Shown here: one piece after another, positions 1 through 64,000 of the stretch
Numbering within the stretch: position 1 is the first letter of the stretch
How the letters are laid out: each line of letters opens with the position of its first letter
NCBI GenBank assembly: GCA_965246875.1
Contig: CBDFFU010000003.1
Span: 199,385-263,384, forward strand
Length of the DNA: 64,000 nt
Reading direction: 5' to 3'
Origin: Alphaproteobacteria bacterium
GTDB taxonomy: Bacteria > Pseudomonadota > Alphaproteobacteria > Micavibrionales > SZUA-601
Notes under the pieces: model-generated
Seen by the model: only the letters and a program-made list of their open reading frames with translations
Databases searched by the model: none
What the model was told of the DNA's origin: nothing
Program-made: the position numbers and the translations under genes

Positions 1-11
1 GAACTTATTAT

Positions 12-383
12 ATGACGAGCGCCAGTGAAATATTTTTCATGGAATACAAGAAATTTGTTTGGAATGACGAGATGAATGTCACCAGTAATGAACTTGGCAG
101 CTCCCAAGTGACATCCCATCAAAAGCAGATCGTGTCACGCAATGAATCAGGTGACGTTGTCACATTAGCGATTTCGCCAGACGACCCCCTGACGGACCTA
201 TCAGATCAGCATCGCACCAGTTTGACCAATATATTTCGCTATAATTATGCGCATCTTAAATCTGATCACACCGATGAGCCTACTCTGGCTGAGTTGCGGA
301 TCATGCTCAATAAAATTGACGTCTGCAATCACACGGCGTCACGTATGTCGCAGGCCACGCCTGCTCCTCACGGCGCATCATAA
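12..383 (+). CDS. hypothetical protein (frame stays open to the window edge, may start upstream)
   Basis: 123-aa ORF with no recognisable motif. There is no in-frame stop between base 3 and the ATG at 12. The 3' end overlaps the convergent SBP gene by 16 nt. Confidence 0.3.
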   Translation: MTSASEIFFMEYKKFVWNDEMNVTSNELGSSQVTSHQKQIVSRNESGDVVTLAISPDDPLTDLSDQHRTSLTNIFRYNYAHLKSDHTDEPTLAELRIMLNKIDVCNHTASRMSQATPAPHGAS

Positions 384-1237
384 TAAAACGTCGGCACCTT
401 ATTCCCATCCAGCTTCGGATCGTATTTTTGAATAATGGCCTTGGTTTGGCCTGACGCGTTGAGTTCCAGAAACGCGGCGTCCAGCATGGCTTTTAATTTC
501 GGCTCATCATTATTTACCGAAACGCTGATCGTATAGGTCAAGACCGGCTTGTCATTCGCGCGGCGTAAAACGCCTGGGTTGTTCTGCATAAACCCATCGG
601 CGCGTGACACGTCAGAGAACACGATATCCGCTTTGTTCTGCACCACGTTGGAATATAACATCGACATTTCAGAATTTTGCGGCAATGCAAAAGTCTTGGC
701 ATTCGGGAACCGGTTTTTCGCCACGGCATCTGTCGCCTCACCGTCCATCGTCGACAAGGTATATTGTGGATCGTTCACCATGTCCCAGCTTTGGTCAAAA
801 CGGTGATCCTGTTCCCGCACATACGCATAAATCGGATTGTAGAAAATCGGGTTGGTGAACAGGATATGCTGGCCGCGTTGCGCGTTCTGGTTCATGCCAC
901 CACAAAAGGCCTCGAACCGGCCCGACTTCAAGCCCTCAATCGCCTGCGGCCCGTATCCGGTTTCCTCGGTGAACTCAATTTTGATATTCATGTTCTGCGC
1001 CGCCAGCGCCAGATAATCCGGCAGAATACCGGTCGTGGCACCCGTGTTCGGATCCTTCATAAATACCTGCGGCGGCCAGGTGGCATAGGCACAGCGCAAT
1101 ACGCGGGTTTTCATCACCCGGTCATACGCGCGATTGGCGTGCGTGTCTGCAACAACGCCGCCTTTAGGCTTCGCAAACTGCGTGACTAGCAACGCGGTGA
1201 TCAAAGCCGTGATTAAAGAAATCAAAAACGTTTTCAT
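368..1237 (-). CDS. periplasmic solute-binding protein, family 3 (polar amino-acid ABC type)
   Basis: 289 aa with an N-terminal hydrophobic signal/anchor (LISLITALITALLV). Size and conserved blocks (RCAYATWPP, GGMNQN, C-terminal LELNASGQ) fit SBP_bac_3. It is a paralogue of 3810..4625. No permease or ATPase gene is adjacent. Confidence 0.75.
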   Translation of the reverse strand: MKTFLISLITALITALLVTQFAKPKGGVVADTHANRAYDRVMKTRVLRCAYATWPPQVFMKDPNTGATTGILPDYLALAAQNMNIKIEFTEETGYGPQAIEGLKSGRFEAFCGGMNQNAQRGQHILFTNPIFYNPIYAYVREQDHRFDQSWDMVNDPQYTLSTMDGEATDAVAKNRFPNAKTFALPQNSEMSMLYSNVVQNKADIVFSDVSRADGFMQNNPGVLRRANDKPVLTYTISVSVNNDEPKLKAMLDAAFLELNASGQTKAIIQKYDPKLDGNKVPTFYYDAP

Positions 1238-1314
1238 CGGGTTATCCTGTTTGCGCAGAAGATTTAACTGCTACCTTATCGGTCTGCCCAAACGGGTCAA
1301 GACAGGAAAGTCGC

Positions 1315-2097
1315 TTATTGTGGCGTAACAACCGGTTTATTCATATCACGCTCACCAGAGGAAAAACCGTCAAAGATCACCCCCTCACTCAGCCATAATC
1401 CCGTTTGTGTATTTTGCGCGAACAGCTCTATGGCACCGTTATGGCAGACCGGAATGGTGAAGTAGTCCGCTTCTTCTATCTGCAGCAATTGCTTTTTAAC
1501 AAACGTGTTGAAACGCCCGTGTCCAACAATGACATTCAAGACACCCGGCTCATCACAAAATTCTGCATTGTGCAAAAATTGTGCAGCCCGTTCGTCACAA
1601 TCCTGATAACTTTCTCCGTGATGATCATGGTCGCTTACTTCACCATTTAATCCGACCGCATTCTTGACACGGGCTGCGGGTCGTGCCGCATAACGTTTGT
1701 CAGGATCCTTAAAATCATTGGCAAACGCTTCGCCCGTCGCGCCAAACAAGGTCGCGATTTCTTCGGGCGTATAACCTTCAAACTGACCCAGGCCTTTTTC
1801 ATGCAATAACGGATCAATGGTGTAAGAAATAGAAAAATCATAAGCCGTGTTCTGATTGATGATGTCGTTAGCCGTTTGCATGGCACGTGGATAAGGGCTG
1901 ACGATAAAATGCAGTCTGGTCACGTCTTGCAGGGCAAACGCATAAGCAAATAGATGCTTACCCGTTTCTGCTGCCTGGACATGCCCGATTTCTGCTAGGC
2001 CAACCGTTGCGTCTGATTGTGTCTGCAACATGGTCGGATTTTCATTAGCAACCGATTTCGTATGGCGGATCATGGCACGTCTTTTCACACGAATCAC
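1315..2097 (-). CDS. histidine phosphatase family protein (phosphoglycerate-mutase-like fold)
   Basis: Carries the signature set RHTKS (RHG-type), SPYPRAMQTA, GES and VGHG in the expected order. The first codon in the track is a non-ATG start. An ATG alternative lies at 2073. Confidence 0.7.
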   Translation of the reverse strand: MIRVKRRAMIRHTKSVANENPTMLQTQSDATVGLAEIGHVQAAETGKHLFAYAFALQDVTRLHFIVSPYPRAMQTANDIINQNTAYDFSISYTIDPLLHEKGLGQFEGYTPEEIATLFGATGEAFANDFKDPDKRYAARPAARVKNAVGLNGEVSDHDHHGESYQDCDERAAQFLHNAEFCDEPGVLNVIVGHGRFNTFVKKQLLQIEEADYFTIPVCHNGAIELFAQNTQTGLWLSEGVIFDGFSSGERDMNKPVVTPQ

Positions 2098-2186
2098 CCT
2101 ATCCGGTTTCCTGCTTTGTCAATTCAAGCCAAGATTTGACAATTATAATTATATAATTTACATAAGTCAATATATTTTTAAGAAGA

Positions 2187-2663
2187 CTAGGGTGTCGTTA
2201 TCCGCGCCGCTTCTTCATCATCCTGCAACGGTTCGAATTTTGACCAGAACAAATCAATCGCATTCTGGTCAATAAATAACGCGCCATCCGGCATATCGGC
2301 CGTACGTCTCAAAACTCGCTCTTGTGACACTTCAAAGGGTGTTTGCAGCGCATAAAGCTTTGGCACAGCGCCAAAGGCCTTGACACGGGCAATGGCGTCA
2401 TTGCGTGACGCACGGGTCCAAAAGCCTAAATCAAGAATAGCATCTACACCGGCTTGTGTTGTTTTTGCAATCTGCAACCAGATAAAATCCATGATCCGGG
2501 CGTGATACTCTTGAAACAAGTCAGCCGGCGGATTACTGCCATAGAGGGCGATCATCCATTCATCCGGCGAGAAACGGATAGCATTTGTTTCTGCTTCCAG
2601 CGCTTTAGCAAATGTTGTTTTACCCGACCCTAAAAAACCATGTATAAGATGTACGATAGTCAT
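2187..2663 (-). CDS. small P-loop kinase-like ATP-binding protein (AAA_33/zeta-toxin-like fold)
   Basis: 158 aa with Walker A GFLGSGKT at residues 9-16 and no other domain. It is co-directional with the phosphatase gene 89 nt downstream. Confidence 0.6.
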   Translation of the reverse strand: MTIVHLIHGFLGSGKTTFAKALEAETNAIRFSPDEWMIALYGSNPPADLFQEYHARIMDFIWLQIAKTTQAGVDAILDLGFWTRASRNDAIARVKAFGAVPKLYALQTPFEVSQERVLRRTADMPDGALFIDQNAIDLFWSKFEPLQDDEEAARITTP

Positions 2664-2727
2664 AGCGTTTCCTTAAAAGACATCTCATCTGCCGGATTGA
2701 ATGAAACAACTGTCAATCTGCAAAATT

Positions 2728-3021
2728 TCAACGTTTAAAAACCTGCACAAGTTCTGTATTCTTGTTCAAGATTTGCGCATTCTGCTGAATGATCCGCTGG
2801 TTATCTTTTTCGTGTGTCCACACAGCGACCGCACATAACCAGGCCGCCGACACGATGGCACAGCCAAGCAACGCGCGTTTGTTCGCTTTGAAAACATCCA
2901 GAATAGGCATTGCAGTTTTCATACTCAGCAATATGACAAAATTGTAAACAACTGTAAAGAACAAATTGGCTTTTTGTGATTTATCTTTATGATAAAGTTT
3001 ATCTATACTATTGATAATCAA
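2728..3021 (-). CDS. hypothetical small membrane protein
   Basis: 97-aa ORF with hydrophobic segments. It is divergent from the lipoprotein gene. The start is uncertain (internal Met at MKTAMPIL). Confidence 0.3.
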   Translation of the reverse strand: MIINSIDKLYHKDKSQKANLFFTVVYNFVILLSMKTAMPILDVFKANKRALLGCAIVSAAWLCAVAVWTHEKDNQRIIQQNAQILNKNTELVQVFKR

Positions 3022-3038
3022 GAAAGGCGTAACCCTTC

Positions 3039-3788
3039 ATGTTTAAAGCTCTCGTCCTGCTCTCCATTTGCTTGCTGACTGCTTGCAGCACAACCCAAAC
3101 CACATCTGGCAAAGAGTATCTGGCTCGACACACAGAGTCGGTTGCCAACAACACATTTGATTCTAAAAGCTTTCAAGATGCGCTGAGACAGGCGGTGTCC
3201 GTTGAACCGACATTACGCTTTCCAGCTCGTATCGGGATTGCAAAAGTCACAAACGGAAAACTGACCAACCTCAGCGGCGATGATGTGCAAATCTGGGATA
3301 AACTGCGTCAGAATCTAGGGCCAAAACTTGGCGAGCTTGTTCCGGTTAATCCGCTGGTTGCACAAACCGTTTCCAGTACTGTTGCAGCTGATAACGCAAA
3401 CGAATTGAATAAAATCCGCTTGGGTGCTGCCCGCCAACATCTGGACGCTGTCATTATTTATGAGACCTACAGCAAAGCGGATACACGCGGCAATTTAATT
3501 TCATTCATCGCCGATGTCAGTCTCATCGGTGCCTTTATCGTGCCAGCTAACCAAGTCAAAGCCGAAGGCTTTGCGTCTGCCACATTGATTGATGTCATGC
3601 AGGCTTACCCTTACGGATCAGTAGACACCATCGTCGAAAAGGGTGATATGCTGTCGACCACAATCCACAATGACGATAATAAGCTGGCACTCTCCGATAC
3701 TGTTCAACGCCGCGCCACGGAAAAATTGGTGACCGAAGTTGAGGACATGTTGCAAAAACTGATGGCGACATTATCAGCGAAAAAATAA
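3039..3788 (+). CDS. lipoprotein of unknown function
   Basis: Signal peptide with lipobox LLTAC|S (MFKALVLLSICLLTACSTTQ). 249 aa with no further motif recognised. Confidence 0.55.
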   Translation: MFKALVLLSICLLTACSTTQTTSGKEYLARHTESVANNTFDSKSFQDALRQAVSVEPTLRFPARIGIAKVTNGKLTNLSGDDVQIWDKLRQNLGPKLGELVPVNPLVAQTVSSTVAADNANELNKIRLGAARQHLDAVIIYETYSKADTRGNLISFIADVSLIGAFIVPANQVKAEGFASATLIDVMQAYPYGSVDTIVEKGDMLSTTIHNDDNKLALSDTVQRRATEKLVTEVEDMLQKLMATLSAKK

Positions 3789-3809
3789 TTCCTTCTAGGA
3801 GAGAATATA

Positions 3810-4625
3810 ATGAAACTTTGTTGCGCACTTCTCTGTCTTGCTGTTCTTTGCAGTTCACTTTCATACGCCACTGAACCCAAATCTGCAGCACAGCGCGTGA
3901 TTGATTCTGGCATATTGCGTTGCGGCTATGCCACCTCGCCGCCGGTTCTGGTCAAAGATGCCAACACGGGCAAACTCTCCGGGTCTGATTACGACATCGT
4001 CGAAGCCATCGGCAAGAAGCTTAATCTTAAAGTGGAATGGGCCGAGGAAGTCGGCTGGGGCAATTTTATCGAGGGCTTGCGCACCAACCGCTATGACATG
4101 ATGTGCGGGTCTTTGTGGCCAGACGATACGCGCATCAAATTCCTGTCGCTGACCCGCCCCGTTTATTACGACCGCATGCTGGCCTATGCCCGGTTCGACG
4201 ATAAACGTTTCGATGGCAATATTGAAAAAATCAACAATGCCAACATTCACATCGCGGTCATTGACGGGGATGCCTCCGCCACCTTTGCGCGTGACCGTTT
4301 TCCCAATGCCAAACAACTGGCCTTGCCGCAAACTGCGGTCGTGGCCGATATGATGCTGTCTCTCACCACCAAAAAAGCCGACATCATTTTTCTTGACCCC
4401 GTGCGCATTGCCGTGTTCGAGGAAAACAACAAAGGCAAAATCCGCCCGGTCGCCAACGTCGAGCCGATCAACGTCATCGGCACATCCTACGGCGTCAAAG
4501 CCGGCGAACTGCAATTGCGCGACATGATCGATATCGCCTTACGCGAACTGGTCAATAACGGCACCATCGCAAAACTATTAGCGAAGACATCAAAAGATTT
4601 AACGCCGCCGCGGAAGGATTATTAA
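3810..4625 (+). CDS. periplasmic solute-binding protein, family 3
   Basis: 271 aa with a signal peptide. Shares the pattern of 368..1237 (RCGYATSPP, MMCGSLW, C-terminal LRELVNNGT). Confidence 0.75.
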   Translation: MKLCCALLCLAVLCSSLSYATEPKSAAQRVIDSGILRCGYATSPPVLVKDANTGKLSGSDYDIVEAIGKKLNLKVEWAEEVGWGNFIEGLRTNRYDMMCGSLWPDDTRIKFLSLTRPVYYDRMLAYARFDDKRFDGNIEKINNANIHIAVIDGDASATFARDRFPNAKQLALPQTAVVADMMLSLTTKKADIIFLDPVRIAVFEENNKGKIRPVANVEPINVIGTSYGVKAGELQLRDMIDIALRELVNNGTIAKLLAKTSKDLTPPRKDY

Positions 4626-4644
4626 AGTCTTTGCTCTAATAGCA

Positions 4645-4671
4645 AAAAGGGCACTTTTAAAGCGCCCTTTT
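4645..4671. terminator. candidate bidirectional hairpin between convergent SBP and sucD genes
   Basis: AAAAGGGC (4645-4652) pairs with GCCCTTTT (4664-4671) around an 11-nt loop. A/T runs lie on both sides. The stem is modest. Confidence 0.35.
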
Positions 4672-4693
4672 AAAATCCTATAATCTTTTAGTC

Positions 4694-5569
4694 TTACTTC
4701 GCCATCGCTGCTTTCACGGCATCGGCCAAACCGGCCGGGGAGCGTGACACGACGATGCCGGCCGCTTCCATGGCGTTGATCTTGCTTTGGGCGTCGCCTT
4801 TGCCGCCGGCGATAATCGCGCCGGCATGGCCCATGCGGCGTCCGGGTGGGGCGGTGATCCCGGCAATAAAGCCGCCGATTGGTTTTTTGCGTTTGTCGTT
4901 CATCACAAATTCCGCGGCGTCCTCTTCGGCACTGCCGCCGATTTCACCGATCATGATGATGGCTTCGGTTTCCGGGTCATCCAGGAGCAGGTCGATCGCA
5001 TCGATGAAATTCGTGCCGTTGATCGGGTCACCGCCGATACCGATACAGGTCGACTGGCCCAGACCCGCCGCCGTGGTTTGCGCCACCGCTTCATAGGTCA
5101 GCGTGCCGGAACGCGACACGATGCCAATCTTGCCACGTTTGTGGATATGGCCCGGCATGATGCCGATTTTGCATTCGCCTGGCGTGATGACGCCCGGACA
5201 GTTCGGCCCGATCAGGCGCGATTTGCTGCCGCTCAAAGCACGTTTGACGCGCATCATATCCAGAACCGGGATGCCTTCGGTAATGCAGACGATCAAGGGT
5301 AGTTCGGCGGAGATGGCCTCCAGAATGGCATCGGCCGCGAATGGCGGCGGCACGTAAATGACGGAGGCATTCGCACCCGTCTCATGCACCGCTTCGGCAA
5401 CGGTATTGAACACCGGCAGACCGAGATGTTTCGTGCCCCCCTTGCCCGGCGTCACGCCACCGACCATTTTGGTCCCGTATGCAATGGCTTGTTCCGAGTG
5501 GAACGTCCCTTGCGCGCCGGTAAAGCCCTGGCAGATGACTTTGGTGTTTTTATCGATAAGAACGGCCAT
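4694..5569 (-). CDS. sucD: succinyl-CoA synthetase alpha subunit
   Basis: 291 aa with full-length collinear SucD blocks ([34 protein letters not shown]). Confidence 0.95.
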
Positions 5570-5832
5570 TAATTTTCTCCAAGACTCAAAAAATGTTTAT
5601 TTAAAGCTTTTTGTAAGCACCAAATAGAAATTGGAAAACTAAGCAAAACACTTACAAGCGTTATAACACCTGTGGTTATTTTTTCATCTATACCAGCAAT
5701 AGTACCTGTAACCCCAAGAATAATTCCCAATCCAAGTCCGCTAACAAGCCCCCAAACAATCACACGCCAAACCCACGACCACCAAATTTTAACGGCCGTT
5801 CCCATGTCTACGACATTTTTTGACTTGCTCAT
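5569..5832 (-). CDS. small 2-TM membrane protein inserted between sucC and sucD
   Basis: ATG at 5830-5832 lies 2 nt after the sucC TGA (5835-5837). Its TAA overlaps the sucD ATG as TAATG (5567-5571). It has two hydrophobic spans and lower GC than its neighbours. Confidence 0.5.
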
Positions 5833-5834
5833 AA

Positions 5835-7007
5835 TCAAGCCGCTTTCTTATCCAGCACATTCGCAATCTTCTCCGCCGCGTCTTTCAGATTATTCGCGGA
5901 GACGATGGCCAAACCGGAGGCGGCCAAAATAGCTTTACCCTGCTCGACATTCGTACCCTCAAGGCGCACCACCAGCGGACGATCCAGCGACACTTCCTTG
6001 GCCGCCGCGATGATGCCGTCGGCGATAATGTCGCACCGCATGATGCCGCCGAAGATATTGACCAGGATGGCCTCGACGTTTTTGTCCGACAAAATCAGTT
6101 TGAACGCCGCGATGATCTGGTCTTTCTGCGCGCCGCCGCCCACATCCAGAAAGTTTGCCGGCTTTTGGCCAGCCAACTGGATAATGTCCATCGTCGCCAT
6201 GGCTAAACCGGCGCCATTGACCATGCAGCCGATATTGCCGTCCAGTTTGACGTAGTTCAAACCCCATTTGACAGCTTCGCGCTCCATTGGATCTTCTTCA
6301 TCTTCGTCGCGCATGGCAACAATTTCCGGATGGCGGAACAGCGCATTTTCGTCAAAATTAAATTTCGCGTCCAGCGCCAGCAATTGGTCGTCTTTGGTGA
6401 TGACCAACGGGTTGATCTCGACGATCGAGCAATCCAGCTCGGTGAACATTTTATACATGGCCGACAATAATTTGCCGCACTGCTTGTTCAAATCGCCTTC
6501 CAGACCCAGACCGAACGCAATATCACGCGCGTGAAACGCCTGCAATCCCGTCACCGGGTCGATCGAGACCTTGATAATTTTGTCCGGGTGATGTTCGGCG
6601 ACTTCTTCAATATCCACACCACCCTCTGTCGACGCCATAATGGTGATGCGCGAGGTGGCGCGGTCGACCAGCATCGACAAATACAATTCCTTGGCGATAT
6701 CAACGCCATCGGCGATTAGCAGACGGTTGACCTTTTGGCCCTCGGCGGTTGTCTGATGTGTAATCAATTGCATACCCAACATGCGGGTCGCTTCGGTTTT
6801 GACATCATCAATGGATTTCACAACCTTGACGCCGCCGCCTTTGCCGCGACCACCCGCATGAATTTGCGCCTTGACCACCCAGATCGGGCCTGGCAATTGC
6901 TTAGCCGCTGCTACCGCCTCATCAACACTAAACGCCGCGATGCCCTTCGGCACGGGAACGTTATACTTGGCGAGCAAATCTTTGGCTTGATATTCATGAA
7001 TATTCAT
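5835..7007 (-). CDS. sucC: succinyl-CoA synthetase beta subunit
   Basis: [12 protein letters not shown] start and ATP-grasp blocks typical of SucC. The ATG at 7005-7007 is preceded by AAGGTG. The track ORF extends to a GTG at 7016. Confidence 0.95.
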
Positions 7008-7170
7008 GGATTGCACCTTGTGACACGGTGTTTAAATGGATGCATCCTGTGTAGCGGATTTTAACGAACGGGGGAAGGGTGATACGTGTGATGCGCAAAT
7101 TTTGTTGACATAGTCATGCACTATGAGGCATATTTTTATTTTGTAAAAAACCGTCTCAAAAAGATTCGTC

Positions 7171-7602
7171 ATGACAAAACACTCCACCGCAGCAAAAATC
7201 GTATTTCTGGCGCATTCTTTGCCCGATCCACATCATGATACCCAGGCTGCTGTTTTTCATGAGCTTATCGAGCGTAATTTTGTCGATATTTGCTCAGACA
7301 AGGCGTCAAGACGTACGTTTAGTGTTTTAGACCCACATACGCATGGCATGTTTTGCGTTACGGAATATGATGCAGCAGGCTGTATTGCTACTCGGAGGAT
7401 CTATTCGCCTTTGGAAAATCAAACCGCTACGCTGCTCTATAACAACAATCAGCCTGAGAAAATTGCATTTGAATATCAACAGCCTATGAATGGAGCAGAA
7501 CGCGCAACGGTCAAGGAATTTGGCAACCTATGGGCTGAAATACAGTTTTTTCAAAATAATCTGGCGGTTTACGTCAACCCTTTCCCAAGCAAGCCGCTTT
7601 AG
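7171..7602 (+). CDS. hypothetical protein
   Basis: 143-aa ORF with AT-rich surroundings and no motif recognised. It lies on the opposite strand to the suc genes. Confidence 0.4.
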   Translation: MTKHSTAAKIVFLAHSLPDPHHDTQAAVFHELIERNFVDICSDKASRRTFSVLDPHTHGMFCVTEYDAAGCIATRRIYSPLENQTATLLYNNNQPEKIAFEYQQPMNGAERATVKEFGNLWAEIQFFQNNLAVYVNPFPSKPL

Positions 7603-7709
7603 AATGGTTTCTGCTCTTGATCTAGCTTAATGCCATTATTAATAAAAATACTTTAAAATTTTATTGACATTCATTTTATATTGAGACATAATACTAACAT
7701 CTTTATATT

Positions 7710-8408
7710 ATGCGAGACTTACTTATGCCATCTCCGTTTCCATTTCCACTCATTAAAGGCAGTTTCGAAGCCCTGTTGGGCCATGACTGGCCGGAAAGTG
7801 CAGATAAAGGCTGGCTGCGCTCGCCACAAGCCAAGATTTCAGATCAGGAAAGAAATTTTGCTGCTCTTGCAAACCGATATTTTGGTTGCAATTTTTCCTA
7901 TGGTGAATCACCAACACTGGGCAAAACTCTTATCGTGAACCCTGCATCTTCACTTGCTGATCAAGCGTTTGCCGATGCCTATGGACAAGTTGCAGCCAAT
8001 CATCACTCTGCTGAAAAAGCCGCCAGCGGTTTGGCACTGCATGGGTACATGCAAAACCTGTATCACAATGCTGGTGTGCTGGATAAATGGGGCCATTGGT
8101 CACTGGGATGCAATACAGGTGGCTTCAATGTTTATAAGATGGATCCGCAATCACCAAACGAAAACACATTTTTACGCGCGGCGCAACGCATTATTCAAGC
8201 TTCTCACCGTGTGGGACAGTCCATGACAGCAGATATGAGGATTTATTCTGCTCAACCGACACAAGTTGCGCAACTCAAAATACATGACCGCCCGACAACG
8301 CCTGATGTTTTATCTGCGGTTCATGACAAATTAGTTGCGTCCTTGGAATTGTGCGCAAAGGCTGGTCCTCAGGATCAGGCAATTCTTCAAAGACGTCTTG
8401 GGCTTTAA
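7710..8408 (+). CDS. hypothetical protein
   Basis: 232-aa ORF with no signal peptide or motif recognised. Confidence 0.4.
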   Translation: MRDLLMPSPFPFPLIKGSFEALLGHDWPESADKGWLRSPQAKISDQERNFAALANRYFGCNFSYGESPTLGKTLIVNPASSLADQAFADAYGQVAANHHSAEKAASGLALHGYMQNLYHNAGVLDKWGHWSLGCNTGGFNVYKMDPQSPNENTFLRAAQRIIQASHRVGQSMTADMRIYSAQPTQVAQLKIHDRPTTPDVLSAVHDKLVASLELCAKAGPQDQAILQRRLGL

Positions 8409-8458
8409 AGAAAAACCGCCATCACTGACGGCTTTTTATTCTATGGCCTTAACACAAT

Positions 8459-11377
8459 TTATTTCCCCAACGCTTCATCCACCAATTTCGCCTGCTCCAC
8501 CGTATGACGTTTCAGCGAACCGGTGGCCGGTGATGCAGCGTCCGGGCGGCCAATATAGCGTGGGCGTTTGGTCGTATGTTTCATATCGACCAGCACGGCC
8601 TCGATGCGGCGGTCCATGAAACTCCACGCGCCCTGATTGTGCGGCTCTTCCTGGCACCAGACGATGTCGGCGTTGGGGTATTTTGCCAGTTCGCGTTTCA
8701 GCGCATCAGCCGGGAACGGATACATTTGCTCGACGCGCACCAGCGCAATGTCCTTGATGGTGCGCTCGTCGCGCGCCTGCAACAGATCGTAATAGACCTT
8801 GCCGGTCGTCAACACGACACGTTTGACTTTCTTGCCGTCCGCCAGATCTTTCGTCGCATCCTTGATCACGCGGCGGAAGGTTTTTTCCGGTGTAAACTCT
8901 ATCAAATCCGACACACAAAGCTTGTGTCGCAACAAGGATTTCGGCGTCATGATCACCAGCGGCTTGCGAAAATCACGCTGCATCTGACGGCGCAGGATGT
9001 GAAAATAGTTGGCGGGCGTCGTGCAATTCGCCACCTGGATATTATCTTCGGCACAGGCCTGTAGAAAACGTTCCAGACGGGCAGAGGAATGCTCCGGCCC
9101 CTGGCCCTCAAACCCATGTGGCAACAGCAACGTCAAACCCGACATGCGCAGCCATTTCGTTTCAGCCGATGTAATGAACTGATCGATCATAATCTGCGCG
9201 CCGTTGACGAAGTCGCCGAACTGCGCCTCCCACAGCACCAGCGATTTCGGATCGGCCAGAGAATAGCCGTATTCAAACCCCATCACCGCATATTCCGACA
9301 ATGGGCTTTCATAAATTTCGAACATCCCCTGATTGTCTTTGATATGTTGCAGCGGAATGTGACGCGCATTGGTGTTTTGGTCATACACCACATCATGCCG
9401 TTGCGAGAACGTGCCGCGGCCAACATCCTGCCCCGTCAAACGCACATCGAACCCGTCATTGAGCAATGTCCCAAACGCCAGGGCTTCGGCAGTCGACCAG
9501 TCGATGCCATGACCCTCATGCACCGCCTGTTGTTTGGCTTCAAACTGACGCGCGATTTTGCTGTTCACGGCAAAGTCGGCTGGTGTTTTGGTCATCGCCA
9601 GCGTGACCGCTTTCAGCACGTCTTTGGCCACGCCGGTGTCACCACGGCGTTCGATGCCGCTGGCCAAGGATAAGCCGCGCCAGGCGCCATCCAGCATGTC
9701 GGCTTTGGTCGGTTTGTAGGTTATAGCCTCGGTAAAGGCCGCTTCCAGATTGGTCTCAAACGTGGCTTTCATCTGTGCCAAGTCTGATGCTGGCAATGCG
9801 TTGCGTTGTGTCAGGCTGTCCGTATACACCGTCAACGTTGTCGCCTTGTCACGGATCGCCTGATACATCACCGGTTGCGTGAACGCCGGCTCATCGCTTT
9901 CATTATGGCCGTGACGGCGGTAACAGACGATATCCAAAACGATGTCTGCGCCGAACTGCAACCGGTAATCAATCGCCAATCGGCTGGCATAAGCGACCGC
10001 TTCCGGGTCATCGCCATTCACATGAATGATGGGGGCCTGGATGCCTTTGGCGATATCAGTTGGGTACGACGTAAAGCGGCCATACTCCGGTGTTGTGGTA
10101 AACCCAATTTGGTTGTTGATCACAATGTTGATCGATCCGCCCGTGGTGTAACCCTGCAAGCCCGAGAGAAGCAACGTTTCGCCCACCACGCCTTGGCCCG
10201 GAAATGCGGCGTCGCCGTGAATGATGATGGCCATCACGGTCTTGCGCTCGATGTCTTTTTTCTGCGCCTGTTTCGCGCGCACACGACCCACCACGACCGG
10301 GTTGACGGCCTCCAGATGGGACGGGTTTGGTGACAGGGACACATGCACATTGACGCCACCCAGATCGCGATCTGCCGATGCACCCATGTGATATTTTACA
10401 TCGCCTGACCCTTGCACGGAATCTGGCGTCGCTGGTGTCCCCTGAAATTCACTGAACAATGCCGTAAATGATTTCTGCAGCACGTTGGTCAAGACATTCA
10501 AACGGCCACGGTGTGCCATGCCGAACGCGACTTCGGTAATGCCTTTTTTCGCACCGTAACGCAAAGCCTCTTCAATCGCACAGATCGTGCTTTCGCCCCC
10601 CTCCAGACCAAACCGTTTGGTGGTGGTGTATTTTTTCTGGAGGAACAATTCCAAACCTTCAGCGCGCACCAGGTCATTGTACAGATTGCGCTGGTCATCA
10701 GCGGTCAATTGGCTTTGGTGCGGTTCGTCTTCGATATGACGCTTGAACCAGTGACGCTGCGCCGGGTCTTGCACATGCATATATTCAAACCCGATCGTGC
10801 CGCAATACAGCGTTTTCAAACGCGTCAGCACATCGTTGATTGTCGCGGTCGTAAAACCCAATTGGTTGACTGCAATTGGCCGATCCAAATCCTGTTGCGT
10901 AAAACCATAGGTTTGGGGTGATAGATCCGGATGTTCTTTCGGCTGCCACAACCCCAGCGGATCAAGTGATGACAATAAATGTCCGCGCATGCGATAGGCT
11001 TCAATCAACATGCTCAACCGTGACGCATCAGCTACAGCCGCATTCAGTTTTTCAAGTGATACACCGCCAGATGGTGCCGGTGATGCTGTTTTATCGGCAG
11101 CAGGCTTGTCGCTTTTGTTATCACCCTTGGCAACATGAGCCGCCGGTGTTGGCAGGATTGTTGGATCGTCGGTATTAGCGGGTTGATTGGGTGCCCAGGA
11201 GGCACCATGCAGTTCAGCCATCAAGGTGTTGGCATCGTCACCAAGCGATTCAAAAAATTGTGCCCAGCTGGCATCCACCGCATTGCGATTAGCGCGATAT
11301 TGCGCGTAAAGATCGGTCAGATACGCGCTGGACATACCGGTGGGTAACAAAGCGAGAGCGTTTTGTGCAGACGACAT
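8459..11377 (-). CDS. sucA: 2-oxoglutarate dehydrogenase E1 component
   Basis: 972 aa with collinear SucA blocks throughout (N-terminal YLTDLYAQY, TPP-binding region HGDAAFPGQGVV, C-terminal transketolase-like part). Confidence 0.95.
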   Translation of the reverse strand: MSSAQNALALLPTGMSSAYLTDLYAQYRANRNAVDASWAQFFESLGDDANTLMAELHGASWAPNQPANTDDPTILPTPAAHVAKGDNKSDKPAADKTASPAPSGGVSLEKLNAAVADASRLSMLIEAYRMRGHLLSSLDPLGLWQPKEHPDLSPQTYGFTQQDLDRPIAVNQLGFTTATINDVLTRLKTLYCGTIGFEYMHVQDPAQRHWFKRHIEDEPHQSQLTADDQRNLYNDLVRAEGLELFLQKKYTTTKRFGLEGGESTICAIEEALRYGAKKGITEVAFGMAHRGRLNVLTNVLQKSFTALFSEFQGTPATPDSVQGSGDVKYHMGASADRDLGGVNVHVSLSPNPSHLEAVNPVVVGRVRAKQAQKKDIERKTVMAIIIHGDAAFPGQGVVGETLLLSGLQGYTTGGSINIVINNQIGFTTTPEYGRFTSYPTDIAKGIQAPIIHVNGDDPEAVAYASRLAIDYRLQFGADIVLDIVCYRRHGHNESDEPAFTQPVMYQAIRDKATTLTVYTDSLTQRNALPASDLAQMKATFETNLEAAFTEAITYKPTKADMLDGAWRGLSLASGIERRGDTGVAKDVLKAVTLAMTKTPADFAVNSKIARQFEAKQQAVHEGHGIDWSTAEALAFGTLLNDGFDVRLTGQDVGRGTFSQRHDVVYDQNTNARHIPLQHIKDNQGMFEIYESPLSEYAVMGFEYGYSLADPKSLVLWEAQFGDFVNGAQIMIDQFITSAETKWLRMSGLTLLLPHGFEGQGPEHSSARLERFLQACAEDNIQVANCTTPANYFHILRRQMQRDFRKPLVIMTPKSLLRHKLCVSDLIEFTPEKTFRRVIKDATKDLADGKKVKRVVLTTGKVYYDLLQARDERTIKDIALVRVEQMYPFPADALKRELAKYPNADIVWCQEEPHNQGAWSFMDRRIEAVLVDMKHTTKRPRYIGRPDAASPATGSLKRHTVEQAKLVDEALGK

Positions 11378-11513
11378 AGGAAAAGCCTTTAAAAGCGGAT
11401 CAATAAATGTGTCCCATCATATCAAGCCAGACGTTAATGAAAAGCCCACAAAACACACGTGTGTGTGCCCATATCTTTAAGCTTTTCTTAGGGATAAATT
11501 ATAGGGTAAAGCC

Positions 11514-12500
11514 ATGTCGAATTTGCAGCGTGTTATTTTTTTGATGGTGTTGATCCTCTGGCTGTGCAGTGCGGCCCCTGGCCTAACACAGACAATCCCG
11601 GCCTGTAGCGGTGCCACAAACGAGGGGGCATCCTATGAAACTTGTACCAACGGTCTGTGTGAGAAATTTGTTTGTAATGGAACGTCATTCATGGCGCAGG
11701 AAACATGGAGCAATTCTGGCACACGCAATATCGACTTTGGGAATGATCCCAGTGTTTGCACCGCCGAACGCACGGGCCGTCTGCGCTATGCGGGCGGCAA
11801 CATCTGGGAATATTGCAACGGCTCAGTCTGGACAGGGTTTTCCGGCAGCCTGACTTTGCCGATCAATGGCAATAATGCCGTTTTGCCCCAAGGTCGCATT
11901 ATTGGCATTGGCACACCGTTACAGCGAAACTTGTTATCTTACGCCGGCACACGCAATATTTTCTTGGGCGACGATGCGGGTGGTGCTATCACGACTGGTA
12001 CCGACAACACGTTTATCGGTTACAGTGCTGGCAATGCCAACGTACTGGGCAGCAGCAATATTTTTGTCGGTTCCGGCACGGGCGGCCTGACCGTGCTGGC
12101 GTCCAATAACATTATTGTCGGCATCAATATCGACACGCCAACCGCTCTCACCAGCAATTACATCAATATCGGCAACGTGCTATGGGGCAACATGACGACG
12201 AATGGCTCCAACACCGGCACAGCTGATAACAGCGCGTCGCTGGCGATTGATGGCTCGCTAAATTGGGCACCAGCTCCGAAAGCTGCAGCAGCGGCAATGG
12301 CGGTCGTATGCGTTATAATGCATCGACTAAAAAGATGCAGTATTGCAACGAAACAGCCTGGACGGATCTATGATGATTTTATTCGTGTTTACGACACTGC
12401 TAACGATCAGTGCCTGTGTGATGTTTGTTTACGCGATATTCCGGTTGAGTTGAAAGATTCTCAGTTTAGATTTCTGTCTTCACATCACATAGCGCAATAA
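11514..12500 (+). CDS. secreted Gly/Asn-rich repeat protein, probably frameshifted near 12251-12290
   Basis: Signal peptide, then short repeats (NIFLGDDAGG, NTFIGYSAGN, NIFVGSGTGG). A motif seen near the N-terminus reappears at the 3' end only in another frame, which stops at 12371-12373. Confidence 0.5.
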   Translation: MSNLQRVIFLMVLILWLCSAAPGLTQTIPACSGATNEGASYETCTNGLCEKFVCNGTSFMAQETWSNSGTRNIDFGNDPSVCTAERTGRLRYAGGNIWEYCNGSVWTGFSGSLTLPINGNNAVLPQGRIIGIGTPLQRNLLSYAGTRNIFLGDDAGGAITTGTDNTFIGYSAGNANVLGSSNIFVGSGTGGLTVLASNNIIVGINIDTPTALTSNYINIGNVLWGNMTTNGSNTGTADNSASLAIDGSLNWAPAPKAAAAAMAVVCVIMHRLKRCSIATKQPGRIYDDFIRVYDTANDQCLCDVCLRDIPVELKDSQFRFLSSHHIAQ

Positions 12501-12667
12501 AGCCTAATGGGACAGATGGATGTACGACTTTTGTCCAACACTTTTCATGGCTGAATATAGACTGACTCGCTGCTTCATCACGATGAGAGGTTATAGTCAG
12601 TGTTATTTATTCACCAGTCACAATCGACAAGCCACAAAACCACACACATAACCCTTATGGCCTGACA

Positions 12668-15007
12668 TTACACAGTCTCTTTCACTTTCTTCACCCGCGG
12701 CTTACGCATCTTTGGTAGTGGTGCTTTCATCAGTGGCTGAATGTTAAACACCAGTTTTTTCTCTGCTAATGCAATCTGCACCTCGCCACCATCAACCAAC
12801 TGTCCGAAGAGGATTTCATCCGTCAGTGGTTTTTTGATTTCGTTATCAATGACGCGGCCCAGTGGACGCGCACCCATGGCGCGGTCATAGCCTTTTTGCG
12901 CCAGATAGGTGCGGGCCTCTGATGTCAATGAGAAGGTTACACCCTTATCCGCCAATTGCTGTTCCAGGCGATATATAAATTTATCCACAACCTGCCCGAC
13001 AATTTCGGGCGATAAATGACCGAACGGCACAACCGCGTCCAGACGGTTGCGAAACTCTGGTGTAAAGGTGCGTTTGATCGCTTCGTTATCGTCGTCCATG
13101 TTCGTTTGCGGGCCAAAACCGATCGTCGGGCGTTCCAGTTCTGCGGCGCCCGCATTCGTCGTCATGATGATGATCGTGTGGCGGAAATCGACGGACTTGC
13201 CATTGCTGTCCGTCACCTTACCGTAATCCATCATCTGCAGCAAAATATTGAACAGATCGGGGTGCGCTTTTTCAATTTCATCGAGTAACAACACCGCGTG
13301 CGGCGTCTGATCAACCGCATCCGTCAACAACCCGCCCTGGTCAAAGCCCACATAACCCGGAGGCGCGCCAATCAGACGCGACACGGAATGCCGCTCCATA
13401 TATTCCGACATGTCAAAACGGATGAGTTTGATGCCCAGCAATTGCGCCAATTGTTTCGCGACTTCGGTTTTGCCGACACCGGTTGGCCCGGCAAAGAGAT
13501 ATGACCCGATCGGCTTGTCGTGATCGCGCAAGCCGGCGCGGGACATTTTGATCGCGGTCGCTATCGACTCGATGGCACGCTCCTGGCCAAACACCAGACG
13601 CTGCAGATCACCCTGCAAACCTTTGAGAATAGTCTTGTCGTCTTGGGAGACGGAACTGGCCGGAATACGCGCAATTTTGGCCACGACGACTTCGATATCA
13701 TTGACGGTGATCTGATTATGCCGCTGGTCGTCCGGCAGCAACCGTTGCGCCGCACCCGCCTCGTCCAGCACATCCAGCGCCTTGTCCGGCAATTTGCGGT
13801 CGGTAATATAGCGCATTGACAAATTGACGGCCGCTTTCAACGCGTCATCGTCGTAGGTCAGACCGTGATATTGCTCATAGTAGCTTTTCAAACCCGATAA
13901 AATGCGGATCGTTTCATCCACCGATGGTTCATTGACGTCAATCTTCTGGAACCGGCGCACCAGCGCGCGGTCTTTTTCAAAATGATTGCGATACTCTTTG
14001 TACGTCGTCGACCCCAGACAGCGGATCTTGCCGCGTGACAAAGCTGGTTTCAGCAAATTCGAGGCATCCATCGCCCCGCCCGACGTCGCGCCAGCCCCAA
14101 CGATGGTGTGAATTTCATCGATAAACAGCACGGAATGCGGCAAAGCTTCCAATTCGTTGATGACGGCTTTCAACCGCTCTTCAAAATCACCGCGATAACG
14201 CGTGCCGGCCAGCAATGACCCCATATCCAGCGCGTAAATCACGGCGTCTTTTAGCACCGCTGGCACATCGCCATCAACGATCCGCTTGGCTAAGCCTTCG
14301 GCAATCGCCGTTTTGCCCACGCCTGGTTCACCGACATAGAGCGGATTGTTTTTGGAACGGCGGCACAAAATCTGGATCGTGCGCTCCACCTCATCGGCGC
14401 GGCCGATCAAAGTATCAATCTCGCCCTTGATGGCTTTTGCATTTAAATCGACGCAGAAACTTTTTAAGGCATCGTTGGTTTTGGCTTTTGTGTCCTCTTC
14501 CGGCTCTTCGCGGTTTGGTTCTTTGGCCGTCTTATCGCCGGCACCCGTCACCGGATTGTCGGCGTTGTGCGCCGGATTTTTCGCAATGCCGTGCGACATG
14601 AAATTGACCGCGTCAAACCGCGTCATGTCTTGTTCCTGCAAGAAATACACCGCATGGCTTTCGCGTTCCGAGAACATGGCAACCAATAAATTCGCGCCCG
14701 TCACTTCGGTCCGGCCCGAACTCTGCACATGAATGGCCGCACGCTGGATGACACGCTGGAAACTGGAGGTCGGTTTGGCTTCTTCATGACCAGACCCCAT
14801 CAACCCGCTTAATTCATGATCAACAAACTCACTGACCTCGCGGCGCAATTCGTCGATCGCCACGCCACAGGCGCGCAGTACGGGCATGGCATCCGCATCT
14901 TCCAGCAACGCCAGCAGCAAATGCTCCAGTGTCGCAAATTCATGGCTGCGCACATTGGCAAAATGCAGGGCGCGATGGAGGGTCTGTTCGAGTTGATGTG
15001 ATAACAT
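12668..15007 (-). CDS. clpA: ATP-dependent Clp protease ATP-binding subunit ClpA
   Basis: 779 aa with an N-domain and two AAA+ modules (GEPGVGKT and GPTGVGKT Walker A motifs). Confidence 0.95.
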
Positions 15008-15009
15008 TA

Positions 15010-15274
15010 GGGCATGTCTCCGGTTAAATTACAGGCATGGCGCGAGATAATCTTATTGCTGGCTATGAAGGGCGCACAGAGCATAGCAGAGCTATGCGCC
15101 AGCGTTCTGAAGACGCCAGAGATAAGATTATCCGCGTCCTGCGGATGATCAAAAGAAGGCCGGTCTGGTGCGTCAAAACCTTTACCCATAGCGCCGCTAT
15201 GGCTTGCAGGCTTTTCCTGCCATTCCGGCCTTCTTTTGATCACCATGCTCTGCAATTTAACCGGAGACATGCCC
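15010..15274. mobile_element. 265-bp MITE-like palindromic element with 21-bp perfect terminal inverted repeats and TTA duplication
   Basis: GGGCATGTCTCCGGTTAAATT at 15010-15030 is the exact reverse complement of 15254-15274. TTA flanks both ends (15007-9 and 15275-7). Internal nested inverted repeats are present (15148-15164 with 15226-15242, 15046-15056 with 15121-15131). Confidence 0.7.
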
Positions 15275-15751
15275 TTAATTCTCTCTTTCCATCGTGCATT
15301 GCAACGGATGTTCATGGCCACGCGCCAACAACATCACCTGATCAACCTTGGTTTCCGCAATTTCATAGGTATAGACACCCGCCGTGCCGATGCCTTTTTG
15401 ATGCACCGCCAGCATGATGTCCGTGGCCTCGGCACGTGATTTGTTGAACACCCGCTCCAGCACATAGGTCACAAATTCCATCGGCGTAAAATCGTCGTTC
15501 AACAACAGCACCCGGTACATCGGCGGCTTTTTGGTTTTTGGCCGCACCTTCAGCGCTAAATCGTCGGCAAAGGCATCATTGTTATCGACTCTGGTCGGGC
15601 CGCTGCCACGGTGGCCGCCAGTCGGACTTTTTGGCCGTGCGGCGTTCAGGGGGTATGACGGTTTCGTTGCCAGGGTTCCCTTGATATCGTTCGCCACGCC
15701 CAAATATCCAGAGGGGCGCAAAAAAGACAAATCGGAGCAAGGCAATCTCAT
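15275..15751 (-). CDS. clpS: ATP-dependent Clp protease adaptor ClpS (true start probably internal)
   Basis: The C-terminal 90 aa are canonical ClpS ([46 protein letters not shown]). The N-terminal extension is unconserved, and an in-frame GTG at codon 19 is an alternative start. Confidence 0.9.
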
Positions 15752-15933
15752 CCCTTTAGTCTGCCTGAACAGCCTGAACAGAGGGTTAAGGCATTGATTT
15801 TGAATAGGACATAATTCTGGGGATGTTTTGTCGGCTTATTTACACGAAAAGCCTAAGTATAATCCATTTGTAACATTTATCGGATCTATACTACTCTGCA
15901 TAAACAGTAATAACAAACCTGACAGGAAACTAC

Positions 15934-16287
15934 ATGTTAAACATGCTTAGGATTGCTTTAAGTTTAAAAGGCAGAATAGATCGTAAAACATACATTCGAA
16001 ATTTTATTTTATTTTTTTGCTTTTGCGGCTGTATCTACTTTATCCCTATTTGTGAAAATCAAAGATTTGTCAGCAATGTCGATTATATTTTTTGCCAATC
16101 TTATGATCTCGTTAGTATTTTGATTATTGTTATTAATTTATGGTGGTTTACAGTTACTCATGTCAAACGCTGTCATGATCTTAATCGACCTTGGAAATAT
16201 TTACTAAGTTTAAAATCAAACATTACTCTATTCACAGAACCGGGTACTAATAGTGCCAATTTTTATGGTCCACCACCGAAAAAATAA
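15934..16287 (+). CDS. DUF805-type inner-membrane protein
   Basis: Shows KGRIDRKTY, VKRCHDLNRPWKY and a C-terminal NFYGPPP pattern. The gene is AT-rich. Its stop abuts the convergent prfB stop (TAATTA). Confidence 0.65.
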   Translation: MLNMLRIALSLKGRIDRKTYIRNFILFFCFCGCIYFIPICENQRFVSNVDYIFCQSYDLVSILIIVINLWWFTVTHVKRCHDLNRPWKYLLSLKSNITLFTEPGTNSANFYGPPPKK

Positions 16288-17398
16288 TTACTCCCCGCCC
16301 GTCATCATACTCTTCCGCAGCATCGCGCTGATAAACATATTCAGATCCCCATTCAGCACGTCCTGGGTTTGGCTGGTTTCGACGTTGGTGCGGAGGTCTT
16401 TCACCATCTGGTATGGGTGCAGCACGTACGAGCGGATCTGGTGGCCCCAGCCGATTTCGGTTTTCAAGCCTTGGGCCGCGTCTTTGGTGGCTTGCTGTTT
16501 CTGGCGTTCCAGTTCGTACAATTTCGCTTTTAACATCTGCATTGCCTGGTCTCGGTTTTGGTGTTGCGACCGTTCCGATTGACAGGTGACCACTGTTCCC
16601 GTCGGCATATGTGTAATGCGTACAGCGGAATCCGTCGTGTTAACGTGTTGACCACCCGCACCCGATGCGCGATAGGTGTCGATTTTTAAATCCTTGTCCA
16701 GCACTTCAATTTCGATACTGTCATCAATCACCGGCGATACCGCGATGGAGGCAAAACTGGTATGGCGCTTGGCATTGCTGTCGAACGGCGATATGCGCAC
16801 CAACCGATGCACGCCGCTTTCGACTTTCAGCCAGCCGAACGCGTTGCGCCCTTTGACCAACACGGTGGCCGATTTGATGCCTGCCCCTTCACCGTCCAGA
16901 ATCGATTGAATTTGTGTTTTATATTGGTTCTGATCACACCAGCGGAGGTACATGCGAAACAGCATGTCGGCCCAGTCCTGCGCCTCGGTGCCACCAGCCC
17001 CGGCATTGATCTCGATATAGGCGTCGTTGCCATCAACTTCGCCGGATAATAACGTCTGCAACTCGGCCTGTTCGGCGGTTTTGGCCAGATCGCGCAAGGC
17101 ATCTTCGGCCTCGGCGACGATCGACGACTCGTTTTCCGCCTCGCCCATTTCGATCAGGCCCAAATTATCGGTCAGCTTATTCTCTAAATCCGAAATCGCG
17201 GCCATGCGCTGTTGCAAATCATTACGCTCCCGCATCATAATCTGCGCGCGCGCCGCGTCGTTCCACAAATTCGGGTCTTCGGACAGATTATCCAGCTCCG
17301 CTAGACGGTCGACCGATTTATCCCAGTCAAAGATGCCCCCTTAGCAGACCGATGGTCTGCCGGACATTAGCAATCAGGTTTTGGATTTGGGGATTCAT
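16288..17398 (-). CDS. prfB: peptide chain release factor 2, expressed through a programmed +1 frameshift
   Basis: The main ORF 16288..17268 is RF2 (SPF and GGQ motifs). The upstream frame starts at the ATG at 17396-17398 ([23 protein letters not shown]) and ends at an in-frame TGA inside CTTTGAC. Confidence 0.9.
17326..17332 (-). promoter_or_regulatory. prfB +1 recoding site CTT TGA C with upstream SD-like AGGGGG
   Basis: The minus strand reads AGGGGGCATCTTTGAC. This is the classical RF2 autoregulatory frameshift cassette. Confidence 0.9.
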
Positions 17399-17465
17399 GA
17401 GGGATTTTATAAAAGAAACGCCAAGATTTGACAAGATACAACTATGCCCTGTCTGTTCCATAGGC

Positions 17466-17813
17466 TTAATCAAACAGATGGAAGCGATACATCAAACCCA
17501 GCGATAAGATCGCGAAACTCAGAATTTGCAACGCAGCTGTTTTGGCTCGGCTGGCTCGGCCAGCAGTCCTGTCGGCCAAAAGCGCGCATTTGACGATACC
17601 GCCCGTCAACCCGGAGAAGGTCACCAGATTCAGAAACATAAAACCAACATCAGTGAGGCGGCACACATCAAACTCGCAGGCGGCGATGTGCCACAGACCC
17701 ATACATAAAAGGGCCATACATATAAAAAAGGCTTTTCCCGACACATACTGTATGACCGCATAAGGCAGCAGACCCAGGGCGAGACACACCGAAAATGCAA
17801 TGATTAAATCCAT
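17466..17813 (-). CDS. small polytopic membrane protein (paralogue A)
   Basis: 115 aa with about 4 hydrophobic spans and the same architecture as 17907..18251. Confidence 0.4.
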   Translation of the reverse strand: MDLIIAFSVCLALGLLPYAVIQYVSGKAFFICMALLCMGLWHIAACEFDVCRLTDVGFMFLNLVTFSGLTGGIVKCALLADRTAGRASRAKTAALQILSFAILSLGLMYRFHLFD

Positions 17814-17906
17814 GAAAAAAAACGCACCCTATCAAATGCATTTTAAAGATTTGATCTTAAAAATTGCTTACGCCGCCTACGATATCTTAGTTATAATACT
17901 GAATGT

Positions 17907-18251
17907 TCAAGGGTGATAAATTTTGATGCACCAATATAAAATCATACATAAACAAGCCAAAACTTGAATAATCGCGCGTTTCGTCAAGTTGATCGGCGTT
18001 TTACGACCATACGTCATCAATATCAGTTTGACGATGACACCGCTGAAACACGCAATCGTCAGACAATGGACCAGCATCAAGCCAATATTTGTTTCATAAC
18101 TGTGACGCTGCATATCAAACAACATGAGATTTGCGAACGACATCAAAGATGCCGCAAAAGCGATTAAAAACACCCTGCCCGCCAACATCTGAATCAGCAG
18201 AAATGGGATCAAATGAATGACCGCCATGACGACACAAACAAACAAAATCAT
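17907..18251 (-). CDS. small polytopic membrane protein (paralogue B)
   Basis: 114 aa with about 4 hydrophobic spans. It forms a tandem pair with 17466..17813. Confidence 0.4.
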   Translation of the reverse strand: MILFVCVVMAVIHLIPFLLIQMLAGRVFLIAFAASLMSFANLMLFDMQRHSYETNIGLMLVHCLTIACFSGVIVKLILMTYGRKTPINLTKRAIIQVLACLCMILYWCIKIYHP

Positions 18252-18270
18252 GACAATCTAACAGTCATAA

Positions 18271-18297
18271 AAAAACCCACTCTCTCAAGTGGGTTTT
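18271..18297 (-). terminator. rho-independent terminator after the DJ-1/PfpI gene
   Basis: The minus strand reads AACCCAC-TTGAGAGA-GTGGGTT followed by a T run. Confidence 0.6.
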
Positions 18298-18321
18298 AAA
18301 GATCTGATCTTAAAAATTAGC

Positions 18322-18921
18322 TTACGCCGCTTGTGGCATCTCATAGGTTGCTGGCATTTGCGTGAACAATGTTGCGCAGACCGTGGTAAAATCGGCATCG
18401 CTTTGTGCGGCCAGGGCGGTGACCACATGGCCATCGGCAACCAGTGTTTCAGTTGACCAAGTCGCACCAGCATCGGTCATGGTCTTTTCCAACACGTCGG
18501 TGCCGGTGACCGTATAGCCTTTGGCGCGTTCGCTGACTGCCAGCATATGCACGGCATCGCCCAGGAACATGGCCGGTTTGCCGGCATCCATGAAACCGCG
18601 GGTGATGCGGCGGGCATGGGCGTTGTCTTTGAGTTTGTCGATCGAACGTGACCCGCCAACGATCAGCAGACCGTCATAATCAGCGGCCAAAACGGTAGAG
18701 ACGCTGGCATCAACCGGGAAATGGTGACCCCATTTGCCGACCATGACGCCGTCTTTGCCTTCTTCGGTGCGCCAGGAATTGACCAGACCGTTCTCGGTGC
18801 TGACGATTTTAGCGGTGGCGCCTTCGGTTGCCAGCAGGCGTTGCGTAAAGCTGAAATCAGTTTCGTCAAAACCATTAGCGACCAATACGACGATACGTTT
18901 ACCCATCAGCCTTTTTTCCAT
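18322..18921 (-). CDS. DJ-1/PfpI family protein
   Basis: Shows KRIVVLVANGFDE and a class-I glutamine-amidotransferase-like fold pattern. The ATG at 18919-18921 is preceded by GGGAGAA. The track ORF extends to 18975. Confidence 0.7.
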   Translation of the reverse strand: MEKRLMGKRIVVLVANGFDETDFSFTQRLLATEGATAKIVSTENGLVNSWRTEEGKDGVMVGKWGHHFPVDASVSTVLAADYDGLLIVGGSRSIDKLKDNAHARRITRGFMDAGKPAMFLGDAVHMLAVSERAKGYTVTGTDVLEKTMTDAGATWSTETLVADGHVVTALAAQSDADFTTVCATLFTQMPATYEMPQAA

Positions 18922-19108
18922 GCTGCAATTCTCCCAGATATGTGTTTTAGATAATAAAAATGCGACTTCGCCCAATGCGTTACGCTTTTAAGTTGGCGTA
19001 CTATGCTTAAAATTGCGGCGTTTGTCAAGCAAAAAGCGCTTGCCACCAGCAAATGACGCCTTAAAATGGCACTTAATAAATTGATCGTTGCACAAGGATG
19101 ATCCCGTC

Positions 19109-20077
19109 ATGAAAAGATTGAATTTTTTACTTCTCGCTGCAATGTCCGTTTCGGCCTGTAGCGGTTTCAGCAATCGCACGGCCATCGATGCGCTGAACGA
19201 AGCCAAGCCGGTTGGCTCTACCTTTACGCAAGAGCTGGCTGCGGGTTATAAAAAATTCGCGAATAATCAGCAGAATAAATTCTTTGATTACGCCGATGCG
19301 TTGCACTTCGCGAAAAAAGGCCTGTTGGCTGCCGAAGGCAAGAACGTGTTGCCAGAGCCACTGACAAATTGGCAGCTGGACCCGGGTGCCCATGCCGAAC
19401 TGGCGCAGGCGCGTAGCCAATTGGTCGGCGTACTGGACGCTGGTGGACGTAACGAAAAACCGACCGATGCCGCAACGGCCCAATTGAAATTCGATTGCTG
19501 GATCGAGCAACAGGAAGAAAACCTGATCCGCACGCCATCCTGCAAAGCGGAGTTTATGTCGGCCATGGATAATCTGGCCAGCCTGATGAAACTGCCAGCC
19601 AGCACCAAACAAGGCATGCCGGTGATGCCAGGCAAAAAACCATTGCCACCGGTTGACAACACGATGGGTCGCAAAGGCGGTATGGTATCCGGTCTTGCTC
19701 CAGTGATCAGCCAAACCGAAACCGGTCCAGCGAAAATCATGGATGAAGGCATGTTCCTGGTGTTCTATGACTTCAACAAATCGGTGTTGAATGACAGCGG
19801 CATGCAAGTCATGGACGCGGTAGCCAAGCAATTGAAAACCCGCAAAGACATCCATGCCGTCACGGTTACCGGCTTTACGGATACGTCCGGCTCAACGGCT
19901 TATAACCGCCGCCTGTCCCAACGCCGTGCCGATGCTGTACGCAAGGCGCTGATCAAGGTCGGTGTACCCGCCCACTTGCTGACCACCAAAGCCTTGGGTG
20001 AAACGCAACTGATGGTGAAAACACCAGACAACACACGCGAACCCGCCAACCGCCGCGCCGAAATTCATTTCGATTAA
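19109..20077 (+). CDS. OmpA-family lipoprotein
   Basis: Lipobox MSVSAC|SG. C-terminal OmpA_C block (FDFNKSVL, TGFTDTSGSTAYNRRLSQRRADAV, NRRAEIHF). Confidence 0.8.
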   Translation: MKRLNFLLLAAMSVSACSGFSNRTAIDALNEAKPVGSTFTQELAAGYKKFANNQQNKFFDYADALHFAKKGLLAAEGKNVLPEPLTNWQLDPGAHAELAQARSQLVGVLDAGGRNEKPTDAATAQLKFDCWIEQQEENLIRTPSCKAEFMSAMDNLASLMKLPASTKQGMPVMPGKKPLPPVDNTMGRKGGMVSGLAPVISQTETGPAKIMDEGMFLVFYDFNKSVLNDSGMQVMDAVAKQLKTRKDIHAVTVTGFTDTSGSTAYNRRLSQRRADAVRKALIKVGVPAHLLTTKALGETQLMVKTPDNTREPANRRAEIHFD

Positions 20078-20145
20078 GCGTGCCAATATACATTTGAAAA
20101 AGCCCGGTCATTGCACCGGTCTTTTTTGTATCTTATCTTTGACAG

Positions 20146-20559
20146 ATGGCTGCTACAATCCTCACCCCCTATCAAGCTGAAACCAACGGTATTGTGATTA
20201 CCGTTATGCCGGCGTTTTTGCCGCATGAATCCGATCCGTCTGATAATAAATACATGTGGGGCTATGCCATCCGCATCCGCAACACCACCGACCAAAGCCT
20301 GCAACTGCGTGACCGGCACTGGGTCATTTACGACGCACTGGGCCGCAAAGAAGAAGTCCAGGGCGAAGGCGTCGTCGGCGACCAGCCTGTCATCAAACCG
20401 GGCAGCCATTACGATTATAATTCTGGCGTCCCCCTGACCACACCCTCCGGCCTCATGCGCGGCCAGTATCGGTTTACCGCTACTGATGGGTCTGATTTTT
20501 GGGCCGAGATTCCAGCGTTTTCACTCGACAGTCCGCATGATGGGGCGGCGAAGAATTAG
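20146..20559 (+). CDS. apaG: ApaG (DUF525) protein
   Basis: 137 aa with YMWGYAIRIRNT, LQLRDRHWVIYD and GEGVVGDQPVIKPG blocks. Confidence 0.85.
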   Translation: MAATILTPYQAETNGIVITVMPAFLPHESDPSDNKYMWGYAIRIRNTTDQSLQLRDRHWVIYDALGRKEEVQGEGVVGDQPVIKPGSHYDYNSGVPLTTPSGLMRGQYRFTATDGSDFWAEIPAFSLDSPHDGAAKN

Positions 20560-20660
20560 CCGTCAAGCGTGTCCTGAAGGAATTTGAAGGGGTGACATTC
20601 AGGATCTCGCTTAAATGAGCCATAGAGACATTGTTCCCCAAACCTTCGTCCTTTGAAACC

Positions 20661-23486
20661 CTAATGCGCCTCATCCCAATTCGGCCCGATGCCCGTTTCC
20701 ACGACCAGCGGCACGGATAACGCCATCACATTTTCCATCGCAGCCTTGATCAACGGGGCCACGCGTTCGGCATCGGCTTCTGCGACTTCCAGAACCAATT
20801 CGTCATGCACCTGCAACAATAATTTGGCTGGCAGATTTTCGTTGCGGATCAGCTTACCCACCGCAATCATCGCCAGTTTCACGATGTCGGCGGCGGTTCC
20901 TTGAATTGGCGCGTTGATCGCCTGGCGTTCCGCAAAGCCGCGTTCGGCACCGTTGCGGGAATTGATGCCGGGCATCCAGCATTGCCGCCCGGCCAGTGTC
21001 AGCACATAGCCATGCTGTTTCGCAAACGCCTTGGTGTCGGCCATATAGTCGCGCAGCTGATGGAATTTCTGCATATATTGTTTGATATAAGCACTGGCCG
21101 TCGCATTGTCCGTACCCAATTGCCGTGCCAAACCAAAACCGCTGATGCCGTAAATAATGCCAAAATTAATTGCTTTCGCCGCACGGCGTTCTTCGCGCGT
21201 GACATCCGCCAACGGGGTGCCAAACACCTCGCTGGCGGTCAGTTGGTGAATGTCGATCTGATCCCGGAACGCTTCTTTCAAGCGGTCAATATTCGCCATC
21301 TCCGCAATCAAACGCAATTCAATCTGCGAATAATCCGCACTCAACATGATCATACCGGGATCAGGGACAAAAGCTTTGCGGATTTTGCGCCCCTCTTCGG
21401 TACGGATCGGAATGTTTTGCAGGTTCGGATCACTAGACGACAATCGCCCGGTGTTTGTGATGCTTTGCGCAAAGCTTGTATGCACACGCCCTGTGCGTTG
21501 TGAAATCTGCAACGGCAATGCCTCGGTATAGGTGCTACGCAGTTTCGCCATCTGCCGCCATTCCAGCAAGTTTGCGACGATGGTATGACCCTGATTGGCT
21601 AAATCTTCCAATGTTTTGGCGTCGGTGGCGTAGGCGCCGGTCTTGGTTTTTTTCGGTGCCGGCAACCCCATGGCACCAAACAATACATCACCCATTTGTT
21701 TCGGGCTGCCGATATTAAATTCCTGTCCCGCTTCTTTATAAATCGCGCTGGCCATTTCGTCGGTTTTTTTCGCGAACTCCTGGCTGAGGCCGTGCAGCAC
21801 CGCCTTATCGATGCGGATGCCTTCGTTTTCCATGGCCGCTAAGATCGGCACCAAGGGCTTATCCATCTCATGATACAACGCCATTTTTTTCTGCTGCACC
21901 AGTAACGGCTGCAACAAATGATACAAACGCAAGGTCATATCGGCATCTTCACAGGCGTAATCTTTTACCGCATCCGGGTGCATCTCGGCAAAGTTTTTCT
22001 GCTTGACGCCTTTGCCCACCACATCGGTATAGGAAATAGTCTGATGCGATAAATATTTCAGCGCGATCTCATCCAGCCCGTGCCCATGTTGTGCGCCGAA
22101 CAAGACATACGACATGATCATCGTGTCATCGAATGGCGTTAAATCCAGCCCGACATGTTTGAGGATTTGCCCGTCATATTTCGCATTATGCGCGACCTTT
22201 AAAATCGCTGGGTCTTGTAACACTGGCTGTAACGCGGCAACCACATCCGCTAACGGCAATTGCGTAAAGCCCGACACATCGCTGTTCAATAAATCGGTTT
22301 GCGCTGCTTGATGCGCGATTGGAATGTAACACGCATCGCCCACGCCAACCGCCAGGCAAATGCCCACCAGATCGGCTTTGGCCGGCGTCAATGCCGTCGT
22401 TTCCGTATCGATCGACACCAGACCCGCCGTGCGGATTTTCATGACCCACTGTTGTAACTGTTCGGCGGTTGTCACCAATTCATAGCGCAAACTATCTTGT
22501 GTTGCGGTCGTTGTTAACGTTCCCGGCGCAAACTCCGGCATCGGTGCGTAGCGCGACGGAATATCCGCTTGGGCAGTGGCTGGATTATCCTGCCGCGCGT
22601 CGCCCGCGACCCAGCCCCAACGTTTTTCCGCGCGTGACAAAATGCTGCGGAAATTGTTCATTTCCAAAAATGTGCGCAATGCGCTCATATCCGGCGTGTG
22701 CGGGATCAGTTCCGCAAACGGTAAGGGCAGTGGCGTATCATGATCCAGCTGCACCAGACGTTTCGAAATCCGCGCCTGCTCCGCAAACTCAATCAGGCTT
22801 TCACGGCGCTTGTTTTGTTTGATCGTCCCGGCCTGTTCCAGCAAGGTTTCCAGATCACCGAACTGATTGATCAAATCGGCTGCCGTCTTCACGCCAATCC
22901 CCGGTACACCCGGTACATTATCGCTGCTGTCACCGGCCAAAGCCTGTACATCCACCACTTTGTCCGGGGTTACCCCAAACTTGGCCATGACGTTCTCTTC
23001 GGTGATCGGCGCATATTTAAACGGGTCCAGCAAGCCGATGCCGGGCTTGATCAGCTGCATCAAATCCTTGTCTGCTGATACGATTTTGACATTACAGCCC
23101 TGCTGTACCGAATGCGTCGCATAGGCCGCAATCAGATCATCGGCTTCATAGCCTTCCAGTTCGATCGACGTCACCCCAAAGGCCGCCGTCGCCTCGCGGA
23201 TCATTTTCATCTGCGGGATCAGATCTTCCGGTGTCTCGCCACGGTTGGCTTTGTATTGCGCATAAATATCATGACGGAAATTGCGCCGCGCGCTGTCAAA
23301 AATCACGGCCAGCAAATCATTGCCGCTTTCCTCGATCATCTTGAACAGCATATTGCAATAGCCCATCACCGCACCAACCGGTGTGCCATCGGCCCGCGTC
23401 AACGGCGGCAAGGCGTGATAGGCCCGGAAAATAAACCCGGAGCCGTCAATGAGATACAGTGTTTTGCAAGGCGCGGTGTCAGTCAT
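20661..23486 (-). CDS. polA: DNA polymerase I
   Basis: 941 aa with a 5'-3' exonuclease N-terminus, a 3'-5' exonuclease domain and a family A polymerase domain (RRAAKAINFGIIYG, QVHDELVLE). Confidence 0.95.
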   Translation of the reverse strand: MTDTAPCKTLYLIDGSGFIFRAYHALPPLTRADGTPVGAVMGYCNMLFKMIEESGNDLLAVIFDSARRNFRHDIYAQYKANRGETPEDLIPQMKMIREATAAFGVTSIELEGYEADDLIAAYATHSVQQGCNVKIVSADKDLMQLIKPGIGLLDPFKYAPITEENVMAKFGVTPDKVVDVQALAGDSSDNVPGVPGIGVKTAADLINQFGDLETLLEQAGTIKQNKRRESLIEFAEQARISKRLVQLDHDTPLPLPFAELIPHTPDMSALRTFLEMNNFRSILSRAEKRWGWVAGDARQDNPATAQADIPSRYAPMPEFAPGTLTTTATQDSLRYELVTTAEQLQQWVMKIRTAGLVSIDTETTALTPAKADLVGICLAVGVGDACYIPIAHQAAQTDLLNSDVSGFTQLPLADVVAALQPVLQDPAILKVAHNAKYDGQILKHVGLDLTPFDDTMIMSYVLFGAQHGHGLDEIALKYLSHQTISYTDVVGKGVKQKNFAEMHPDAVKDYACEDADMTLRLYHLLQPLLVQQKKMALYHEMDKPLVPILAAMENEGIRIDKAVLHGLSQEFAKKTDEMASAIYKEAGQEFNIGSPKQMGDVLFGAMGLPAPKKTKTGAYATDAKTLEDLANQGHTIVANLLEWRQMAKLRSTYTEALPLQISQRTGRVHTSFAQSITNTGRLSSSDPNLQNIPIRTEEGRKIRKAFVPDPGMIMLSADYSQIELRLIAEMANIDRLKEAFRDQIDIHQLTASEVFGTPLADVTREERRAAKAINFGIIYGISGFGLARQLGTDNATASAYIKQYMQKFHQLRDYMADTKAFAKQHGYVLTLAGRQCWMPGINSRNGAERGFAERQAINAPIQGTAADIVKLAMIAVGKLIRNENLPAKLLLQVHDELVLEVAEADAERVAPLIKAAMENVMALSVPLVVETGIGPNWDEAH

Positions 23487-23603
23487 GCCGCTATTGTGCG
23501 GAGGTTTTAGACAGGGGGCAAGGGCTGTTTAAATACGCTTCGGTCCTAACAGTGCTTTTGCGGCTGGCCCCTTATTTTTACGCATGTCCCGGTTAAGCGG
23601 GAG

Positions 23604-23837
23604 TCACAGCGGCTCGGCGCATGCCAGACACGCATGCTTCAGTTGCCTTTGCGCCGCGCGGAACGCTGCGGAGTCCACATTCTGCTTGAAAATGTGGCCG
23701 CTAAACACGACAGTGGACGTGGCCGCGGGGACTGGCGGCTGGCCGTTATGCCGGGCGACGCGGTCGGGCCATTTCTGGTAAGCCTCGCATCCGGCTAGCA
23801 AAAAACTGGTGAAAAAGAGTGCTGTAGCCTGTCTCAT
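23604..23837 (-). CDS. small putative lipoprotein
   Basis: 77 aa with lipobox FLLAGC|E. No other support. Confidence 0.35.
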   Translation of the reverse strand: MRQATALFFTSFLLAGCEAYQKWPDRVARHNGQPPVPAATSTVVFSGHIFKQNVDSAAFRAAQRQLKHACLACAEPL

Positions 23838-23917
23838 TTCAAGTTCCTTTCTGCATGATAGTCTTACTGTGCCGATCTCTGGGCCTGCGTCAACTTAAAA
23901 ATAAGCCTGGCCTATAA

Positions 23918-24289
23918 TCATGCTGATTTGCCCAGCTCCAGCAAGCCGACCGCCGCGATCCCCAGCAACAGCCCGGCCGTCTCCACGCGGTTCAAGGCCT
24001 CATCATACCGCCACCAGCTCCACACCGCCAAAATCAGTACATTGAGAATGATCAGCAGCAGCGATGCCAGTGCAATGTTCTTAAAGCGGAACGACCAGCA
24101 CAGGAACAGCAAACCCGCCATATACAGGCCGAACATCACGGCGAAATGCGGCATGCGGTTGGATTGCACCCACAGCTTTGCCGCGATATCGCCAAGGGTC
24201 AGGCAGACGCTGCCAGCCAGGATAATCAGCAATGGCCCCAGGTTGTGCCCAAAGAGAAAAAGTTGCATCCGAAGCCTCTGTTGTTTCAC
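23918..24289 (-). CDS. small 4-TM membrane protein (SMR/DMT-like)
   Basis: About 115-123 aa with four hydrophobic helices. A Met alternative lies at codon 8. Confidence 0.4.
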   Translation of the reverse strand: MKQQRLRMQLFLFGHNLGPLLIILAGSVCLTLGDIAAKLWVQSNRMPHFAVMFGLYMAGLLFLCWSFRFKNIALASLLLIILNVLILAVWSWWRYDEALNRVETAGLLLGIAAVGLLELGKSA

Positions 24290-24347
24290 GCCAAAACGGC
24301 TAAACTAAGCCGCTGTCGGACATTACTTTATTTTAATACAGGTTTCC

Positions 24348-25847
24348 ATGACAACTCTGACCCAATCTCCCGCCTGGCGCGCTTTGCAATCGCATCGTGA
24401 TACATTCGATCACGACATGCTGCGCGACGCCGATTATCAGGAGGCCTTTACCTGTACGGCTGCTGGTCTGAAACTCGATTACGGCCGTCACTGGATCATG
24501 CCGGAAACCGTTGCCTTGCTGCTGGATCTGGTCAAGCAACAGGACCTGGCTGGCTGGCGGATGAAGATGTTTTGTGGCGAACCCATCAACACCACTGAAA
24601 ACCGCGCTGTTCTGCACACGGCGTTGCGCGCCAAAATGGATACACGCTGTCTGATCAACAATCAGGATGTGATGCCCGATATTCAAACCGTCAAATTGCA
24701 TATGGCTGATTTTTGCAAACGGGTCCGCACCGGCCAATGGCTGGGTGCCACGAACCAGCCCATCCGTTCTGTCGTCAATATCGGCATCGGTGGTTCAGAC
24801 CTCGGCCCAAAAATGGTAACGGAAGCTCTCAAGCCGTTTCATGATACCGGTATCAAGTTTCATTTCGTCTCAAACATTGATAGCACGCACATGGTTGAAA
24901 CGTTGAAGCAGTGCGATCCGGCATCCACACTGTTTATCGTCGCCTCAAAAACGTTTTCCACCATTGAAACCTTGACGAACGCCAAAACAGCACGCGACTG
25001 GCTGACGGCAACGCTTGGTGCATCAGCCACCGCCAAACATTTTGTCGCGGTATCGACAGCTACGGAAAAAGTCAAAGCCTTCGGCATCGACCCGAATAAT
25101 ATGTTTGAATTCTGGGATTGGGTTGGTGGGCGTTACAGCGTCTGGTCGGCCATTGGGTTGTCGGTGATGCTGGCGATTGGTCCGGCGCAATTTGAGCAAT
25201 TTCTGCATGGCGCGCAAGAGATGGATAATCACTTCGTCACCGCACCGCTGGAAGAGAACATGCCCGTCATGATGGCACTGCTTGGTGTGTGGTACCGCAA
25301 TTTCTGGAATTTGCAGGTGGCGGCAGTATTGCCTTATGATCAATACTTAGAAAACTTCCCGCGTTATTTGCAGCAGCTGGACATGGAAAGCAACGGCAAG
25401 TCTGTTGACCGTGATGGCTGCAATGTCGATTACGACACTGGCACAATCGTGTTCGGCGAACCGGGAACCAACGGCCAGCACGCGTTTTATCAATTGATTC
25501 ATCAAGGCACAACCATTATCCCATGCGATTTTATCGTGACGCACACAGCACACAATGCGCGCAGCGATCATCACAAAATTTTGCTGGCCAATGCCCTCGC
25601 GCAACCCGAAGCCTTGTGGCATGGCCGCAGTCTGGAACAAGCCAACGGCAATCCGTACAAAGTCTTCTCCGGCCTGCGCCCGTCCAGCATCTTGCACATT
25701 GAAAACTTGAACCCGCACACCCTTGGTTCACTCATCGCGCTCTACGAACACAAGGTTTTCACCCAAAGCGTGATCTGGAACATCAATGCGTTCGATCAGT
25801 TTGGTGTGGAGTTGGGCAAAGAGATGGCATTGGGGATGATGAAATGA
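24348..25847 (+). CDS. pgi: glucose-6-phosphate isomerase
   Basis: 499 aa with PGI blocks ([36 protein letters not shown]). Confidence 0.9.
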
Positions 25848-25863
25848 CTTGTAACTACAGTCC

Positions 25864-26442
25864 ATGGCAACATCAAAATCAAACCGGAGAAAAAACACAA
25901 TGACAGCTGTTATTTTGCATGATTTAACGTCTGATCATGTGTTGTCACTCTCACGCATCATCAGTCATCCCGATTTTTTCTATGCACCAATCAGCCGGGA
26001 TCACAATGATCCGCATGCTGACGCCGCAAACTATTGCCAACAGGCAGAAGACGTGCGGTTGCAGACAGATAACCATGTTTGCATCAAAGGTATTTTCAAG
26101 GAAGACGGCGCATTGATTGGCGTGTGTGGCCTGTCTGATCCTGTGCCTTTTTATTCCCATCGGCCAGACTGGGATAAAGAATATGCCATGGGTGGAGCAA
26201 TCGCTGTTGATGAACGCGGCCAAGGCTATGGAACACGCGCTGCTTTCGCATTAATGAATCTCGCCTTGAACACCAAAGGCATTTGCAATTTGAGCGCTAC
26301 TGTCGATACCGACTGCAAACCTGCTGTGCATATTTTTCACAGTCTGGGTATGACGGAAACCTATATGCCATTACAAAGTGAAGACACGTGCGGTGGTGAT
26401 ACTCAACATCCAGCGTCGCGTGTTTTTAAATTGTTTTATTGA
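25864..26442 (+). CDS. GNAT-family acetyltransferase (putative)
   Basis: Motif-A-like VDERGQGYGTRAA and appropriate size. The start may be the Met at 25900. Confidence 0.45.
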   Translation: MATSKSNRRKNTMTAVILHDLTSDHVLSLSRIISHPDFFYAPISRDHNDPHADAANYCQQAEDVRLQTDNHVCIKGIFKEDGALIGVCGLSDPVPFYSHRPDWDKEYAMGGAIAVDERGQGYGTRAAFALMNLALNTKGICNLSATVDTDCKPAVHIFHSLGMTETYMPLQSEDTCGGDTQHPASRVFKLFY

Positions 26443-26490
26443 GTCTCGCAACATTTTTACACAACGACATGTTAGGGTTTGTAATTTTTC

Positions 26491-26519
26491 TTGACAAAAC
26501 ACGGCGCCTCTAGTACCAT
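26491..26519 (+). promoter_or_regulatory. sigma-70-like promoter candidate (TTGACA-17 nt-TACCAT)
   Basis: Perfect -35 hexamer at 26491-26496, a 17-nt spacer and a 4/6 match to the -10 hexamer at 26514-26519. It lies in a 350-nt ORF-poor gap. Confidence 0.35.
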
Positions 26520-26827
26520 GACCTCATTGGAAGGTGCTTTATGCGTGATAATAATGAGGGTTTCATTAGAACTCTTGTTTCCTCCGGCCTCCGGGCCACA
26601 CGATCTCACTTGCACGGTGTCAGCCACCGGATCGCAACAAAAATTCTTAAAACCAAAACACTGCGCCACACCGCTCACACCAAATTGAGCGTTGCGTGGC
26701 TCTTTCGACAGCGTCGTCCTGTTTCACTGTCTTTGACAGTTTAAATTCTTCTTTTCCCTCACTTCATTCGTTCAGCTTCACAGTCTGAACATTGCGAACG
26801 CGTTTTTATTTTTACAGGATAATTCAC

Positions 26828-27289
26828 ATGAGCTACGATGACAACGAAACCGAAGCCTTTAAAACCAAATTAAAAACCTATATGGCCATTGGCGGCCTCA
26901 TGCTAAGCGGCATTTATCACCATTTTGCAACCGAAACGCGCATGATCACCGGCGCGGAATTGCAGAACAAAGAAGAAAAAACCTATTACCAATGTTCCGG
27001 TTCTGGCAAAAACCGTCATTGCCATTGGGAACATGACTATTATTACTATTTAAAAAACGGCCTTACCTTGCGCGACGAATCCTCAATCTGGGATGGCAAG
27101 TTTGGGGATGGCCAATTTTACAGCAAGGTCGACACGCTGCATATTTATGACTTTAAAACCAATCACGACAAATTGCTCGGCGGTGACAACGTGCTGGACA
27201 TCACTCAGGCCGTACCAAAAACAGCGGCCACAGCGTATCATCCATCAATGGATTCAACAATTCCGCCTGAAGAATTGCGTTTGGCTTGA
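26828..27289 (+). CDS. hypothetical protein with one N-terminal TM segment
   Basis: ATG at 26828 preceded by AGGA. 153 aa with no motif recognised. Confidence 0.4.
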   Translation: MSYDDNETEAFKTKLKTYMAIGGLMLSGIYHHFATETRMITGAELQNKEEKTYYQCSGSGKNRHCHWEHDYYYYLKNGLTLRDESSIWDGKFGDGQFYSKVDTLHIYDFKTNHDKLLGGDNVLDITQAVPKTAATAYHPSMDSTIPPEELRLA

Positions 27290-27386
27290 CAACACCCAGA
27301 CAAAAGACAAATCCGCTGCGTTAAAAGGAGAGTTTTATCGTGCCAATAAAAAATTCTGACTTCTGATTTCTGACATCCGACCTCCG

Positions 27387-28418
27387 CTACACCGGCAGCC
27401 ACAACACATCGTTGATATCGTCTGTATGTGCAGCCAGCATGACAAGGCGATCGACGCCCAACGCAATGCCGCTGCAGGCCGGCATGCCGTGTTCCATGGC
27501 GCGCAAGAAATCCTCGTCAATTGGCCAGGCATGGCCATACAAAGTTTGCTTTTCCGCCATGTCCGCTGTGAACCGAGCACGCTGTTCGACCGGGTCGGTC
27601 AATTCGCTAAACGCGTTGGCCAGTTCCAGACCATTCACATACAATTCAAAGCGCTCCGCCCAGCGTGGGTCGCTCTCTTTTTTGCGTGACAGCACAGCCA
27701 TATGGGCGGGGTATTCATACAAGAACGTTGGTCGCTCCTGCCCCAGTTGCGGTTCGATCACTTCGTTCAATACCGCGAAATACAGCGTGTCCCAATCATC
27801 ACTGTCCAGCACGCGCGCGCCGGCGTTCATACACGCTGCATACAACCCATCACGGTTGCCTAATAAATCACCCAATGGAATGTTCGCATAGCGCATGAAC
27901 GCGTCGTGCAAGGTCAGGTATTCAGCTTCGGCAAACGGGTCACACGTTTTACCGTGATAGATAAAGTCCGTAACACCAACGGCGCTTGCAACGTCGCGGA
28001 GTAATTCCACACAATCCTGCATGATAGCTCTGTAATCACAACCCACGCGATACCATTCAATCATGGTGAATTCAGGCGAATGACGCGACGACCCTTCGGC
28101 GTTGCGAAACACGTGGCAAATCTGGAATTGTTTGTCCACGCCGGCCGCAATCAATTTCTTCATCGCAAATTCCGGGCTAGTGTGCAGCCACATCTCACGC
28201 CGCCCTTGCTGATCGGCACTCAATAATTCCGTCGAGAACCCATGCAGATGCACTTCACATCCCGGTGCCGTCTGCAACATCGGTGTATCGGTTTCATCAA
28301 ACCCCTGCGCATCAAAAAACGCGCGAATGGCCTTGATGACCATCTGGCGTTTTTTAAGGAATGGGTATTTTGTTTTAAATTTTTCGGGGTGCCAGGCGGT
28401 GGTGGATGTCTGTGTCAT
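27387..28418 (-). CDS. epmA: elongation factor P lysine ligase (class II LysRS paralogue, EpmA/GenX)
   Basis: Class II aaRS core without an anticodon domain (FFDAQGFDETDTPML, HTSPEFAMKKL, FRNAEGSSRHSPEFTMIEWY, ALGVDRLVML). ATG at 28416-28418. Confidence 0.8.
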   Translation of the reverse strand: MTQTSTTAWHPEKFKTKYPFLKKRQMVIKAIRAFFDAQGFDETDTPMLQTAPGCEVHLHGFSTELLSADQQGRREMWLHTSPEFAMKKLIAAGVDKQFQICHVFRNAEGSSRHSPEFTMIEWYRVGCDYRAIMQDCVELLRDVASAVGVTDFIYHGKTCDPFAEAEYLTLHDAFMRYANIPLGDLLGNRDGLYAACMNAGARVLDSDDWDTLYFAVLNEVIEPQLGQERPTFLYEYPAHMAVLSRKKESDPRWAERFELYVNGLELANAFSELTDPVEQRARFTADMAEKQTLYGHAWPIDEDFLRAMEHGMPACSGIALGVDRLVMLAAHTDDINDVLWLPV

Positions 28419-28495
28419 GTTTAAATTATACCGATTTAAACCCAACAAAAAAGGCGACCCGCAGGCCGCCTCTTTAAAAATTCGTTTAGACGAAA

Positions 28496-29650
28496 TTAGA
28501 ACTGAACATCTGTCCCAACGGTTCCGACAACGGCGCTGTTATCGCCACCGGCGACAGCCGAGTTGTAGTCGTAATACGCGACCGAACCGCGGAAGCTCAT
28601 GCCTGGGCCATAGGTATAGCTAGCACCAGCGGTGTAGCGATCCAGCTTGTTCTCGCCACCGACATCGTCAGCTTTGGCGTTGAAGTACGATGCACCAAAG
28701 GTGTAAGCGCCATAGGTGTAATCAGCACCCAAGACCCAGTCTTTGTGATCGCCGCCGGTTCCCAGGCCACCATTGTCGGTTTTGTAAGCGCCACCGAAGC
28801 CGAAGCCTTCCCATGTCAACTTAACGCCCGTGTTCCATTCTTGGTAATCATCTGAACCAGCCACTTGCAATTGCTGGCCGGCGGTTGTGTAACCGCCGCC
28901 GGCGTGCAAGCCAACGCCGCTGAATTCGCCATCATAACGCAACGCACCTTCCATGATATTTTCAAACTGACCGGGGTTGTTGCCTGTCAATTGACCGAAA
29001 TAGCTGCTTTGGTTCAGGGAATCGTAAGACGGCGTATAGGTCACGCCGGCCTGGAAACCATTGAATTTCGGCGTCAAATACGTGATTTTGTCAGAGTATT
29101 GGGCTTCACGACCAGCTTGGCCGTTCAATGGGCCGCTGTGCTGGTAATCCTGATCGACAGCGCCGAATGGGTTACCGGCGGTAGATGCCAGGTTGACAAA
29201 GCTGAAATCGATGTCCATCCCGTCAATGTTGCTGTCAGCAGCCGGAGCGGCCACTTGCAACAAGTACGCTGCGCCATTTTCGCGGCCGAGGTTGATACGG
29301 CCCCAGTTGCCGGACATGTACAAATAGCTTTCTTCTGTTTTGGCATCGGTGTTGCCTGGAACAGCGACACCCGTTGGTGTCAAATTGTTCTGGCTGTTTT
29401 CTTGGATCAATTCCGAGTTAAAACCAACGGTCAAGCCATTGTCCAACGTGGTTTCACCCGTGAAATAGACTTGGGATTTCCGCTTGATGCCGAAATCGCG
29501 CGTGTTGGGAGCACCGCTATTGTCTTGATTGGCATAACCGGCATAGCCTTTGAAGAAACCACCCAGATCGAGGTCGATTTCCGCGCGTGCGCTTGAGGCG
29601 CTGAATGTCAAAGCCGCCACTGCCGTCGTCGCGAGAAGTAATTTTTTCAT
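28496..29650 (-). CDS. outer-membrane porin
   Basis: Signal peptide MKKLLLATTAVAALTFSASSARA, a Gly/Tyr-rich beta-strand pattern and a terminal ...VQF. A GGAG lies upstream of the ATG at 29648-29650. Confidence 0.8.
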   Translation of the reverse strand: MKKLLLATTAVAALTFSASSARAEIDLDLGGFFKGYAGYANQDNSGAPNTRDFGIKRKSQVYFTGETTLDNGLTVGFNSELIQENSQNNLTPTGVAVPGNTDAKTEESYLYMSGNWGRINLGRENGAAYLLQVAAPAADSNIDGMDIDFSFVNLASTAGNPFGAVDQDYQHSGPLNGQAGREAQYSDKITYLTPKFNGFQAGVTYTPSYDSLNQSSYFGQLTGNNPGQFENIMEGALRYDGEFSGVGLHAGGGYTTAGQQLQVAGSDDYQEWNTGVKLTWEGFGFGGAYKTDNGGLGTGGDHKDWVLGADYTYGAYTFGASYFNAKADDVGGENKLDRYTAGASYTYGPGMSFRGSVAYYDYNSAVAGGDNSAVVGTVGTDVQF

Positions 29651-29919
29651 AGAGATCTCCAAAAGTCCATAAACCGGACGAGAATCAAGTTGAACGGGAT
29701 AACTCATCCGGCACACGCGTGTGGCGTAAACCCTCTGGCTATATGTTCTCGTTTTACGATCCAGCTGAACAAGCGTCAACGCGTTAGCCTCTCCTCTTCC
29801 CACGAAAGATTAACGTTGTGGCAAAAGAGTCACAACAGATGAAAGCCGGGTTAAGATCTTGTCTTTGCGCCGAAACCCTTCATACTTTCGCCATCTCATT
29901 TACTAAAAGGACAACTCCA

Positions 29920-30990
29920 ATGGCGCAATTCACATCCGGTTTCGTGTTCGGCAATCAGGCCTGGGACATTCTTCAGGCTGCAAAAGAAAAGGGCGCGGCG
30001 TTGCCAGCCGTCAACGTGACGGGCACCAACACCATCAACGCCACCTTGGAAGCCGCGCGCGCCGTGAATTCGCCAGTCATCGTCCAGTTCTCCCATGGCG
30101 GTGCCACATTTTATGCCGGCAAAGGCCTGCCGAACGACGACCACCAGGCCGCCGTGCGCGGAGCCATCTCCGGTGCGTTGCATATTCATAACGTTGCCGA
30201 AGCTTATGGCGTTCCGGTGATTATCCATACTGACCACGCGGCAAAAAAGCTGCTGCCATGGATTGACGGCTTGCTGGCCGCCGGATCTGAGTACAAAAAA
30301 GCCACCGGCAAACCGCTCTTTTCCTCGCACATGCTGGATCTATCCGAAGAGCCGTTGGCCGAAAACCTGGAGATTTCCGCGCAGTATTTCAAAACGATCA
30401 CCGCGTTAGACATGATGATCGAGATCGAACTGGGCGTGACCGGCGGTGAAGAAGACGGTGTCGATAACAGCGATGTCGACAGCAGCCGTCTCTACACCCA
30501 GCCGGATGAAGTCATGGCCGCCTATAACGCCCTGCGCCCGATCGGTGAACATTTCACCGTTGCGGCCGCCTTTGGTAACGTGCATGGCGTTTACTCACCG
30601 GGCAACGTCAAACTGACGCCAGTCATTTTGAACAACTCGCAAAAATTTGTGCAGGAACAAGCCGGTCTGAAAGATGCCAAGCCGATCTCCTTCGTTTTCC
30701 ACGGCGGCTCTGGTTCATCCCGTGCCGAAATCCGCGAAGCCCTGTCCTACGGTGCTGTCAAAATGAATCTCGACACCGATCTGCAATGGGCGTTCTGGGA
30801 TGGCGTGCGCGGCTATGAAGCCGGCAAGCGCGATTACCTCCAGGCCCAGATCGGCAACCCCGACGGCACCGACAAGCCAAACAAAAAATTCTATGACCCA
30901 CGCGTCTGGCTCCGCGACGGTGAAAAAGCCTTTATGAAACGCCTGATGTCGGCGTTTGAGGATTTGAATGCGGTGGGTTTGAACGGGTAA
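29920..30990 (+). CDS. fba: fructose-bisphosphate aldolase, class II
   Basis: Shows PAVNVTGTNT, VIVQFSHGG, HTDHAAKKLLPWIDG and FVFHGGSGS blocks. ATG at 29920. Confidence 0.9.
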   Translation: MAQFTSGFVFGNQAWDILQAAKEKGAALPAVNVTGTNTINATLEAARAVNSPVIVQFSHGGATFYAGKGLPNDDHQAAVRGAISGALHIHNVAEAYGVPVIIHTDHAAKKLLPWIDGLLAAGSEYKKATGKPLFSSHMLDLSEEPLAENLEISAQYFKTITALDMMIEIELGVTGGEEDGVDNSDVDSSRLYTQPDEVMAAYNALRPIGEHFTVAAAFGNVHGVYSPGNVKLTPVILNNSQKFVQEQAGLKDAKPISFVFHGGSGSSRAEIREALSYGAVKMNLDTDLQWAFWDGVRGYEAGKRDYLQAQIGNPDGTDKPNKKFYDPRVWLRDGEKAFMKRLMSAFEDLNAVGLNG

Positions 30991-31023
30991 GCTGGAAATA
31001 ACAACATGAATTAAGGATGCACC

Positions 31024-31242
31024 ATGCCTCAAACGACATTTAACGCCCGTCTTTATTTTAAGGATTTGGGCATCGTTTTGCTGATAACAATTGTTTGGTC
31101 GATGATTGTTGGCCTGTTGCTCAAAGCTGAAAGCATGCCGTCACAATTGGCTTCTGCAGGAGTGTTGGTGCCTGTCGTAATCGGGGGTTTGTATTTAAAG
31201 CGAAATTATAATCGCAAAAAATATGTTTTGAAAAAAGACTGA
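31024..31242 (+). CDS. small membrane protein
   Basis: 72 aa with two hydrophobic spans. AT-rich. Confidence 0.3.
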   Translation: MPQTTFNARLYFKDLGIVLLITIVWSMIVGLLLKAESMPSQLASAGVLVPVVIGGLYLKRNYNRKKYVLKKD

Positions 31243-31256
31243 TATTTTAAAGTATA

Positions 31257-31442
31257 AACCTTTTTTTGAATGTTGGTTCTGCCACGATTTTCGCTGAATA
31301 CCATGTCATGCTGCCGGAAAACATACAGCTGCAAAGCATGGTTAATCTGGCGATCCGCAATTTGATCGCTAGCGGCCAGATCGATGAGGTTCTGGCGACA
31401 TGTAAAGGTGATGACATGCGGCCGGTTGTGATTTACAAATGA
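31257..31442 (+). pseudogene. C-terminal fragment of a third family-3 solute-binding protein gene
   Basis: An open frame without a start codon reads NVGSATIFAEYHVMLPENIQLQSMVNLAIRNLIASGQIDEVLATCKG... It parallels the C-termini of 368..1237 and 3810..4625. Confidence 0.5.
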
Positions 31443-31501
31443 TACGAGTCGAGGCAAAAACCGATCAAAAATTTACATTGAGGACTATTATCACGAAACC
31501 A

Positions 31502-31520
31502 ATGTGTTAATTTAACACAT
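31502..31520. promoter_or_regulatory. perfect 19-bp palindrome (operator-like) upstream of 31640 gene
   Basis: ATGTGTTAA-T-TTAACACAT, located 120 nt upstream of the ATG at 31640. Confidence 0.35.
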
Positions 31521-31639
31521 ATTAATATGTTATAAAACAGCCAGTTATTTTAGTTCTCTTGGTCTTTCGACCCTCTTATCAAAGTCTTTGAAAACAAAGT
31601 CATTTTTTGCTATACTTGATGCGTCCACAGGAGGATATC

Positions 31640-32359
31640 ATGACCGGCTCAAATTCGAATTTTTTCAGAGATACTTGGAATTCTATCAGAGATGGTGCAG
31701 AAACCGTAGGACAAGAATTGAAACACTTGGTTACCGGTTATGGGTTGATGACTACGCTCGCATCTGTGACGCCCAGCGCCGCAGTATTGACTACTGGTGG
31801 AGCAGGAATTTCACTCGCAGCAATAGTATTTGGATGCAGCGGTAGCGGTGCAACACCCGGAACTGACAATCCAACTCCTGTCATGAAGACTAAAACTGTG
31901 CATGGCAATGAGATTTATACGGCGGATGATTCTTTTTCGCTGGAATTAAATGCCACTCCAGGTGGTGGATATAATTACAGAGCGAGTTTCCAGGATGGTG
32001 CATATACTACTGGGCTACCTAGTGCAACAGAGAAACAATATTACGTTTGGGTCAATAAAAAAGCTGTTCAAAATGGTACAAAGTTAATGGCACCTGATGG
32101 GGAGTATGTTGCGTTAGTTACTGGCAAAAACGGTGATCCTGTAGTGACTAGAATCAAAGTTGAAAAAGATCCTGAAACTGGTGTATCAACAGCGTTAACA
32201 ATGTATTCTGATACTATGTTCGTTTATCCACCAAATGGAGCAAACACTAAAAAGCTCCCTGCATCACTTAATTATAAAGATATAATAACTCAACAAACAC
32301 TCGTTGGCCAAGGTGCCACAAGTGGTTTTCCAACAACAGGTCAGTTTAAAGCCAACTGA
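31640..32359 (+). CDS. hypothetical protein with internal lipobox-like segment
   Basis: ATG at 31640 preceded by AGGAGG. A hydrophobic stretch ends in IVFGC|SG about 60 aa in. No other motif recognised. Confidence 0.4.
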   Translation: MTGSNSNFFRDTWNSIRDGAETVGQELKHLVTGYGLMTTLASVTPSAAVLTTGGAGISLAAIVFGCSGSGATPGTDNPTPVMKTKTVHGNEIYTADDSFSLELNATPGGGYNYRASFQDGAYTTGLPSATEKQYYVWVNKKAVQNGTKLMAPDGEYVALVTGKNGDPVVTRIKVEKDPETGVSTALTMYSDTMFVYPPNGANTKKLPASLNYKDIITQQTLVGQGATSGFPTTGQFKAN

Positions 32360-32390
32360 AAAACTTTGTTGCTGAGTAGAAATATTATAT

Positions 32391-32424
32391 AGGCTGCTTG
32401 GATTATAACCCAAGCAGCCTTTTA
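32391..32424. terminator. bidirectional rho-independent terminator between convergent genes
   Basis: AGGCTGCTTGG (32391-32401) pairs perfectly with CCAAGCAGCCT (32410-32420). A T run follows and an A/T-rich stretch precedes. Confidence 0.7.
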
Positions 32425-34920
32425 TTTAATGTTATCGCACGGACTAATTTGTTTAACTGGCTTGTTAATCCACTTTTTAATCTCATTTGAAAATTTTCCA
32501 GTAGGATTTAAAACATCTGCAGCCAGATCATATCTAATTGCATTGCCCGGAAAAGCCGAAAGTTGCGTACTGAAAATAGTGATTTGATGGCCTTTGGCGG
32601 TATATGCATCTATGGCGTCTGATAGCAAATTAAGAACATCTGAATATTGTTTTCCTTGTAACTGCTGACACTGATAGAATCCTGACCTATTGGAATTAGT
32701 AATAGCAGTCTTGCTATTATCATACATGCTGACGATAACCAGATGATCAATCGTTTCGCCAGCGATCTGACAAACAGTATCTGGATTATTCAACAATGGA
32801 ATGTCGTTTGATTGATAAACCGGAACAATTTTCGCTTCATCGGGAAGTGTAAGCAAAACTGTGCTCAAGTAATGTCTAAGCAGGCTTTCAAAAAGGCTGT
32901 CCGTCAACTTGATTTGTGGATTATTCTGATCAGGTTCACATGTTCCGTTACAAGTTGACTGCAGTAAATCTAGCAATGGATTGCAACTACCCGTACCTCC
33001 TTTGCAAATCAAATTATCTAACCTAATTTCCTTTGTCGGAATATCATCTAAACTCCGTGTCCCGACCCGTCTTTGCCGGCTACCAGAATCCACCCAAATA
33101 TCCATCGTATTGGCCTCGGGCTTTCCACACGGCGCGCCCGCATCATTACACGCCACCACGGTTGAGCGGATGGAGGTGCTGTCACGGGATTGCATGGCGT
33201 TGGCGAGTGTGAGGGACCACTGGGTGTCGTTAGTGCGCAAGGCATCGAGGGTGGCCTTGCCGAGGTTGGGGATGATGTAGCCCTGGCTTGCCGCCATGTC
33301 CTTGATCTCCTGCCGGCTGTCATTGCTCGACACTTCACTGGGGCTCAGGCCCGGGCTGAGCATACCCGGCTGGGCCGCCGTCCAGTCCAGGGCCACCGGC
33401 TTCAGCATCTCCAGGTGCCGCGTGATCGGCACTGTCCCTCTCGGATTCCCCACCGGGCATGCAGCAACAGTATCCACCGTCGTCTGGCACAAGGCCCCCG
33501 CATAGGTGATGTGATAAATCGTCTGCTGGAGCGCAACATGCGTCTCCGTGCCATCGACCGTCTTGAACAAGTCGCACCGCTTCACCAGGTAACGCGCCAT
33601 CAAGTCGCCGCTCCACCCATGGCCGCAGTTCTGCTGGGTGGCGGTGCCCACCAGGTTGAGATTGCCGTCTGTCGCCAAGGGCATCTTCGGGTTCGTCACA
33701 TAGAGTGGTGGCATGGCAATCGCAGCACAGCGGTAGGACACCACCGGATCGGTGATCTTCTTCGGACAGTTCGGCCCCGTGCACGGCGGATCGATCTTGG
33801 TGCAGTTCGGCCCCACACAACTGTATTTGCAGGTGCCCTGCGCGTCGCAGCTCTCCTTGCAGTCCGGCCCCGCACAGCCGCCCACAAACGGCTTGACCAC
33901 GCACTTGCCCGACCCGTCTGTCTGGCACTTATACGCGTAATACCCCGTCGTCCCCGTCTCCAGCGTCTTCTTGAAGCTCTCGGTGTTCATCTGCAAGGTC
34001 GCATCGGCCACCGCCTTGAGATCCTTGGCCGGGTCATGACAGAAGTTCTGCACCTCGACAGCGGTTGCCGCTGGCAACGGCGTCTTCGGGTCGGGGTTGC
34101 AGCTCCATTCCCGGTCCGGGCGCTGCACGTCATTCTTGGCCTTGCCATGCCCAAGCAAGATCACCGTCTCCTCCCGCTTGCCCTGGTCGCTCAACATCTT
34201 GAGCGTGCAGGTCTGCAAGCGTGGCACCACACCGGTCATGCCGCTGGGGCATGGCACCGACAACGGACGTTCGATCGCCGCGTCCATAAATTGTTTGGGC
34301 AGCGGCAAGTGTTCGTTCTCACTGCGAAAGCCCGTCACAAAGATCGGCGACCCGATGGCGATGTCCCCGCCGATCGCCCCCGAACACCCCAGGCCGTTGA
34401 CCGGGTCGGTGATCGCCAGCGGATAGAGATAACCGGTCGGCGTGCGCAAGCCCACACTCTCGGCCCCATACCGTTCAGCCAGAGCGGCAGCCATGGCCTC
34501 ACCGGTCAGGCGGAGATCGGGCACCCCATCCGGTGTCCGGGTAAAATACGCCACTGCACCAAACACGCGCGGGTCACCGGGCCCCAGATCGGCGGTGCGG
34601 TTATGCCCGCACCGCTTGACCATCAACCCGCGCGGCGTCACCGGCTCCGGGTCTGGCACAGGTTTGCCGAACGTGCTCATGATCCCTTTGCTCAGCGGGG
34701 CCGTCTGTGTCATGTCCAGGCTTTTGAGATACGCCAGATAGTTGGTCGCCGCCGTCCCCAAACTCGCCCCCGCATTCGCCACCGCAGCCCGCTGGTTGAT
34801 CCCGTTATAACGAACCGCCACATCCTCCTCACCAGGCAAACACCCAAGGAGTAACAACGTTACTGAGATCGCTAAAGCGACAGTTCTACAATGAGGGCGG
34901 GGAAATCGAAAAACATTCAT
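32422..34920 (-). CDS. large Cys-rich lipoprotein of unknown function (compositionally mosaic ORF)
   Basis: ATG at 34918-34920 preceded by AAGAGG. Lipobox LLLLGC|L. Contains the Cys-rich block CAGPDCKESCDAQGTCKYSCVGPNCTKIDPPCTGPNCP. 832 aa from this start. Confidence 0.6.
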   Translation of the reverse strand: MNVFRFPRPHCRTVALAISVTLLLLGCLPGEEDVAVRYNGINQRAAVANAGASLGTAATNYLAYLKSLDMTQTAPLSKGIMSTFGKPVPDPEPVTPRGLMVKRCGHNRTADLGPGDPRVFGAVAYFTRTPDGVPDLRLTGEAMAAALAERYGAESVGLRTPTGYLYPLAITDPVNGLGCSGAIGGDIAIGSPIFVTGFRSENEHLPLPKQFMDAAIERPLSVPCPSGMTGVVPRLQTCTLKMLSDQGKREETVILLGHGKAKNDVQRPDREWSCNPDPKTPLPAATAVEVQNFCHDPAKDLKAVADATLQMNTESFKKTLETGTTGYYAYKCQTDGSGKCVVKPFVGGCAGPDCKESCDAQGTCKYSCVGPNCTKIDPPCTGPNCPKKITDPVVSYRCAAIAMPPLYVTNPKMPLATDGNLNLVGTATQQNCGHGWSGDLMARYLVKRCDLFKTVDGTETHVALQQTIYHITYAGALCQTTVDTVAACPVGNPRGTVPITRHLEMLKPVALDWTAAQPGMLSPGLSPSEVSSNDSRQEIKDMAASQGYIIPNLGKATLDALRTNDTQWSLTLANAMQSRDSTSIRSTVVACNDAGAPCGKPEANTMDIWVDSGSRQRRVGTRSLDDIPTKEIRLDNLICKGGTGSCNPLLDLLQSTCNGTCEPDQNNPQIKLTDSLFESLLRHYLSTVLLTLPDEAKIVPVYQSNDIPLLNNPDTVCQIAGETIDHLVIVSMYDNSKTAITNSNRSGFYQCQQLQGKQYSDVLNLLSDAIDAYTAKGHQITIFSTQLSAFPGNAIRYDLAADVLNPTGKFSNEIKKWINKPVKQISPCDNIK

Positions 34921-35235
34921 ACCTCTTCTATTGTTCAAAAAAACAATAAATATCTGATTAATCAACAGTAATAAGACAGAACAATACAGTTATGTGATTT
35001 ATAGTATGGCAAATTACAGGGCTGTATTGACAGCATTAAAAATCAATGGCGGCTACCCCGTGCCTGTTTTCCTGGCCACCGGACTGCGCAGCGAATAACA
35101 GGACACAGCAAAAAAATGCGATGAGATCGGGAAAAAGGGACATGGTCTAATCGATCCAACCCCGACTGTGACGGCGAAGATTACGTGTATAGATAAAGCA
35201 CCGAAGAAGACGTCACCCGCATATTTTACAGTCTT

Positions 35236-36247
35236 TATGGTCCGTATACGATGAGTTTGCCGACACAACATTGGAAATCGTTCCACTCGCCGCAACAACC
35301 GGTGTAAGGACGCGACATGTTGAAGAGCTGGCTGAAATTCTAGCCGCCGATGGATTTTATTACGCAGATGCCAAACCATCCAATCAAGGAACGTTTAAAA
35401 GACGACAAGTGGTTCTCGACCCCGGCGCGGTCATTCAGATGTGCCTTTAAAATAAAAATCTTCAACAAATATGGCTATAAATAATCTGGTTGATAAAATA
35501 GATTAAAGGCCAATATCAGGTAACATGATTGTTCATCCCACCGCGACAGGCTGGAGCATTATTCACCAGCAGGCACATGGCCTTCTAGCGTTTCAGCTAG
35601 CGTTGCACTGGAACCACGATAAACGCCCGGCCAACTGGCCCGAAACGCTGGCCGCTCTGTTGGAGCATGATGACGGGCAAGATCCCTTTACCAAACACAA
35701 TCATATATCAAAAGCCGGCGCGCCACTGCAATTTGTACCCTATTCTATCACTCAGTGTCATCGCATGATTGACATTGCCTTGTATAAGAGTCGCTGGAAT
35801 GCCCTTATGGTTTCACGTCATGCGACGTTTCTGTATAAATCGAGACGAGGAGAAAATAAAGACCTTGACAGTTTTCTGGATAAACAGAAAGAAAATCAAA
35901 AGAAATGGCTCAAAGAAGGTAGTTTTCGCTTGAAAGATGTCGACTACGCTTATGCTTTTCTACAATGGTGTGATGCACTCTCGCTTGTACTCTGCCGTGA
36001 AGAGATTCCACCAGAGGAACGTCAGCTTGAGGTCAGCAAAGGTCCGGACGGAATTCATTACTTCATCCACCAACGCCGCAATGACGAGTCTTTAACTATT
36101 GACCCTTGGCCGTTTGCAACGACCCACTTCGATGTTTACACCGAGACCTACAATTTACAGAAATTGAAGTTCAAAGATGATCACGAACTCAAGAAACTAA
36201 TTTCTACTACGGCACCTACCCAAAAAAAATGGGTTTTTAAGAAATAA
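35236..36247 (+). repeat. about 1-kb direct repeat, copy 1 (partner 61598..62611)
   Basis: Aligned by eye at an offset of 26,364 nt. 35712-36009 is identical to 62076-62373. The flanks show scattered substitutions and small indels. Confidence 0.85.
35525..36247 (+). CDS. conserved hypothetical protein, possibly DUF3891-like (copy 1)
   Basis: 240 aa. The N-terminal GWSIIHQQAHGLLAFQLALHW pattern resembles what I recall of DUF3891 (unverified). It differs from 61889..62611 at 11 of 240 residues. Confidence 0.5.
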   Translation: MIVHPTATGWSIIHQQAHGLLAFQLALHWNHDKRPANWPETLAALLEHDDGQDPFTKHNHISKAGAPLQFVPYSITQCHRMIDIALYKSRWNALMVSRHATFLYKSRRGENKDLDSFLDKQKENQKKWLKEGSFRLKDVDYAYAFLQWCDALSLVLCREEIPPEERQLEVSKGPDGIHYFIHQRRNDESLTIDPWPFATTHFDVYTETYNLQKLKFKDDHELKKLISTTAPTQKKWVFKK

Positions 36248-36409
36248 GCAACCCACCCTTCAAAGCAAAAAATTAATAAACCAGGTTTCTGCATTAAGAA
36301 ATTATGCGCTTCCTCGCAAGCGGGATAGAAGAGATCACAACTGGTCATCATTCCGTTGCAATAAAAATATATTTGAGCCACAATATTATGATTTATGTAT
36401 CCGTCGTCG

Positions 36410-38821
36410 TCATTGTTTCAAAAATTCATACTCGTAAACTTTCAGAGCTATTTTATCGGCAAGCATGCGTAGTGTTTGTCGCAAGTTGCTCATTAACTGC
36501 GTATATTTTTCGTCTGTGCTTTTTGCGTTCATTCGTCCCATATCGTTGCGACCTTGAAAGTATGATTTGATATCATACAAAGCTGCATTTGCGTTAATTA
36601 ATTTTTGTGAATGATAATATTTCCAAAGTTCACGGCCTGCATTAAATACGTTTGTTGCTTCACGTGAAAATTGTAACGCTTTGCCGTTATTTATTTCATT
36701 ACCAAACAAGTTGCCAAAATTTTCAGTCTTCAATTTACCTTTTATGAAGTCGGTCATAAAGTTACTTTCAAACTTTTCTTTGGCGTTTATTTCACTTTCG
36801 ATAAAAGGTATCCAATGATTGACTCCAAATTTCGTTTGGATGTTGTTATTGAATATCGTAAAAGCCAAACAGTCATTTTGAAATTCTTTGTCTAATTTCC
36901 AATTATCGTTTGGACATAAAAATTGATCACGGTCGTTTAGCCAGTTGGCTTCAATTGCCTTACGAACAGAGAAGTACATTGAAACAGGAATCAAGTTGTC
37001 CTTGTTAATCCAAATGCCACGGGGATTAGGTAGTTGTTCTTTTGTGTTTAAAACGTAAACGATATTGTTGTGTTGAAAATCGTTGCCATTTATGCCGTCC
37101 ATAAAGCCAATGTTATCTTCTCTGGTGGCTTTATAAATTGAAATGAATTTGTTGATGTATTGGCTTTTATTTAGTGCGTAAATGCCCTTTATTCCAAGGA
37201 AATTGGCGTTTTTATCGTAAATGTCTGCAATTACACTTGTAAACAATTCTTTGTTGTTTGTATTCCAAATTTTAAAGCCAATTGGAAACTGCCCTTTCAC
37301 GTTATCAAATGTATCTGCTGGTGCTAAAAAGATTTTCTCAAGTTTCGCTTTAAAATGTTCTTTGAGGCTGAGAAAAGCGGAACCTTGCAGAATTTTCAAA
37401 GTTGAAAATTCTGCAAGAATTACACCATTAAATTCTGAGTAAATTCTGATTAGGAATTGAGCAAATAATTCTCTTCCGGCTGTTCCTAATTTTGAACCGT
37501 ATTTAGCATGTATCTTGGTTTGGTTTACTCCAACCTTTCCTTTTTCTGCTTTACTCGATACTTCGGCATAAGGTGGATTAATGTAAATAATTAGCTTTTT
37601 ACGCTTCTCATGGTCATTCAGTATTTCTTGCAAACCTTGTGGAAGTTTTGAAAAATCATCATTCAAAAAATCAAATTGAAAAACGTGTCTCTCCAAAAGA
37701 TTAGCACCGTAATTGATACGGTCGTGCATCACTTTAACGTCTGCTTGGTCTAAGGTGCTCGCCCAAATATTATATTTGTTGCTTAAACCTGCAAGTAGAT
37801 TGCCGGTGCCTGCGGCACAGTCCCAAATGTAGTATTCATCTTGCCAGTTCTCGCCTAAATAATCGGTTAAGTATTTTTGAGAAAGTTCAACCCATTGTCT
37901 TGGCGTAAAAAAAGCTCCTTTTCGTTCTCTGATGTCTTGCGGAACAAGCAAGTCCCTACGTTCAATGATGTAGTTTTGAAACTCCTTAATTGGCGGTCTC
38001 TTATATCGTTTCCAAAACTGCTGATAGGCTTCTTTATTGCGAATACTGATTGTTGCATCAAACATTTGTCTGATGTTCTCTTTCGCTATTTTGTAACCTT
38101 GATTTTGAAAAATTACAAACAGATTATCTCTTATTGATGCGTCATCTTCTATCCCGCTTGTGTCTCGGTCATCAACAAACAAGTCAGCTAAATAAAAATC
38201 GCTGTCTAAAATATTTGCTTTTTTAAGGTCGTCCCAACCCACGTCAATAATGGGTTTTACAATTTCAAGCCAACGCAAATAAATCGGTATGAAATTGTTC
38301 TTATCAATTTTAATTTTGCCGGTCTCTGTTGCTTTGGCAATGTTATTGGTAATAAAATGTTTTAGCTCTTTTTCATCCTGTATGTAGTCATATACATAAC
38401 TGTTTTTGCTCAGATTGGCTTCAATTCTTTCTTTAATGAGTTTGAATTCTTTTGTGTCGTGATTACTTGGCGTTACGTTCCAATTAAAGTCATTAAGATA
38501 GAAAATATCCTGTATGCTAATATAGGGAACGAAAGCAATTTTTTTAAAATCAAATGCTCCCAAAAAGGCTGGGGACAAAGTTTTATCAAAAGTTCGTGCT
38601 TTACCGATTGTCAAAATAAGTTGCACAAACATTGTCGAAATGTCAAAGTCGCCTGTTTTGGCTTCTGCCCAAAGCAAAGGTGTCCTTCCAAAAAGGTTGT
38701 CTTGCTTTGGAAAAACGGTGAAGTCAATATTGCCGATTATTTCTGTCGTATCGAATGATCTGAACCAGTCCACACCAACCTTGTTTTTCAGTTCCTCTTC
38801 TCTGATGTTTTTATATTTCAT
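36410..38821 (-). CDS. single-polypeptide type IIG-like restriction-modification enzyme candidate (N6-adenine methyltransferase core)
   Basis: Contains the SAM motif WDCAAGTGNLL and the catalytic NPPY (IYINPPYAE). The N-terminus has a possible PD-(D/E)xK arrangement (D41...E53-A-K55, LLWAEAK). A long C-terminal region could act as a target-recognition domain. The gene is very AT-rich. Confidence 0.65.
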   Translation of the reverse strand: MKYKNIREEELKNKVGVDWFRSFDTTEIIGNIDFTVFPKQDNLFGRTPLLWAEAKTGDFDISTMFVQLILTIGKARTFDKTLSPAFLGAFDFKKIAFVPYISIQDIFYLNDFNWNVTPSNHDTKEFKLIKERIEANLSKNSYVYDYIQDEKELKHFITNNIAKATETGKIKIDKNNFIPIYLRWLEIVKPIIDVGWDDLKKANILDSDFYLADLFVDDRDTSGIEDDASIRDNLFVIFQNQGYKIAKENIRQMFDATISIRNKEAYQQFWKRYKRPPIKEFQNYIIERRDLLVPQDIRERKGAFFTPRQWVELSQKYLTDYLGENWQDEYYIWDCAAGTGNLLAGLSNKYNIWASTLDQADVKVMHDRINYGANLLERHVFQFDFLNDDFSKLPQGLQEILNDHEKRKKLIIYINPPYAEVSSKAEKGKVGVNQTKIHAKYGSKLGTAGRELFAQFLIRIYSEFNGVILAEFSTLKILQGSAFLSLKEHFKAKLEKIFLAPADTFDNVKGQFPIGFKIWNTNNKELFTSVIADIYDKNANFLGIKGIYALNKSQYINKFISIYKATREDNIGFMDGINGNDFQHNNIVYVLNTKEQLPNPRGIWINKDNLIPVSMYFSVRKAIEANWLNDRDQFLCPNDNWKLDKEFQNDCLAFTIFNNNIQTKFGVNHWIPFIESEINAKEKFESNFMTDFIKGKLKTENFGNLFGNEINNGKALQFSREATNVFNAGRELWKYYHSQKLINANAALYDIKSYFQGRNDMGRMNAKSTDEKYTQLMSNLRQTLRMLADKIALKVYEYEFLKQ

Positions 38822-39130
38822 TTGTCGTCTATCTTCGTCTGTTACAATGCTGTTTTACAATTGGTATTAACGTCTTTGTAAATTTAAAAATCATGTAAAA
38901 TCACAAGAACGTAAAAAAGCGTTTTTGTGGTTTTCCAGACAGGATTTAAAAGATTTTTTCATGGATTTCTATTACTCGTTGATGTGTTAAAGCGTCTAAC
39001 TTGATCTGGTTACTTCCGTTTAGAAAAGTTCAACGGCATCCTCATGAGTGTGGTTTGAAGCAGATTTGTAAAAATCGCGCTGTGTGCGGCATATTTAGCA
39101 GTATTCTCTCAATCTGCGCTTGCTGCAGAC

Positions 39131-39335
39131 TAAATGCCGGTGGATGCAGTCTATCGCGAACTTCTCTCAGGCACAATTCACTGTGTTTCAAGGAATATAC
39201 AGGGAATCTGGGCTATAAAAAGCATTATTTTTCGTTGAGACCCCATTCATATCATTGAAATGAAACAATTTATTTCTTGTAAACAACAGGGAAATTTTAA
39301 ATACTATGAGGGAACATAACGCCACAAACAGGCAG
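39131..39335 (+). repeat. about 200-nt repeated intergenic module with ACAGGGAA-type motifs, copy A
   Basis: The core 39131-39210 matches 54336-54415 at 68 of 80 positions (hand count). The downstream part is collinear but more diverged. Confidence 0.7.
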
Positions 39336-39604
39336 TTTTCTTCAGCAATCTAATAAGCACTCTGATCTGTCCTAAGGGTATCGATCAGATAAACCTCAAG
39401 CTTCAGGTGTTGTACAAATTGATTTGAAATTCGGCCAACCACCTAATTTCTGACGCCGTAAAATGATAACGTTTTGTATTGATATGCCAGTGTCCATTTA
39501 GCCCTAAATCATCCTAGAAAACGAAGACATACCTATTAACAAATTAATTATTGCGTTGATTATGTTATTATGATACCCTATATTGATTTAATTGTGGAGT
39601 AGCC

Positions 39605-40723
39605 ATGACAGACACATCTAAGCTGAAAGTGGCAGACTTGAAAAAACTGCGTGAAGAGCGGAACGATCAGCGCTTGATTGAACTGGGCGAAGCTTGGCTT
39701 GAGCAAAATCCGCTGACGTCCGATCTGTTGTCCCGCAAAGAGCCAAATGCGATTTTGTCTGAGATTGGCAAGGCAATGCACAGAACCGGCGATAAGAAAC
39801 GTGGTTATGATGTACTTTATAATGCGCTTGCGGTGGTTCCCAACGCCATTCTGCATTCGGCCCTTAGCCATTTGAACAAGGCTGACATAAATTATCCGCA
39901 GGCGCTAAGTCATGCGGAGGCGGCTTTGCCATTCGAGCCAGATAACGTTCACAGCATCCGAAATTTGGCAGATATCCATAAGCGAATGGGGAATTTTGGC
40001 GAAGCAAAATCATATTATCAGCTGTCTTTGCATAAAAGCCGTGGATCGCGTGACATCGAGACCGCGACCAACGGCCTGGCGCAGATTCATCTGGTGCAAG
40101 GCGATCATCAAAAGGCTAGGGAATATTACAGCCTTCATGCCGACAGAAACATCGTTTCATTATGCGGATTAGCCAATACATGCCTTATCGATGGCGAACT
40201 GGATGAAGCTGAAAAACTTTATAAACAACCTTTGGCAAACGGCAGCCGGGTTGCCAAACGCGGATTGGCGATGTGTTACATCGCGCAGGGCAAGCTGGAC
40301 GACGCACAAAAGCTCTTGGCTGGCGTCGATAAAAACGATACACAAATTCAAGATTATTACCTTGATGCTGCACTGGCGATGAAACAGGGCGATTTCAAAA
40401 CGGCGCGTGAGGATATTTTGTCTGCTATACAAGAATTCCCTGTTACGAAAACCACTTTTCCCTATGTACGGACGTTTGCCGAAGCTGGTCTTATCGACCC
40501 TCCTATGTATGAAGTTCTAGCCGAAATGATGGGTTATAAAACCATCAATCCGATCCAGCCCAAACCGCTCGACCAAGTTTTAAATGATTTCAAATCACAC
40601 CTGGTCCTGATAACCGCTCAAGATGAAGAGCCAACGGCCCCCATTTCCGCGATTTATACTGGTAATTTCGAGACGCCGGTCAACAAACAGACGCAGCGCG
40701 TGACCCAGCAGCGGAGAAAGTGA
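39605..40723 (+). CDS. TPR-repeat protein
   Basis: 372 aa with repeated about 34-aa units showing the A/G/Y spacing typical of TPR (e.g. GNFGEAKSYYQLSL, GDHQKAREYYSL, GELDEAEKLYKQPL, GKLDDAQKLL). Confidence 0.6.
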   Translation: MTDTSKLKVADLKKLREERNDQRLIELGEAWLEQNPLTSDLLSRKEPNAILSEIGKAMHRTGDKKRGYDVLYNALAVVPNAILHSALSHLNKADINYPQALSHAEAALPFEPDNVHSIRNLADIHKRMGNFGEAKSYYQLSLHKSRGSRDIETATNGLAQIHLVQGDHQKAREYYSLHADRNIVSLCGLANTCLIDGELDEAEKLYKQPLANGSRVAKRGLAMCYIAQGKLDDAQKLLAGVDKNDTQIQDYYLDAALAMKQGDFKTAREDILSAIQEFPVTKTTFPYVRTFAEAGLIDPPMYEVLAEMMGYKTINPIQPKPLDQVLNDFKSHLVLITAQDEEPTAPISAIYTGNFETPVNKQTQRVTQQRRK

Positions 40724-41112
40724 CGATGGCTGTTAATAGAGCTATAACCGGATTTCCACAGCATTTTTTATATTTGATGCCGCTGTTACAAATTGGATAA
40801 GGCTGATTTACAGGTACTTTCATGATCAACGTGATATATCATGCCCAACCTCCAGCTTCCAAACCCTTTGGCTGAGACAAGGCCCTTAAACCCCCTAAAG
40901 GGGGCGGGTCTCGATGGTTGGAGTTTAAGCTGATGGCTACGAATGCTGCGGAATTGCGGAGGTTATCTGCATATTGTCTCTGTTGGCGACTAAAACAAAG
41001 ACTAAATGGCGGTGTGCGCCGAACTGGGTAATAAATATTCTGTTGAGAGCAAAACTGGGGTAGATCAATGGCGGCGAATGTCGCCTTTGATTCATCTGCA
41101 TTAGTGATGGGT

Positions 41113-42552
41113 TCATTTTTGATCATTTTGCGATTCCTCTATTTTGGCGATTTTCAGCTCGTCAAACTTCATAGTGGCCGCATTATAGCTACCCAGCGCC
41201 TTGAACATGTACATGTTTGACAAGATGTTCTTGACGCGTGCTTCAGCTGTCTTTTCTTCACGGCTGTTGAGGAGAAACAGGTTGCTCGTGCCATTGGCGA
41301 GCAATTGGCGTTCGGCACTTTGCATTTTTTCGGCAAGGCCCACTTCCTGATTGCTTAAGGCTAGGTTCTCTCTGTTTAGCCTAAGATCGGCTGCCAAATT
41401 ATGTAGCTCCGCGCGGATCGTGTCGGTTGTGAGGCGCTGCTCGTTTTCAAGCTGTTGCAACTGGGCTTTGGCTGCAGACGTTTGGCCTTGTCCCAGATTG
41501 CGCTGCAATGGCAACGAGAATTTGATGATGCCAATGGTTTCGGTACCGTCCAGGCGGCGCAAACCGTCACCCTGATCACGCGCCACTTCGACACCTAAAT
41601 CGACTTTAGGCAGCAGGCTGTTCTCGCCCAGGCGGACGCGGTTGCGCTGCTGTTGCATATTGACCTGAATGGCCTTCAGTTCTGGACGGGTTTCGATGAC
41701 CTTGGCGATATCCGCTTCTACAGACTGCTCAGTCGATACAGCCGCCGTTGGAAACTTGCCAGGCAGATTCTGGGCATCAGGCACGACCGGCTCTCCTGCA
41801 TCATCGCGCCAGAACAGGGATAGATCGTTCGAACGTTTGATGAAATCACGGCGCGCTTCGTTCAGCATGGCTTTGCGCTTGACTAGATTTTGCTCATTTT
41901 CTGTCGCTATAATCTGCGGCGCATCACCCGCCTTGATACGTGATAGCAGATTGCGCTGGCGTTCCTGGGCCAAGGCCAGGAGATCCTCATACACTTTCAA
42001 GATGCGGCCAGCCGCGAGCCATTCCGCATAAATGCTCTGCGCTTTCATCTGAGTCGCCAGCCTTGTCAGTAGCACATCGATATCTACTAAATTTTGTTCA
42101 AAGCCCGCATCCTGCAACTTGAAACGCCGGTCATCGATATCGCGGTTGCGCAACAACGAAAAGATAACACCCACACTGATCTCGCCGCCATTCTTGGTGC
42201 GCAATTCATCGTTATAAATTGGAAAATCGCCCTGTCCGTTACGATACCCGGTATAAACCTCGCCGCTAAATGGAGCAAAAGGCTTAACCAGCCGTCCGGC
42301 CGCATAATCGCCATCATAATAGCCACTGCCACGCAGCTTGGCATCGCCGTCTAGCCTGAGGTCGAACGCACCCCGCGCTTCCTGAGATTTAGCGGCGGCT
42401 GCGTCCTGTTTGGCAATGGCAGCTTTGACCTTTGGATAATGGGCGCTCGATGAAATCAGTACGTCTTTCAGACGCAGTTCCGTGGCCTGTACTGACTCCG
42501 CGCAAAGCATGGCAAGGCAAGCAATCAAGAAAATAGCAACTTTATTTCTCAT
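41113..42552 (-). CDS. TolC-family outer-membrane factor
   Basis: 479 aa with a signal peptide and a duplicated OEP-type coiled-coil/beta-barrel repeat pattern. The start overlaps the HlyD stop by 11 nt. Confidence 0.8.
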   Translation of the reverse strand: MRNKVAIFLIACLAMLCAESVQATELRLKDVLISSSAHYPKVKAAIAKQDAAAAKSQEARGAFDLRLDGDAKLRGSGYYDGDYAAGRLVKPFAPFSGEVYTGYRNGQGDFPIYNDELRTKNGGEISVGVIFSLLRNRDIDDRRFKLQDAGFEQNLVDIDVLLTRLATQMKAQSIYAEWLAAGRILKVYEDLLALAQERQRNLLSRIKAGDAPQIIATENEQNLVKRKAMLNEARRDFIKRSNDLSLFWRDDAGEPVVPDAQNLPGKFPTAAVSTEQSVEADIAKVIETRPELKAIQVNMQQQRNRVRLGENSLLPKVDLGVEVARDQGDGLRRLDGTETIGIIKFSLPLQRNLGQGQTSAAKAQLQQLENEQRLTTDTIRAELHNLAADLRLNRENLALSNQEVGLAEKMQSAERQLLANGTSNLFLLNSREEKTAEARVKNILSNMYMFKALGSYNAATMKFDELKIAKIEESQNDQK

Positions 42553-43609
42553 CGCGCTTATCCACTGTGTAATCCTGCAAGGACATATAATTGTTTTCAG
42601 TGCCTTTGGGTGGGAGTGGCGGGAAGCTGTTCAACTGCCGCCACCATTCATAGCCGACATTGACTGTGTTCAGCAAAACCCAGCCACGGGCCCGGGCGCC
42701 GAAACGCAAGAAATTTTCGTTTGGCCATTTCTCAGCCGGATCTTGCACGATCAAAACGCGAAACTTGCCATTTGCAGAGATGGATGGATCGCTGGTTTTG
42801 ACAATGCCGCCAAAGCTACCGACACTGATTGATGGCCAGCCACTAAACTGCACTGCGGGCCAGCCTTCAAACTGTAACCTTACTTTGGCTCCAGGTTTAA
42901 TGAGAGGGGCATCCAGACCCTTAATGTAAAGTTCGACGGCCGGAACCGTTCCCGATGGAATAAAGTTTGCAACAACATCGCCTTCCTTGATAAAAGTCGC
43001 TGCATCGCCGCTGCGCATCTGCACGATGGTGCCATCAGCAGGTGCTTTCACCAGCTGGGTATCTTGTCGGGAACGATTGGTCTGGACTTTAGCCAATTCG
43101 GCAGCGGCAGCCGCCTGCTTGGACAAGTATTCATTGTAGTTGATCTTGGCCTTTTCTAAATCGTGGCGTGATGCCAGTCCCTGCTTAAACATCGCTTCAC
43201 GGCGGGTATAATCCAGCTTTGCCGTTTCAGCTGCTGCGCGGGCAACATCAGCTTTCTGACGGCTAGCATCCAATTCCAGTTCCAGCCGCTCGACATAGTT
43301 TGGATCATTGTCGACAATCTCTAATAGCAGATCATCTTTTTTAACAACGCTGCCTTCATGCACATGCCACTCCTTGATCCGGCCTTTGACCGGTGCAGAA
43401 ATGTTCTGTGGCCTGTCACTGGGATGAAACGTTGTGACCACACCATCACCGGAAGCCGTTTGCACCCAGGGCGTAAGCAACAGGAACGCTGTCAGGAAGG
43501 CAAAAGCAAACATCAGCATCCAAGCCAAGACACGCAATGGGCGCGGGATATTGATATTATTTAAGCTCGTAAATGCACTGGTATAATTGGATTTGAAAAT
43601 ATCGCTCAT
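42542..43609 (-). CDS. HlyD-family membrane fusion protein
   Basis: N-terminal TM anchor, a lipoyl-like hairpin (APVKGRIKEWHVHEGSVVKKDDLL), a coiled coil and a beta-barrel. It overlaps the ABC stop by 4 nt. Confidence 0.85.
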   Translation of the reverse strand: MSDIFKSNYTSAFTSLNNINIPRPLRVLAWMLMFAFAFLTAFLLLTPWVQTASGDGVVTTFHPSDRPQNISAPVKGRIKEWHVHEGSVVKKDDLLLEIVDNDPNYVERLELELDASRQKADVARAAAETAKLDYTRREAMFKQGLASRHDLEKAKINYNEYLSKQAAAAAELAKVQTNRSRQDTQLVKAPADGTIVQMRSGDAATFIKEGDVVANFIPSGTVPAVELYIKGLDAPLIKPGAKVRLQFEGWPAVQFSGWPSISVGSFGGIVKTSDPSISANGKFRVLIVQDPAEKWPNENFLRFGARARGWVLLNTVNVGYEWWRQLNSFPPLPPKGTENNYMSLQDYTVDKRDEK

Positions 43610-45330
43610 GAATTTTGCTCCGCCATCTGTGCATCTTCATGTAGTTTAAGCAAAGGTGCGTTTGCAAAACTATGAGTCATCACCTTGTCCATGATGAGAT
43701 AATGGTCAAAGAAGTTCCATTCCTTGCGGTTGGTGAAACATATCAACATTGTGTCGTGTTGCTGACAAAGCGACTGCATGATGCGCTTGCGTATTTGGAA
43801 CGGCACAGCATCGAAAATCTCGGTGACTATCAGTACAGATGGCTTTGCCGCCAGCACAGCGGCTAGTTTTAGACGAATGACTTCATCATATAATAAGGGA
43901 TAGCCCGATGGTACAATGTGCGTATTTAATCTCTGCGGCAATGCATTGATGACGGCATTTAGCTCAACCATCTGCAAGACAGAAACAATATTGGCCTGTG
44001 TCACGTTTGGCGCGTAGAGATCGAAGAACCGTTTGATACTGCCTTCAACGACCGATACGCTGTCAACGGACAGAATATGGTTACGCAACTGATGCAAATC
44101 ATAGTCATTCAGATCTTGCTCACCGATCAGAACACGGCCTTGTGACGGTATGCGGTGACCTTTGATCAAATCCAAAAAGAGCTTAGAACCGGCAGCTTCG
44201 CTACTTTTGGCAAGCACTTTGCTGTTTCCAGCCAGCATACAATCAAACGAAAACTGATGGCCGCGATAAGGCAAAATGACGTTCTCAAAATTCACGTCAG
44301 GAGAAGTGGTTATATCGAATGAAATAATGCCCGAATTGGTTTCCAGCGGCAGCTGGAAGAAGTAATTCAGTTTGTGCAGATTGGCACAAAGATCGTAATA
44401 GATGCGCGAGTAATAGCCAAGTTTGGACGTGCTGTAGAATATTGCTGACATGATAAGTTCCGCGCCCACCAATTGCCCCAAGCTTAGCTGGTTGCGTGCA
44501 ACCAGCACGCCGCCAAGACCCAGCAATCCGGCACTTGCCACGCAATACAAAGCCAGAAACGCAATGTTTTGACCAAAAGTAGTTCTAAAATACGACTTTT
44601 TACGAGAGAGATAATTTGCAGTCTGATTATCGGTTTCTTGCAGTGCGTAAGTGATAGCACGCTCAGATTTGAATGTTGGATTAACACGAGCAATTTCCTC
44701 GAGCCACTGTACAAGAGCATATTTGCTGTCTGATAGGGCGATAGCCTGTTTAATAGCTCGTTTCGACCACATGTGCCAGATCAGGAATAAAGATCCGGCA
44801 AACAGCATATTATAAACAAACAGAAACGGGTGATAAAAGGAAACAACAATCAAACCAATAATAGCTTGAAGTGCGATAAAAAAGCCTTCTGTCAGCAAGG
44901 CGGGCACATTCTTTTGCACATGCATGATCTCGAAGAAACGATTAACCAATTCAGCGCGGTTAATGCCGTCCATATGAGGCTGATCAGTATGTGTTAGGTG
45001 GAGCGCAGCTTCCGAAGCAATTCTCGCTAAAAAACGACGCTGAAATAGCTCCATCGCATAATCTCGACAGGCGATTAAAGTAGCTGAAATCAACAAAACA
45101 ACGAATAGTAGAACCGCCAGTAAAATAATAAACGGGGTGAGTGTTGTATTAACGACCGTGTTCAGCAAGGCCTGAACAGCAATGGGCACGGCCAATGTCA
45201 AAATACCAATACCAATGCCATAGATTGCTGTAAGGATGAAAAACGTGCGGTCTGGCGTAAGAAGACTACGTGTAATATCGTCTCTGCCAACAGCACTCGG
45301 ATAGACGGATGAATTAATCATGATCAACAT
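43606..45330 (-). CDS. ABC exporter-like protein with degenerate nucleotide-binding domain
   Basis: The N-terminal half is a 6-TM ABC exporter-type membrane domain. The C-terminal half aligns to ABC ATPase domains, but Walker A is KSSEAAGSK, the signature is SGYP, Walker B is VLIVTE and the H-loop position reads FTNR. Confidence 0.75.
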   Translation of the reverse strand: MLIMINSSVYPSAVGRDDITRSLLTPDRTFFILTAIYGIGIGILTLAVPIAVQALLNTVVNTTLTPFIILLAVLLFVVLLISATLIACRDYAMELFQRRFLARIASEAALHLTHTDQPHMDGINRAELVNRFFEIMHVQKNVPALLTEGFFIALQAIIGLIVVSFYHPFLFVYNMLFAGSLFLIWHMWSKRAIKQAIALSDSKYALVQWLEEIARVNPTFKSERAITYALQETDNQTANYLSRKKSYFRTTFGQNIAFLALYCVASAGLLGLGGVLVARNQLSLGQLVGAELIMSAIFYSTSKLGYYSRIYYDLCANLHKLNYFFQLPLETNSGIISFDITTSPDVNFENVILPYRGHQFSFDCMLAGNSKVLAKSSEAAGSKLFLDLIKGHRIPSQGRVLIGEQDLNDYDLHQLRNHILSVDSVSVVEGSIKRFFDLYAPNVTQANIVSVLQMVELNAVINALPQRLNTHIVPSGYPLLYDEVIRLKLAAVLAAKPSVLIVTEIFDAVPFQIRKRIMQSLCQQHDTMLICFTNRKEWNFFDHYLIMDKVMTHSFANAPLLKLHEDAQMAEQNS

Positions 45331-46174
45331 GCTCTAGACTATGAATGATATGATCTGCCAACATCAATGCGGCAGGCGAAAGATTTTCACGTTTTAACAA
45401 TGCAATCTCAGCATCAACTAGACTTGGAAGTTTCATTTCGGTTTTTACTGTATGCAATCCATCCGGAACCATATTTGATGGCAGCACCGTAATACCTAAA
45501 CCCGCTTTTACGGCTGCAATTGTACCTGCCAAGCTTGGGCTCGTATAGGAAATGCGCCAAGTCCTTTTGGCTCGGTCGAGCGCTGCAAGGGCTCTTGCAC
45601 GATAAATACACGGCTGTGGAGATAAAACCAAAGCTAAAGGTTTTTCAGGTTGGTACTGGTCGGCCGCCACCCATATGAGAGGCTCGCGCCAGACTTTTGT
45701 TCCCCCTTTGACGCGTTGAGGATCACGTTTAATCAGCGCTAGATCATATTTACCTTGGGCAAAATCCTCAACAAGATTGAGCGTAAGGTCGCATTTAACA
45801 TTAAGCTGCACGCGCGGATGATGCAGTTTGAACGTTGCTAAAACATGCGGCAAATAATGTGTCGCGAAATCTTCCGGCGTGCCAAGCCGGATTTCACCCT
45901 CTACATCTGGCTCCTTAATACGACTGAACGCCTCCCATTGCAGCTGAATAATTCTTTTGGCATAGCCAAAGAAAATCTCGCCTTGTTCCGTCAGTACAAC
46001 TTTACGGCTCGTCCGGTCGAAAAGCTCACAGCCTAGACCTTCTTCCAATTTCTTAATTTGCAGGCTTAAAGCAGATTGCGTTCGTCCAACACTATTTGCA
46101 GCATGCGTAAAGTTGCCGCTTTCCGCGATAGCGATAAAGCTTTTCAGCAAAAACGTGTCGACATTAAAAGGCAT
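45314..46174 (-). CDS. LysR-family transcriptional regulator
   Basis: N-terminal wHTH (FIAIAESGNFTHAANSVGRTQSALSLQIKKLE) plus a LysR substrate-binding domain. Its 3' end overlaps the ABC gene start by 17 nt on the same strand. Confidence 0.9.
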   Translation of the reverse strand: MPFNVDTFLLKSFIAIAESGNFTHAANSVGRTQSALSLQIKKLEEGLGCELFDRTSRKVVLTEQGEIFFGYAKRIIQLQWEAFSRIKEPDVEGEIRLGTPEDFATHYLPHVLATFKLHHPRVQLNVKCDLTLNLVEDFAQGKYDLALIKRDPQRVKGGTKVWREPLIWVAADQYQPEKPLALVLSPQPCIYRARALAALDRAKRTWRISYTSPSLAGTIAAVKAGLGITVLPSNMVPDGLHTVKTEMKLPSLVDAEIALLKRENLSPAALMLADHIIHSLEHVDHD

Positions 46175-46201
46175 CGCGAAACATTAATTCCCACTTTAAA
46201 A

Positions 46202-46218
46202 GATAGTGAATAACTATC
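46202..46218. promoter_or_regulatory. LysR-type T-N11-A dyad (GATAG-N7-CTATC)
   Basis: A perfect 5-bp inverted repeat lying 28-44 nt upstream of the lysR ATG. Confidence 0.4.
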
Positions 46219-46504
46219 ACCTTAAATAATAAAACAGATATTAATCAGATTTTATAGTTTTGAAGCGTTAATAAGCAAATGAAACCGGTATTGAGCAAAC
46301 CGCACTTTTTCTGAATATCATTCATACTGAAGACAAACATGTTGTTTATCAATCCTGACAATACACTACGGCAAATAAATAAGCCCTCATTTGTATGACA
46401 ATGTGAATTGATTGTATCAGGCATATGAGGTTTTTGAACTTAACGAAAACTACCAATTTAAGAGACTTTTATTATGTATTTTTACTTGGCGTTGTAGTGA
46501 AGCA

Positions 46505-48604
46505 ATGGGAATAGCCCCTCTACCCACAAATGAAGAAAAACGTCTTCATACATTGCAGCAATATAATCTTTTGGACACATTACCAGAAGCGGACTATGAC
46601 CGAATTACAAAATTGGCTTCAATCATTTGTAATACCCCAATTTCACTGGTGACTTTAATTGATCACAACAGGCAATGGTTTAAAGCAAAAGTGGGCTTAA
46701 ATATCAGCGAAACGACGCGAGACATTGCATTTTGTGCACATGCGATACTGGCACCAAATGAGGTTTTGATAGTAAACGATGCACTCAATGATGCTCGTTT
46801 TGAAAATAACCCGCTGGTTCAAACTGATCTGAAAATACGATTCTACGCAGGTGTTCCACTATTAGTCCAATCCGGGGACGCATTGGGAACATTGTGTGTG
46901 ATTGATACGAAACCTCGAGATTTATCGTCTCAACAAATCGAGTCGTTACAAATTTTAGCTGCACAGGTTGTTTCCTTAATTGAAACACGGAAGAATACAA
47001 AATTTATAAATGAACTTTCCCAGTCTCTACAAGAAGCGAACAATTTTTCAGAACTTATGTTAGAAAGCAATCCTGATTTCGTATTCGTTAAAAATTCAGA
47101 GTTTCGGATTGTGCGTGCTAATAAGTCATTCATAGGACTATATCCTGAAAACATGCGAGACTCTATTATTGGTACGACAACTGTAGAGCAATATTCTGCA
47201 GCAGAAGCCAAGCTATTCTTAGAAAAAGATCGAATTGCTTTGGTAAACGGTAGTTCTGAAGCATACGAGTCAATTAAGTTTTCTGATGGCAACATACATC
47301 ATTTATTCACAAAAAAAGTTCGCTTTACAGACGCAAATGGTGCACAATTTATACTTGGTATTGCACGCGATATAAGCGAAATTGTTAATGTGCAAGCACA
47401 ACTCAAAGATTACAGCGTGGAGCTTGAGAATAGCTCGAAAGAATTACAGATCGCCAAAAACAAATCAGATGCTGCGAATAGTGCTAAAAGTGAATTTCTA
47501 TCGACAATGAGTCACGAAATAAGAACACCCTTGAATGGTATAATTGGAATGAGCAATCTTATTTCACAAACAAGTCTTGACGAAGCACAAAAGCATTATG
47601 TCGGATCAATTCAAAAATCATCTGCTCTTCTTTTAGAACTCGTAAATGATATTTTAGATATTTCAAAAATCGAAGCTGGCAAACTTACATTGGATCACAA
47701 TCCTCTGAATTTTCATAGCTTGTGCTCTAGTGTCATGTTAAACCTAAGTCCTGAAGCAATTAGAAAAAATCTTGTTTTTACTTTAAATTATCATGATAAC
47801 ATGCCCCAAATTTTGATAGGTGATGCATTAAAGCTTAAGCAAATTCTCTTCAATCTATGCGGTAATGCAATTAAATTCACAGAAACAGGACATGTTTCTG
47901 TCGAAATTATACCAAAAACGTTCGAAAAAAATAAAGTGAGTTTTGAGGTCGTTATTAAAGACACAGGTATTGGCATAGCAAAGTCAAAACTAAAAGAGAT
48001 TTTTGAAATTTATAAACAAGCACACTCTATCATTAGTCAGCAATATGAGGGAACCGGACTTGGCTTGCCAATCAGTATGGACTTCGCCCGTGCTATGGGC
48101 GGCAATATTCAGGTTAAAAGCCGGTTGAAGGCTGGATCCGAATTTACATTGTCTCTAACTATGGGCTACAAAAAACGATCGCCTAGAAAACCTGTAAATG
48201 ATTCAATTTTGTCCAAAGCCAAATACGGCAATTTTGAACATATAGATATTTTAATTGTCGAAGATAATTCTATCAATGCAGAAATAATCGAAAAAATGCT
48301 GCTTCACCACAAATTTAATTTGACTAAAGCATATAATGGTCAAGAAGCCATCAGCGCAATAGCAAAGAAGCAGCCTCATATAATACTTATGGATTGTCAG
48401 ATGCCAGTCTTAGACGGTTATGAGACCACAAAAATCATTAAAGCTGATAAGAATTTTAATCGTATCCCAATTATTGCTATGACCGCCTATGGCTTAAAAT
48501 CCGACAGAGAAAAGTGTTTGGCAGCGGGTATGGATGACTATATTAGTAAGCCAATTGACGAAACAAAGCTTTTACTTATTTTAAAAAAATGGTTAAAAAT
48601 TTAA
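46505..48604 (+). CDS. hybrid sensor histidine kinase (GAF-PAS-HisKA-HATPase-REC)
   Basis: GAF-like N-terminus (LPTNEEKRL...), a PAS region, the H-box [11 protein letters not shown] boxes, and a C-terminal receiver (ILIVEDN...[11 protein letters not shown]...KP). The track ORF begins at 46412 and a Met lies at 46505. Confidence 0.9.
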
Positions 48605-48722
48605 CATCTGCAGTATGCAGCAAAACAATAAATTAAAAATTCTAATGCTTCGTAATACTTGACGGTTATAACATATCACCTTGTCGGATTTTTATACATC
48701 AATCCATTTCTACTTATAACTT

Positions 48723-49073
48723 TTATGATTTCAAATACAGTTCTCTAAGAGAGCAACAAGATTGATTTAGCATACTTTCCAAATTCGATATTATTTCAAG
48801 GATACTTAAGGAGCTATATTCGTTTCGTTCAATTTTATTGAGATACAGCGAAATTCCAACAAGTCCAAGCTCCAGACTCGAGGAGCGCAACTTGTGCACA
48901 CACTTATAAAATGAAACAGTATCATTTTTTGCAGCTGCCAGACGACTAAGTCTAAGAAAATCGGCAGCTTGATTATAAAACTTATCAATAAGATTAGAAT
49001 AATCTTCACCAAATAACTGTTGCAAATAAGAAATTCTTTTAAGGTCAAAAAGCTTATTGTCTAACTTTTCCAT
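48723..49073 (-). CDS. Hpt phosphotransfer protein (LuxU-like size and motif)
   Basis: 116 aa. Contains HKLRSSSLELG, an Hpt-type H-x-x-K/R-S/G-S motif, at about residue 60. Confidence 0.7.
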   Translation of the reverse strand: MEKLDNKLFDLKRISYLQQLFGEDYSNLIDKFYNQAADFLRLSRLAAAKNDTVSFYKCVHKLRSSSLELGLVGISLYLNKIERNEYSSLSILEIISNLESMLNQSCCSLRELYLKS

Positions 49074-49170
49074 GTCGCGCCCTTTATTGTTAAATTAAAA
49101 TTGTTAAACTATGAGCTATTTATAGTCACAAACAGTGGCAGTCATTTGAGTGTCTATTATTACGATTAGC

Positions 49171-50538
49171 TTATTGCTTGCGATAAATATTAGATTGACT
49201 GGTTTTTAGCAATCTGGCAGCTTCGCTTACATTCCCATTACAGACACGTATTGCGTCTTTGATGATTAATTTTTCAAATATTTTCAGAGGCATTATATTT
49301 TCAGGCGTTTGAAAAATCTCTTTGCCTTCAATAAAATTAAAAGATTCAAATTTATCTTTTGCCGACAAGTTATCATTCACTAAATGAGATAGCATCTCAC
49401 CCGTTATACAAATACCGTCGTTCATAATTACAGCACGCCGTATACAGTTTTCAAGTTCGCGTACATTACCAGGCCATCGATGGCTTTTTAGTAACTTTCG
49501 CGCAGCATTATCAAAAACCTTAAAACTCTTCTTTTCTTCTTTACTACATTTTTCAAGAAAATGATCGCCAAGCTGTATAATATCATCTTCACGTTGACGT
49601 AATGGCGGTAACTGGATTGGTATCACAGCAAGACGGTAATACAAATCTTCTCGCAATACATTATTTTTAATGGCATGGATAGGGTCGCGGTTAGTCGCAC
49701 AAACAAACCTAATATTCGCTTGAAGCGTTTTATTGGAACCAACAGGTGTATACTCTCCCGTTTGAATAAAGCGCAGTAATTTTGATTGTAAGGCTATTGG
49801 CATTTCTGCTAACTCATCTAAAAATAATGTTCCGTTGTGAGCACGTTTCGCTGCACCTTCACGATCATTAATCGCGCCTGTAAAAGCGCCCTTTACATGG
49901 CCAAAAACTTCACTTTCTAATAAATCAGCTGGTATAGCCGCGCAGTTGATTGATATCAGATTTTCATTTCGCCTTAAGCTTTGAATATGAATTGCATGCG
50001 CTGCAAGTTCTTTACCGGTACCATTCTCACCTGTGATCATCACTGACGCATTTGATTGCGCAGCACTTTCGATAATATTATAGACTGACTTCATCTCTTG
50101 TGAGCCTCCAATAAAATTACAGAAGCTTGTCCGATTGGTTCTCTCATAGTTATTGACGATTTTATTAAGTTTTCTATTGTTGAAAATGTTATTGAGCGTA
50201 ATATTTAATCGATCTTCATCAATAGGCTTTGAAATAAAATCAACTGCTCCCATTTGAATGGCGGCTATTGCATTATTGATACTCGTTTTGCTGGTAATCA
50301 CAACAACGTCACACGGTGCGCGCATAATTTTTATATCTTTTAAAACATCCAGCCCATTTCCATCTGGAAGTTCTAAGTCTAATAAGATGACATCTGGATT
50401 ATCACGTCTAATAACGGTAAGTGCATCTTCGGCAGTCTGTGCGATTTTACACATATAACCACCTTTAGTGGCAATCTTCTGATAAATCATAGCTGTTGGC
50501 AAAGCATCTTCAACAATTAACACCGTCTGAATGGTCAT
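49171..50538 (-). CDS. sigma-54-dependent response regulator (REC-AAA+-HTH), LuxO-like
   Basis: Receiver with DLELPDG. AAA+ domain with GENGTGKE and GAFTGA. Strings I associate with LuxO are present (LLRFIQTG, RFVCATNRDP, GAINDREGAA..GTLFLDELAEM). C-terminal HTH reads ...SQSNIYRK. Confidence 0.85.
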   Translation of the reverse strand: MTIQTVLIVEDALPTAMIYQKIATKGGYMCKIAQTAEDALTVIRRDNPDVILLDLELPDGNGLDVLKDIKIMRAPCDVVVITSKTSINNAIAAIQMGAVDFISKPIDEDRLNITLNNIFNNRKLNKIVNNYERTNRTSFCNFIGGSQEMKSVYNIIESAAQSNASVMITGENGTGKELAAHAIHIQSLRRNENLISINCAAIPADLLESEVFGHVKGAFTGAINDREGAAKRAHNGTLFLDELAEMPIALQSKLLRFIQTGEYTPVGSNKTLQANIRFVCATNRDPIHAIKNNVLREDLYYRLAVIPIQLPPLRQREDDIIQLGDHFLEKCSKEEKKSFKVFDNAARKLLKSHRWPGNVRELENCIRRAVIMNDGICITGEMLSHLVNDNLSAKDKFESFNFIEGKEIFQTPENIMPLKIFEKLIIKDAIRVCNGNVSEAARLLKTSQSNIYRKQ

Positions 50539-50697
50539 GATAGAGAAGCTTTCTAAATTATGTCATTTTGAATATATTCGCAATTTGATTGTCACAAAGA
50601 AAAATTAAATTCCGTTTAAGAAATTATTATTGCAATGTAAAACAATCTATATGTTAAAAATCATGTACTTATAAGAATATCACCGCTTTTTCAAATC

Positions 50698-50713
50698 TGG
50701 CACAGTCTTCGCA
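50698..50713 (+). promoter_or_regulatory. sigma-54 promoter (TGGCAC-N5-TCGCA, GG-N10-GC)
   Basis: GG at 50699-50700 and GC at 50711-50712 have exactly 10 nt between them. The site lies 56 nt upstream of the flagellin ATG and 160 nt from the divergent enhancer-binding-protein (EBP) gene. Confidence 0.65.
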
Positions 50714-50768
50714 ATATGCTAAGCGAGCCAAGTATGGCTTTTAATGACCCAGAACAGGAGACTATCTC

Positions 50769-51596
50769 ATGCTAAATTCAATTCACACAAATTCAGGCGC
50801 CATGATTGCATTGCAGGCTCTGAACAATACAAATTCTGATCTTGAAAAAGTTCAAAAACGCATCTCAACCGGTTTTCGTGTTGCCGACAGCTATGATGAT
50901 GGCGCAAGCTTTGCAGTTGCGCAGGGCTTACGTTCGACCAATAAAGGCCTTGAGGCTGTCGACGAACGTCTTGGCAATACAAAAGGCCTATTATCTTTAG
51001 CGCAAGATGGCTTGACAGCAGTCTCAGACACACTTGGCAGTGCGCGCAAAGTGTTAGCGAAACTGTCTGATGCTAGTTTGAGTGCAACCGAACGTACACA
51101 ATATAATTCAGATTATACAGCCCTTCGCAATGAAGTATCCAACACAGTCAACCAATCGTCGTTCAATGGCACTAACATTCTTTTAGGTGCTGCAACAACC
51201 AACGTTTTATTCAATGCAAGTGGTGGTTCATTTGCTTTGGTTGGTCAAGATGCACTGGGAGCCGCATTTACTGCAGGTCTTCCAGCCACCCCTCCTGCGA
51301 CGGCAGCGGCAGCAGCAACATTGATTGCATCAGGCGGCGCGTTTACAACTTATGAAACGGGCGTTGGATCTTCTTTGTCGACGATCGGCGGCTACTCACG
51401 TTCCATCGATAATCAGAAGAAATTCGTTGCTTCTTTATCAGATGCAAACGTTGAAGGAATAGGCTCAATCGTCGATGCTGATCTGGCAAAAGATTCTGCT
51501 CGACTGCAATCGCTGCAAATTCGCCAGCAGCTTGGAACACAAGCTTTGAGCGTTGCTAATCAAGCCCCAAGTGCAATTGTTAGCCTGTTTAGATAG
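50769..51596 (+). CDS. flagellin (short alphaproteobacterial type)
   Basis: 275 aa with conserved N-terminal (MLNSIHTNSGAMIALQALN) and C-terminal (LQSLQIRQQLGTQALSVANQAPSAIVSLFR) flagellin helices. Confidence 0.9.
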   Translation: MLNSIHTNSGAMIALQALNNTNSDLEKVQKRISTGFRVADSYDDGASFAVAQGLRSTNKGLEAVDERLGNTKGLLSLAQDGLTAVSDTLGSARKVLAKLSDASLSATERTQYNSDYTALRNEVSNTVNQSSFNGTNILLGAATTNVLFNASGGSFALVGQDALGAAFTAGLPATPPATAAAAATLIASGGAFTTYETGVGSSLSTIGGYSRSIDNQKKFVASLSDANVEGIGSIVDADLAKDSARLQSLQIRQQLGTQALSVANQAPSAIVSLFR

Positions 51597-51615
51597 TCTC
51601 TATACTTTAGTCTAG

Positions 51616-51647
51616 AAATCCCACCCCGATATGAGGTGGGATTTTTC
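51616..51647 (+). terminator. rho-independent terminator after flagellin
   Basis: AAATCCCACC (51616-25) pairs with GGTGGGATTT (51635-44) and is followed by a T run. Confidence 0.8.
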
Positions 51648-52128
51648 TATATAATGTGAAAATGTTGACAAATACTAGTACTCTGATTTTGATTGATTTC
51701 GCTAATAAATAAGCCGAGTTGCCGTAGCGTTGGTTTGAAATGCTTATTAGCTTAAATATAAAATCCTATAGTTCGGTCAAAGTGGATGGAACTTAGCTGG
51801 GATGCGATAAACTGCTTTTTTAACATCACAAGCTGATCGATGGTATCTATTAACATGCCTGAAAACTATTACTGAATTTATTATTTGATTATCCGGCCAT
51901 ATTTATGTGGGTAAATCACGATGGCGCGTACCATAGCTAATGAATTAGGCTCTTTATCCACCCCTGCTTCAAACGCTGTTTCTAATGCGATCTTGATCAA
52001 GCGGGCACTTGTTATAACCTCTCTCTTCGCATCAAAATCATGGGAGATTGAAATAATTGCGTGCAATTTTTTCAATAATTTCGCTGTCTGCCGCCATTTC
52101 TGTGCCTTTCTTATTACTGGATTTCAGT

Positions 52129-52161
52129 TGTAACCATGTAACCTGTAACTGTGCATGTAAC
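52129..52161 (+). repeat. four direct TGTAAC hexamers
   Basis: TGTAAC occurs at 52129, 52137, 52144 and 52156. Confidence 0.6.
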
Positions 52162-52449
52162 CCGTTTTGCCAGCCTCACGCTATAATACGGCTGCGCCCT
52201 TGCCGCCCGCATAGCAAAACTGGCAGGGAGGACCCAAGGCATTATTTGGCTTCGGCACGTTGGCGCTGTTCCGCCACGCGGTCTGCTTTTTGCATCTTGT
52301 CATCATGCTGGCGTTCATGGCGGGAATCACGAAAATATTTCAAGCACTGTCCGGCGCATCGGGCTTAGCCACGGCATCAAACGATTGCTGCCAGGAAATG
52401 TTGTTCCGACCGGCAAAGTCCCTGAAGGGAGAGTGTGGTGGGCGCGGCG

Positions 52450-52618
52450 GTGTTCCGCGCCACACTCCCCCTTTAGGGGGGAACACACGGAACACTGTTT
52501 AAAATCAACAACTTGCAAAACCGTGTTCCGGTGACTTTCACGCAACATATGAAACACCCGGAACACTCAATGTTTTCAATGTGTTTCCTGCAAATTACAG
52601 AAGCGGAACACGAAACAC
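52450..52618. repeat. iteron-like cluster of (C)G(G/A)AACAC motifs in both orientations
   Basis: Copies on the top strand at 52480, 52488, 52551, 52559, 52604 and 52611. Copies on the bottom strand at 52450, 52523 and 52581. Confidence 0.7.
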
Positions 52619-52623
52619 GGCCA

Positions 52624-52857
52624 TCAATTTGCGTTGTCGAAATAGTCCTGGTCGTCGGTCGACTGGCACAGGCGGCTCTGCTCAAAATCCTCGATATCGC
52701 TTAAACGGTATTTGACGCGCCCGCCAATCTTGATGAACTTCGGCCCGACACCCAGCCAGCGCCAGTGCTCCAGCGTCCGGCAGGACACGCTGAGCCGGTA
52801 AGACAGATCCGTTTGATTAAAATGTTTAATTGGTGTTGTCATCGCTTTGGCCTCCAT
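52624..52857 (-). CDS. AlpA/excisionase-type HTH DNA-binding protein
   Basis: 77 aa. The pattern LSVSCRTLEHWRWLGVGPKFIKIGGRVKYRLSDIEDF is typical of HTH_17/MerR-like excisionase proteins. Confidence 0.6.
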   Translation of the reverse strand: MEAKAMTTPIKHFNQTDLSYRLSVSCRTLEHWRWLGVGPKFIKIGGRVKYRLSDIEDFEQSRLCQSTDDQDYFDNAN

Positions 52858-52881
52858 GCCTGTGTTGCGTTGAAGTCATCG

Positions 52882-53412
52882 TCACTGCTTTGCGATGCAC
52901 GAAATAGATGGCGGCACGCCGCCCATCCACATGCCCTTGCGCTTGGATGCCGCCAGCTTGTCACGGATGCGTTCCCCGGTGACTTCGCGCTCAAATTGGG
53001 CGAAGGACAGCAGCACGTTCAGTACTAACCGTCCCATCGATGTTGTCGTATTGAATTGCTGCGTGACTGAGACGAATGACACGTTGTACTTTTCGAACAC
53101 CTCGATCACTTTTGAGAAATCAAGCAGCGAGCGCGTCAGGCGGTCGATCTTATAAACAACGACGACATCGATGCGGCCTGCCTCGATATCGGCCATCAGG
53201 CGTTTCAGTGCCGGGCGTTCGATATTGCCGCCGGAGAAGCCGCCATCGTCATAGCGGTCCGGCACCAGCAGCCAGCCTTCATGGCGCTGGGCGGCAATAT
53301 AGGCCTCACCGGCTTCGCGTTGTGCATCCAGCGAGTTGAATTCCTGTTCCAGGCCTTCCTCGTGCGATTTACGCGTGTAGACCGCGCAACGGGTTTTTGT
53401 TTTTGTAATCAT
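52882..53412 (-). pseudogene. serine recombinase, truncated after the catalytic domain
   Basis: Resolvase-type catalytic domain (CAVYTRKS..., [19 protein letters not shown]). The ORF stops 8 codons after [10 protein letters not shown], where large serine recombinases continue into the recombinase and zinc-ribbon domains. No HTH is present either. Confidence 0.75.
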
Positions 53413-53867
53413 GTCCTGCCTCCCGTCTGGCGTTTCAGCCCAAAGAATAGAGGTCCTGACCATTGGGTACCGGTAATGGCGCGGGCGATGGAAGACAGGC
53501 TCTTGTAACGCTTGCCGCGATAGTCGAAGCCGTAATGCAGCACGGTCACTTCGTGAGTTTCTCCGTTATGCTCGCGCATCAGACGGGTTCCGGCGACTGG
53601 CTTGTCAGGCGAGACAGCACTGGCCTTTTTGATGGACTTGCCCTGCAGGTCCATATGCTGGCGGGCGTAAGTCTCCAGTCGCCGTTCCAGCGTTTTGCCG
53701 TCAGTGCCATAGGCCAGCTCCTGAATCCGGTAAGCCAGCCGCTTGACAAAATAAGGTTTGTTAAACGGCGGCGGTTCGGTTGCATGCAGTTCTTGCCACA
53801 GTTTCTTCAATTGGGGCGCAGTCATGCCCGGCAGCGCGGCGATGCGGGCAGTAATATTATTGCTCAT
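53409..53867 (-). CDS. DUF2924-like protein, translationally coupled to the recombinase
   Basis: 152 aa with patterns I associate with DUF2924 ([53 protein letters not shown]). Its stop overlaps the recombinase ATG as ATGA at 53409-53412. Confidence 0.65.
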
Positions 53868-54335
53868 GGCGAATTTTCTCCTTGCTGAGAAGTTTCGACA
53901 TGAATGCTTCGACAGGCGGTGAAGTCCAGTTGAATGAGAGAAAACAGGGCAATATTCTGCGATTTTCGGCTGATTTATTTTGTGCTTTGGTCATAGAATA
54001 ATGCTATGTCCGGGTGCGAAAACCGGCAATCAGCCACGATTGCGCTGCGGTTCCTTTCTCTGCGCCTGTCCGTGCCATTCCTGCTTAAAAGCGGCAGGCA
54101 AGCCTGTCGGACGAAATGTTCAGCAAGTCCGCAATGCGAAATCAACGACTTGATCTGTCAGTACCGGCCTGGAACAGTACACAGCAAACAGAGAATATCA
54201 GGCCATTCAGAGAAGAACTGCGCAGTGTTGCGCAAAGTGATGGATACCCGCCAGTACACAGAATACGGTCCATCACGCCCGGAAATGTGGCGGTCAGCGC
54301 GGGAAGGTTTCAAATTGAGAAAGTTCTAAATGGGA

Positions 54336-54550
54336 TAAATGGCGGTGGGGACAGTCTATCGCGAACCTCTCTCAGGCACAATTCCCTGTTTTTCAGGGAA
54401 AATACAGGGAATTGTGTGTACAGGAAGCACCTTTTCTATATAAAATCATGCTTAATCCATTGGATTAACAATATTTTTTGTTCAATTTCGCGTGCAGAAT
54501 AACAGGGAATTTTTGAATAAGAACAGGGTGGTTAATCCTGTGAACAGGCA
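54336..54550 (+). repeat. about 200-nt repeated intergenic module, copy B
   Basis: See copy A. It contains six ACAGG(G/A/C)-type motifs and the small palindromes CCCTGTTTTTCAGGG and CCTGTGAACAGG. Confidence 0.7.
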
Positions 54551-54760
54551 ACCTAAATGTGTTTACAGCGTTTATAGTTAAAGCAAAGCTTTGTTTAGTA
54601 CTGCACTTAGCGCAGTATTCTGGAATCGGCCATTTTAATACCATAAATAAGTTAAAATTAGCAGTTTAGCAAATTAGGGGTTATTTGCCTTTTATAAAAA
54701 CTGTCTTATATGCATTTTCATGACGTACTGTACGTCTATAACAATATGGAGATTAATTTC

Positions 54761-55321
54761 ATGTCTAAAATGATGATACGTGCTGCTGTTGCCGTTCTGG
54801 TGCTTGCCGGTTCCGTGATGTCGGCCCAAGCGGCCAATCCAATGGTTGGCGGCGCTGCAATGTATCCGACGAAAAATATCGTCGAGAACGCCTCACAATC
54901 CAAAGACCACACCACACTGGTCGCCGCTGTCAAAGCCGCCGGCTTGGTGCCGACGCTGTCGAGCAAAGGCCCGTTCACTGTATTCGCACCTACGAACGAA
55001 GCGTTCGCCAAACTGCCAGCCGGTACCGTTGAAACGTTGGTCAAGCCTGAGAACAAAGCTAAGCTGACCACAATCCTGACCTATCATGTTGTCGCCGGTA
55101 ATATGACAGCTGCCGATCTGACTGCCAAGGCCAAAACCAATGATGGTAAAGTCATGCTGAAAACTGTACAGGGCGACGAGATCACCTTGATGATGGATGC
55201 TGATGGTAAATGGACAGTCGAAGATGCCAATGGCGGCAAAGCGATGATCACCATCGCCGACGTCAAGCAATCGAACGGTAACATCTTCGTCATCGACAGC
55301 GTGCTGATGCCGAAAATGTAA
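54761..55321 (+). CDS. fasciclin (FAS1) domain protein, secreted
   Basis: Signal peptide MSKMMIRAAVAVLVLAGSVMSAQA. FAS1 blocks TVFAPTNEAFAKLP, LTYHVV and VIDSVLMP. GGAG precedes the ATG at 54761. Confidence 0.85.
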   Translation: MSKMMIRAAVAVLVLAGSVMSAQAANPMVGGAAMYPTKNIVENASQSKDHTTLVAAVKAAGLVPTLSSKGPFTVFAPTNEAFAKLPAGTVETLVKPENKAKLTTILTYHVVAGNMTAADLTAKAKTNDGKVMLKTVQGDEITLMMDADGKWTVEDANGGKAMITIADVKQSNGNIFVIDSVLMPKM

Positions 55322-55346
55322 TCTGAGATCACTAATTATAGTGAAA

Positions 55347-55374
55347 ACGTCCGCCAACTTGCGGGCGTTTTTTT
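55347..55374 (+). terminator. rho-independent terminator after fasciclin gene
   Basis: ACGTCCGC pairs with GCGGGCGT (8 bp, one G-U pair) around the loop CAACTT, followed by T7. Confidence 0.7.
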
Positions 55375-55713
55375 ATACGGATTTGCTAACAGTTGCAATC
55401 GCGCCCTGCTAATCATATACAAAACAAAGCAGAGTGGATAAAATCAAGTTGCTGCTGGCCCTTAAAAAATGCAGATGCTGGAAAATAATCCCTTCAAAAG
55501 GAAAATCAGATGACGATTAATAAACACGCCCTAAGTCTTGGTACAACTGACAAAACGTAGCCGGTTTTAATAGATTATAGGTTTAAAGTGAAACACTTTA
55601 AAAAGTAAACTAATCTTCGTAAAGTTACGTAAACCTCCTCGCTCTGCATTTCACTGATCCTCTTGACCATACACTTCCAGGAATTATTTGCTTCATATGA
55701 AATTTACTAAACT

Positions 55714-56793
55714 ATGCTTTTTAAAAAACCATCCTTAGCTTCAGAGATCACTAACAAACGCATTGGCTTGTTAGAAGCTTTACCCCTTTGGGTAAAGCTT
55801 ATTCCAATTGTATCTCAGTGGCTTTTCCTTTCGCTACGTTATGGCAGCGTGACACTCCCAAGTAGTGCCAATCCGCATATAACTTCAGGCGGCATGGTAG
55901 GAGAAGGTAAGCTCGAATATTTCGAGATCATGGGTCACCACGCGCGAACAGCTACAGCACCTTATATCAGCGCTTTAGTCGGAGCAAACACATCAGCTGT
56001 CACAGTTGTTGCTATGGCTGAACATGGCTTACAGTTCCCCATTATCGCCAAGCCTGATATCGGCTGGTGTGGTTTTGGCGTTCAATTAATTGAAAACGAA
56101 AAACAACTAAAAGATTATTTCGACAATTTCCCAGCCGGGCATACCGTAGTCATTCAGGAATATATACCCTTTGAAGGCGAAGCCGGAATTTTCTATGCCC
56201 GTCATCCTAGACAGGAAAAAGGCAAAATTATAGGCATGGTACTACGATATTTTCCGCGCGTGACAGGAGATGGTTTACGCAACGTTGGTTTATTAATCAG
56301 TGACGACCTCCGGCTGCAACGTTTACAGAAAGATGACCGACATGTCTTTTTGCATGATCAAAACTATGTTCCTGCCCAAGGTGAAATCGTTCGTTTGTCG
56401 ATCATAGGATCGACCAGAGTGGGTGGATTATATCGTGATGGTACGAAGGAAGTTACTGATGATCTTACAAATGCCATAGATACTATTTCACAGGATATGA
56501 GAGAGTTCCATATCGGCCGCTTCGATGTACGCTATAAAACGCTAGCCGACCTTCACGCCGGGCGTTTTACGATCATTGAAGTCAACGGCTCAGGGTCAGA
56601 GGCGGTACATGCCTGGGACCCAAGCTACACGCTATGGCAGGCATTTAAAATTATTTTTGCGAAACAGCGTTTGCTGTTTCAAATTGCGGCAGCAAAGCGC
56701 TGTCAAGGCTATCGGCCAATAGGTATCGTTTGTTTGACTCGCCTATATTTTATGCAACAAAAACTTATCAAACGCTATCCGCCTTCACATTGA
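55714..56793 (+). CDS. ATP-grasp domain protein
   Basis: 359 aa. FPIIAKPDIGWCGFGV, VVIQEYIPFEGEAGIFY and IIEVNGSGSEA match the ATP-grasp B/C-domain pattern. Confidence 0.6.
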   Translation: MLFKKPSLASEITNKRIGLLEALPLWVKLIPIVSQWLFLSLRYGSVTLPSSANPHITSGGMVGEGKLEYFEIMGHHARTATAPYISALVGANTSAVTVVAMAEHGLQFPIIAKPDIGWCGFGVQLIENEKQLKDYFDNFPAGHTVVIQEYIPFEGEAGIFYARHPRQEKGKIIGMVLRYFPRVTGDGLRNVGLLISDDLRLQRLQKDDRHVFLHDQNYVPAQGEIVRLSIIGSTRVGGLYRDGTKEVTDDLTNAIDTISQDMREFHIGRFDVRYKTLADLHAGRFTIIEVNGSGSEAVHAWDPSYTLWQAFKIIFAKQRLLFQIAAAKRCQGYRPIGIVCLTRLYFMQQKLIKRYPPSH

Positions 56794-57709
56794 ATGCCTG
56801 ACGTCGCGTTGCCTCAAAAAATATAAGCGAAACAGCGACTGAAGCAAAAGGCATAAGATTATAGATACATCGGTAAAATAACAATGCAGCTAATACTTCA
56901 TTGTATCCAATATCATGAACGGCAAGCAGGATAGCGCTCTCGAATATGCAGAGACCACCCGGAACGTGACTGATAATACCCAGCCATATGGCACCGATAT
57001 ATATCAAGATAAACGCTGAAAAGTTGAATCCAATATTATGCGGCATGAGAACATACAGTGCGCCAATAGCCGCAGCCAGCTCAGTGGTAGCAATAAGGAG
57101 TTGAAAAATTGCCTGCGACTTATTAGGGAAAACAATATTTTTTCCTAATTTAGATTTAAATTTCTGTTTCCATTTTTCAGGCGAAATAAGGATAAGGATA
57201 AAAAGAACAACAGGAATTGCCAACAAAGAATGATCATTGGGTAAGAAAACAAAGGCTACAGCGATGATGCCAATGTAACCAAATAATAATCCTAAAAAAG
57301 TCAAAGCTGTAATGCGTAAAGTGTCTGCCGAGTTGATACCAGCTGTCTTATAGATACGGTAACGTATCCAGCTCCCTGTAAAAACATGAAATCCTAAGGT
57401 ATTGCAGATGGCATTTCCTGCGATACCTGCATATGCAGCCAAAGAAATAAGAATCGTGCGAGGAGCAATTATTTTAGCTGCTATCACGTCTTGTAAGGCA
57501 AGAGCGACATAACTTATCAAAGTTAATAGACAAGCCCATGCAATATTTTGCCACGATAAAAGCGATGCCGCCTTTTTTACGGCAGCGATCGTGATAGATC
57601 CATCTAAATATTGCCGGCAAACAATTATAGTTAAGACAATGAGTAAAACAGGAAAAAGGGCAATAATCTTTCGTAACAATGTTGTGAAGTTGGACTGAAA
57701 ATAATGCAT
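56768..57709 (-). CDS. polytopic membrane protein, lysylphosphatidylglycerol-synthase TM (flippase-like, UPF0104) type
   Basis: 313 aa with about 8 TM helices and a charged-residue pattern resembling the MprF N-terminal/UPF0104 family. Its 3' end overlaps the ATP-grasp gene by 26 nt in convergent orientation. Confidence 0.55.
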   Translation of the reverse strand: MHYFQSNFTTLLRKIIALFPVLLIVLTIIVCRQYLDGSITIAAVKKAASLLSWQNIAWACLLTLISYVALALQDVIAAKIIAPRTILISLAAYAGIAGNAICNTLGFHVFTGSWIRYRIYKTAGINSADTLRITALTFLGLLFGYIGIIAVAFVFLPNDHSLLAIPVVLFILILISPEKWKQKFKSKLGKNIVFPNKSQAIFQLLIATTELAAAIGALYVLMPHNIGFNFSAFILIYIGAIWLGIISHVPGGLCIFESAILLAVHDIGYNEVLAALLFYRCIYNLMPFASVAVSLIFFEATRRQAFNVKADSV

Positions 57710-57833
57710 CTGCTAATTAAAGCCTCTTGCTAGTGTGGTCGACAAGCTGGGAGCAACATTTAGTACCTATTAGTCGACATTGGTGGCAGGTGGCGGCTTT
57801 GCTATTTGTGCTATTTGGAATAGTGCGGAATAA

Positions 57834-59486
57834 TCAATTATCTTGTAAGATCGCTGACAGCTTTCCCTGGAGTTCTGCCGGATTAAAAGGCTTAGCCATA
57901 TAATCGTTCATGCCAGCGCCAAGACAGCTTTCCCGATCGCCCGACAAGGCATGTGCCGTCACGCCAATGATATGAGCAGGTTTCATCTGATTATTTCTTT
58001 CGTATTCGCGAATTAATTTTGTCGTCTCGAATCCGCTTATACCTGGCATCTGGACATCCATCAAAATAACTGAATACTGCCTTTTTTGATAGTATTCAAA
58101 GCCTTCCAAGCCATTCCTTGCGATATCATGGTTATAGCCAAACTGCTCAAGATAGTTTGTCGCGACAACAATATTTGGCTCATAGTCCTCAATGACTAGA
58201 ACCCGCGCTGAATGCGGAATATTTTCGTCAGGTTTAAAATCCGCTAACTGCTTAGCTTTTTCTTCTGAACTGATTTCAACGGTTGGTAAATGTAGCGATA
58301 CCGTAAATGTCGATCCTTGGCCGAGCTTGCTTTCAACCTGTATGCTGCCGCCCATGATTTCTACAAGGGTCTTGGTTATCGCCAGGCCGAGGCCGGTGCC
58401 GCCATATTTGCGACTAATAGAGCTATCGGCCTGCACGAATTTCTCAAAAATCGTTTCCAGCTGTTTTGCAGAAATTCCGATTCCAGTGTCCTTGATGCTT
58501 ATCGAAATATTTTCGACGCCAGGCGTCTCATGCGTCGAACAAACGATTGATATATGCACGCTTCCTGCTTCAGTGAACTTAATGGCGTTACTGCACAAGT
58601 TAAGCAAAATTTGCCTGATTCTGGTCGGGTCGCCCAAAAACATTTTCTCTTCGACGCACTCATCGTCCATCACAAATTTCAGGCCTTTTTCCTTTAGTCG
58701 CATGCTCATCATGCTAATGATCTCATGCATGATCTGGCCAAGATTGAAAGGAATGTGCTCCAGATCGACCGTGCGAGACTCTATTTTGGAGATATCCAGC
58801 AAATCATTCATAAGCGCCAGCAAGGAATCCGCGCTCATCTGCAAGGTTTTGATAAAATCTTTTTGTTTTGCAGTCAAAGGCTGGCTTGCGGCTATGATGT
58901 TTGACAGGCCGATAATTGCGTTCATTGGTGTTCTGATTTCATGGCTCATATTGGCCAGAAATTCTGATTTGGCGATGTTTGCCTCATCAGCCTTAACCTT
59001 CGCTTCTAACAGCTCTGCGTTGGCCTTTGCCAGTTCGCTTGTCCGCTCTTGAACTTTTTGTTCAACTTCATCGTAAGCCGTGCTCAATTTGTGATTAAGT
59101 TCTTGCAGTTGCAAAGGGCTGGGAATTTTCAAGGCGCCCGGCATAACACGCCAGACGAATAAGGCCGTAGCTGCTGAAGCGATCCCGGTTGCTAGCATGA
59201 CCAGGCCTTCTATCCCGTAAACGGGCAGCCAAAGCACAATAATTCCAAAGACATGGGTCAAGCCGCATAAGAATATGAACGTCGCAAAGAGGATAAAAAC
59301 CTTGCTAAACGGCATGTCAGGGCGTTTCTTAGCGAAATGCCAGAGTGCTACCGGAATGCTAAAATAACTGACGGCAATCATGATATTGGCAATAACATGC
59401 AGCCAGACGATTTCCGGCAGCCAAAGAAAGCAGTAGCCGTGCGGTGCCATGAAATTGGAACTGAAAAATTGATGGATGCGATTCAT
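57834..59486 (-). CDS. hybrid sensor histidine kinase with N-terminal multi-TM sensor (HisKA-HATPase-REC)
   Basis: N-terminus [16 protein letters not shown]... with 4-5 TM helices, a coiled coil, the H-box [11 protein letters not shown] boxes and a receiver domain. Confidence 0.9.
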
Positions 59487-59588
59487 AACAGTATTTTACA
59501 AGATCAGCATCAAATTGAAATATAGGTTTATAATTTTATATGTAATATTTTTGATTGATATAGTGACATTAGTTTCCAACTAAACCAA

Positions 59589-61541
59589 TCAATGCAAAAT
59601 TTTCAAGTTTTTTTGGATCCTGTTCTTTAAATCATCTGGATTAAACGGTTTTGCAATATAATCATTCATCCCTACCGCTAAACAACGTTCCCGGTCTCCG
59701 GTTAATGCATGTGCTGTCATGCCAATAATAGGAATAGGGTTAATACCTAGCTCTTTTTCATGAGCGCGTATTGCTTTTGTTGCATCGAACCCATTCATAC
59801 CATGCATCTGCACATCCATCAGGATAAGCGCGTAGCGTTTTGATTTAATTTTATTTAAAGCCTCCTTACCGTCACTGGCAACTTCATATTGGTAACCAAA
59901 CAATTCAAGAAGCGTTGTCGCTACTAATATATTTGGAGGATAATCTTCTACAAGGAGTATTAATGGACTATTTTTATTAATCACAAGTTGTTCTGCTTTG
60001 GATGCTAGGGTGTTACTGGATTGTTGAACGTGATCGCCTCGCATCAATGGCAAGCAAATAGTAAACACGCTCCCAACGCCTTCCCGGCTTTCGACAGTGA
60101 TTTCTCCACCCATAATTTCAGTCAACGTTTTTGTAATGGCTAAACCCAGACCAGTGCCACCATATTTTCGATTGATAGATGAATCCGCTTGGGTGAATTT
60201 GTGAAAAATTGTCTCAAGCTTATCTTTGGCGATGCCGATTCCAGTGTCATGGACACGAATGCGGACATCATCATGCGTTTCATTATCTAATCTGGCTTGA
60301 AATTCTAAAGTGATCCGCACTTCACCATGCTCGGTAAACTTGAAGGCGTTACTACACAAATTCAGCAATATCTGCCGGATGCGCGTCGGATCACCGATAT
60401 AAGTATTTCCGGACGATACCATCTCATCAAAAACAAAATTCAGGCCTTTTTCTGTGGCTCGCATGGACATGACGCTGATGACAGGTTCCAAGAGCTCGGC
60501 GATGGAAAAAGGTATGTGTTCCAGTTCAATTGAGCGGGATTCAATCTTCGATATATCGAGCAGGTCATTGATCAAGTTCAATAACGAACCAGCTGAAAGC
60601 TGCAACGTTTTGATAAATTCAGTTTGCTGCGCGGTTAAAGGCTTGCTCATAGCCAATATATTGGAAAGACCGATTACTGCATTCATCGGTGTCCGGATTT
60701 CATGGCTCATATTGGCCAGAAACTCCGATTTAGCGATGTTGGCGGCATGGGCTTGATCCCTGGCATTCACCAGCTCCTGAATGTCTGTACATGTGCCATA
60801 CCAGATCTTGATCTGCCCTTCGGCATCCCGTGCGGGAACGCCGCGCACCATAAACCAGCGGTATTCACCATCATGTCGCTTGATACGGTATTCTATGTCA
60901 TAGTCGGCTTTGTCGGCAACGGCGTCTTGCCAGGCCAATATGACACGTTCTTTATCATCGGGATGGATATAGGCAGTCCATTGATAACCCAGCAGATCGT
61001 CGATCGGGACGCCTGTATAGTCTTGCCATTGCTTGCTTAAATATTCGCACCATCCATCGGAGGCGCGGTCAATCCACACAAGTTGCGGCATCGCCTCTGT
61101 TAGCAATTTCCAATCTTGGTCTCGTTTCTGCAAAGCATTTAAGATTTCACACTTTTCGTGAATGTCTATGCAAGCGCTGATGAAACCGACGAACTTGCCA
61201 TTTTCCTCATAATGTGGCTTACCGCGATTTAACAGCCATCGGTATTCACCGCTATGGTGCTTAAGCCGGTATTCCATCTCAAACGGGGTACGCTTGTCAA
61301 AATTTGTAGAGTAAATATTTAAGCATCGCCTTAAATCATCAGGGTGGATGAGTTCACTCCAGCCATTTCCAGTCTTTTGTTCAAGCGTGCGACCCGTGAA
61401 GTCAAGCCAGTCGCGGTTACACCACACACAGTCTTTCGATAAATCAGAAATCCAAACGAGCGCAGGCAAAGAATTAGCCAGAGATGCAAGCTGTTCTGTA
61501 TCTATTTTTGCCGTGACTTGTTTCGGTAATGTTTCAGACAA
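59589..61541 (-). CDS. cytoplasmic hybrid sensor histidine kinase (2x PAS-HisKA-HATPase-REC)
   Basis: Two PAS/PAC units (WISD..WCNRDWLDFTG, EYRWLLNRG, then a second with EYRWFMVRG). The transmitter and receiver are highly similar to 57834..59486. Confidence 0.9.
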   Translation of the reverse strand: MSETLPKQVTAKIDTEQLASLANSLPALVWISDLSKDCVWCNRDWLDFTGRTLEQKTGNGWSELIHPDDLRRCLNIYSTNFDKRTPFEMEYRLKHHSGEYRWLLNRGKPHYEENGKFVGFISACIDIHEKCEILNALQKRDQDWKLLTEAMPQLVWIDRASDGWCEYLSKQWQDYTGVPIDDLLGYQWTAYIHPDDKERVILAWQDAVADKADYDIEYRIKRHDGEYRWFMVRGVPARDAEGQIKIWYGTCTDIQELVNARDQAHAANIAKSEFLANMSHEIRTPMNAVIGLSNILAMSKPLTAQQTEFIKTLQLSAGSLLNLINDLLDISKIESRSIELEHIPFSIAELLEPVISVMSMRATEKGLNFVFDEMVSSGNTYIGDPTRIRQILLNLCSNAFKFTEHGEVRITLEFQARLDNETHDDVRIRVHDTGIGIAKDKLETIFHKFTQADSSINRKYGGTGLGLAITKTLTEIMGGEITVESREGVGSVFTICLPLMRGDHVQQSSNTLASKAEQLVINKNSPLILLVEDYPPNILVATTLLELFGYQYEVASDGKEALNKIKSKRYALILMDVQMHGMNGFDATKAIRAHEKELGINPIPIIGMTAHALTGDRERCLAVGMNDYIAKPFNPDDLKNRIQKNLKILH

Positions 61542-61597
61542 AGACGAAGCCTACCCATTATAAACAGAGGGCTATTTTAGCTTTGTTGGGATTCTTT

Positions 61598-62611
61598 ACA
61601 AGAAGTTATACAATGATTTTGCCAACACAACGTTAGAAATCGTTCCACTCGCCGTAACAACCGGTGTGAGAAAACGACGTGTTGAGGAACTGGCTAGAAT
61701 TCTTGCAGCCGATGGATTCTATTATTCAGGTGCCAAACCGTCCAATCAAGGCATGTTTAAAGGACAACAAGTGGTTCTGGGACCCCGGCGCGATCATTTA
61801 CCTATTCACATAAAATAAAATCTTGTCATCAAGCATGGCTATAAATAATCTGGTTGATAAAATAGATTAAAAGCTGATATTAGGTAACATGATTGTTCAT
61901 CCCACCCCTACAGGCTGGAGCATTATTCACCAGCAAGCACATGGCCTTCTAGCGTTTCAGCTAGCGTTGCACTGGAAACATGAAAAACGTCCGACTAACT
62001 GGTCCGAAACGCTAGCTGCTCTGTTGGAGCATGATGATGGGCAAGATCCCTTTACCAAACACAATCATATATCAGAAGCCGGCGCGCCACTGCAATTTGT
62101 ACCCTATTCTATCACTCAGTGTCATCGCATGATTGACATTGCCTTGTATAAGAGTCGCTGGAATGCCCTTATGGTTTCACGTCATGCGACGTTTCTGTAT
62201 AAATCGAGACGAGGAGAAAATAAAGACCTTGACAGTTTTCTGGATAAACAGAAAGAAAATCAAAAGAAATGGCTCAAAGAAGGTAGTTTTCGCTTGAAAG
62301 ATGTCGACTACGCTTATGCTTTTCTACAATGGTGTGATGCACTCTCGCTTGTACTCTGCCGTGAAGAGATTCCGCCAGAGGAACGCCAGCTTGAGGTCAG
62401 CAAAGGTCCGGACGGAATTCATTACTTCATCCATCAACGCCGCAGCGACCAATCTTTAACTATTGACCCTTGGCCGTTTTCAACGACCCACTTCGATGTT
62501 TACACCGAGACCTACAACTTACAGAAATTGAAGTTTAAAGATGATCACGAACTTAAAACTCTAATTTCTGCCACGGCGCCGACACAAAAAAAATGGGTTT
62601 TCAAGAAGTAA
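61598..62611 (+). repeat. about 1-kb direct repeat, copy 2
   Basis: See copy 1. Confidence 0.85.
61889..62611 (+). CDS. conserved hypothetical protein, possibly DUF3891-like (copy 2)
   Basis: 240 aa, matching 35525..36247 at 229 of 240 residues. Confidence 0.5.
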   Translation: MIVHPTPTGWSIIHQQAHGLLAFQLALHWKHEKRPTNWSETLAALLEHDDGQDPFTKHNHISEAGAPLQFVPYSITQCHRMIDIALYKSRWNALMVSRHATFLYKSRRGENKDLDSFLDKQKENQKKWLKEGSFRLKDVDYAYAFLQWCDALSLVLCREEIPPEERQLEVSKGPDGIHYFIHQRRSDQSLTIDPWPFSTTHFDVYTETYNLQKLKFKDDHELKTLISATAPTQKKWVFKK

Positions 62612-62733
62612 ACAGGATATTATTAAGGTGGTTTTTAAAGATGGCTGTAAGTTCTGTACTCACTTAGCACTTTCTTGGCTCAAGAATATAGCTTAACGGT
62701 TCGAGACCGATCGTTGAGAATTTCACCAAGAGT

Positions 62734-63075
62734 TCAGAGATGCAAACAGATGAATGACTTGGTTTCATTGTAAGCTAAACAATTAGGATCAGCGGACTCT
62801 AGCAAATTGCGTTCAGCTTTCACATATCGAATATGGGATCCAGTTTTATTATATATAATCGTTAGACACGTCTCGATGAGTGTTAGATATATTTTTGCAT
62901 GTTTTCGCCACTGGCTTAAAAATACGTCAAAATTCAAAAGATTAGTCTGGGAGTTTAATTTTTCTAAATCTGTTTTCAAGTTAGCCATAGAGATAATCGA
63001 TTGAATTTCATCTGAGATCAGCGTTTCTCCAGCAATATCGCTGGCACAAGACAACCAAACAACTGAATAGAACAA
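62734..63075 (-). CDS. hypothetical protein
   Basis: 113-aa AT-rich ORF with no motif recognised. Confidence 0.25.
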   Translation of the reverse strand: MFYSVVWLSCASDIAGETLISDEIQSIISMANLKTDLEKLNSQTNLLNFDVFLSQWRKHAKIYLTLIETCLTIIYNKTGSHIRYVKAERNLLESADPNCLAYNETKSFICLHL

Positions 63076-63095
63076 TTTATCGGATAATATAAATT

Positions 63096-63614
63096 ATGAT
63101 TATCTTAGCCCACCTTTTATCATTATTTATTGTGATTTTATCAATAATAGGTATTGGCGTTACAGTTTTATTCTTAGATGCACCGAATATGTATCCCACT
63201 ATAATGTATGACATCATGATTAACTTAGTTGGTATAACAATTCTGTTATTTCCAGCCGCATTCTTGTTAAAGAGATTTTATCATCCTCTTGTATTTCTAC
63301 CTTTGGCTGAAAGCGCCCCGTTATTAATTTTAGCTATATTATTATCGACAGGTATTATCAAATATTCAGTAATAGACCCCAATCGAAATGATGGACAGAA
63401 CTTAAAACAACTAGATAAAGCTGCAGGTAAACCCATTAACTTCTTTTTTGAAAAATCTCTAAAATACGCTAAAAGAGATTATATAGACTTTGCCGCCGCG
63501 ATTGCCTTTGCGTGCACCACCAAAGCAGCTCTCATCAACTTCGATCTCGCCGTCGAACGGACATTCATCATCGAGATAATAAGCGATCATCTCGCGCAGT
63601 TTGTGATAAAATAA
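63096..63614 (+). CDS. membrane protein whose 3' end reads through an IS remnant (chimeric ORF)
   Basis: The first about 130 aa form 3-4 TM helices. The last about 40 codons lie antisense to the IS1016-like fragment. Confidence 0.35.
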   Translation: MIILAHLLSLFIVILSIIGIGVTVLFLDAPNMYPTIMYDIMINLVGITILLFPAAFLLKRFYHPLVFLPLAESAPLLILAILLSTGIIKYSVIDPNRNDGQNLKQLDKAAGKPINFFFEKSLKYAKRDYIDFAAAIAFACTTKAALINFDLAVERTFIIEIISDHLAQFVIK

Positions 63615-63737
63615 TGTCGCTGAGTAACGGTTTATACCAGCCAGTTCAGCCGCTGTCCGGGCGGTTACACCTCCAACAAACAGTTCGAGCAGCTTTGACT
63701 GCTTATAAGTATTTAATCTGCAACGTCTTTAAACCAT
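63478..63737 (-). pseudogene. IS1016-group (IS1595 family) transposase remnant
   Basis: The minus strand reads M-V-stop-RRCRLNTYKQSKLLELFVGGVTARTAAELAGINRYSATLFYHKLREMIAYYLDDECPFDGEIEVDESCFGGARKGNRGGKV. This is collinear with the IS1016 transposase N-terminus as I recall it. It has a stop at codon 3 and is truncated after about 85 aa. Confidence 0.7.
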
Positions 63738-63868
63738 AAAACCATCATAGATAGTACTCCTTATCTAGGCCAGCCCCTAACTGTAAATGAATTATTTACT
63801 TTCTTATTATATTTTTTAGACACTTAAATATAAATTCTATACAAATCAGAGTATATAAAAGATATCCA

Positions 63869-64000
63869 ATGATCAATTCTTCCCAACTTTTAAATCAGTT
63901 TAAAAAGCGACCAATCGTTGCTTGTGGCATCGCGATTATATTGCTCGCCGTTGTCTACATCGGCTTAAACGCCCATTCTTTTGGTCAGGGAGTCAATGAG
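63869..64000 (+). CDS. partial ORF running off the window (N-terminal TM anchor)
   Basis: ATG at 63869. MINSSQLLNQFKKRPIVACGIAIILLAVVYIGLN... stays open to the window end. Confidence 0.25.
   Translation, partial: MINSSQLLNQFKKRPIVACGIAIILLAVVYIGLNAHSFGQGVNE

Follow-up and report, generated by a model that had tools for sequence, protein, structure and literature searches.

The window, the whole stretch of 64,000 nucleotides that was analysed, carries clpS (15275-15751) and clpA (12668-15007) on the minus strand. Both genes are intact, as a sequence-only reading of the same DNA had held: the clpS product contains a complete Pfam ClpS domain, and the 779-residue ClpA aligns full-length with its relatives and has a conserved N-terminus. 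The C-terminus of ClpS (...CTMEREN, followed by the stop) is identical to that of its relatives. The clpS stop codon TAA occupies 15277..15275 and the clpA start codon ATG 15007..15005; the two are parted by a 265-bp inverted-repeat element (15010..15274, minus strand) whose sense strand coincides with the mRNA strand of clpS-clpA. The perfect 21-bp terminal inverted repeats ascribed to this element, and its coordinates, are confirmed, since GGGCATGTCTCCGGTTAAATT is found at 15010-15030 (plus strand) and at 15254-15274 (minus strand) with 0 mismatches. Two matches were reached in 0/100 shuffles, and there is no further match at ≤3 mismatches elsewhere in the 64-kb window. The repeat is perfect over 21 bp and matches at 96% over 26 nt; if one mismatch and one indel are allowed, it continues to about 32 nt. 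The element ends are mutually complementary right to the termini, which read GGGCAT...ATGCCC here and GGGTCT...AGACCC in the family consensus (see below).

TTA stands at both flanks of the element (15007-15009 and 15275-15277). Deletion of the element together with one TTA gives GAGAATTAATGTTATCA, i.e. the overlap TAATG of the clpS stop and the clpA start, as had been predicted. Read on the minus strand, the 5′ copy of the TA(A) duplication (15275..15277) is the clpS stop codon TAA itself; the 3′ copy (15007..15009) is the stop of an open frame within the element, and the clpA ATG begins with the last A of this copy. The duplication had been described as a direct repeat of TTA. This triplet is indeed present on both sides, but the 3-bp length is ambiguous: TA is also compatible with the clpS-clpA junction, and the 2-3-bp duplication sits in an AT-rich stop/start context.

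Five relatives with the common gene order DJ-1/prfB/clpS/clpA/sucA (ClpA 72-89% identical) have clpS-clpA spacers of -1, 0, 1, 2 and 3 nt. The site is thus empty in 5/5, and one of them (L003) has the predicted TAATG at its junction. The tight spacers and this TAATG indicate that the insertion is derived in the source genome. TAATAATG is present at the clpS-clpA junction of another relative (L004), so the TAA..TAA arrangement could in principle predate the insertion. Taken together, the terminal inverted repeats, the short AT duplication and the empty sites support the assignment of the 265-bp sequence as an insertion of a mobile-type element. The junctions show that it went into the TA(A) of an ancestral clpS-TAATG-clpA overlap, and that the insertion gave clpS a stop codon again at one end and restored the TAATG context of clpA at the other.

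No sigma-70-like promoter site was detected in or near the element, and the terminator-like signals there amount to one weak hairpin. Rfam 15 covariance models gave no match at E ≤ 1 in 14000-16500 and nothing at gathering score across the whole window. The mRNA strand of the element folds at -160.9 kcal/mol, compared with -85 ± 5.5 for shuffled sequences (z = -13.8). The 'nested hairpins' proposed from the sequence alone do not describe its shape, which is predicted to be a four-way junction and not a single nested palindrome. A closing helix formed by the terminal repeats is joined by two long independent hairpins and a mini-hairpin. On the minus strand, the 5′ arm of the closing helix P1 (15243..15274), one of the terminal repeats, lies directly 3′ of the clpS stop and contains an ATG at 15270..15268. 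The 3′ arm (15010..15041), the other terminal repeat, ends 2 nt before the clpA ATG; 10 nt upstream of this start codon it has a GGAG, and in the modelled fold it sequesters the clpA ribosome-binding region. Hairpin B is the first on the mRNA (15146..15242, minus strand; 23-nt arms with 51 nt between) and has conserved internal loops, AUGGCAGGAAAAG / UUUGACGCACCAGA. The mini-hairpin at the junction, UCCGCAGGACGCGGA (15130..15146, minus strand), is weakly terminator-like. Hairpin A, the second on the mRNA (15046..15132, minus strand; 18-nt arms with 51 nt between), has a conserved internal loop with CUUCA on both strands (GCGUCUUCAGAA / CCUUCAUAGC), and its conserved blocks are visible in the family alignments.

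One sense frame is open through the element (15007..15270, minus strand). It starts at the ATG 15270..15268 in the 5′ arm of P1, runs for 87 codons and ends at a TAA (15009..15007) that overlaps the clpA ATG as TAATG; we refer to it as the relay frame. The source genome annotation calls it as an 87-aa protein (P0121), and this called ORF was found on one contig only. The ORFs through the element had been put down as mirror images created by the palindrome, which does not hold, because only the seven residues that the terminal repeat specifies are mirrored.

The 87-aa sense-strand translation, used as query in an exhaustive phmmer search, led to homologues of 77-79 aa, and a profile search yielded 10 clusters. 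The family put together from the loci of these hits and from one copy that came from a DNA-level search only has seven distinct copies, the source copy and six on other contigs that look alphaproteobacterial. They are located at clpS|clpA, nrdR|ribE, atpD|atpC and atpG|atpD, upstream of eno, upstream of a shlB-like gene and downstream of rpsU. All are 264-266 nt long, with pairwise identities of 54-76%; the two copies that share a contig (L012a and L012b) are only 70% identical. The 265-nt element matches the family profile over its full length (E = 3e-72), and its covariance-model score is 277.7 bits, also full length. Perfect terminal repeats of 21-24 bp occur in three other copies. Outside the terminal GGGTCT the repeats differ among copies but remain complementary. 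The notion of a mobile element was to be given up if no related copies existed and relatives carried similarly long spacers; instead, copies were found at unrelated loci in other genomes. The element is apparently a copy of a rare, previously unrecognised family in uncultured alphaproteobacteria. This family accounts for a set of orphan 74-87-aa 'hypothetical proteins' in annotations.

The family consensus fold comprises 102 pairs, of which 94.4% are paired compared with 77% in shuffles and 38-45% with slid partners. Compensatory double changes are seen in 60/102 pairs (30 ± 3 shuffled, 14-20 slid), and the covariation score of 0.58, against 0.21, was reached by 0/500 shuffles. Helix 1 of the family, the closing helix, has 32 pairs, is 94% paired and shows compensatory double changes in 23 pairs. 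Helices 2-4 (hairpin B) are 98-100% paired with double changes in 17/34 pairs, the mini-hairpin is helix 5, and helices 6-8 form hairpin A. With few copies, a fixed length and compensatory changes in over half of its pairs, the family does not behave like an ordinary multi-copy decaying MITE.

Watson-Crick combinations make up 90.5% of the family pairs, G-U cells (27) and A-C cells (17) are nearly balanced, and both strands of the element fold about equally well. The balance and the equal folding suggest that the structure may be selected or homogenised as DNA, not as mRNA. The same figures would be consistent with a neutral DNA palindrome whose arms are kept complementary mechanically, either by template-switch 'quasipalindrome correction', an established mutational mechanism, or by an arm-copying transposition intermediate; covariation would then arise without any host function. 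We regard such an origin as improbable, since it leaves unexplained the conserved unpaired loops (GUCUUCAG, CCUUCAUAG and AUGGCAGGAAAAG again), the fixed, indel-free length, the orientation bias, the stop-free frame and the position at start codons.

All copies (7/7) are in sense orientation with the neighbouring gene. In six of the seven, the family frame terminates -1 to +5 nt from the ATG of the gene that follows; in four, the 5′ end adjoins the stop codon of a preceding gene in the same orientation. One copy (L013) has no adjoining co-oriented start, and stops occur near the 3′ end of its frame. L012b has no ATG, though a TTG could serve, and its end lies 17 nt upstream of atpD and outside the Shine-Dalgarno of this gene. 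Because 5/7 copies were found via called ORFs, the open frames are partly a matter of ascertainment, and the adjacency to start codons perhaps partly too, since gene callers tend to choose operon-like spacing. In the two copies recovered without an ORF call, the frame nevertheless has zero stops (p = 0.019 for the window copy and p = 0.0036 for L012b), compared with 3-9 stops in the other sense frames.

Annotators call the ORF in 10 clusters, and 17 residues are invariant among four members, both of which could point to a genuine gene for a small protein (74-87 aa), inserted at clpS-clpA and elsewhere. However, the relay frame has a pN/pS of 0.77 (control frames 0.87-1.01), and variable sites are spread evenly over the codon positions (43/49/50 of 77/77/76), which argues that no protein is conserved. 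The amino-acid identity tracks the nucleotide conservation imposed by the helices, the start position varies, L012b lacks the ATG, and the 87-codon ORF has no match in Pfam or NCBIfam. We therefore consider a protein gene very unlikely. The element had been said to have no coding capacity: this stands as far as a conserved protein is concerned, but misses that one sense frame is free of stops among copies that are as little as 54% identical (range 54-76%).

The flanks and the termini bear on how the element moved. In the four other copies with clear ends (L006, L007, L010 and L013) the two 3-bp flanks are unequal and have only TA in common; the pairs of flanks seen among them are CTA/TAA, ATA/TAG, TTA/TAA and CTA/TAG. 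A MITE derived from IS630/Tc1-mariner would be expected to duplicate a TA target. TA is found directly at both ends in 4/7 copies; the source copy and L012a (flanks TAA/TAA) need an extra A (TAA), and L012b has no TA on its 3′ side. A TNA duplication of IS5 type, raised earlier, thus does not survive the comparison. Were the element an ordinary IS5-family MITE (IS1031/IS427-type, TNA-duplicating), it would be a selfish, non-coding, decaying deletion derivative, with a structured spacer as its sole effect. The terminal inverted repeats, TTA/TTA at clpS-clpA and TAA/TAA in L012a agree with this. The ISL2 and IS427 groups generate 2-4-bp duplications and have ends that start with GG or GA, which also speaks for it. 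So does the use of 3-nt sites by IS1031-group elements (PMC2516522). Nonetheless, we think that this origin has little chance of being correct: beside the disagreement of the flanks in the four copies, the repeats beyond GGGTCT vary among copies yet stay complementary, the length is fixed at 264-266 nt in spite of the divergence, the internal hairpins covary, no IS5-type transposase is nearby, and the repeat has no match in plasmids.

A Pfam scan of 40 window ORFs contained no transposases, and neither a transposase nor an autonomous partner was found in the window or near any copy. Hypothetical genes near L013 were considered as transposases and rejected, as they encode acidic proteins without matches. 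The only recombinase-type Pfam match is a serine-recombinase fragment 38 kb from the element. Scans with the exact 21-mer repeat and relaxed 12+12-nt paired-end scans gave zero matches in 185,579 genomes and JGI metagenomes. In viral contigs, an 18-mer and the hairpin-B arms gave zero matches, as did the conserved family core (CGTCTTCAGRAAGCTTG...). BLASTN of the element, the repeat and the family consensus against plasmids and phages returned nothing, or chance-level matches only. The repeat scans were queried with the repeat of the source copy, and their failure is explained by the lack of conservation of the repeat sequence within the family. The suggested hunt for exact copies and an autonomous partner was fruitless (neither another exact repeat nor a partner was found), and the diverged copies came to light via the translation.

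The RNA structure could be active by itself. The closing helix of about 32 bp and the hairpins might be substrates of RNase III or another RNase, whose cuts would part the two cistrons and expose the ribosome-binding site of clpA; alternatively, these helices might protect or insulate transcripts. The open frame would then be incidental. The helices are very long and near-perfect, the orientation bias (7/7) would fit, and there are precedents: the terminal repeats of Correia elements are sites of RNase III cleavage and ERIC elements alter mRNA decay (PMC10969869), and bcr1 is a transcribed repeat with compensatory changes (PMC3184786). We nevertheless judge an effect of RNA structure alone unlikely, because it does not explain why stops are avoided in exactly one sense frame of the two unbiased copies, nor why the frame stops ≤5 nt from the downstream ATG in 6/7 copies, and because G-U is not clearly preferred over A-C.

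Our preferred model, which we hold to be probable from the sequence comparisons, is that of a non-autonomous, structure-constrained mobile element family in which a translatable relay ORF lets copies persist at gene starts. A ribosome that translates one gene can melt the structure around the ribosome-binding site of a gene downstream. Since the closing helix is predicted to bury the clpA ribosome-binding region, translation of clpA would have to rely on the stop-free frame of the element. A ribosome stopping at the clpS TAA would re-initiate at the ATG 4 nt downstream, translate the 87 codons and thereby melt the fold, terminate at the TAA of TAATG and re-initiate on clpA. The peptide would be irrelevant, with selection acting on translatability alone. 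The relay ORF would then be what permits survival at start codons and operon junctions, where the element would be tolerated because translational coupling is preserved, as has been suggested for MIRUs (mycobacterial interspersed repetitive units). Movement is presumably brought about by a putative TA-targeting DDE transposase acting in trans. A more far-reaching version is possible, although we put it forward tentatively and doubt it more than we believe it: the family may be the first example of a distinct low-copy, structure-constrained class specialised for stop/start junctions. In such a class the closing helix would join the upstream stop and the downstream start, the initial GGG would regenerate the stop of the upstream gene (TA+G), the relay frame would be stop-free but free of sequence constraint, and the mobilising enzyme or a host factor would recognise the whole fold including the CUUCA loops, rather than a conserved repeat sequence.

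If the model is correct, mobile DNA can colonise overlapping stop/start codons in essential operons (clpS-clpA, atpG-atpD-atpC, nrdR-ribE) by carrying its own translational relay, a logic so far proposed only for MIRUs. The family would also be a natural test system for translational coupling, in which RNA unfolding can be weighed against ribosome re-initiation, since between the coupled codons lies a helix complex of about -130 to -160 kcal/mol. Sixty covarying pairs in a 'repeat' are unusually clean, and they raise the question of whether the structure is maintained as RNA, as single-stranded DNA or by repair.

Several known systems were compared with the element. Integron attC sites or gene cassettes, group I introns, hairpin ribozymes, retron ncRNAs, Tn3-derived TIMEs (5-bp duplication, 38-bp repeats) and a long-read assembly artefact do not fit the ends, the flanks or the diverged family. 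The element shares with MITEs the end-reaching terminal repeats, a length of 265 bp without a transposase gene, and a filled versus an empty site; the many similar copies expected per genome were not seen (there is one in the 64-kb window), and no autonomous IS with matching repeats was found. The copy number of the family looks very low, which is atypical of MITEs. Chunjie, Correia/NEMIS, ERIC, Nezha and RUP resemble it in their terminal inverted repeats, short duplications (TA in several), lack of a transposase, stable folds, co-transcription with neighbours and filled or empty sites among relatives, and Chunjie resides within an operon without breaking it (PMC10969869; PMC3184786). These operon MITEs, however, reach tens to hundreds of copies in a genome; the copies are similar, with conserved repeats and variable, decaying lengths, whereas our family has few, diverged copies of fixed length, covarying repeats and internal helices, and no known parent IS. 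bcr1, from the Bacillus cereus group (Firmicutes), is about 155 bp long with 5-bp duplications, and neither a coupled ORF nor a start-codon position has been reported for it.

REP/BIME/REPIN sequences, which are mobilised by RAYT, are likewise intergenic hairpins that often lie in operons and whose pairing is preserved within genomes (PMC3116915). REPINs are single hairpins of about 100 nt without the terminal-repeat and duplication anatomy, abundant and linked to RAYT, none of which is seen for the element. An origin of REPIN/RAYT or IS200/IS605 type was rejected, as the element ends are complementary to each other up to the termini and no Y1/HUH gene turned up in the window. The Rickettsia palindromic elements are palindromes of alphaproteobacteria whose frame stays open and which translated regions can tolerate (PMC10969869). 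They are about 105-150 bp long, however, and lie in-frame inside genes as part of the protein, whereas the element is intergenic and has its own start and stop. MIRUs are apparently mobile intergenic units that sit in operons in the orientation of the genes. These units of Mycobacterium are GC-rich, about 40-100 bp long and in many cases tandem minisatellites; their coupling is at -4 nt and their inverted repeats are only imperfect, while the alphaproteobacterial element forms one 265-nt four-way-junction palindrome with 21-32-bp repeats, TA flanks and a spacing of -1 to +5 nt. The two have no sequence relationship, and by analogy we would call the element MIRU-like in function only.

The 21-nt sequence GGGCATGTCTCCGGTTAAATT at 15010-15030 recurs inverted at 15254-15274 with no mismatches, and both ends of the 265-bp element so defined (15010-15274) are flanked by TTA, as the sequence-only reading had claimed. 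No further match to GGGCATGTCTCCGGTTAAATT was found in the 64-kb window with up to three mismatches allowed, and no shuffle reached two matches. The element separates the clpS ORF (15275-15751, minus strand; stop TAA 15277..15275) from clpA (12668-15007, minus strand; ATG 15007..15005). That both genes remain intact also holds: the ClpS domain is complete, its C-terminus (...MEREN, then stop) is unchanged and clpA encodes 779 aa. The element matched no Rfam family, and no sigma-70-like promoter was found within it.

ClpA homologues at 89, 85, 82, 74 and 73% identity gave five loci from relatives for comparison of the junction. In all five contigs clpS lies directly upstream of clpA and the element is absent; the three closest relatives (L001-L003) share DJ-1, prfB and sucA as neighbours too. 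The relatives' spacers are 1, -1, 3, 2 and 0 nt, versus 267 nt in the window. The ancestral TAATG overlap that had been reconstructed by removing the element is actually present in L003 (GAAAACTAATGCT); together with spacers of -1 to 3 nt, this identifies the 267-nt spacer as derived. Sequence comparison thus shows that the element is an insertion. The L004 junction, TAATAATG, means that the TAA..TAA flanks could in principle predate it. Near this locus, prfB (release factor 2) has the classic programmed +1 frameshift site AGGGGG ... CTT TGA C (17326-17342, minus strand), linking a short upstream frame with a 326-aa ORF (16288-17268). Three small hydrophobic ORFs lie close by, read from translations only: 15934-16287 occupies the place of a DUF805 gene in L001, and, from those translations, 17466-17813 and 17907-18251 look like mutual paralogues.

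Neither the exact repeat of this copy nor a relaxed 12+12-nt pair from it at the correct spacing occurs in 185,579 representative genomes or in JGI metagenome contigs. BLASTN with the element and the repeat gave no match in plasmids and chance-level matches only in phages, and when viral contigs were scanned for motifs, neither an 18-mer from the repeat nor the hairpin-B arms turned up. Exhaustive phmmer with the 87-aa translation of the element's sense strand matched P0121 itself, which shows that the annotation of the source genome includes this ORF, and three proteins of 77-79 aa in alignments reaching the very C-terminus. A follow-up profile search gave ten clusters. A word-indexed protein search with X-joined peptides was empty despite one peptide being in the database, and such negatives are untrustworthy. 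One more copy (L012b), where no ORF is called, was seen only by DNA profile (nhmmer) and confirmed with R1, a covariance model of the family. The check for other copies failed for the exact repeat and succeeded for related copies, six of which were found by translation or DNA profile; with the window copy this makes seven distinct DNA copies. One copy in the window and a called P0121 on a single contig suggest, indirectly, a low copy number in the source organism.

Besides the window copy, the family comprises L006 1225-1489 (1 nt ahead of the eno ATG), L007 3404-3668 (the same copy as in L008 and L009; 2 nt ahead of a shlB-like ATG), L010 167-430 (also L011; between the nrdR stop and the ribE ATG), L012a 9967-10231 (between the atpD stop and the atpC ATG), L012b 8233-8497 (at the atpG stop, 17 nt ahead of the atpD ATG) and L013 1898-2163 (past the rpsU terminator, facing a convergent gene). 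The copies measure 264-266 nt, and aligning all seven needs practically no gaps, with pairwise identities of only 54-76%; L012a and L012b, in one ATP-synthase operon on a 110-kb metagenome contig, are 70% identical. The family termini are GGGTCT...AGACCC (GGGCAT...ATGCCC in the window); the remaining repeat sequence varies between copies, with complementarity kept inside each. Compared as translations, P0124, P0128 and P0129 (ENA metagenome contigs) are identical over the N-terminal half, the part from hairpin B, and differ in the C-terminal half; the copies may be mosaic or recombinant.

The folding energy of the mRNA strand is -160.9 kcal/mol (z = -13.8 vs dinucleotide shuffles). The strong structure proposed earlier therefore stands, although not as a single long palindrome: the predicted fold is a four-way junction with a closing helix of ~32 bp formed by the two terminal repeats, two mutually independent long hairpins (15146-15242 and 15046-15132; 51 nt between arms in each) and a mini-hairpin. 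RNAalifold predicted the same junction for all copies. Across the seven sequences, the 102 consensus pairs are 94.4% paired, compared with 77.3 ± 0.9% for shuffled partners and 38-45% for partners slid by 1-3 columns. Compensatory double changes occur in 60 pairs (30 ± 3.3 shuffled; 14-20 slid), and the covariation score of 0.58 vs 0.21 was matched by 0 of 500 shuffles. Conserved unpaired blocks are AUGGCAGGAAAAG, UUUGACGCACCAGAU and two loops opposite each other, GCGUCUUCAGAA and CCUUCAUAGC, which present CUUCA on both strands of an internal loop of hairpin A (15046-15132; columns 162-215 of the family alignment A3). This two-fold-symmetric motif could be a dimer binding site. Of all cells, 90.5% are Watson-Crick pairs; G-U, with 27 cells, shows no clear excess over A-C with 17, and one strand folds about as well as the other. 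The fold may therefore reflect selection on the mRNA, selection on DNA that is single-stranded or cruciform while the element moves, or, in part, arm-to-arm correction.

The 5'/3' flanks are TAA/TAA in the window and L012a, CTA/TAA, ATA/TAG, TTA/TAA and CTA/TAG in four others (L006, L007, L010, L013) and TTA(G)/CCT in L012b. The IS5-type TNA duplication hinted at earlier fails in four copies; what the flanks have in common is TA, which is lengthened to TAA in two copies. Since its first base is G, an element that enters a stop codon at TA gives the gene upstream a new TAG, as seen for nrdR (L010) and atpG (L012b). Solo end fragments directly adjoin two full copies (L006 1216-1224, TTAGGCCC then TA; L013 2169-2180, TCTAGACCCTAG), suggesting second-element remnants or repeated hits at palindromic AGACCC-TA-GGGTCT-like junctions. 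No transposase was found among 40 ORFs scanned in the window or beside the other copies.

Elsewhere in the window, a 193-aa ORF with a serine recombinase N-terminal domain overlaps a DUF2924 ORF (52882-53867, minus strand), probably representing a large serine recombinase, split or decayed, from an integrated element. It adjoins a low-GC stretch (46-52 kb, GC 0.35-0.40) encoding a hybrid histidine kinase, a sigma-54 activator and flagellin. A second low-GC island (36000-40000, GC 0.37-0.38) holds an 803-aa ORF (36410-38821, minus strand) with no Pfam match, adjoining a TPR protein. The window also carries two DUF3891 paralogues, both full-length at 240 aa and separated by 26 kb (35525-36247 and 61889-62611, both plus strand).

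Each of the seven copies has the orientation of an adjacent gene, and four of them abut, at their 5' end, the stop codon of a co-oriented gene upstream. In the window, an 87-codon frame without a stop runs on the minus strand from ATG 15270, 4 nt past the clpS stop, as far as the flanking TAA, whose last base is also the first base of the clpA ATG. In six of seven copies the corresponding stop lies -1, 0, +1, +1, +2 or +5 nt from the downstream ATG. For the five copies found via ORF calls, an open frame was a condition of discovery; the window copy and L012b, not found in this way, both have zero stops in the frame (p = 0.019 and p = 0.0036 against structure-preserving shuffles). The other two sense frames have 3-9 stops. 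Variable sites number 43, 49 and 50 by codon position, pN/pS is 0.77 vs 0.87-1.01 in control frames, and the translation matched nothing in Pfam or NCBIfam. These data argue that no protein is conserved and that the frame is kept translatable, not meaningful. The earlier denial of coding capacity was right about the protein and overlooked the stop-free frame.

In the predicted mRNA fold, the closing helix joins the nucleotides right after the clpS stop to a stretch that ends 2 nt short of the clpA ATG and takes in a GGAG located 10 nt before this ATG, so ribosomes should be unable to initiate de novo at clpA. Translational coupling has two accepted models, in which the upstream ribosome unfolds the RNA or ribosomes re-initiate; both allow a relay, which we infer to be the simplest way of keeping clpA expressed. 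A ribosome would terminate at the clpS TAA, re-initiate at the ATG 4 nt downstream, melt the junction while translating 87 codons, terminate at TAATG and re-initiate on clpA. By analogy with Correia elements, which are cut by RNase III (PMC10969869), cleavage of the long helices may be a competing or additional route.

By its anatomy the element is MITE-like: it has terminal repeats and a short AT duplication, lacks a transposase, and occupies a site that is empty in relatives. It departs from MITEs in having neither many similar copies nor an identifiable parent IS. Unlike decaying MITEs, its family is also constrained in length, fold and loops. We assign it to no named family. Its logic resembles that of MIRU, its covarying cruciform recalls bcr1 of Bacillus (PMC3184786), and its host clade and open frame recall the RPEs of Rickettsia.

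Follow-up and report, generated by a model that had tools for sequence, protein, structure and literature searches.

A conserved family of tripartite exporters with an ABC-fold protein lacking ATP-binding motifs, probably operating without ATP

The locus described here, part of a 64-kb stretch of DNA that we refer to as the window, encodes an intact three-part exporter that spans the envelope and belongs to a large family, so far uncharacterised, on which no experimental data are available. In this family an inner-membrane protein with the fold of an ABC exporter (pseudo-ABC) accompanies a periplasmic adaptor (MFP) and a TolC-like outer-membrane factor (OMF). We regard these systems as probably ATP-independent tripartite exporters, in the present case under LysR control, an interpretation that awaits experiment, ATP non-binding not having been shown directly. 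The key new result is the existence of natural variants without a nucleotide-binding domain (NBD), and it is on account of these variants that a system not driven by ATP, one of three possibilities left side by side in an earlier note on this DNA, is now the best supported of them.

The locus and its regulator

Four overlapping minus-strand genes follow one another in the order LysR-type regulator, ABC-fold protein, MFP and OMF (Table 1). Recomputed coordinates give successive overlaps of 17, 4 and 11 nt, as the earlier note had them, the lysR/ABC overlap shrinking to 8 nt with the second ATG as start of the ABC gene, the choice made in the database gene call (P0001, 571 aa). All four frames are intact and their lengths agree with those of the orthologues; identity to the L086 counterparts is 84% for the MFP and 73% for the OMF. 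The MFP consists of an N-terminal membrane anchor, lipoyl and beta-barrel domains and a short alpha-hairpin, and scores under cut-off with the RND_mfp (80.7 bits) and type_I_hlyD (57.7 bits) models. Inspection of the neighbouring genes bore out the remark that no substrate-like gene lies beside the operon.

The position of lysR as first cistron, previously singled out as unusual, is real in the window but not unique to it, a co-directional upstream LysR gene being found in 13 other loci (14 of 84, the window counted). A LysR-type gene lies near the ABC-MFP-OMF trio in 25 of the 84 loci and is its sole recurrent neighbour, and these trio-linked regulators, drawn from different LysR subfamilies, are found in every orientation; repeated recruitment of different LysR-type regulators is typical of substrate-induced efflux pumps. 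The nearest named model of the window regulator is LrhA, at 163 bits far under its cut-off of 530, and L037 and L040 carry its true orthologues (about 295 bits) in divergent orientation. The dyad upstream of lysR is present as described and has a single exact match in the window, but taken alone it is not significant, given that 53 of 100 shuffled windows yield at least one match at no more than one mismatch, nor is it recognisably conserved upstream of the orthologous LysR genes of L037 and L040.

Table 1. Features of the locus, in window coordinates
Feature	Position	Strand	Remarks
LysR-type regulator, first cistron	45314-46174	minus	286 aa; HTH_1 77 bits, LysR_substrate 106 bits
ABC-fold protein (pseudo-ABC)	43606-45330	minus	574 aa
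Membrane domain, six-helix type-I exporter, residues 1-330	44341-45330	minus	PF00664 28.4 bits; Foldseek TM about 0.7
Pseudo-NBD, residues 331-574	43606-44340	minus	fold retained, catalytic motifs gone
Walker A equivalent KSSEAAGSK	44182-44208	minus	no glycine-rich loop, no Lys in register
Q-loop equivalent	44062-44064	minus	D423 in place of Gln; missed in the earlier note
LSGGQ positional equivalent LLYDE, residues 479-483	43882-43896	minus	from ABCB1 and family alignments
Walker B equivalent LIVTE	43819-43833 (with D-loop 43810-43833)	minus	Asp replaced by Thr, Glu kept; D-loop Asp D507 follows
H-loop equivalent CFTNR	43726-43740	minus	His replaced by Asn
MFP, periplasmic adaptor	42542-43609	minus	355 aa; HlyD_3, Biotin_lipoyl_2, HlyD_D23
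OMF, TolC-like outer-membrane factor with signal peptide	41113-42552	minus	479 aa; OEP 81 bits, two stretches
Dyad GATAG-N7-CTATC	46202-46218		perfect; 28-44 nt upstream of lysR ATG; fits T-N11-A box; candidate LysR operator (unproven)

Loss of the catalytic motifs and its conservation in the family

In the pseudo-NBD the ABC fold and the contact surface towards the membrane domain are preserved; gone are the P-loop, the A-loop aromatic residue, the Q-loop Gln, the signature, the Walker B Asp and the H-loop His. The membrane domain matches ABC_membrane (PF00664) only slightly above the cut-off of 28 bits, and ABC_tran (PF00005) gives a mere 16 bits against a cut-off of 25, starting at profile position 27, so that Walker A is skipped. 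The AF2 model (mean pLDDT 84.9) displays the full ABC-exporter fold, with six long helices in the membrane domain (pLDDT mostly 80-95) and an NBD at 85-94, and Foldseek aligns it over its full length, at a TM of about 0.7, with TM287/288 (the top match), TmrAB, HlyB, ComA and PCAT1. Matches found with phmmer include HlyB and ComA, and the NCBIfam bacteriocin and T1SS models yield 57-88 bits.

Motif coordinates were checked by translation, and the register of Walker A was fixed by HMMER alignment to ABCB1 and by MAFFT alignment to relatives that retain GxGKS, both of which place S382 at the Lys position. The assignments made earlier from the sequence alone for Walker A, Walker B and the H-loop hold under alignment, with the precision that Walker B has kept its Glu. 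The signature is degenerate in either reading, but the segment formerly named for it, PSGYP (474-478), sits five residues upstream of the true equivalent. Two outcomes had been set beforehand as refuting, a canonical Lys, Glu or His elsewhere by profile alignment and random decay among the orthologues, and neither materialised.

Judged from aligned sequences, motif degeneracy is the defining trait of the whole family. The ATP-binding motifs are absent in all 108 aligned members, GxxxxGK[ST] occurs in none of the 87 nearest homologue clusters, and SGG[QE] in none of 120 homologue clusters. The Walker A region is hypervariable and in most members without glycines, the exception being R or K at position 383 (92 of 108). 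Asp stands at position 423 in 101 members, the signature region follows the consensus G-x-P-L-x-x-x-E with E483 in 96, the D-loop Asp D507 is invariant (108/108), the H-loop consensus is F-[TS]-N-R, and the A-loop aromatic is not conserved (Tyr in 25). In place of the lost motifs the family has fixed the charged residues R/K383, K390, D423, E483 and K488; a basic residue at 383 goes with an acidic one at 483 in 109 sequences, as against S/T with Q in 66.

Over 53 within-family pairs omega ranges from 0.04 to 0.37 in the NBD (typically about 0.1) and from 0.01 to 0.18 in the membrane domain; between the window and L086, dN is 0.12 and 0.21 for the membrane domain and the NBD, respectively, with dS saturated. 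Among the 80 species genomes fetched, every complete locus except L007 has the trio, the OMF gene following that of the MFP; it is present in the closest orthologues (L086-L088), its hosts are mostly Alpha- and Gammaproteobacteria, its surroundings vary, and 15 sphingomonad plasmids also carry it. The MFP bears the family-specific Trp-rich motifs FEGWP..QFSGWP and WWRQLNSFPP. Family-wide degeneracy and purifying selection thereby sustain the notion that a tripartite operon with a dead-site ABC protein is conserved and not accidental. A sister clade, with an N-terminal extension of about 180 aa, has partly degenerate NBDs, in which Walker A and the Asp of Walker B persist but the catalytic Glu and His are often missing, and likewise a single ABC gene per operon.

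Relatives without an NBD and the competing explanations

At least 21 diverged homologue clusters lack the NBD, the membrane domain being fused in frame to the MFP in proteins of 658-700 aa that comprise the membrane domain, a linker of 10-25 aa and the MFP, without any NBD match. These clusters come mostly from metagenome assemblies, on contigs of up to 2.3 Mb, and are 41-50% identical to P0047, a fusion protein recovered from two assemblies (ENA ERZ25038477 and Logan ERR14146745) of possibly the same sample; a neighbour-joining tree divides the fusions into five groups, without bootstrap support. In both lineages for which the locus was inspected, the fusion gene is followed by an orthologous OMF gene, and the window OMF is 47% and 38% identical to these OMFs. 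The MFP Trp-rich motifs are invariant in the fusion proteins, and of the 57 membrane-domain positions that are at least 90% conserved in the family, P0047 retains 52 and P0114 retains 47; neither still has K221 or S222, which lie in the NBD-contacting coupling helix 2. The AF2 model of P0047 has six TM helices, a disordered linker, a seventh TM helix and a periplasmic adaptor whose hairpin helices measure about 35-40 residues, a consistent topology.

Canonical ATP binding and hydrolysis by the pseudo-ABC protein are inferred to be impossible, from which it would follow that no ATP cycle in this subunit drives transport. Since relatives have deleted the NBD and fused the membrane domain to the adaptor, we infer that the working core is made up of membrane domain, adaptor and outer-membrane channel; the pseudo-NBD, where present, would be a structural or regulatory module, one that may dimerise via direct salt bridges at the former place of ATP. 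The most likely task would be small-molecule efflux induced through the LysR-type regulator, a guess whose sole grounds are the linkage to LysR, an adaptor of the efflux type and the absence of a linked substrate gene. Membrane potential, proton-motive force (PMF) or the gradient of the substrate itself might provide the drive, and the system would resemble PMF-driven pumps of the AaeAB and EmrAB-TolC type more than HlyB-type protein secretion. No gained protonatable residue that would explain proton coupling was found in the membrane domain. Against this proposal stands the conserved basic R/K383, one position past that of the Walker A Lys, which together with the conserved basic K390, K488 and R535 might create a non-canonical site for an anion or a nucleotide.

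Two precedents lend support to an obligate heteromer in which an unlinked canonical ABC half-transporter, or a free NBD for the fusions, supplies ATP hydrolysis. The best-known examples of degenerate NBDs belong to heterodimeric exporters, where a degenerate site goes on binding ATP and always has a consensus site as its partner (PMC7756269), and for some other tripartite systems, H. pylori HP1486-1489 among them, an unlinked ATPase has been suggested (PMC9570263). In five Xanthomonas loci, moreover, a canonical 605-aa type-I exporter (PF00664 168 bits, PF00005 114 bits) lies just upstream of LysR, and in L046 one adjoins the OMF, so that ABC partnership cannot be excluded in these lineages. 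Yet the earlier observation that the cluster has no second ABC gene extends to the entire window, where no ORF with a stop-to-stop length of 100 codons or more contains both Walker A and LSGGQ; such canonical ORFs occur within 8 kb at only 13 of 86 loci and are heterogeneous, and across 84 loci the vicinity of the trio has no conserved type-I exporter, neighbourhoods only and not whole genomes having been searched. The genes of known heterodimeric exporters adjoin each other, the sister clade makes do with one ABC gene per operon despite its partly degenerate NBDs, and the coupling-helix residues that contact the NBD are lost in the fusions. A subunit without Walker A and signature would disable one composite site and impair the other, leaving no canonical site even in a heterodimer, whereas every heterodimer known to us retains one. 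A partner encoded elsewhere, the second possibility of the earlier note, is hence weakened without being excluded, and we deem it unlikely.

A ligand-gated pseudo-NBD, which would bind a nucleotide, phosphate or other anionic metabolite via R/K383, K390, R416, K488 and R535 and gate the conduit without hydrolysis, ABC domains serving gating or regulation in CFTR and SUR too, would suit the family-specific charges exactly at former nucleotide-contact positions, the invariant D507, the purifying selection on the NBD and the motif pattern of the sister clade, which suggests a binding-only evolutionary stage; it remains quite improbable in view of a P-loop region that is hypervariable and mostly glycine-free, the scarcity of the A-loop Tyr, the dispensability of the NBD in at least 21 fusion lineages and a 383/483 charge coupling that is confounded by phylogeny and fits a ligand-free direct salt bridge equally well. 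That the complex is no transporter at all, being instead a structural or signalling bridge across the envelope, e.g. an anchor of the outer-membrane channel without flux through the ABC-fold subunit, would accord with the failure to find either a substrate gene or an identifiable energy source, and with top-conserved residues concentrated at those ends of TM1, TM3-4 and TM5-6 that face the periplasm, the expected place of the adaptor. We give this idea little credence, however, as the membrane domain is the most conserved part of the protein and its whole six-helix extent, cytoplasmic extensions included, shows strong conservation (mean 0.63), LysR-type regulators of different kinds have repeatedly been recruited, and adaptor and OMF are of the efflux type. 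The remaining possibility of the earlier note, a type I secretion or ABC efflux operon surviving only as a decaying remnant, was tested and can be dismissed almost entirely: while every catalytic motif is lost, ABC_tran is under cut-off and one metagenomic relative (L005) has a split adaptor gene, decay is refuted by four intact frames of orthologue-matching length, omega of about 0.1 in both domains, fixed family-specific residues, a confidently predicted fold and a trio conserved across at least 80 species.

Comparison with known systems

An inner-membrane homodimer of type-I exporter fold, a single-anchor adaptor and a TolC-like channel are what the system shares with HlyB-HlyD-TolC type I secretion and with PCAT-type exporters (PCAT1, ComA), the best sequence and fold matches of the window pseudo-ABC; the sister clade has an N-terminal extension, as PCAT and HlyB have. 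The window protein, however, scores far under the cut-offs of these families (TIGR01846, 57 against 725), has neither a C39 or C39-like N-terminal domain nor ATP-binding motifs, has no linked RTX or GG-leader substrate gene at its locus, and is served by an adaptor that is short and unlike HlyD. With TM287/288, TmrAB, BmrCD and LmrCD it has in common the fold and the concept of a non-catalytic NBD, but heterodimers of the TM287/288 type retain Walker A, bind ATP at the degenerate site and keep one consensus site (PMC7756269). They are encoded by adjacent gene pairs, whereas the window has one gene, without P-loop or signature, so that a homodimer has no canonical site.

MacAB-TolC is likewise a three-part efflux system with an inner component from the ABC superfamily, and the window adaptor matches the MacA model with 39.5 bits; MacB, though, is an active ATPase of type VII fold with a large periplasmic domain, in contrast to the type I fold and dead ATPase of the window. 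CFTR and SUR illustrate an ABC exporter fold serving something besides ATP-driven pumping, but these are full-length eukaryotic proteins outside any tripartite conduit that bind ATP at both sites, CFTR hydrolysing it at one. In the PMF-driven AaeR-AaeXAB and EmrAB-TolC pumps a membrane-anchored adaptor works with TolC and no ATP is involved, the latter being inferred for the window, and in PMF-driven pumps such as AaeR-AaeXAB a LysR-type regulator adjoins the pump genes. The window adaptor matches the AaeA and EmrA models only weakly (30.8 and 36.6 bits), and the inner-membrane components of these pumps, PET/FUSC or MFS proteins, are unrelated to the ABC exporter fold; the likeness thus concerns the mode of working and not family membership.

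Gene order and ATP site of the operon

The four minus-strand open reading frames, which encode a LysR-type regulator, an ABC-like protein, a periplasmic adaptor (MFP) and a TolC-like outer-membrane factor (OMF), overlap by 17, 4 and 11 nt, just as the earlier note had read them; the last 11 nt are shared by the adaptor and OMF genes, and taking the second ATG as the ABC start, as the database gene call (P0001) does, shortens the first overlap to 8 nt. The regulator carries the N-terminal HTH_1 and the LysR substrate-binding domain by which LysR-type regulators are recognized, and two requirements for a tripartite assembly are fulfilled by an adaptor with lipoyl, beta-barrel and alpha-hairpin domains (the hairpin being taken from the AlphaFold2 model of a related fusion) and by a TolC-family OMF in the same operon. 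Near its C-terminus the adaptor has two Trp-rich motifs, LQFEGWPxVQFSGWP and GYExWRQLNxFPP, that are invariant in alignment A3 and match no Pfam model; on the periplasmic side of the membrane domain, the conserved YHP and TM1 loops are their candidate contacts.

The AlphaFold2 model of the ABC-like protein is confident over its full length (mean pLDDT 84.9, and 85-94 across residues 346-556 of the nucleotide-binding domain, NBD) and contains six long helices. It is matched end to end by Foldseek to TM287/288, TmrAB, HlyB, ComA and PCAT1 (TM about 0.7; 550-590 columns, NBD included), and HMMER aligns residues 371-566 with the ABCB1 NBDs. On these predictions and alignments the protein meets the description of an ABC type-I (ABCB-like) exporter, that is, a six-helix membrane domain with long cytoplasmic extensions followed by an NBD fold with a RecA-like core and a helical subdomain. 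Against the Pfam ABC_tran model, whose cut-off is 25 bits, the protein scores only 16, with an alignment that opens at profile position 27, past the Walker A motif, and the nearest NCBIfam models, for bacteriocin and type I secretion exporters, score 57-88 bits against cut-offs of 500-850.

Motifs were placed by HMMER against ABCB1 chains from the PDB and by MAFFT against relatives keeping a real Walker A, with concordant results, and their coordinates were checked by translation. Walker A (GxxGxGKS) reads SSEAAGSK with S382 at the Lys position, the Q-loop Gln is D423, the LSGGQ signature is LLYDE (479-483), Walker B (hhhhDE) reads LIVTE with Thr for the Mg-binding Asp, and the H-loop His is N534. 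The loss of Walker A, signature, Walker B and H-loop described in the earlier note therefore holds, although PSGYP, which it had taken for the signature, lies five residues upstream of LLYDE. A canonical set hidden elsewhere in the protein, which would have refuted that description, is ruled out, as neither alignment places a Lys, Asp, His or Gln in register. None of the features sought as marks of a functional ATPase (Walker A, signature, Walker B Asp, Q-loop, H-loop, A-loop and an ABC_tran gathering score) is present in the window protein, and the current annotation of the family genes as "ABC transporter ATP-binding protein" is probably wrong.

Several further features of the window were noted in passing. 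A 49-aa ORF with a SEC-C-like metal-binding motif shares 44 nt with the 3' end of a convergent TPR gene and could be a small SEC-C protein or a remnant; a 95-aa ORF overlapping the OMF stop by 14 nt has no recognizable features and is probably non-coding. Low-GC stretches lie on both sides of the operon, one of them coding for a protein of 803 aa that has an NPPY methyltransferase motif and matches nothing in Pfam, the other containing a GAF-PAS hybrid kinase, an Hpt-like ORF, a sigma-54 activator and a flagellin gene. Two adjoining hybrid kinases are found further on, and the closest named relatives of a ClpA encoded elsewhere in the window (67-85% identity) are from alphaproteobacterial MAGs and Rhodospirillales-like genera, which makes the host an unclassified alphaproteobacterium.

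Coordinates of the features discussed, in the window or, where an L number is given, in a fetched locus
Feature	Position	Strand	Description
LysR-type regulator gene	45314-46174	minus	HTH_1 and LysR_substrate (Pfam)
ABC-like protein gene, 574 aa	43606-45330	minus	ABC_membrane (PF00664), 28.4 bits against a cut-off of 28
MFP gene	42542-43609	minus	HlyD_3, Biotin_lipoyl_2, HlyD_D23 (Pfam)
OMF gene	41113-42552	minus	OEP, 81 bits, two repeats (Pfam)
Dyad upstream of lysR	46202-46218		GATAG-N7-CTATC; fits a T-N11-A box
49-aa ORF	40680-40829	minus	SEC-C-like motif (PICNSGIKYKKCCGNP)
95-aa ORF	40839-41126	minus
Hybrid histidine kinase	57834-59486	minus	N-terminal ETR1_N (ethylene-receptor-like membrane domain), 113 bits
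Second hybrid kinase	59589-61541		PAS-rich
Hpt-like ORF, 116 aa	48723-49073
Low-GC stretches	36000-40000; 46000-52000		GC 0.35-0.40, about 0.50 elsewhere
NBD-less fusion genes	L093:2253-4337; L095:4289-6268		proteins P0047, P0114, P0385-P0403
Adaptor gene in pieces	L005:11698-12768		metagenomic relative, two or three ORFs
Dyads in divergent intergenic regions	L037:3645-3659; L040:7827-7841		GCTGCC-N3-GGCAGC
Canonical exporter gene, Xanthomonas	L058:5045-6862		605-aa type-I exporter; also in L061, L067, L071, L076
Canonical exporter gene	L046:12153-14213		adjoins the OMF gene

A conserved family, its sister clade and its NBD-less fusions

A search among 5.8 billion proteins returned about 87 homologue clusters equal in length to the window protein and 32-80% identical to it, and a scan of GTDB species genomes confirmed at least 480 relatives. 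The best 80 of these at least 480 loci, which were fetched, come from Sphingomonadales, Caulobacterales, Kordiimonas, Alteromonadaceae, four species of Xanthomonas, Woeseiaceae, Halieaceae, Pseudohongiella, Myxococcota and others, and in them the ABC gene is followed by MFP and OMF orthologues, the exceptions being one locus without an OMF match (L007) and loci broken at a contig end. The surroundings of this trio vary between loci, and it is found on 15 sphingomonad plasmids, including pNL2 of Novosphingobium aromaticivorans (SARO_RS19820-19810). The adaptor gene is split in one metagenomic relative whose ABC protein is 71% identical, which could reflect a frameshift, an assembly error or local decay.

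The motif loss extends over the whole family. GxxxxGK[ST] occurs in none of the 87 nearest homologue clusters and SGG[QE] in none of the nearest 120; among 108 aligned members the Walker B Asp position is never Asp (Ser in 35, Thr in 31, Asn in 26, Gly in 14), position 534 is Asn in 62 with His absent from its six commonest residues, and the A-loop aromatic is not conserved (Tyr in just 25). A different set of residues is instead fixed across these members: R/K383 (92/108), K390, R416, D423 (101/108), G476-x-P478-L479, E483 (96/108), K488 (101/108), D507 (108/108) and F532-[TS]533-N534-R535.

When 1.84 billion cluster representatives were searched with a profile, 3162 proteins were retrieved at E <= 1e-30. 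Beyond the focal family they include a larger clade (P0090, P0098, P0115 and P0293-P0384) whose members are 690-790 aa long and begin with an unassigned extra domain of about 180 aa. Walker A is kept in 47 of its 66 long representatives, Walker B ends in DE in 20 and in DG in 26, the H-loop His persists in 11, the signature is LSxGQ and the Q-loop residue is usually Arg; the degeneracy of the NBD varies, catalytic Glu and His being often lost. The two loci examined from this broader Walker-A-retaining sister group, L089 (with the 708-aa long-form P0090) and L090 (with the short, 562-aa P0102), have one ABC gene each, followed by MFP and OMF. From the motifs retained in the sister clade and from these single-ABC tripartite loci it follows that the focal family is the terminus of a graded loss of catalytic residues inside a clade of tripartite systems.

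Some relatives lack the NBD altogether. In P0047 (694 aa) and P0114 (659 aa) only a short linker, read in frame, separates the membrane domain from the adaptor, and at both loci examined the fusion gene is followed by an OMF orthologue (identity with the window OMF, 47% and 38%). P0047 is present in an ENA assembly and in a Logan assembly, and both may go back to a single sample; used as a query, it retrieved 19 more full-length fusion clusters (658-700 aa, 42-52% identity, 93-97% coverage, contigs up to 2.3 Mb), so that with P0114 at least 21 diverged fusion clusters are known, and the window NBD matched none of 21. Of the 57 most highly conserved residues of the family's membrane domain P0047 retains 52 and P0114 retains 47, while K221 and S222, in the NBD-contacting coupling helix 2, are lost in both. 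The AlphaFold2 model of P0047 comprises six transmembrane helices, a disordered linker, a seventh transmembrane helix and an adaptor made of beta domains and a hairpin whose helices are 35-40 residues long, a predicted topology that is correct for a periplasmic adaptor. Lineages in which membrane domain and adaptor have become a single protein show the NBD to be dispensable there, and we infer that membrane domain, adaptor and OMF work as a unit without any NBD. In a neighbour-joining tree of the membrane domain the fusions fall into five groups rather than one, but without support values the number of independent NBD losses remains undetermined.

Decay, a partner subunit, substrate and regulation

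The earlier note had left three readings open, namely a system that is not driven by ATP, a partner ABC subunit encoded elsewhere and a decaying system. Decay would be betrayed by frameshifts or stops, a dN/dS near 1 and erratic loss among relatives, and none of this was met. The window gene differs from its nearest orthologue by a dN of 0.12 in the membrane domain and 0.21 in the NBD; since synonymous sites are saturated at this distance, dN/dS was taken from closer pairs, and over 53 within-family pairs it was 0.04-0.37 in the NBD (mostly about 0.1) and 0.01-0.18 in the membrane domain. With the proteins of the nearest orthologous locus the window MFP shares 84% identity and the window OMF 73%. 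Taken with the family-wide fixed residues, the conserved trio and the confident fold given by AlphaFold2 and Foldseek, these values exclude a pseudogene or decaying operon.

A partner in cis finds little support. No ORF in any frame of the 64-kb window has both a Walker A and an LSGGQ match, and across 86 loci such an ORF lies within 8 kb in only 13, the matches being heterogeneous (UvrA, RecN-like, ABC-2 type and a Xanthomonas exporter). The window and 78 of 84 loci have a single ABC gene, a canonical exporter being nearby only in five Xanthomonas loci and L046. In Xanthomonas the four genes for LysR, pseudo-ABC protein, MFP and OMF are immediately preceded, on their own strand, by a canonical type-I exporter gene; these exporters and that of L046 could be lineage-specific partners or a coincidence. 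Moreover, a subunit with neither Walker A nor signature would, by inference, leave no canonical site even within a heterodimer.

As to the substrate, an all-against-all clustering of ORFs from 84 loci disclosed no conserved substrate or accessory gene beyond the trio except LysR, the other large clusters being shadow ORFs within the trio coordinates in other frames or strands. Of the 84 loci, 25 have an adjoining LysR-type gene (co-directional and upstream in 14, the window included, divergent in 7 and downstream in 4); the scores of these regulators, 25-65 bits, point to different LysR subfamilies, except at L037 and L040, where the divergently oriented genes (about 295 bits) are orthologues of the window regulator; the three closest orthologous loci have no upstream LysR gene. 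Given the 14 co-directional cases, the LysR-first arrangement is a recurrent one and not the oddity that had been supposed, whereas its overlap with the ABC start is peculiar to the window. The dyad reported upstream of lysR exists, but it is neither significant nor conserved at L037 and L040, and as a LysR operator it is at most a candidate. The divergent intergenic regions of those two loci share a dyad of their own, unlike that of the window. Promoter and terminator scans gave counts no better than shuffled sequence, and no terminator-like site was found downstream of OMF on the minus strand. We infer that small-molecule efflux is favored, because ligand-sensing regulators have been recruited repeatedly, the adaptor is of the efflux type and no substrate gene is linked.

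Energy source and relation to known exporters

Alternating access powered by ATP is what defines an ABC exporter, and to our knowledge a degenerate site has so far been explained only as the silent partner in an asymmetric pair. Here the architecture, the conservation and the motif loss are established, while the absence of an ATP cycle in the pseudo-ABC subunit, and indeed of ATP binding and hydrolysis, is inferred. The pseudo-NBD may be a structural or regulatory dimerization module in which a pair formed by the basic residue 383 and the acidic residue 483 might replace ATP as the interface glue; basic 383 occurs with acidic 483 in 109 sequences as against Ser/Thr with Gln in 66, a coupling that is confounded by phylogeny. 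Comparison with the Walker-A-retaining clade disclosed no family-specific protonatable residue in the membrane domain to which proton coupling might be ascribed, the differences being mostly aromatic or small residues. If the substrate were anionic, electrogenic uniport on the membrane potential would need no such residue, although this is speculation.

The most far-reaching reading, to which we give even odds, is that of an unrecognized class of TolC-dependent exporters built on the ABC type-I membrane fold without an ATP cycle, whose vestigial or regulatory and dispensable pseudo-NBD is dimerized by salt bridges at the old ATP site, and whose transport draws on the proton-motive force, on the membrane potential or on the gradient of the substrate itself. 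The parts are of known kinds; their combination, an ABC-fold subunit without an ATP site or even without an NBD in a TolC system, is undescribed in the literature searched, where full-text queries turned up no account of the family and no mention of its protein accessions or RefSeq locus tags. The odds that the family represents a mechanistically new class are about even. What makes it worth pursuing is that the one ABC-fold subunit lacks an ATP site and yet is under purifying selection in at least 80 species, some members having no NBD at all; the natural series from a near-canonical NBD, through one reduced to Walker A plus the Walker B Asp, to the pseudo-NBD and the NBD-less fusion lets the non-catalytic contribution of the domain be dissected, and members occur in genetically tractable organisms such as N. 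aromaticivorans DSM 12444 (pNL2, SARO_RS19820-19810) and Xanthomonas arboricola.

The system differs from those it most resembles. A type I protein secretion system of the HlyBD type would call for models above cut-off and a linked substrate; TIGR01846 (57 against 725 bits), TIGR01842 (43 against 510) and TIGR01843 (58 against 209) all fall short, and no RTX or GG-leader gene is linked. The HP1486-1489 system of H. pylori, which surfaced in the literature, is unrelated, being a pump of the ABC-2 type whose ATPase is encoded at a distance. Heterodimeric ABC exporters with a degenerate site have two adjacent half-transporter genes, one of them canonical, which the window does not; in those known, the degenerate subunit keeps its Walker A and its ability to bind ATP, and one of the two sites is a consensus site (PMC7756269), whereas the window protein has no Walker A. 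If the reading of an exporter class without an ATP cycle were confirmed, the type-I exporter membrane fold would work on another energy source or as a gated conduit, a natural case of an ABC exporter fold turned into a secondary transporter or conduit, and tripartite TolC systems would gain a new class of inner-membrane partner beside ABC, RND, MFS and PET.
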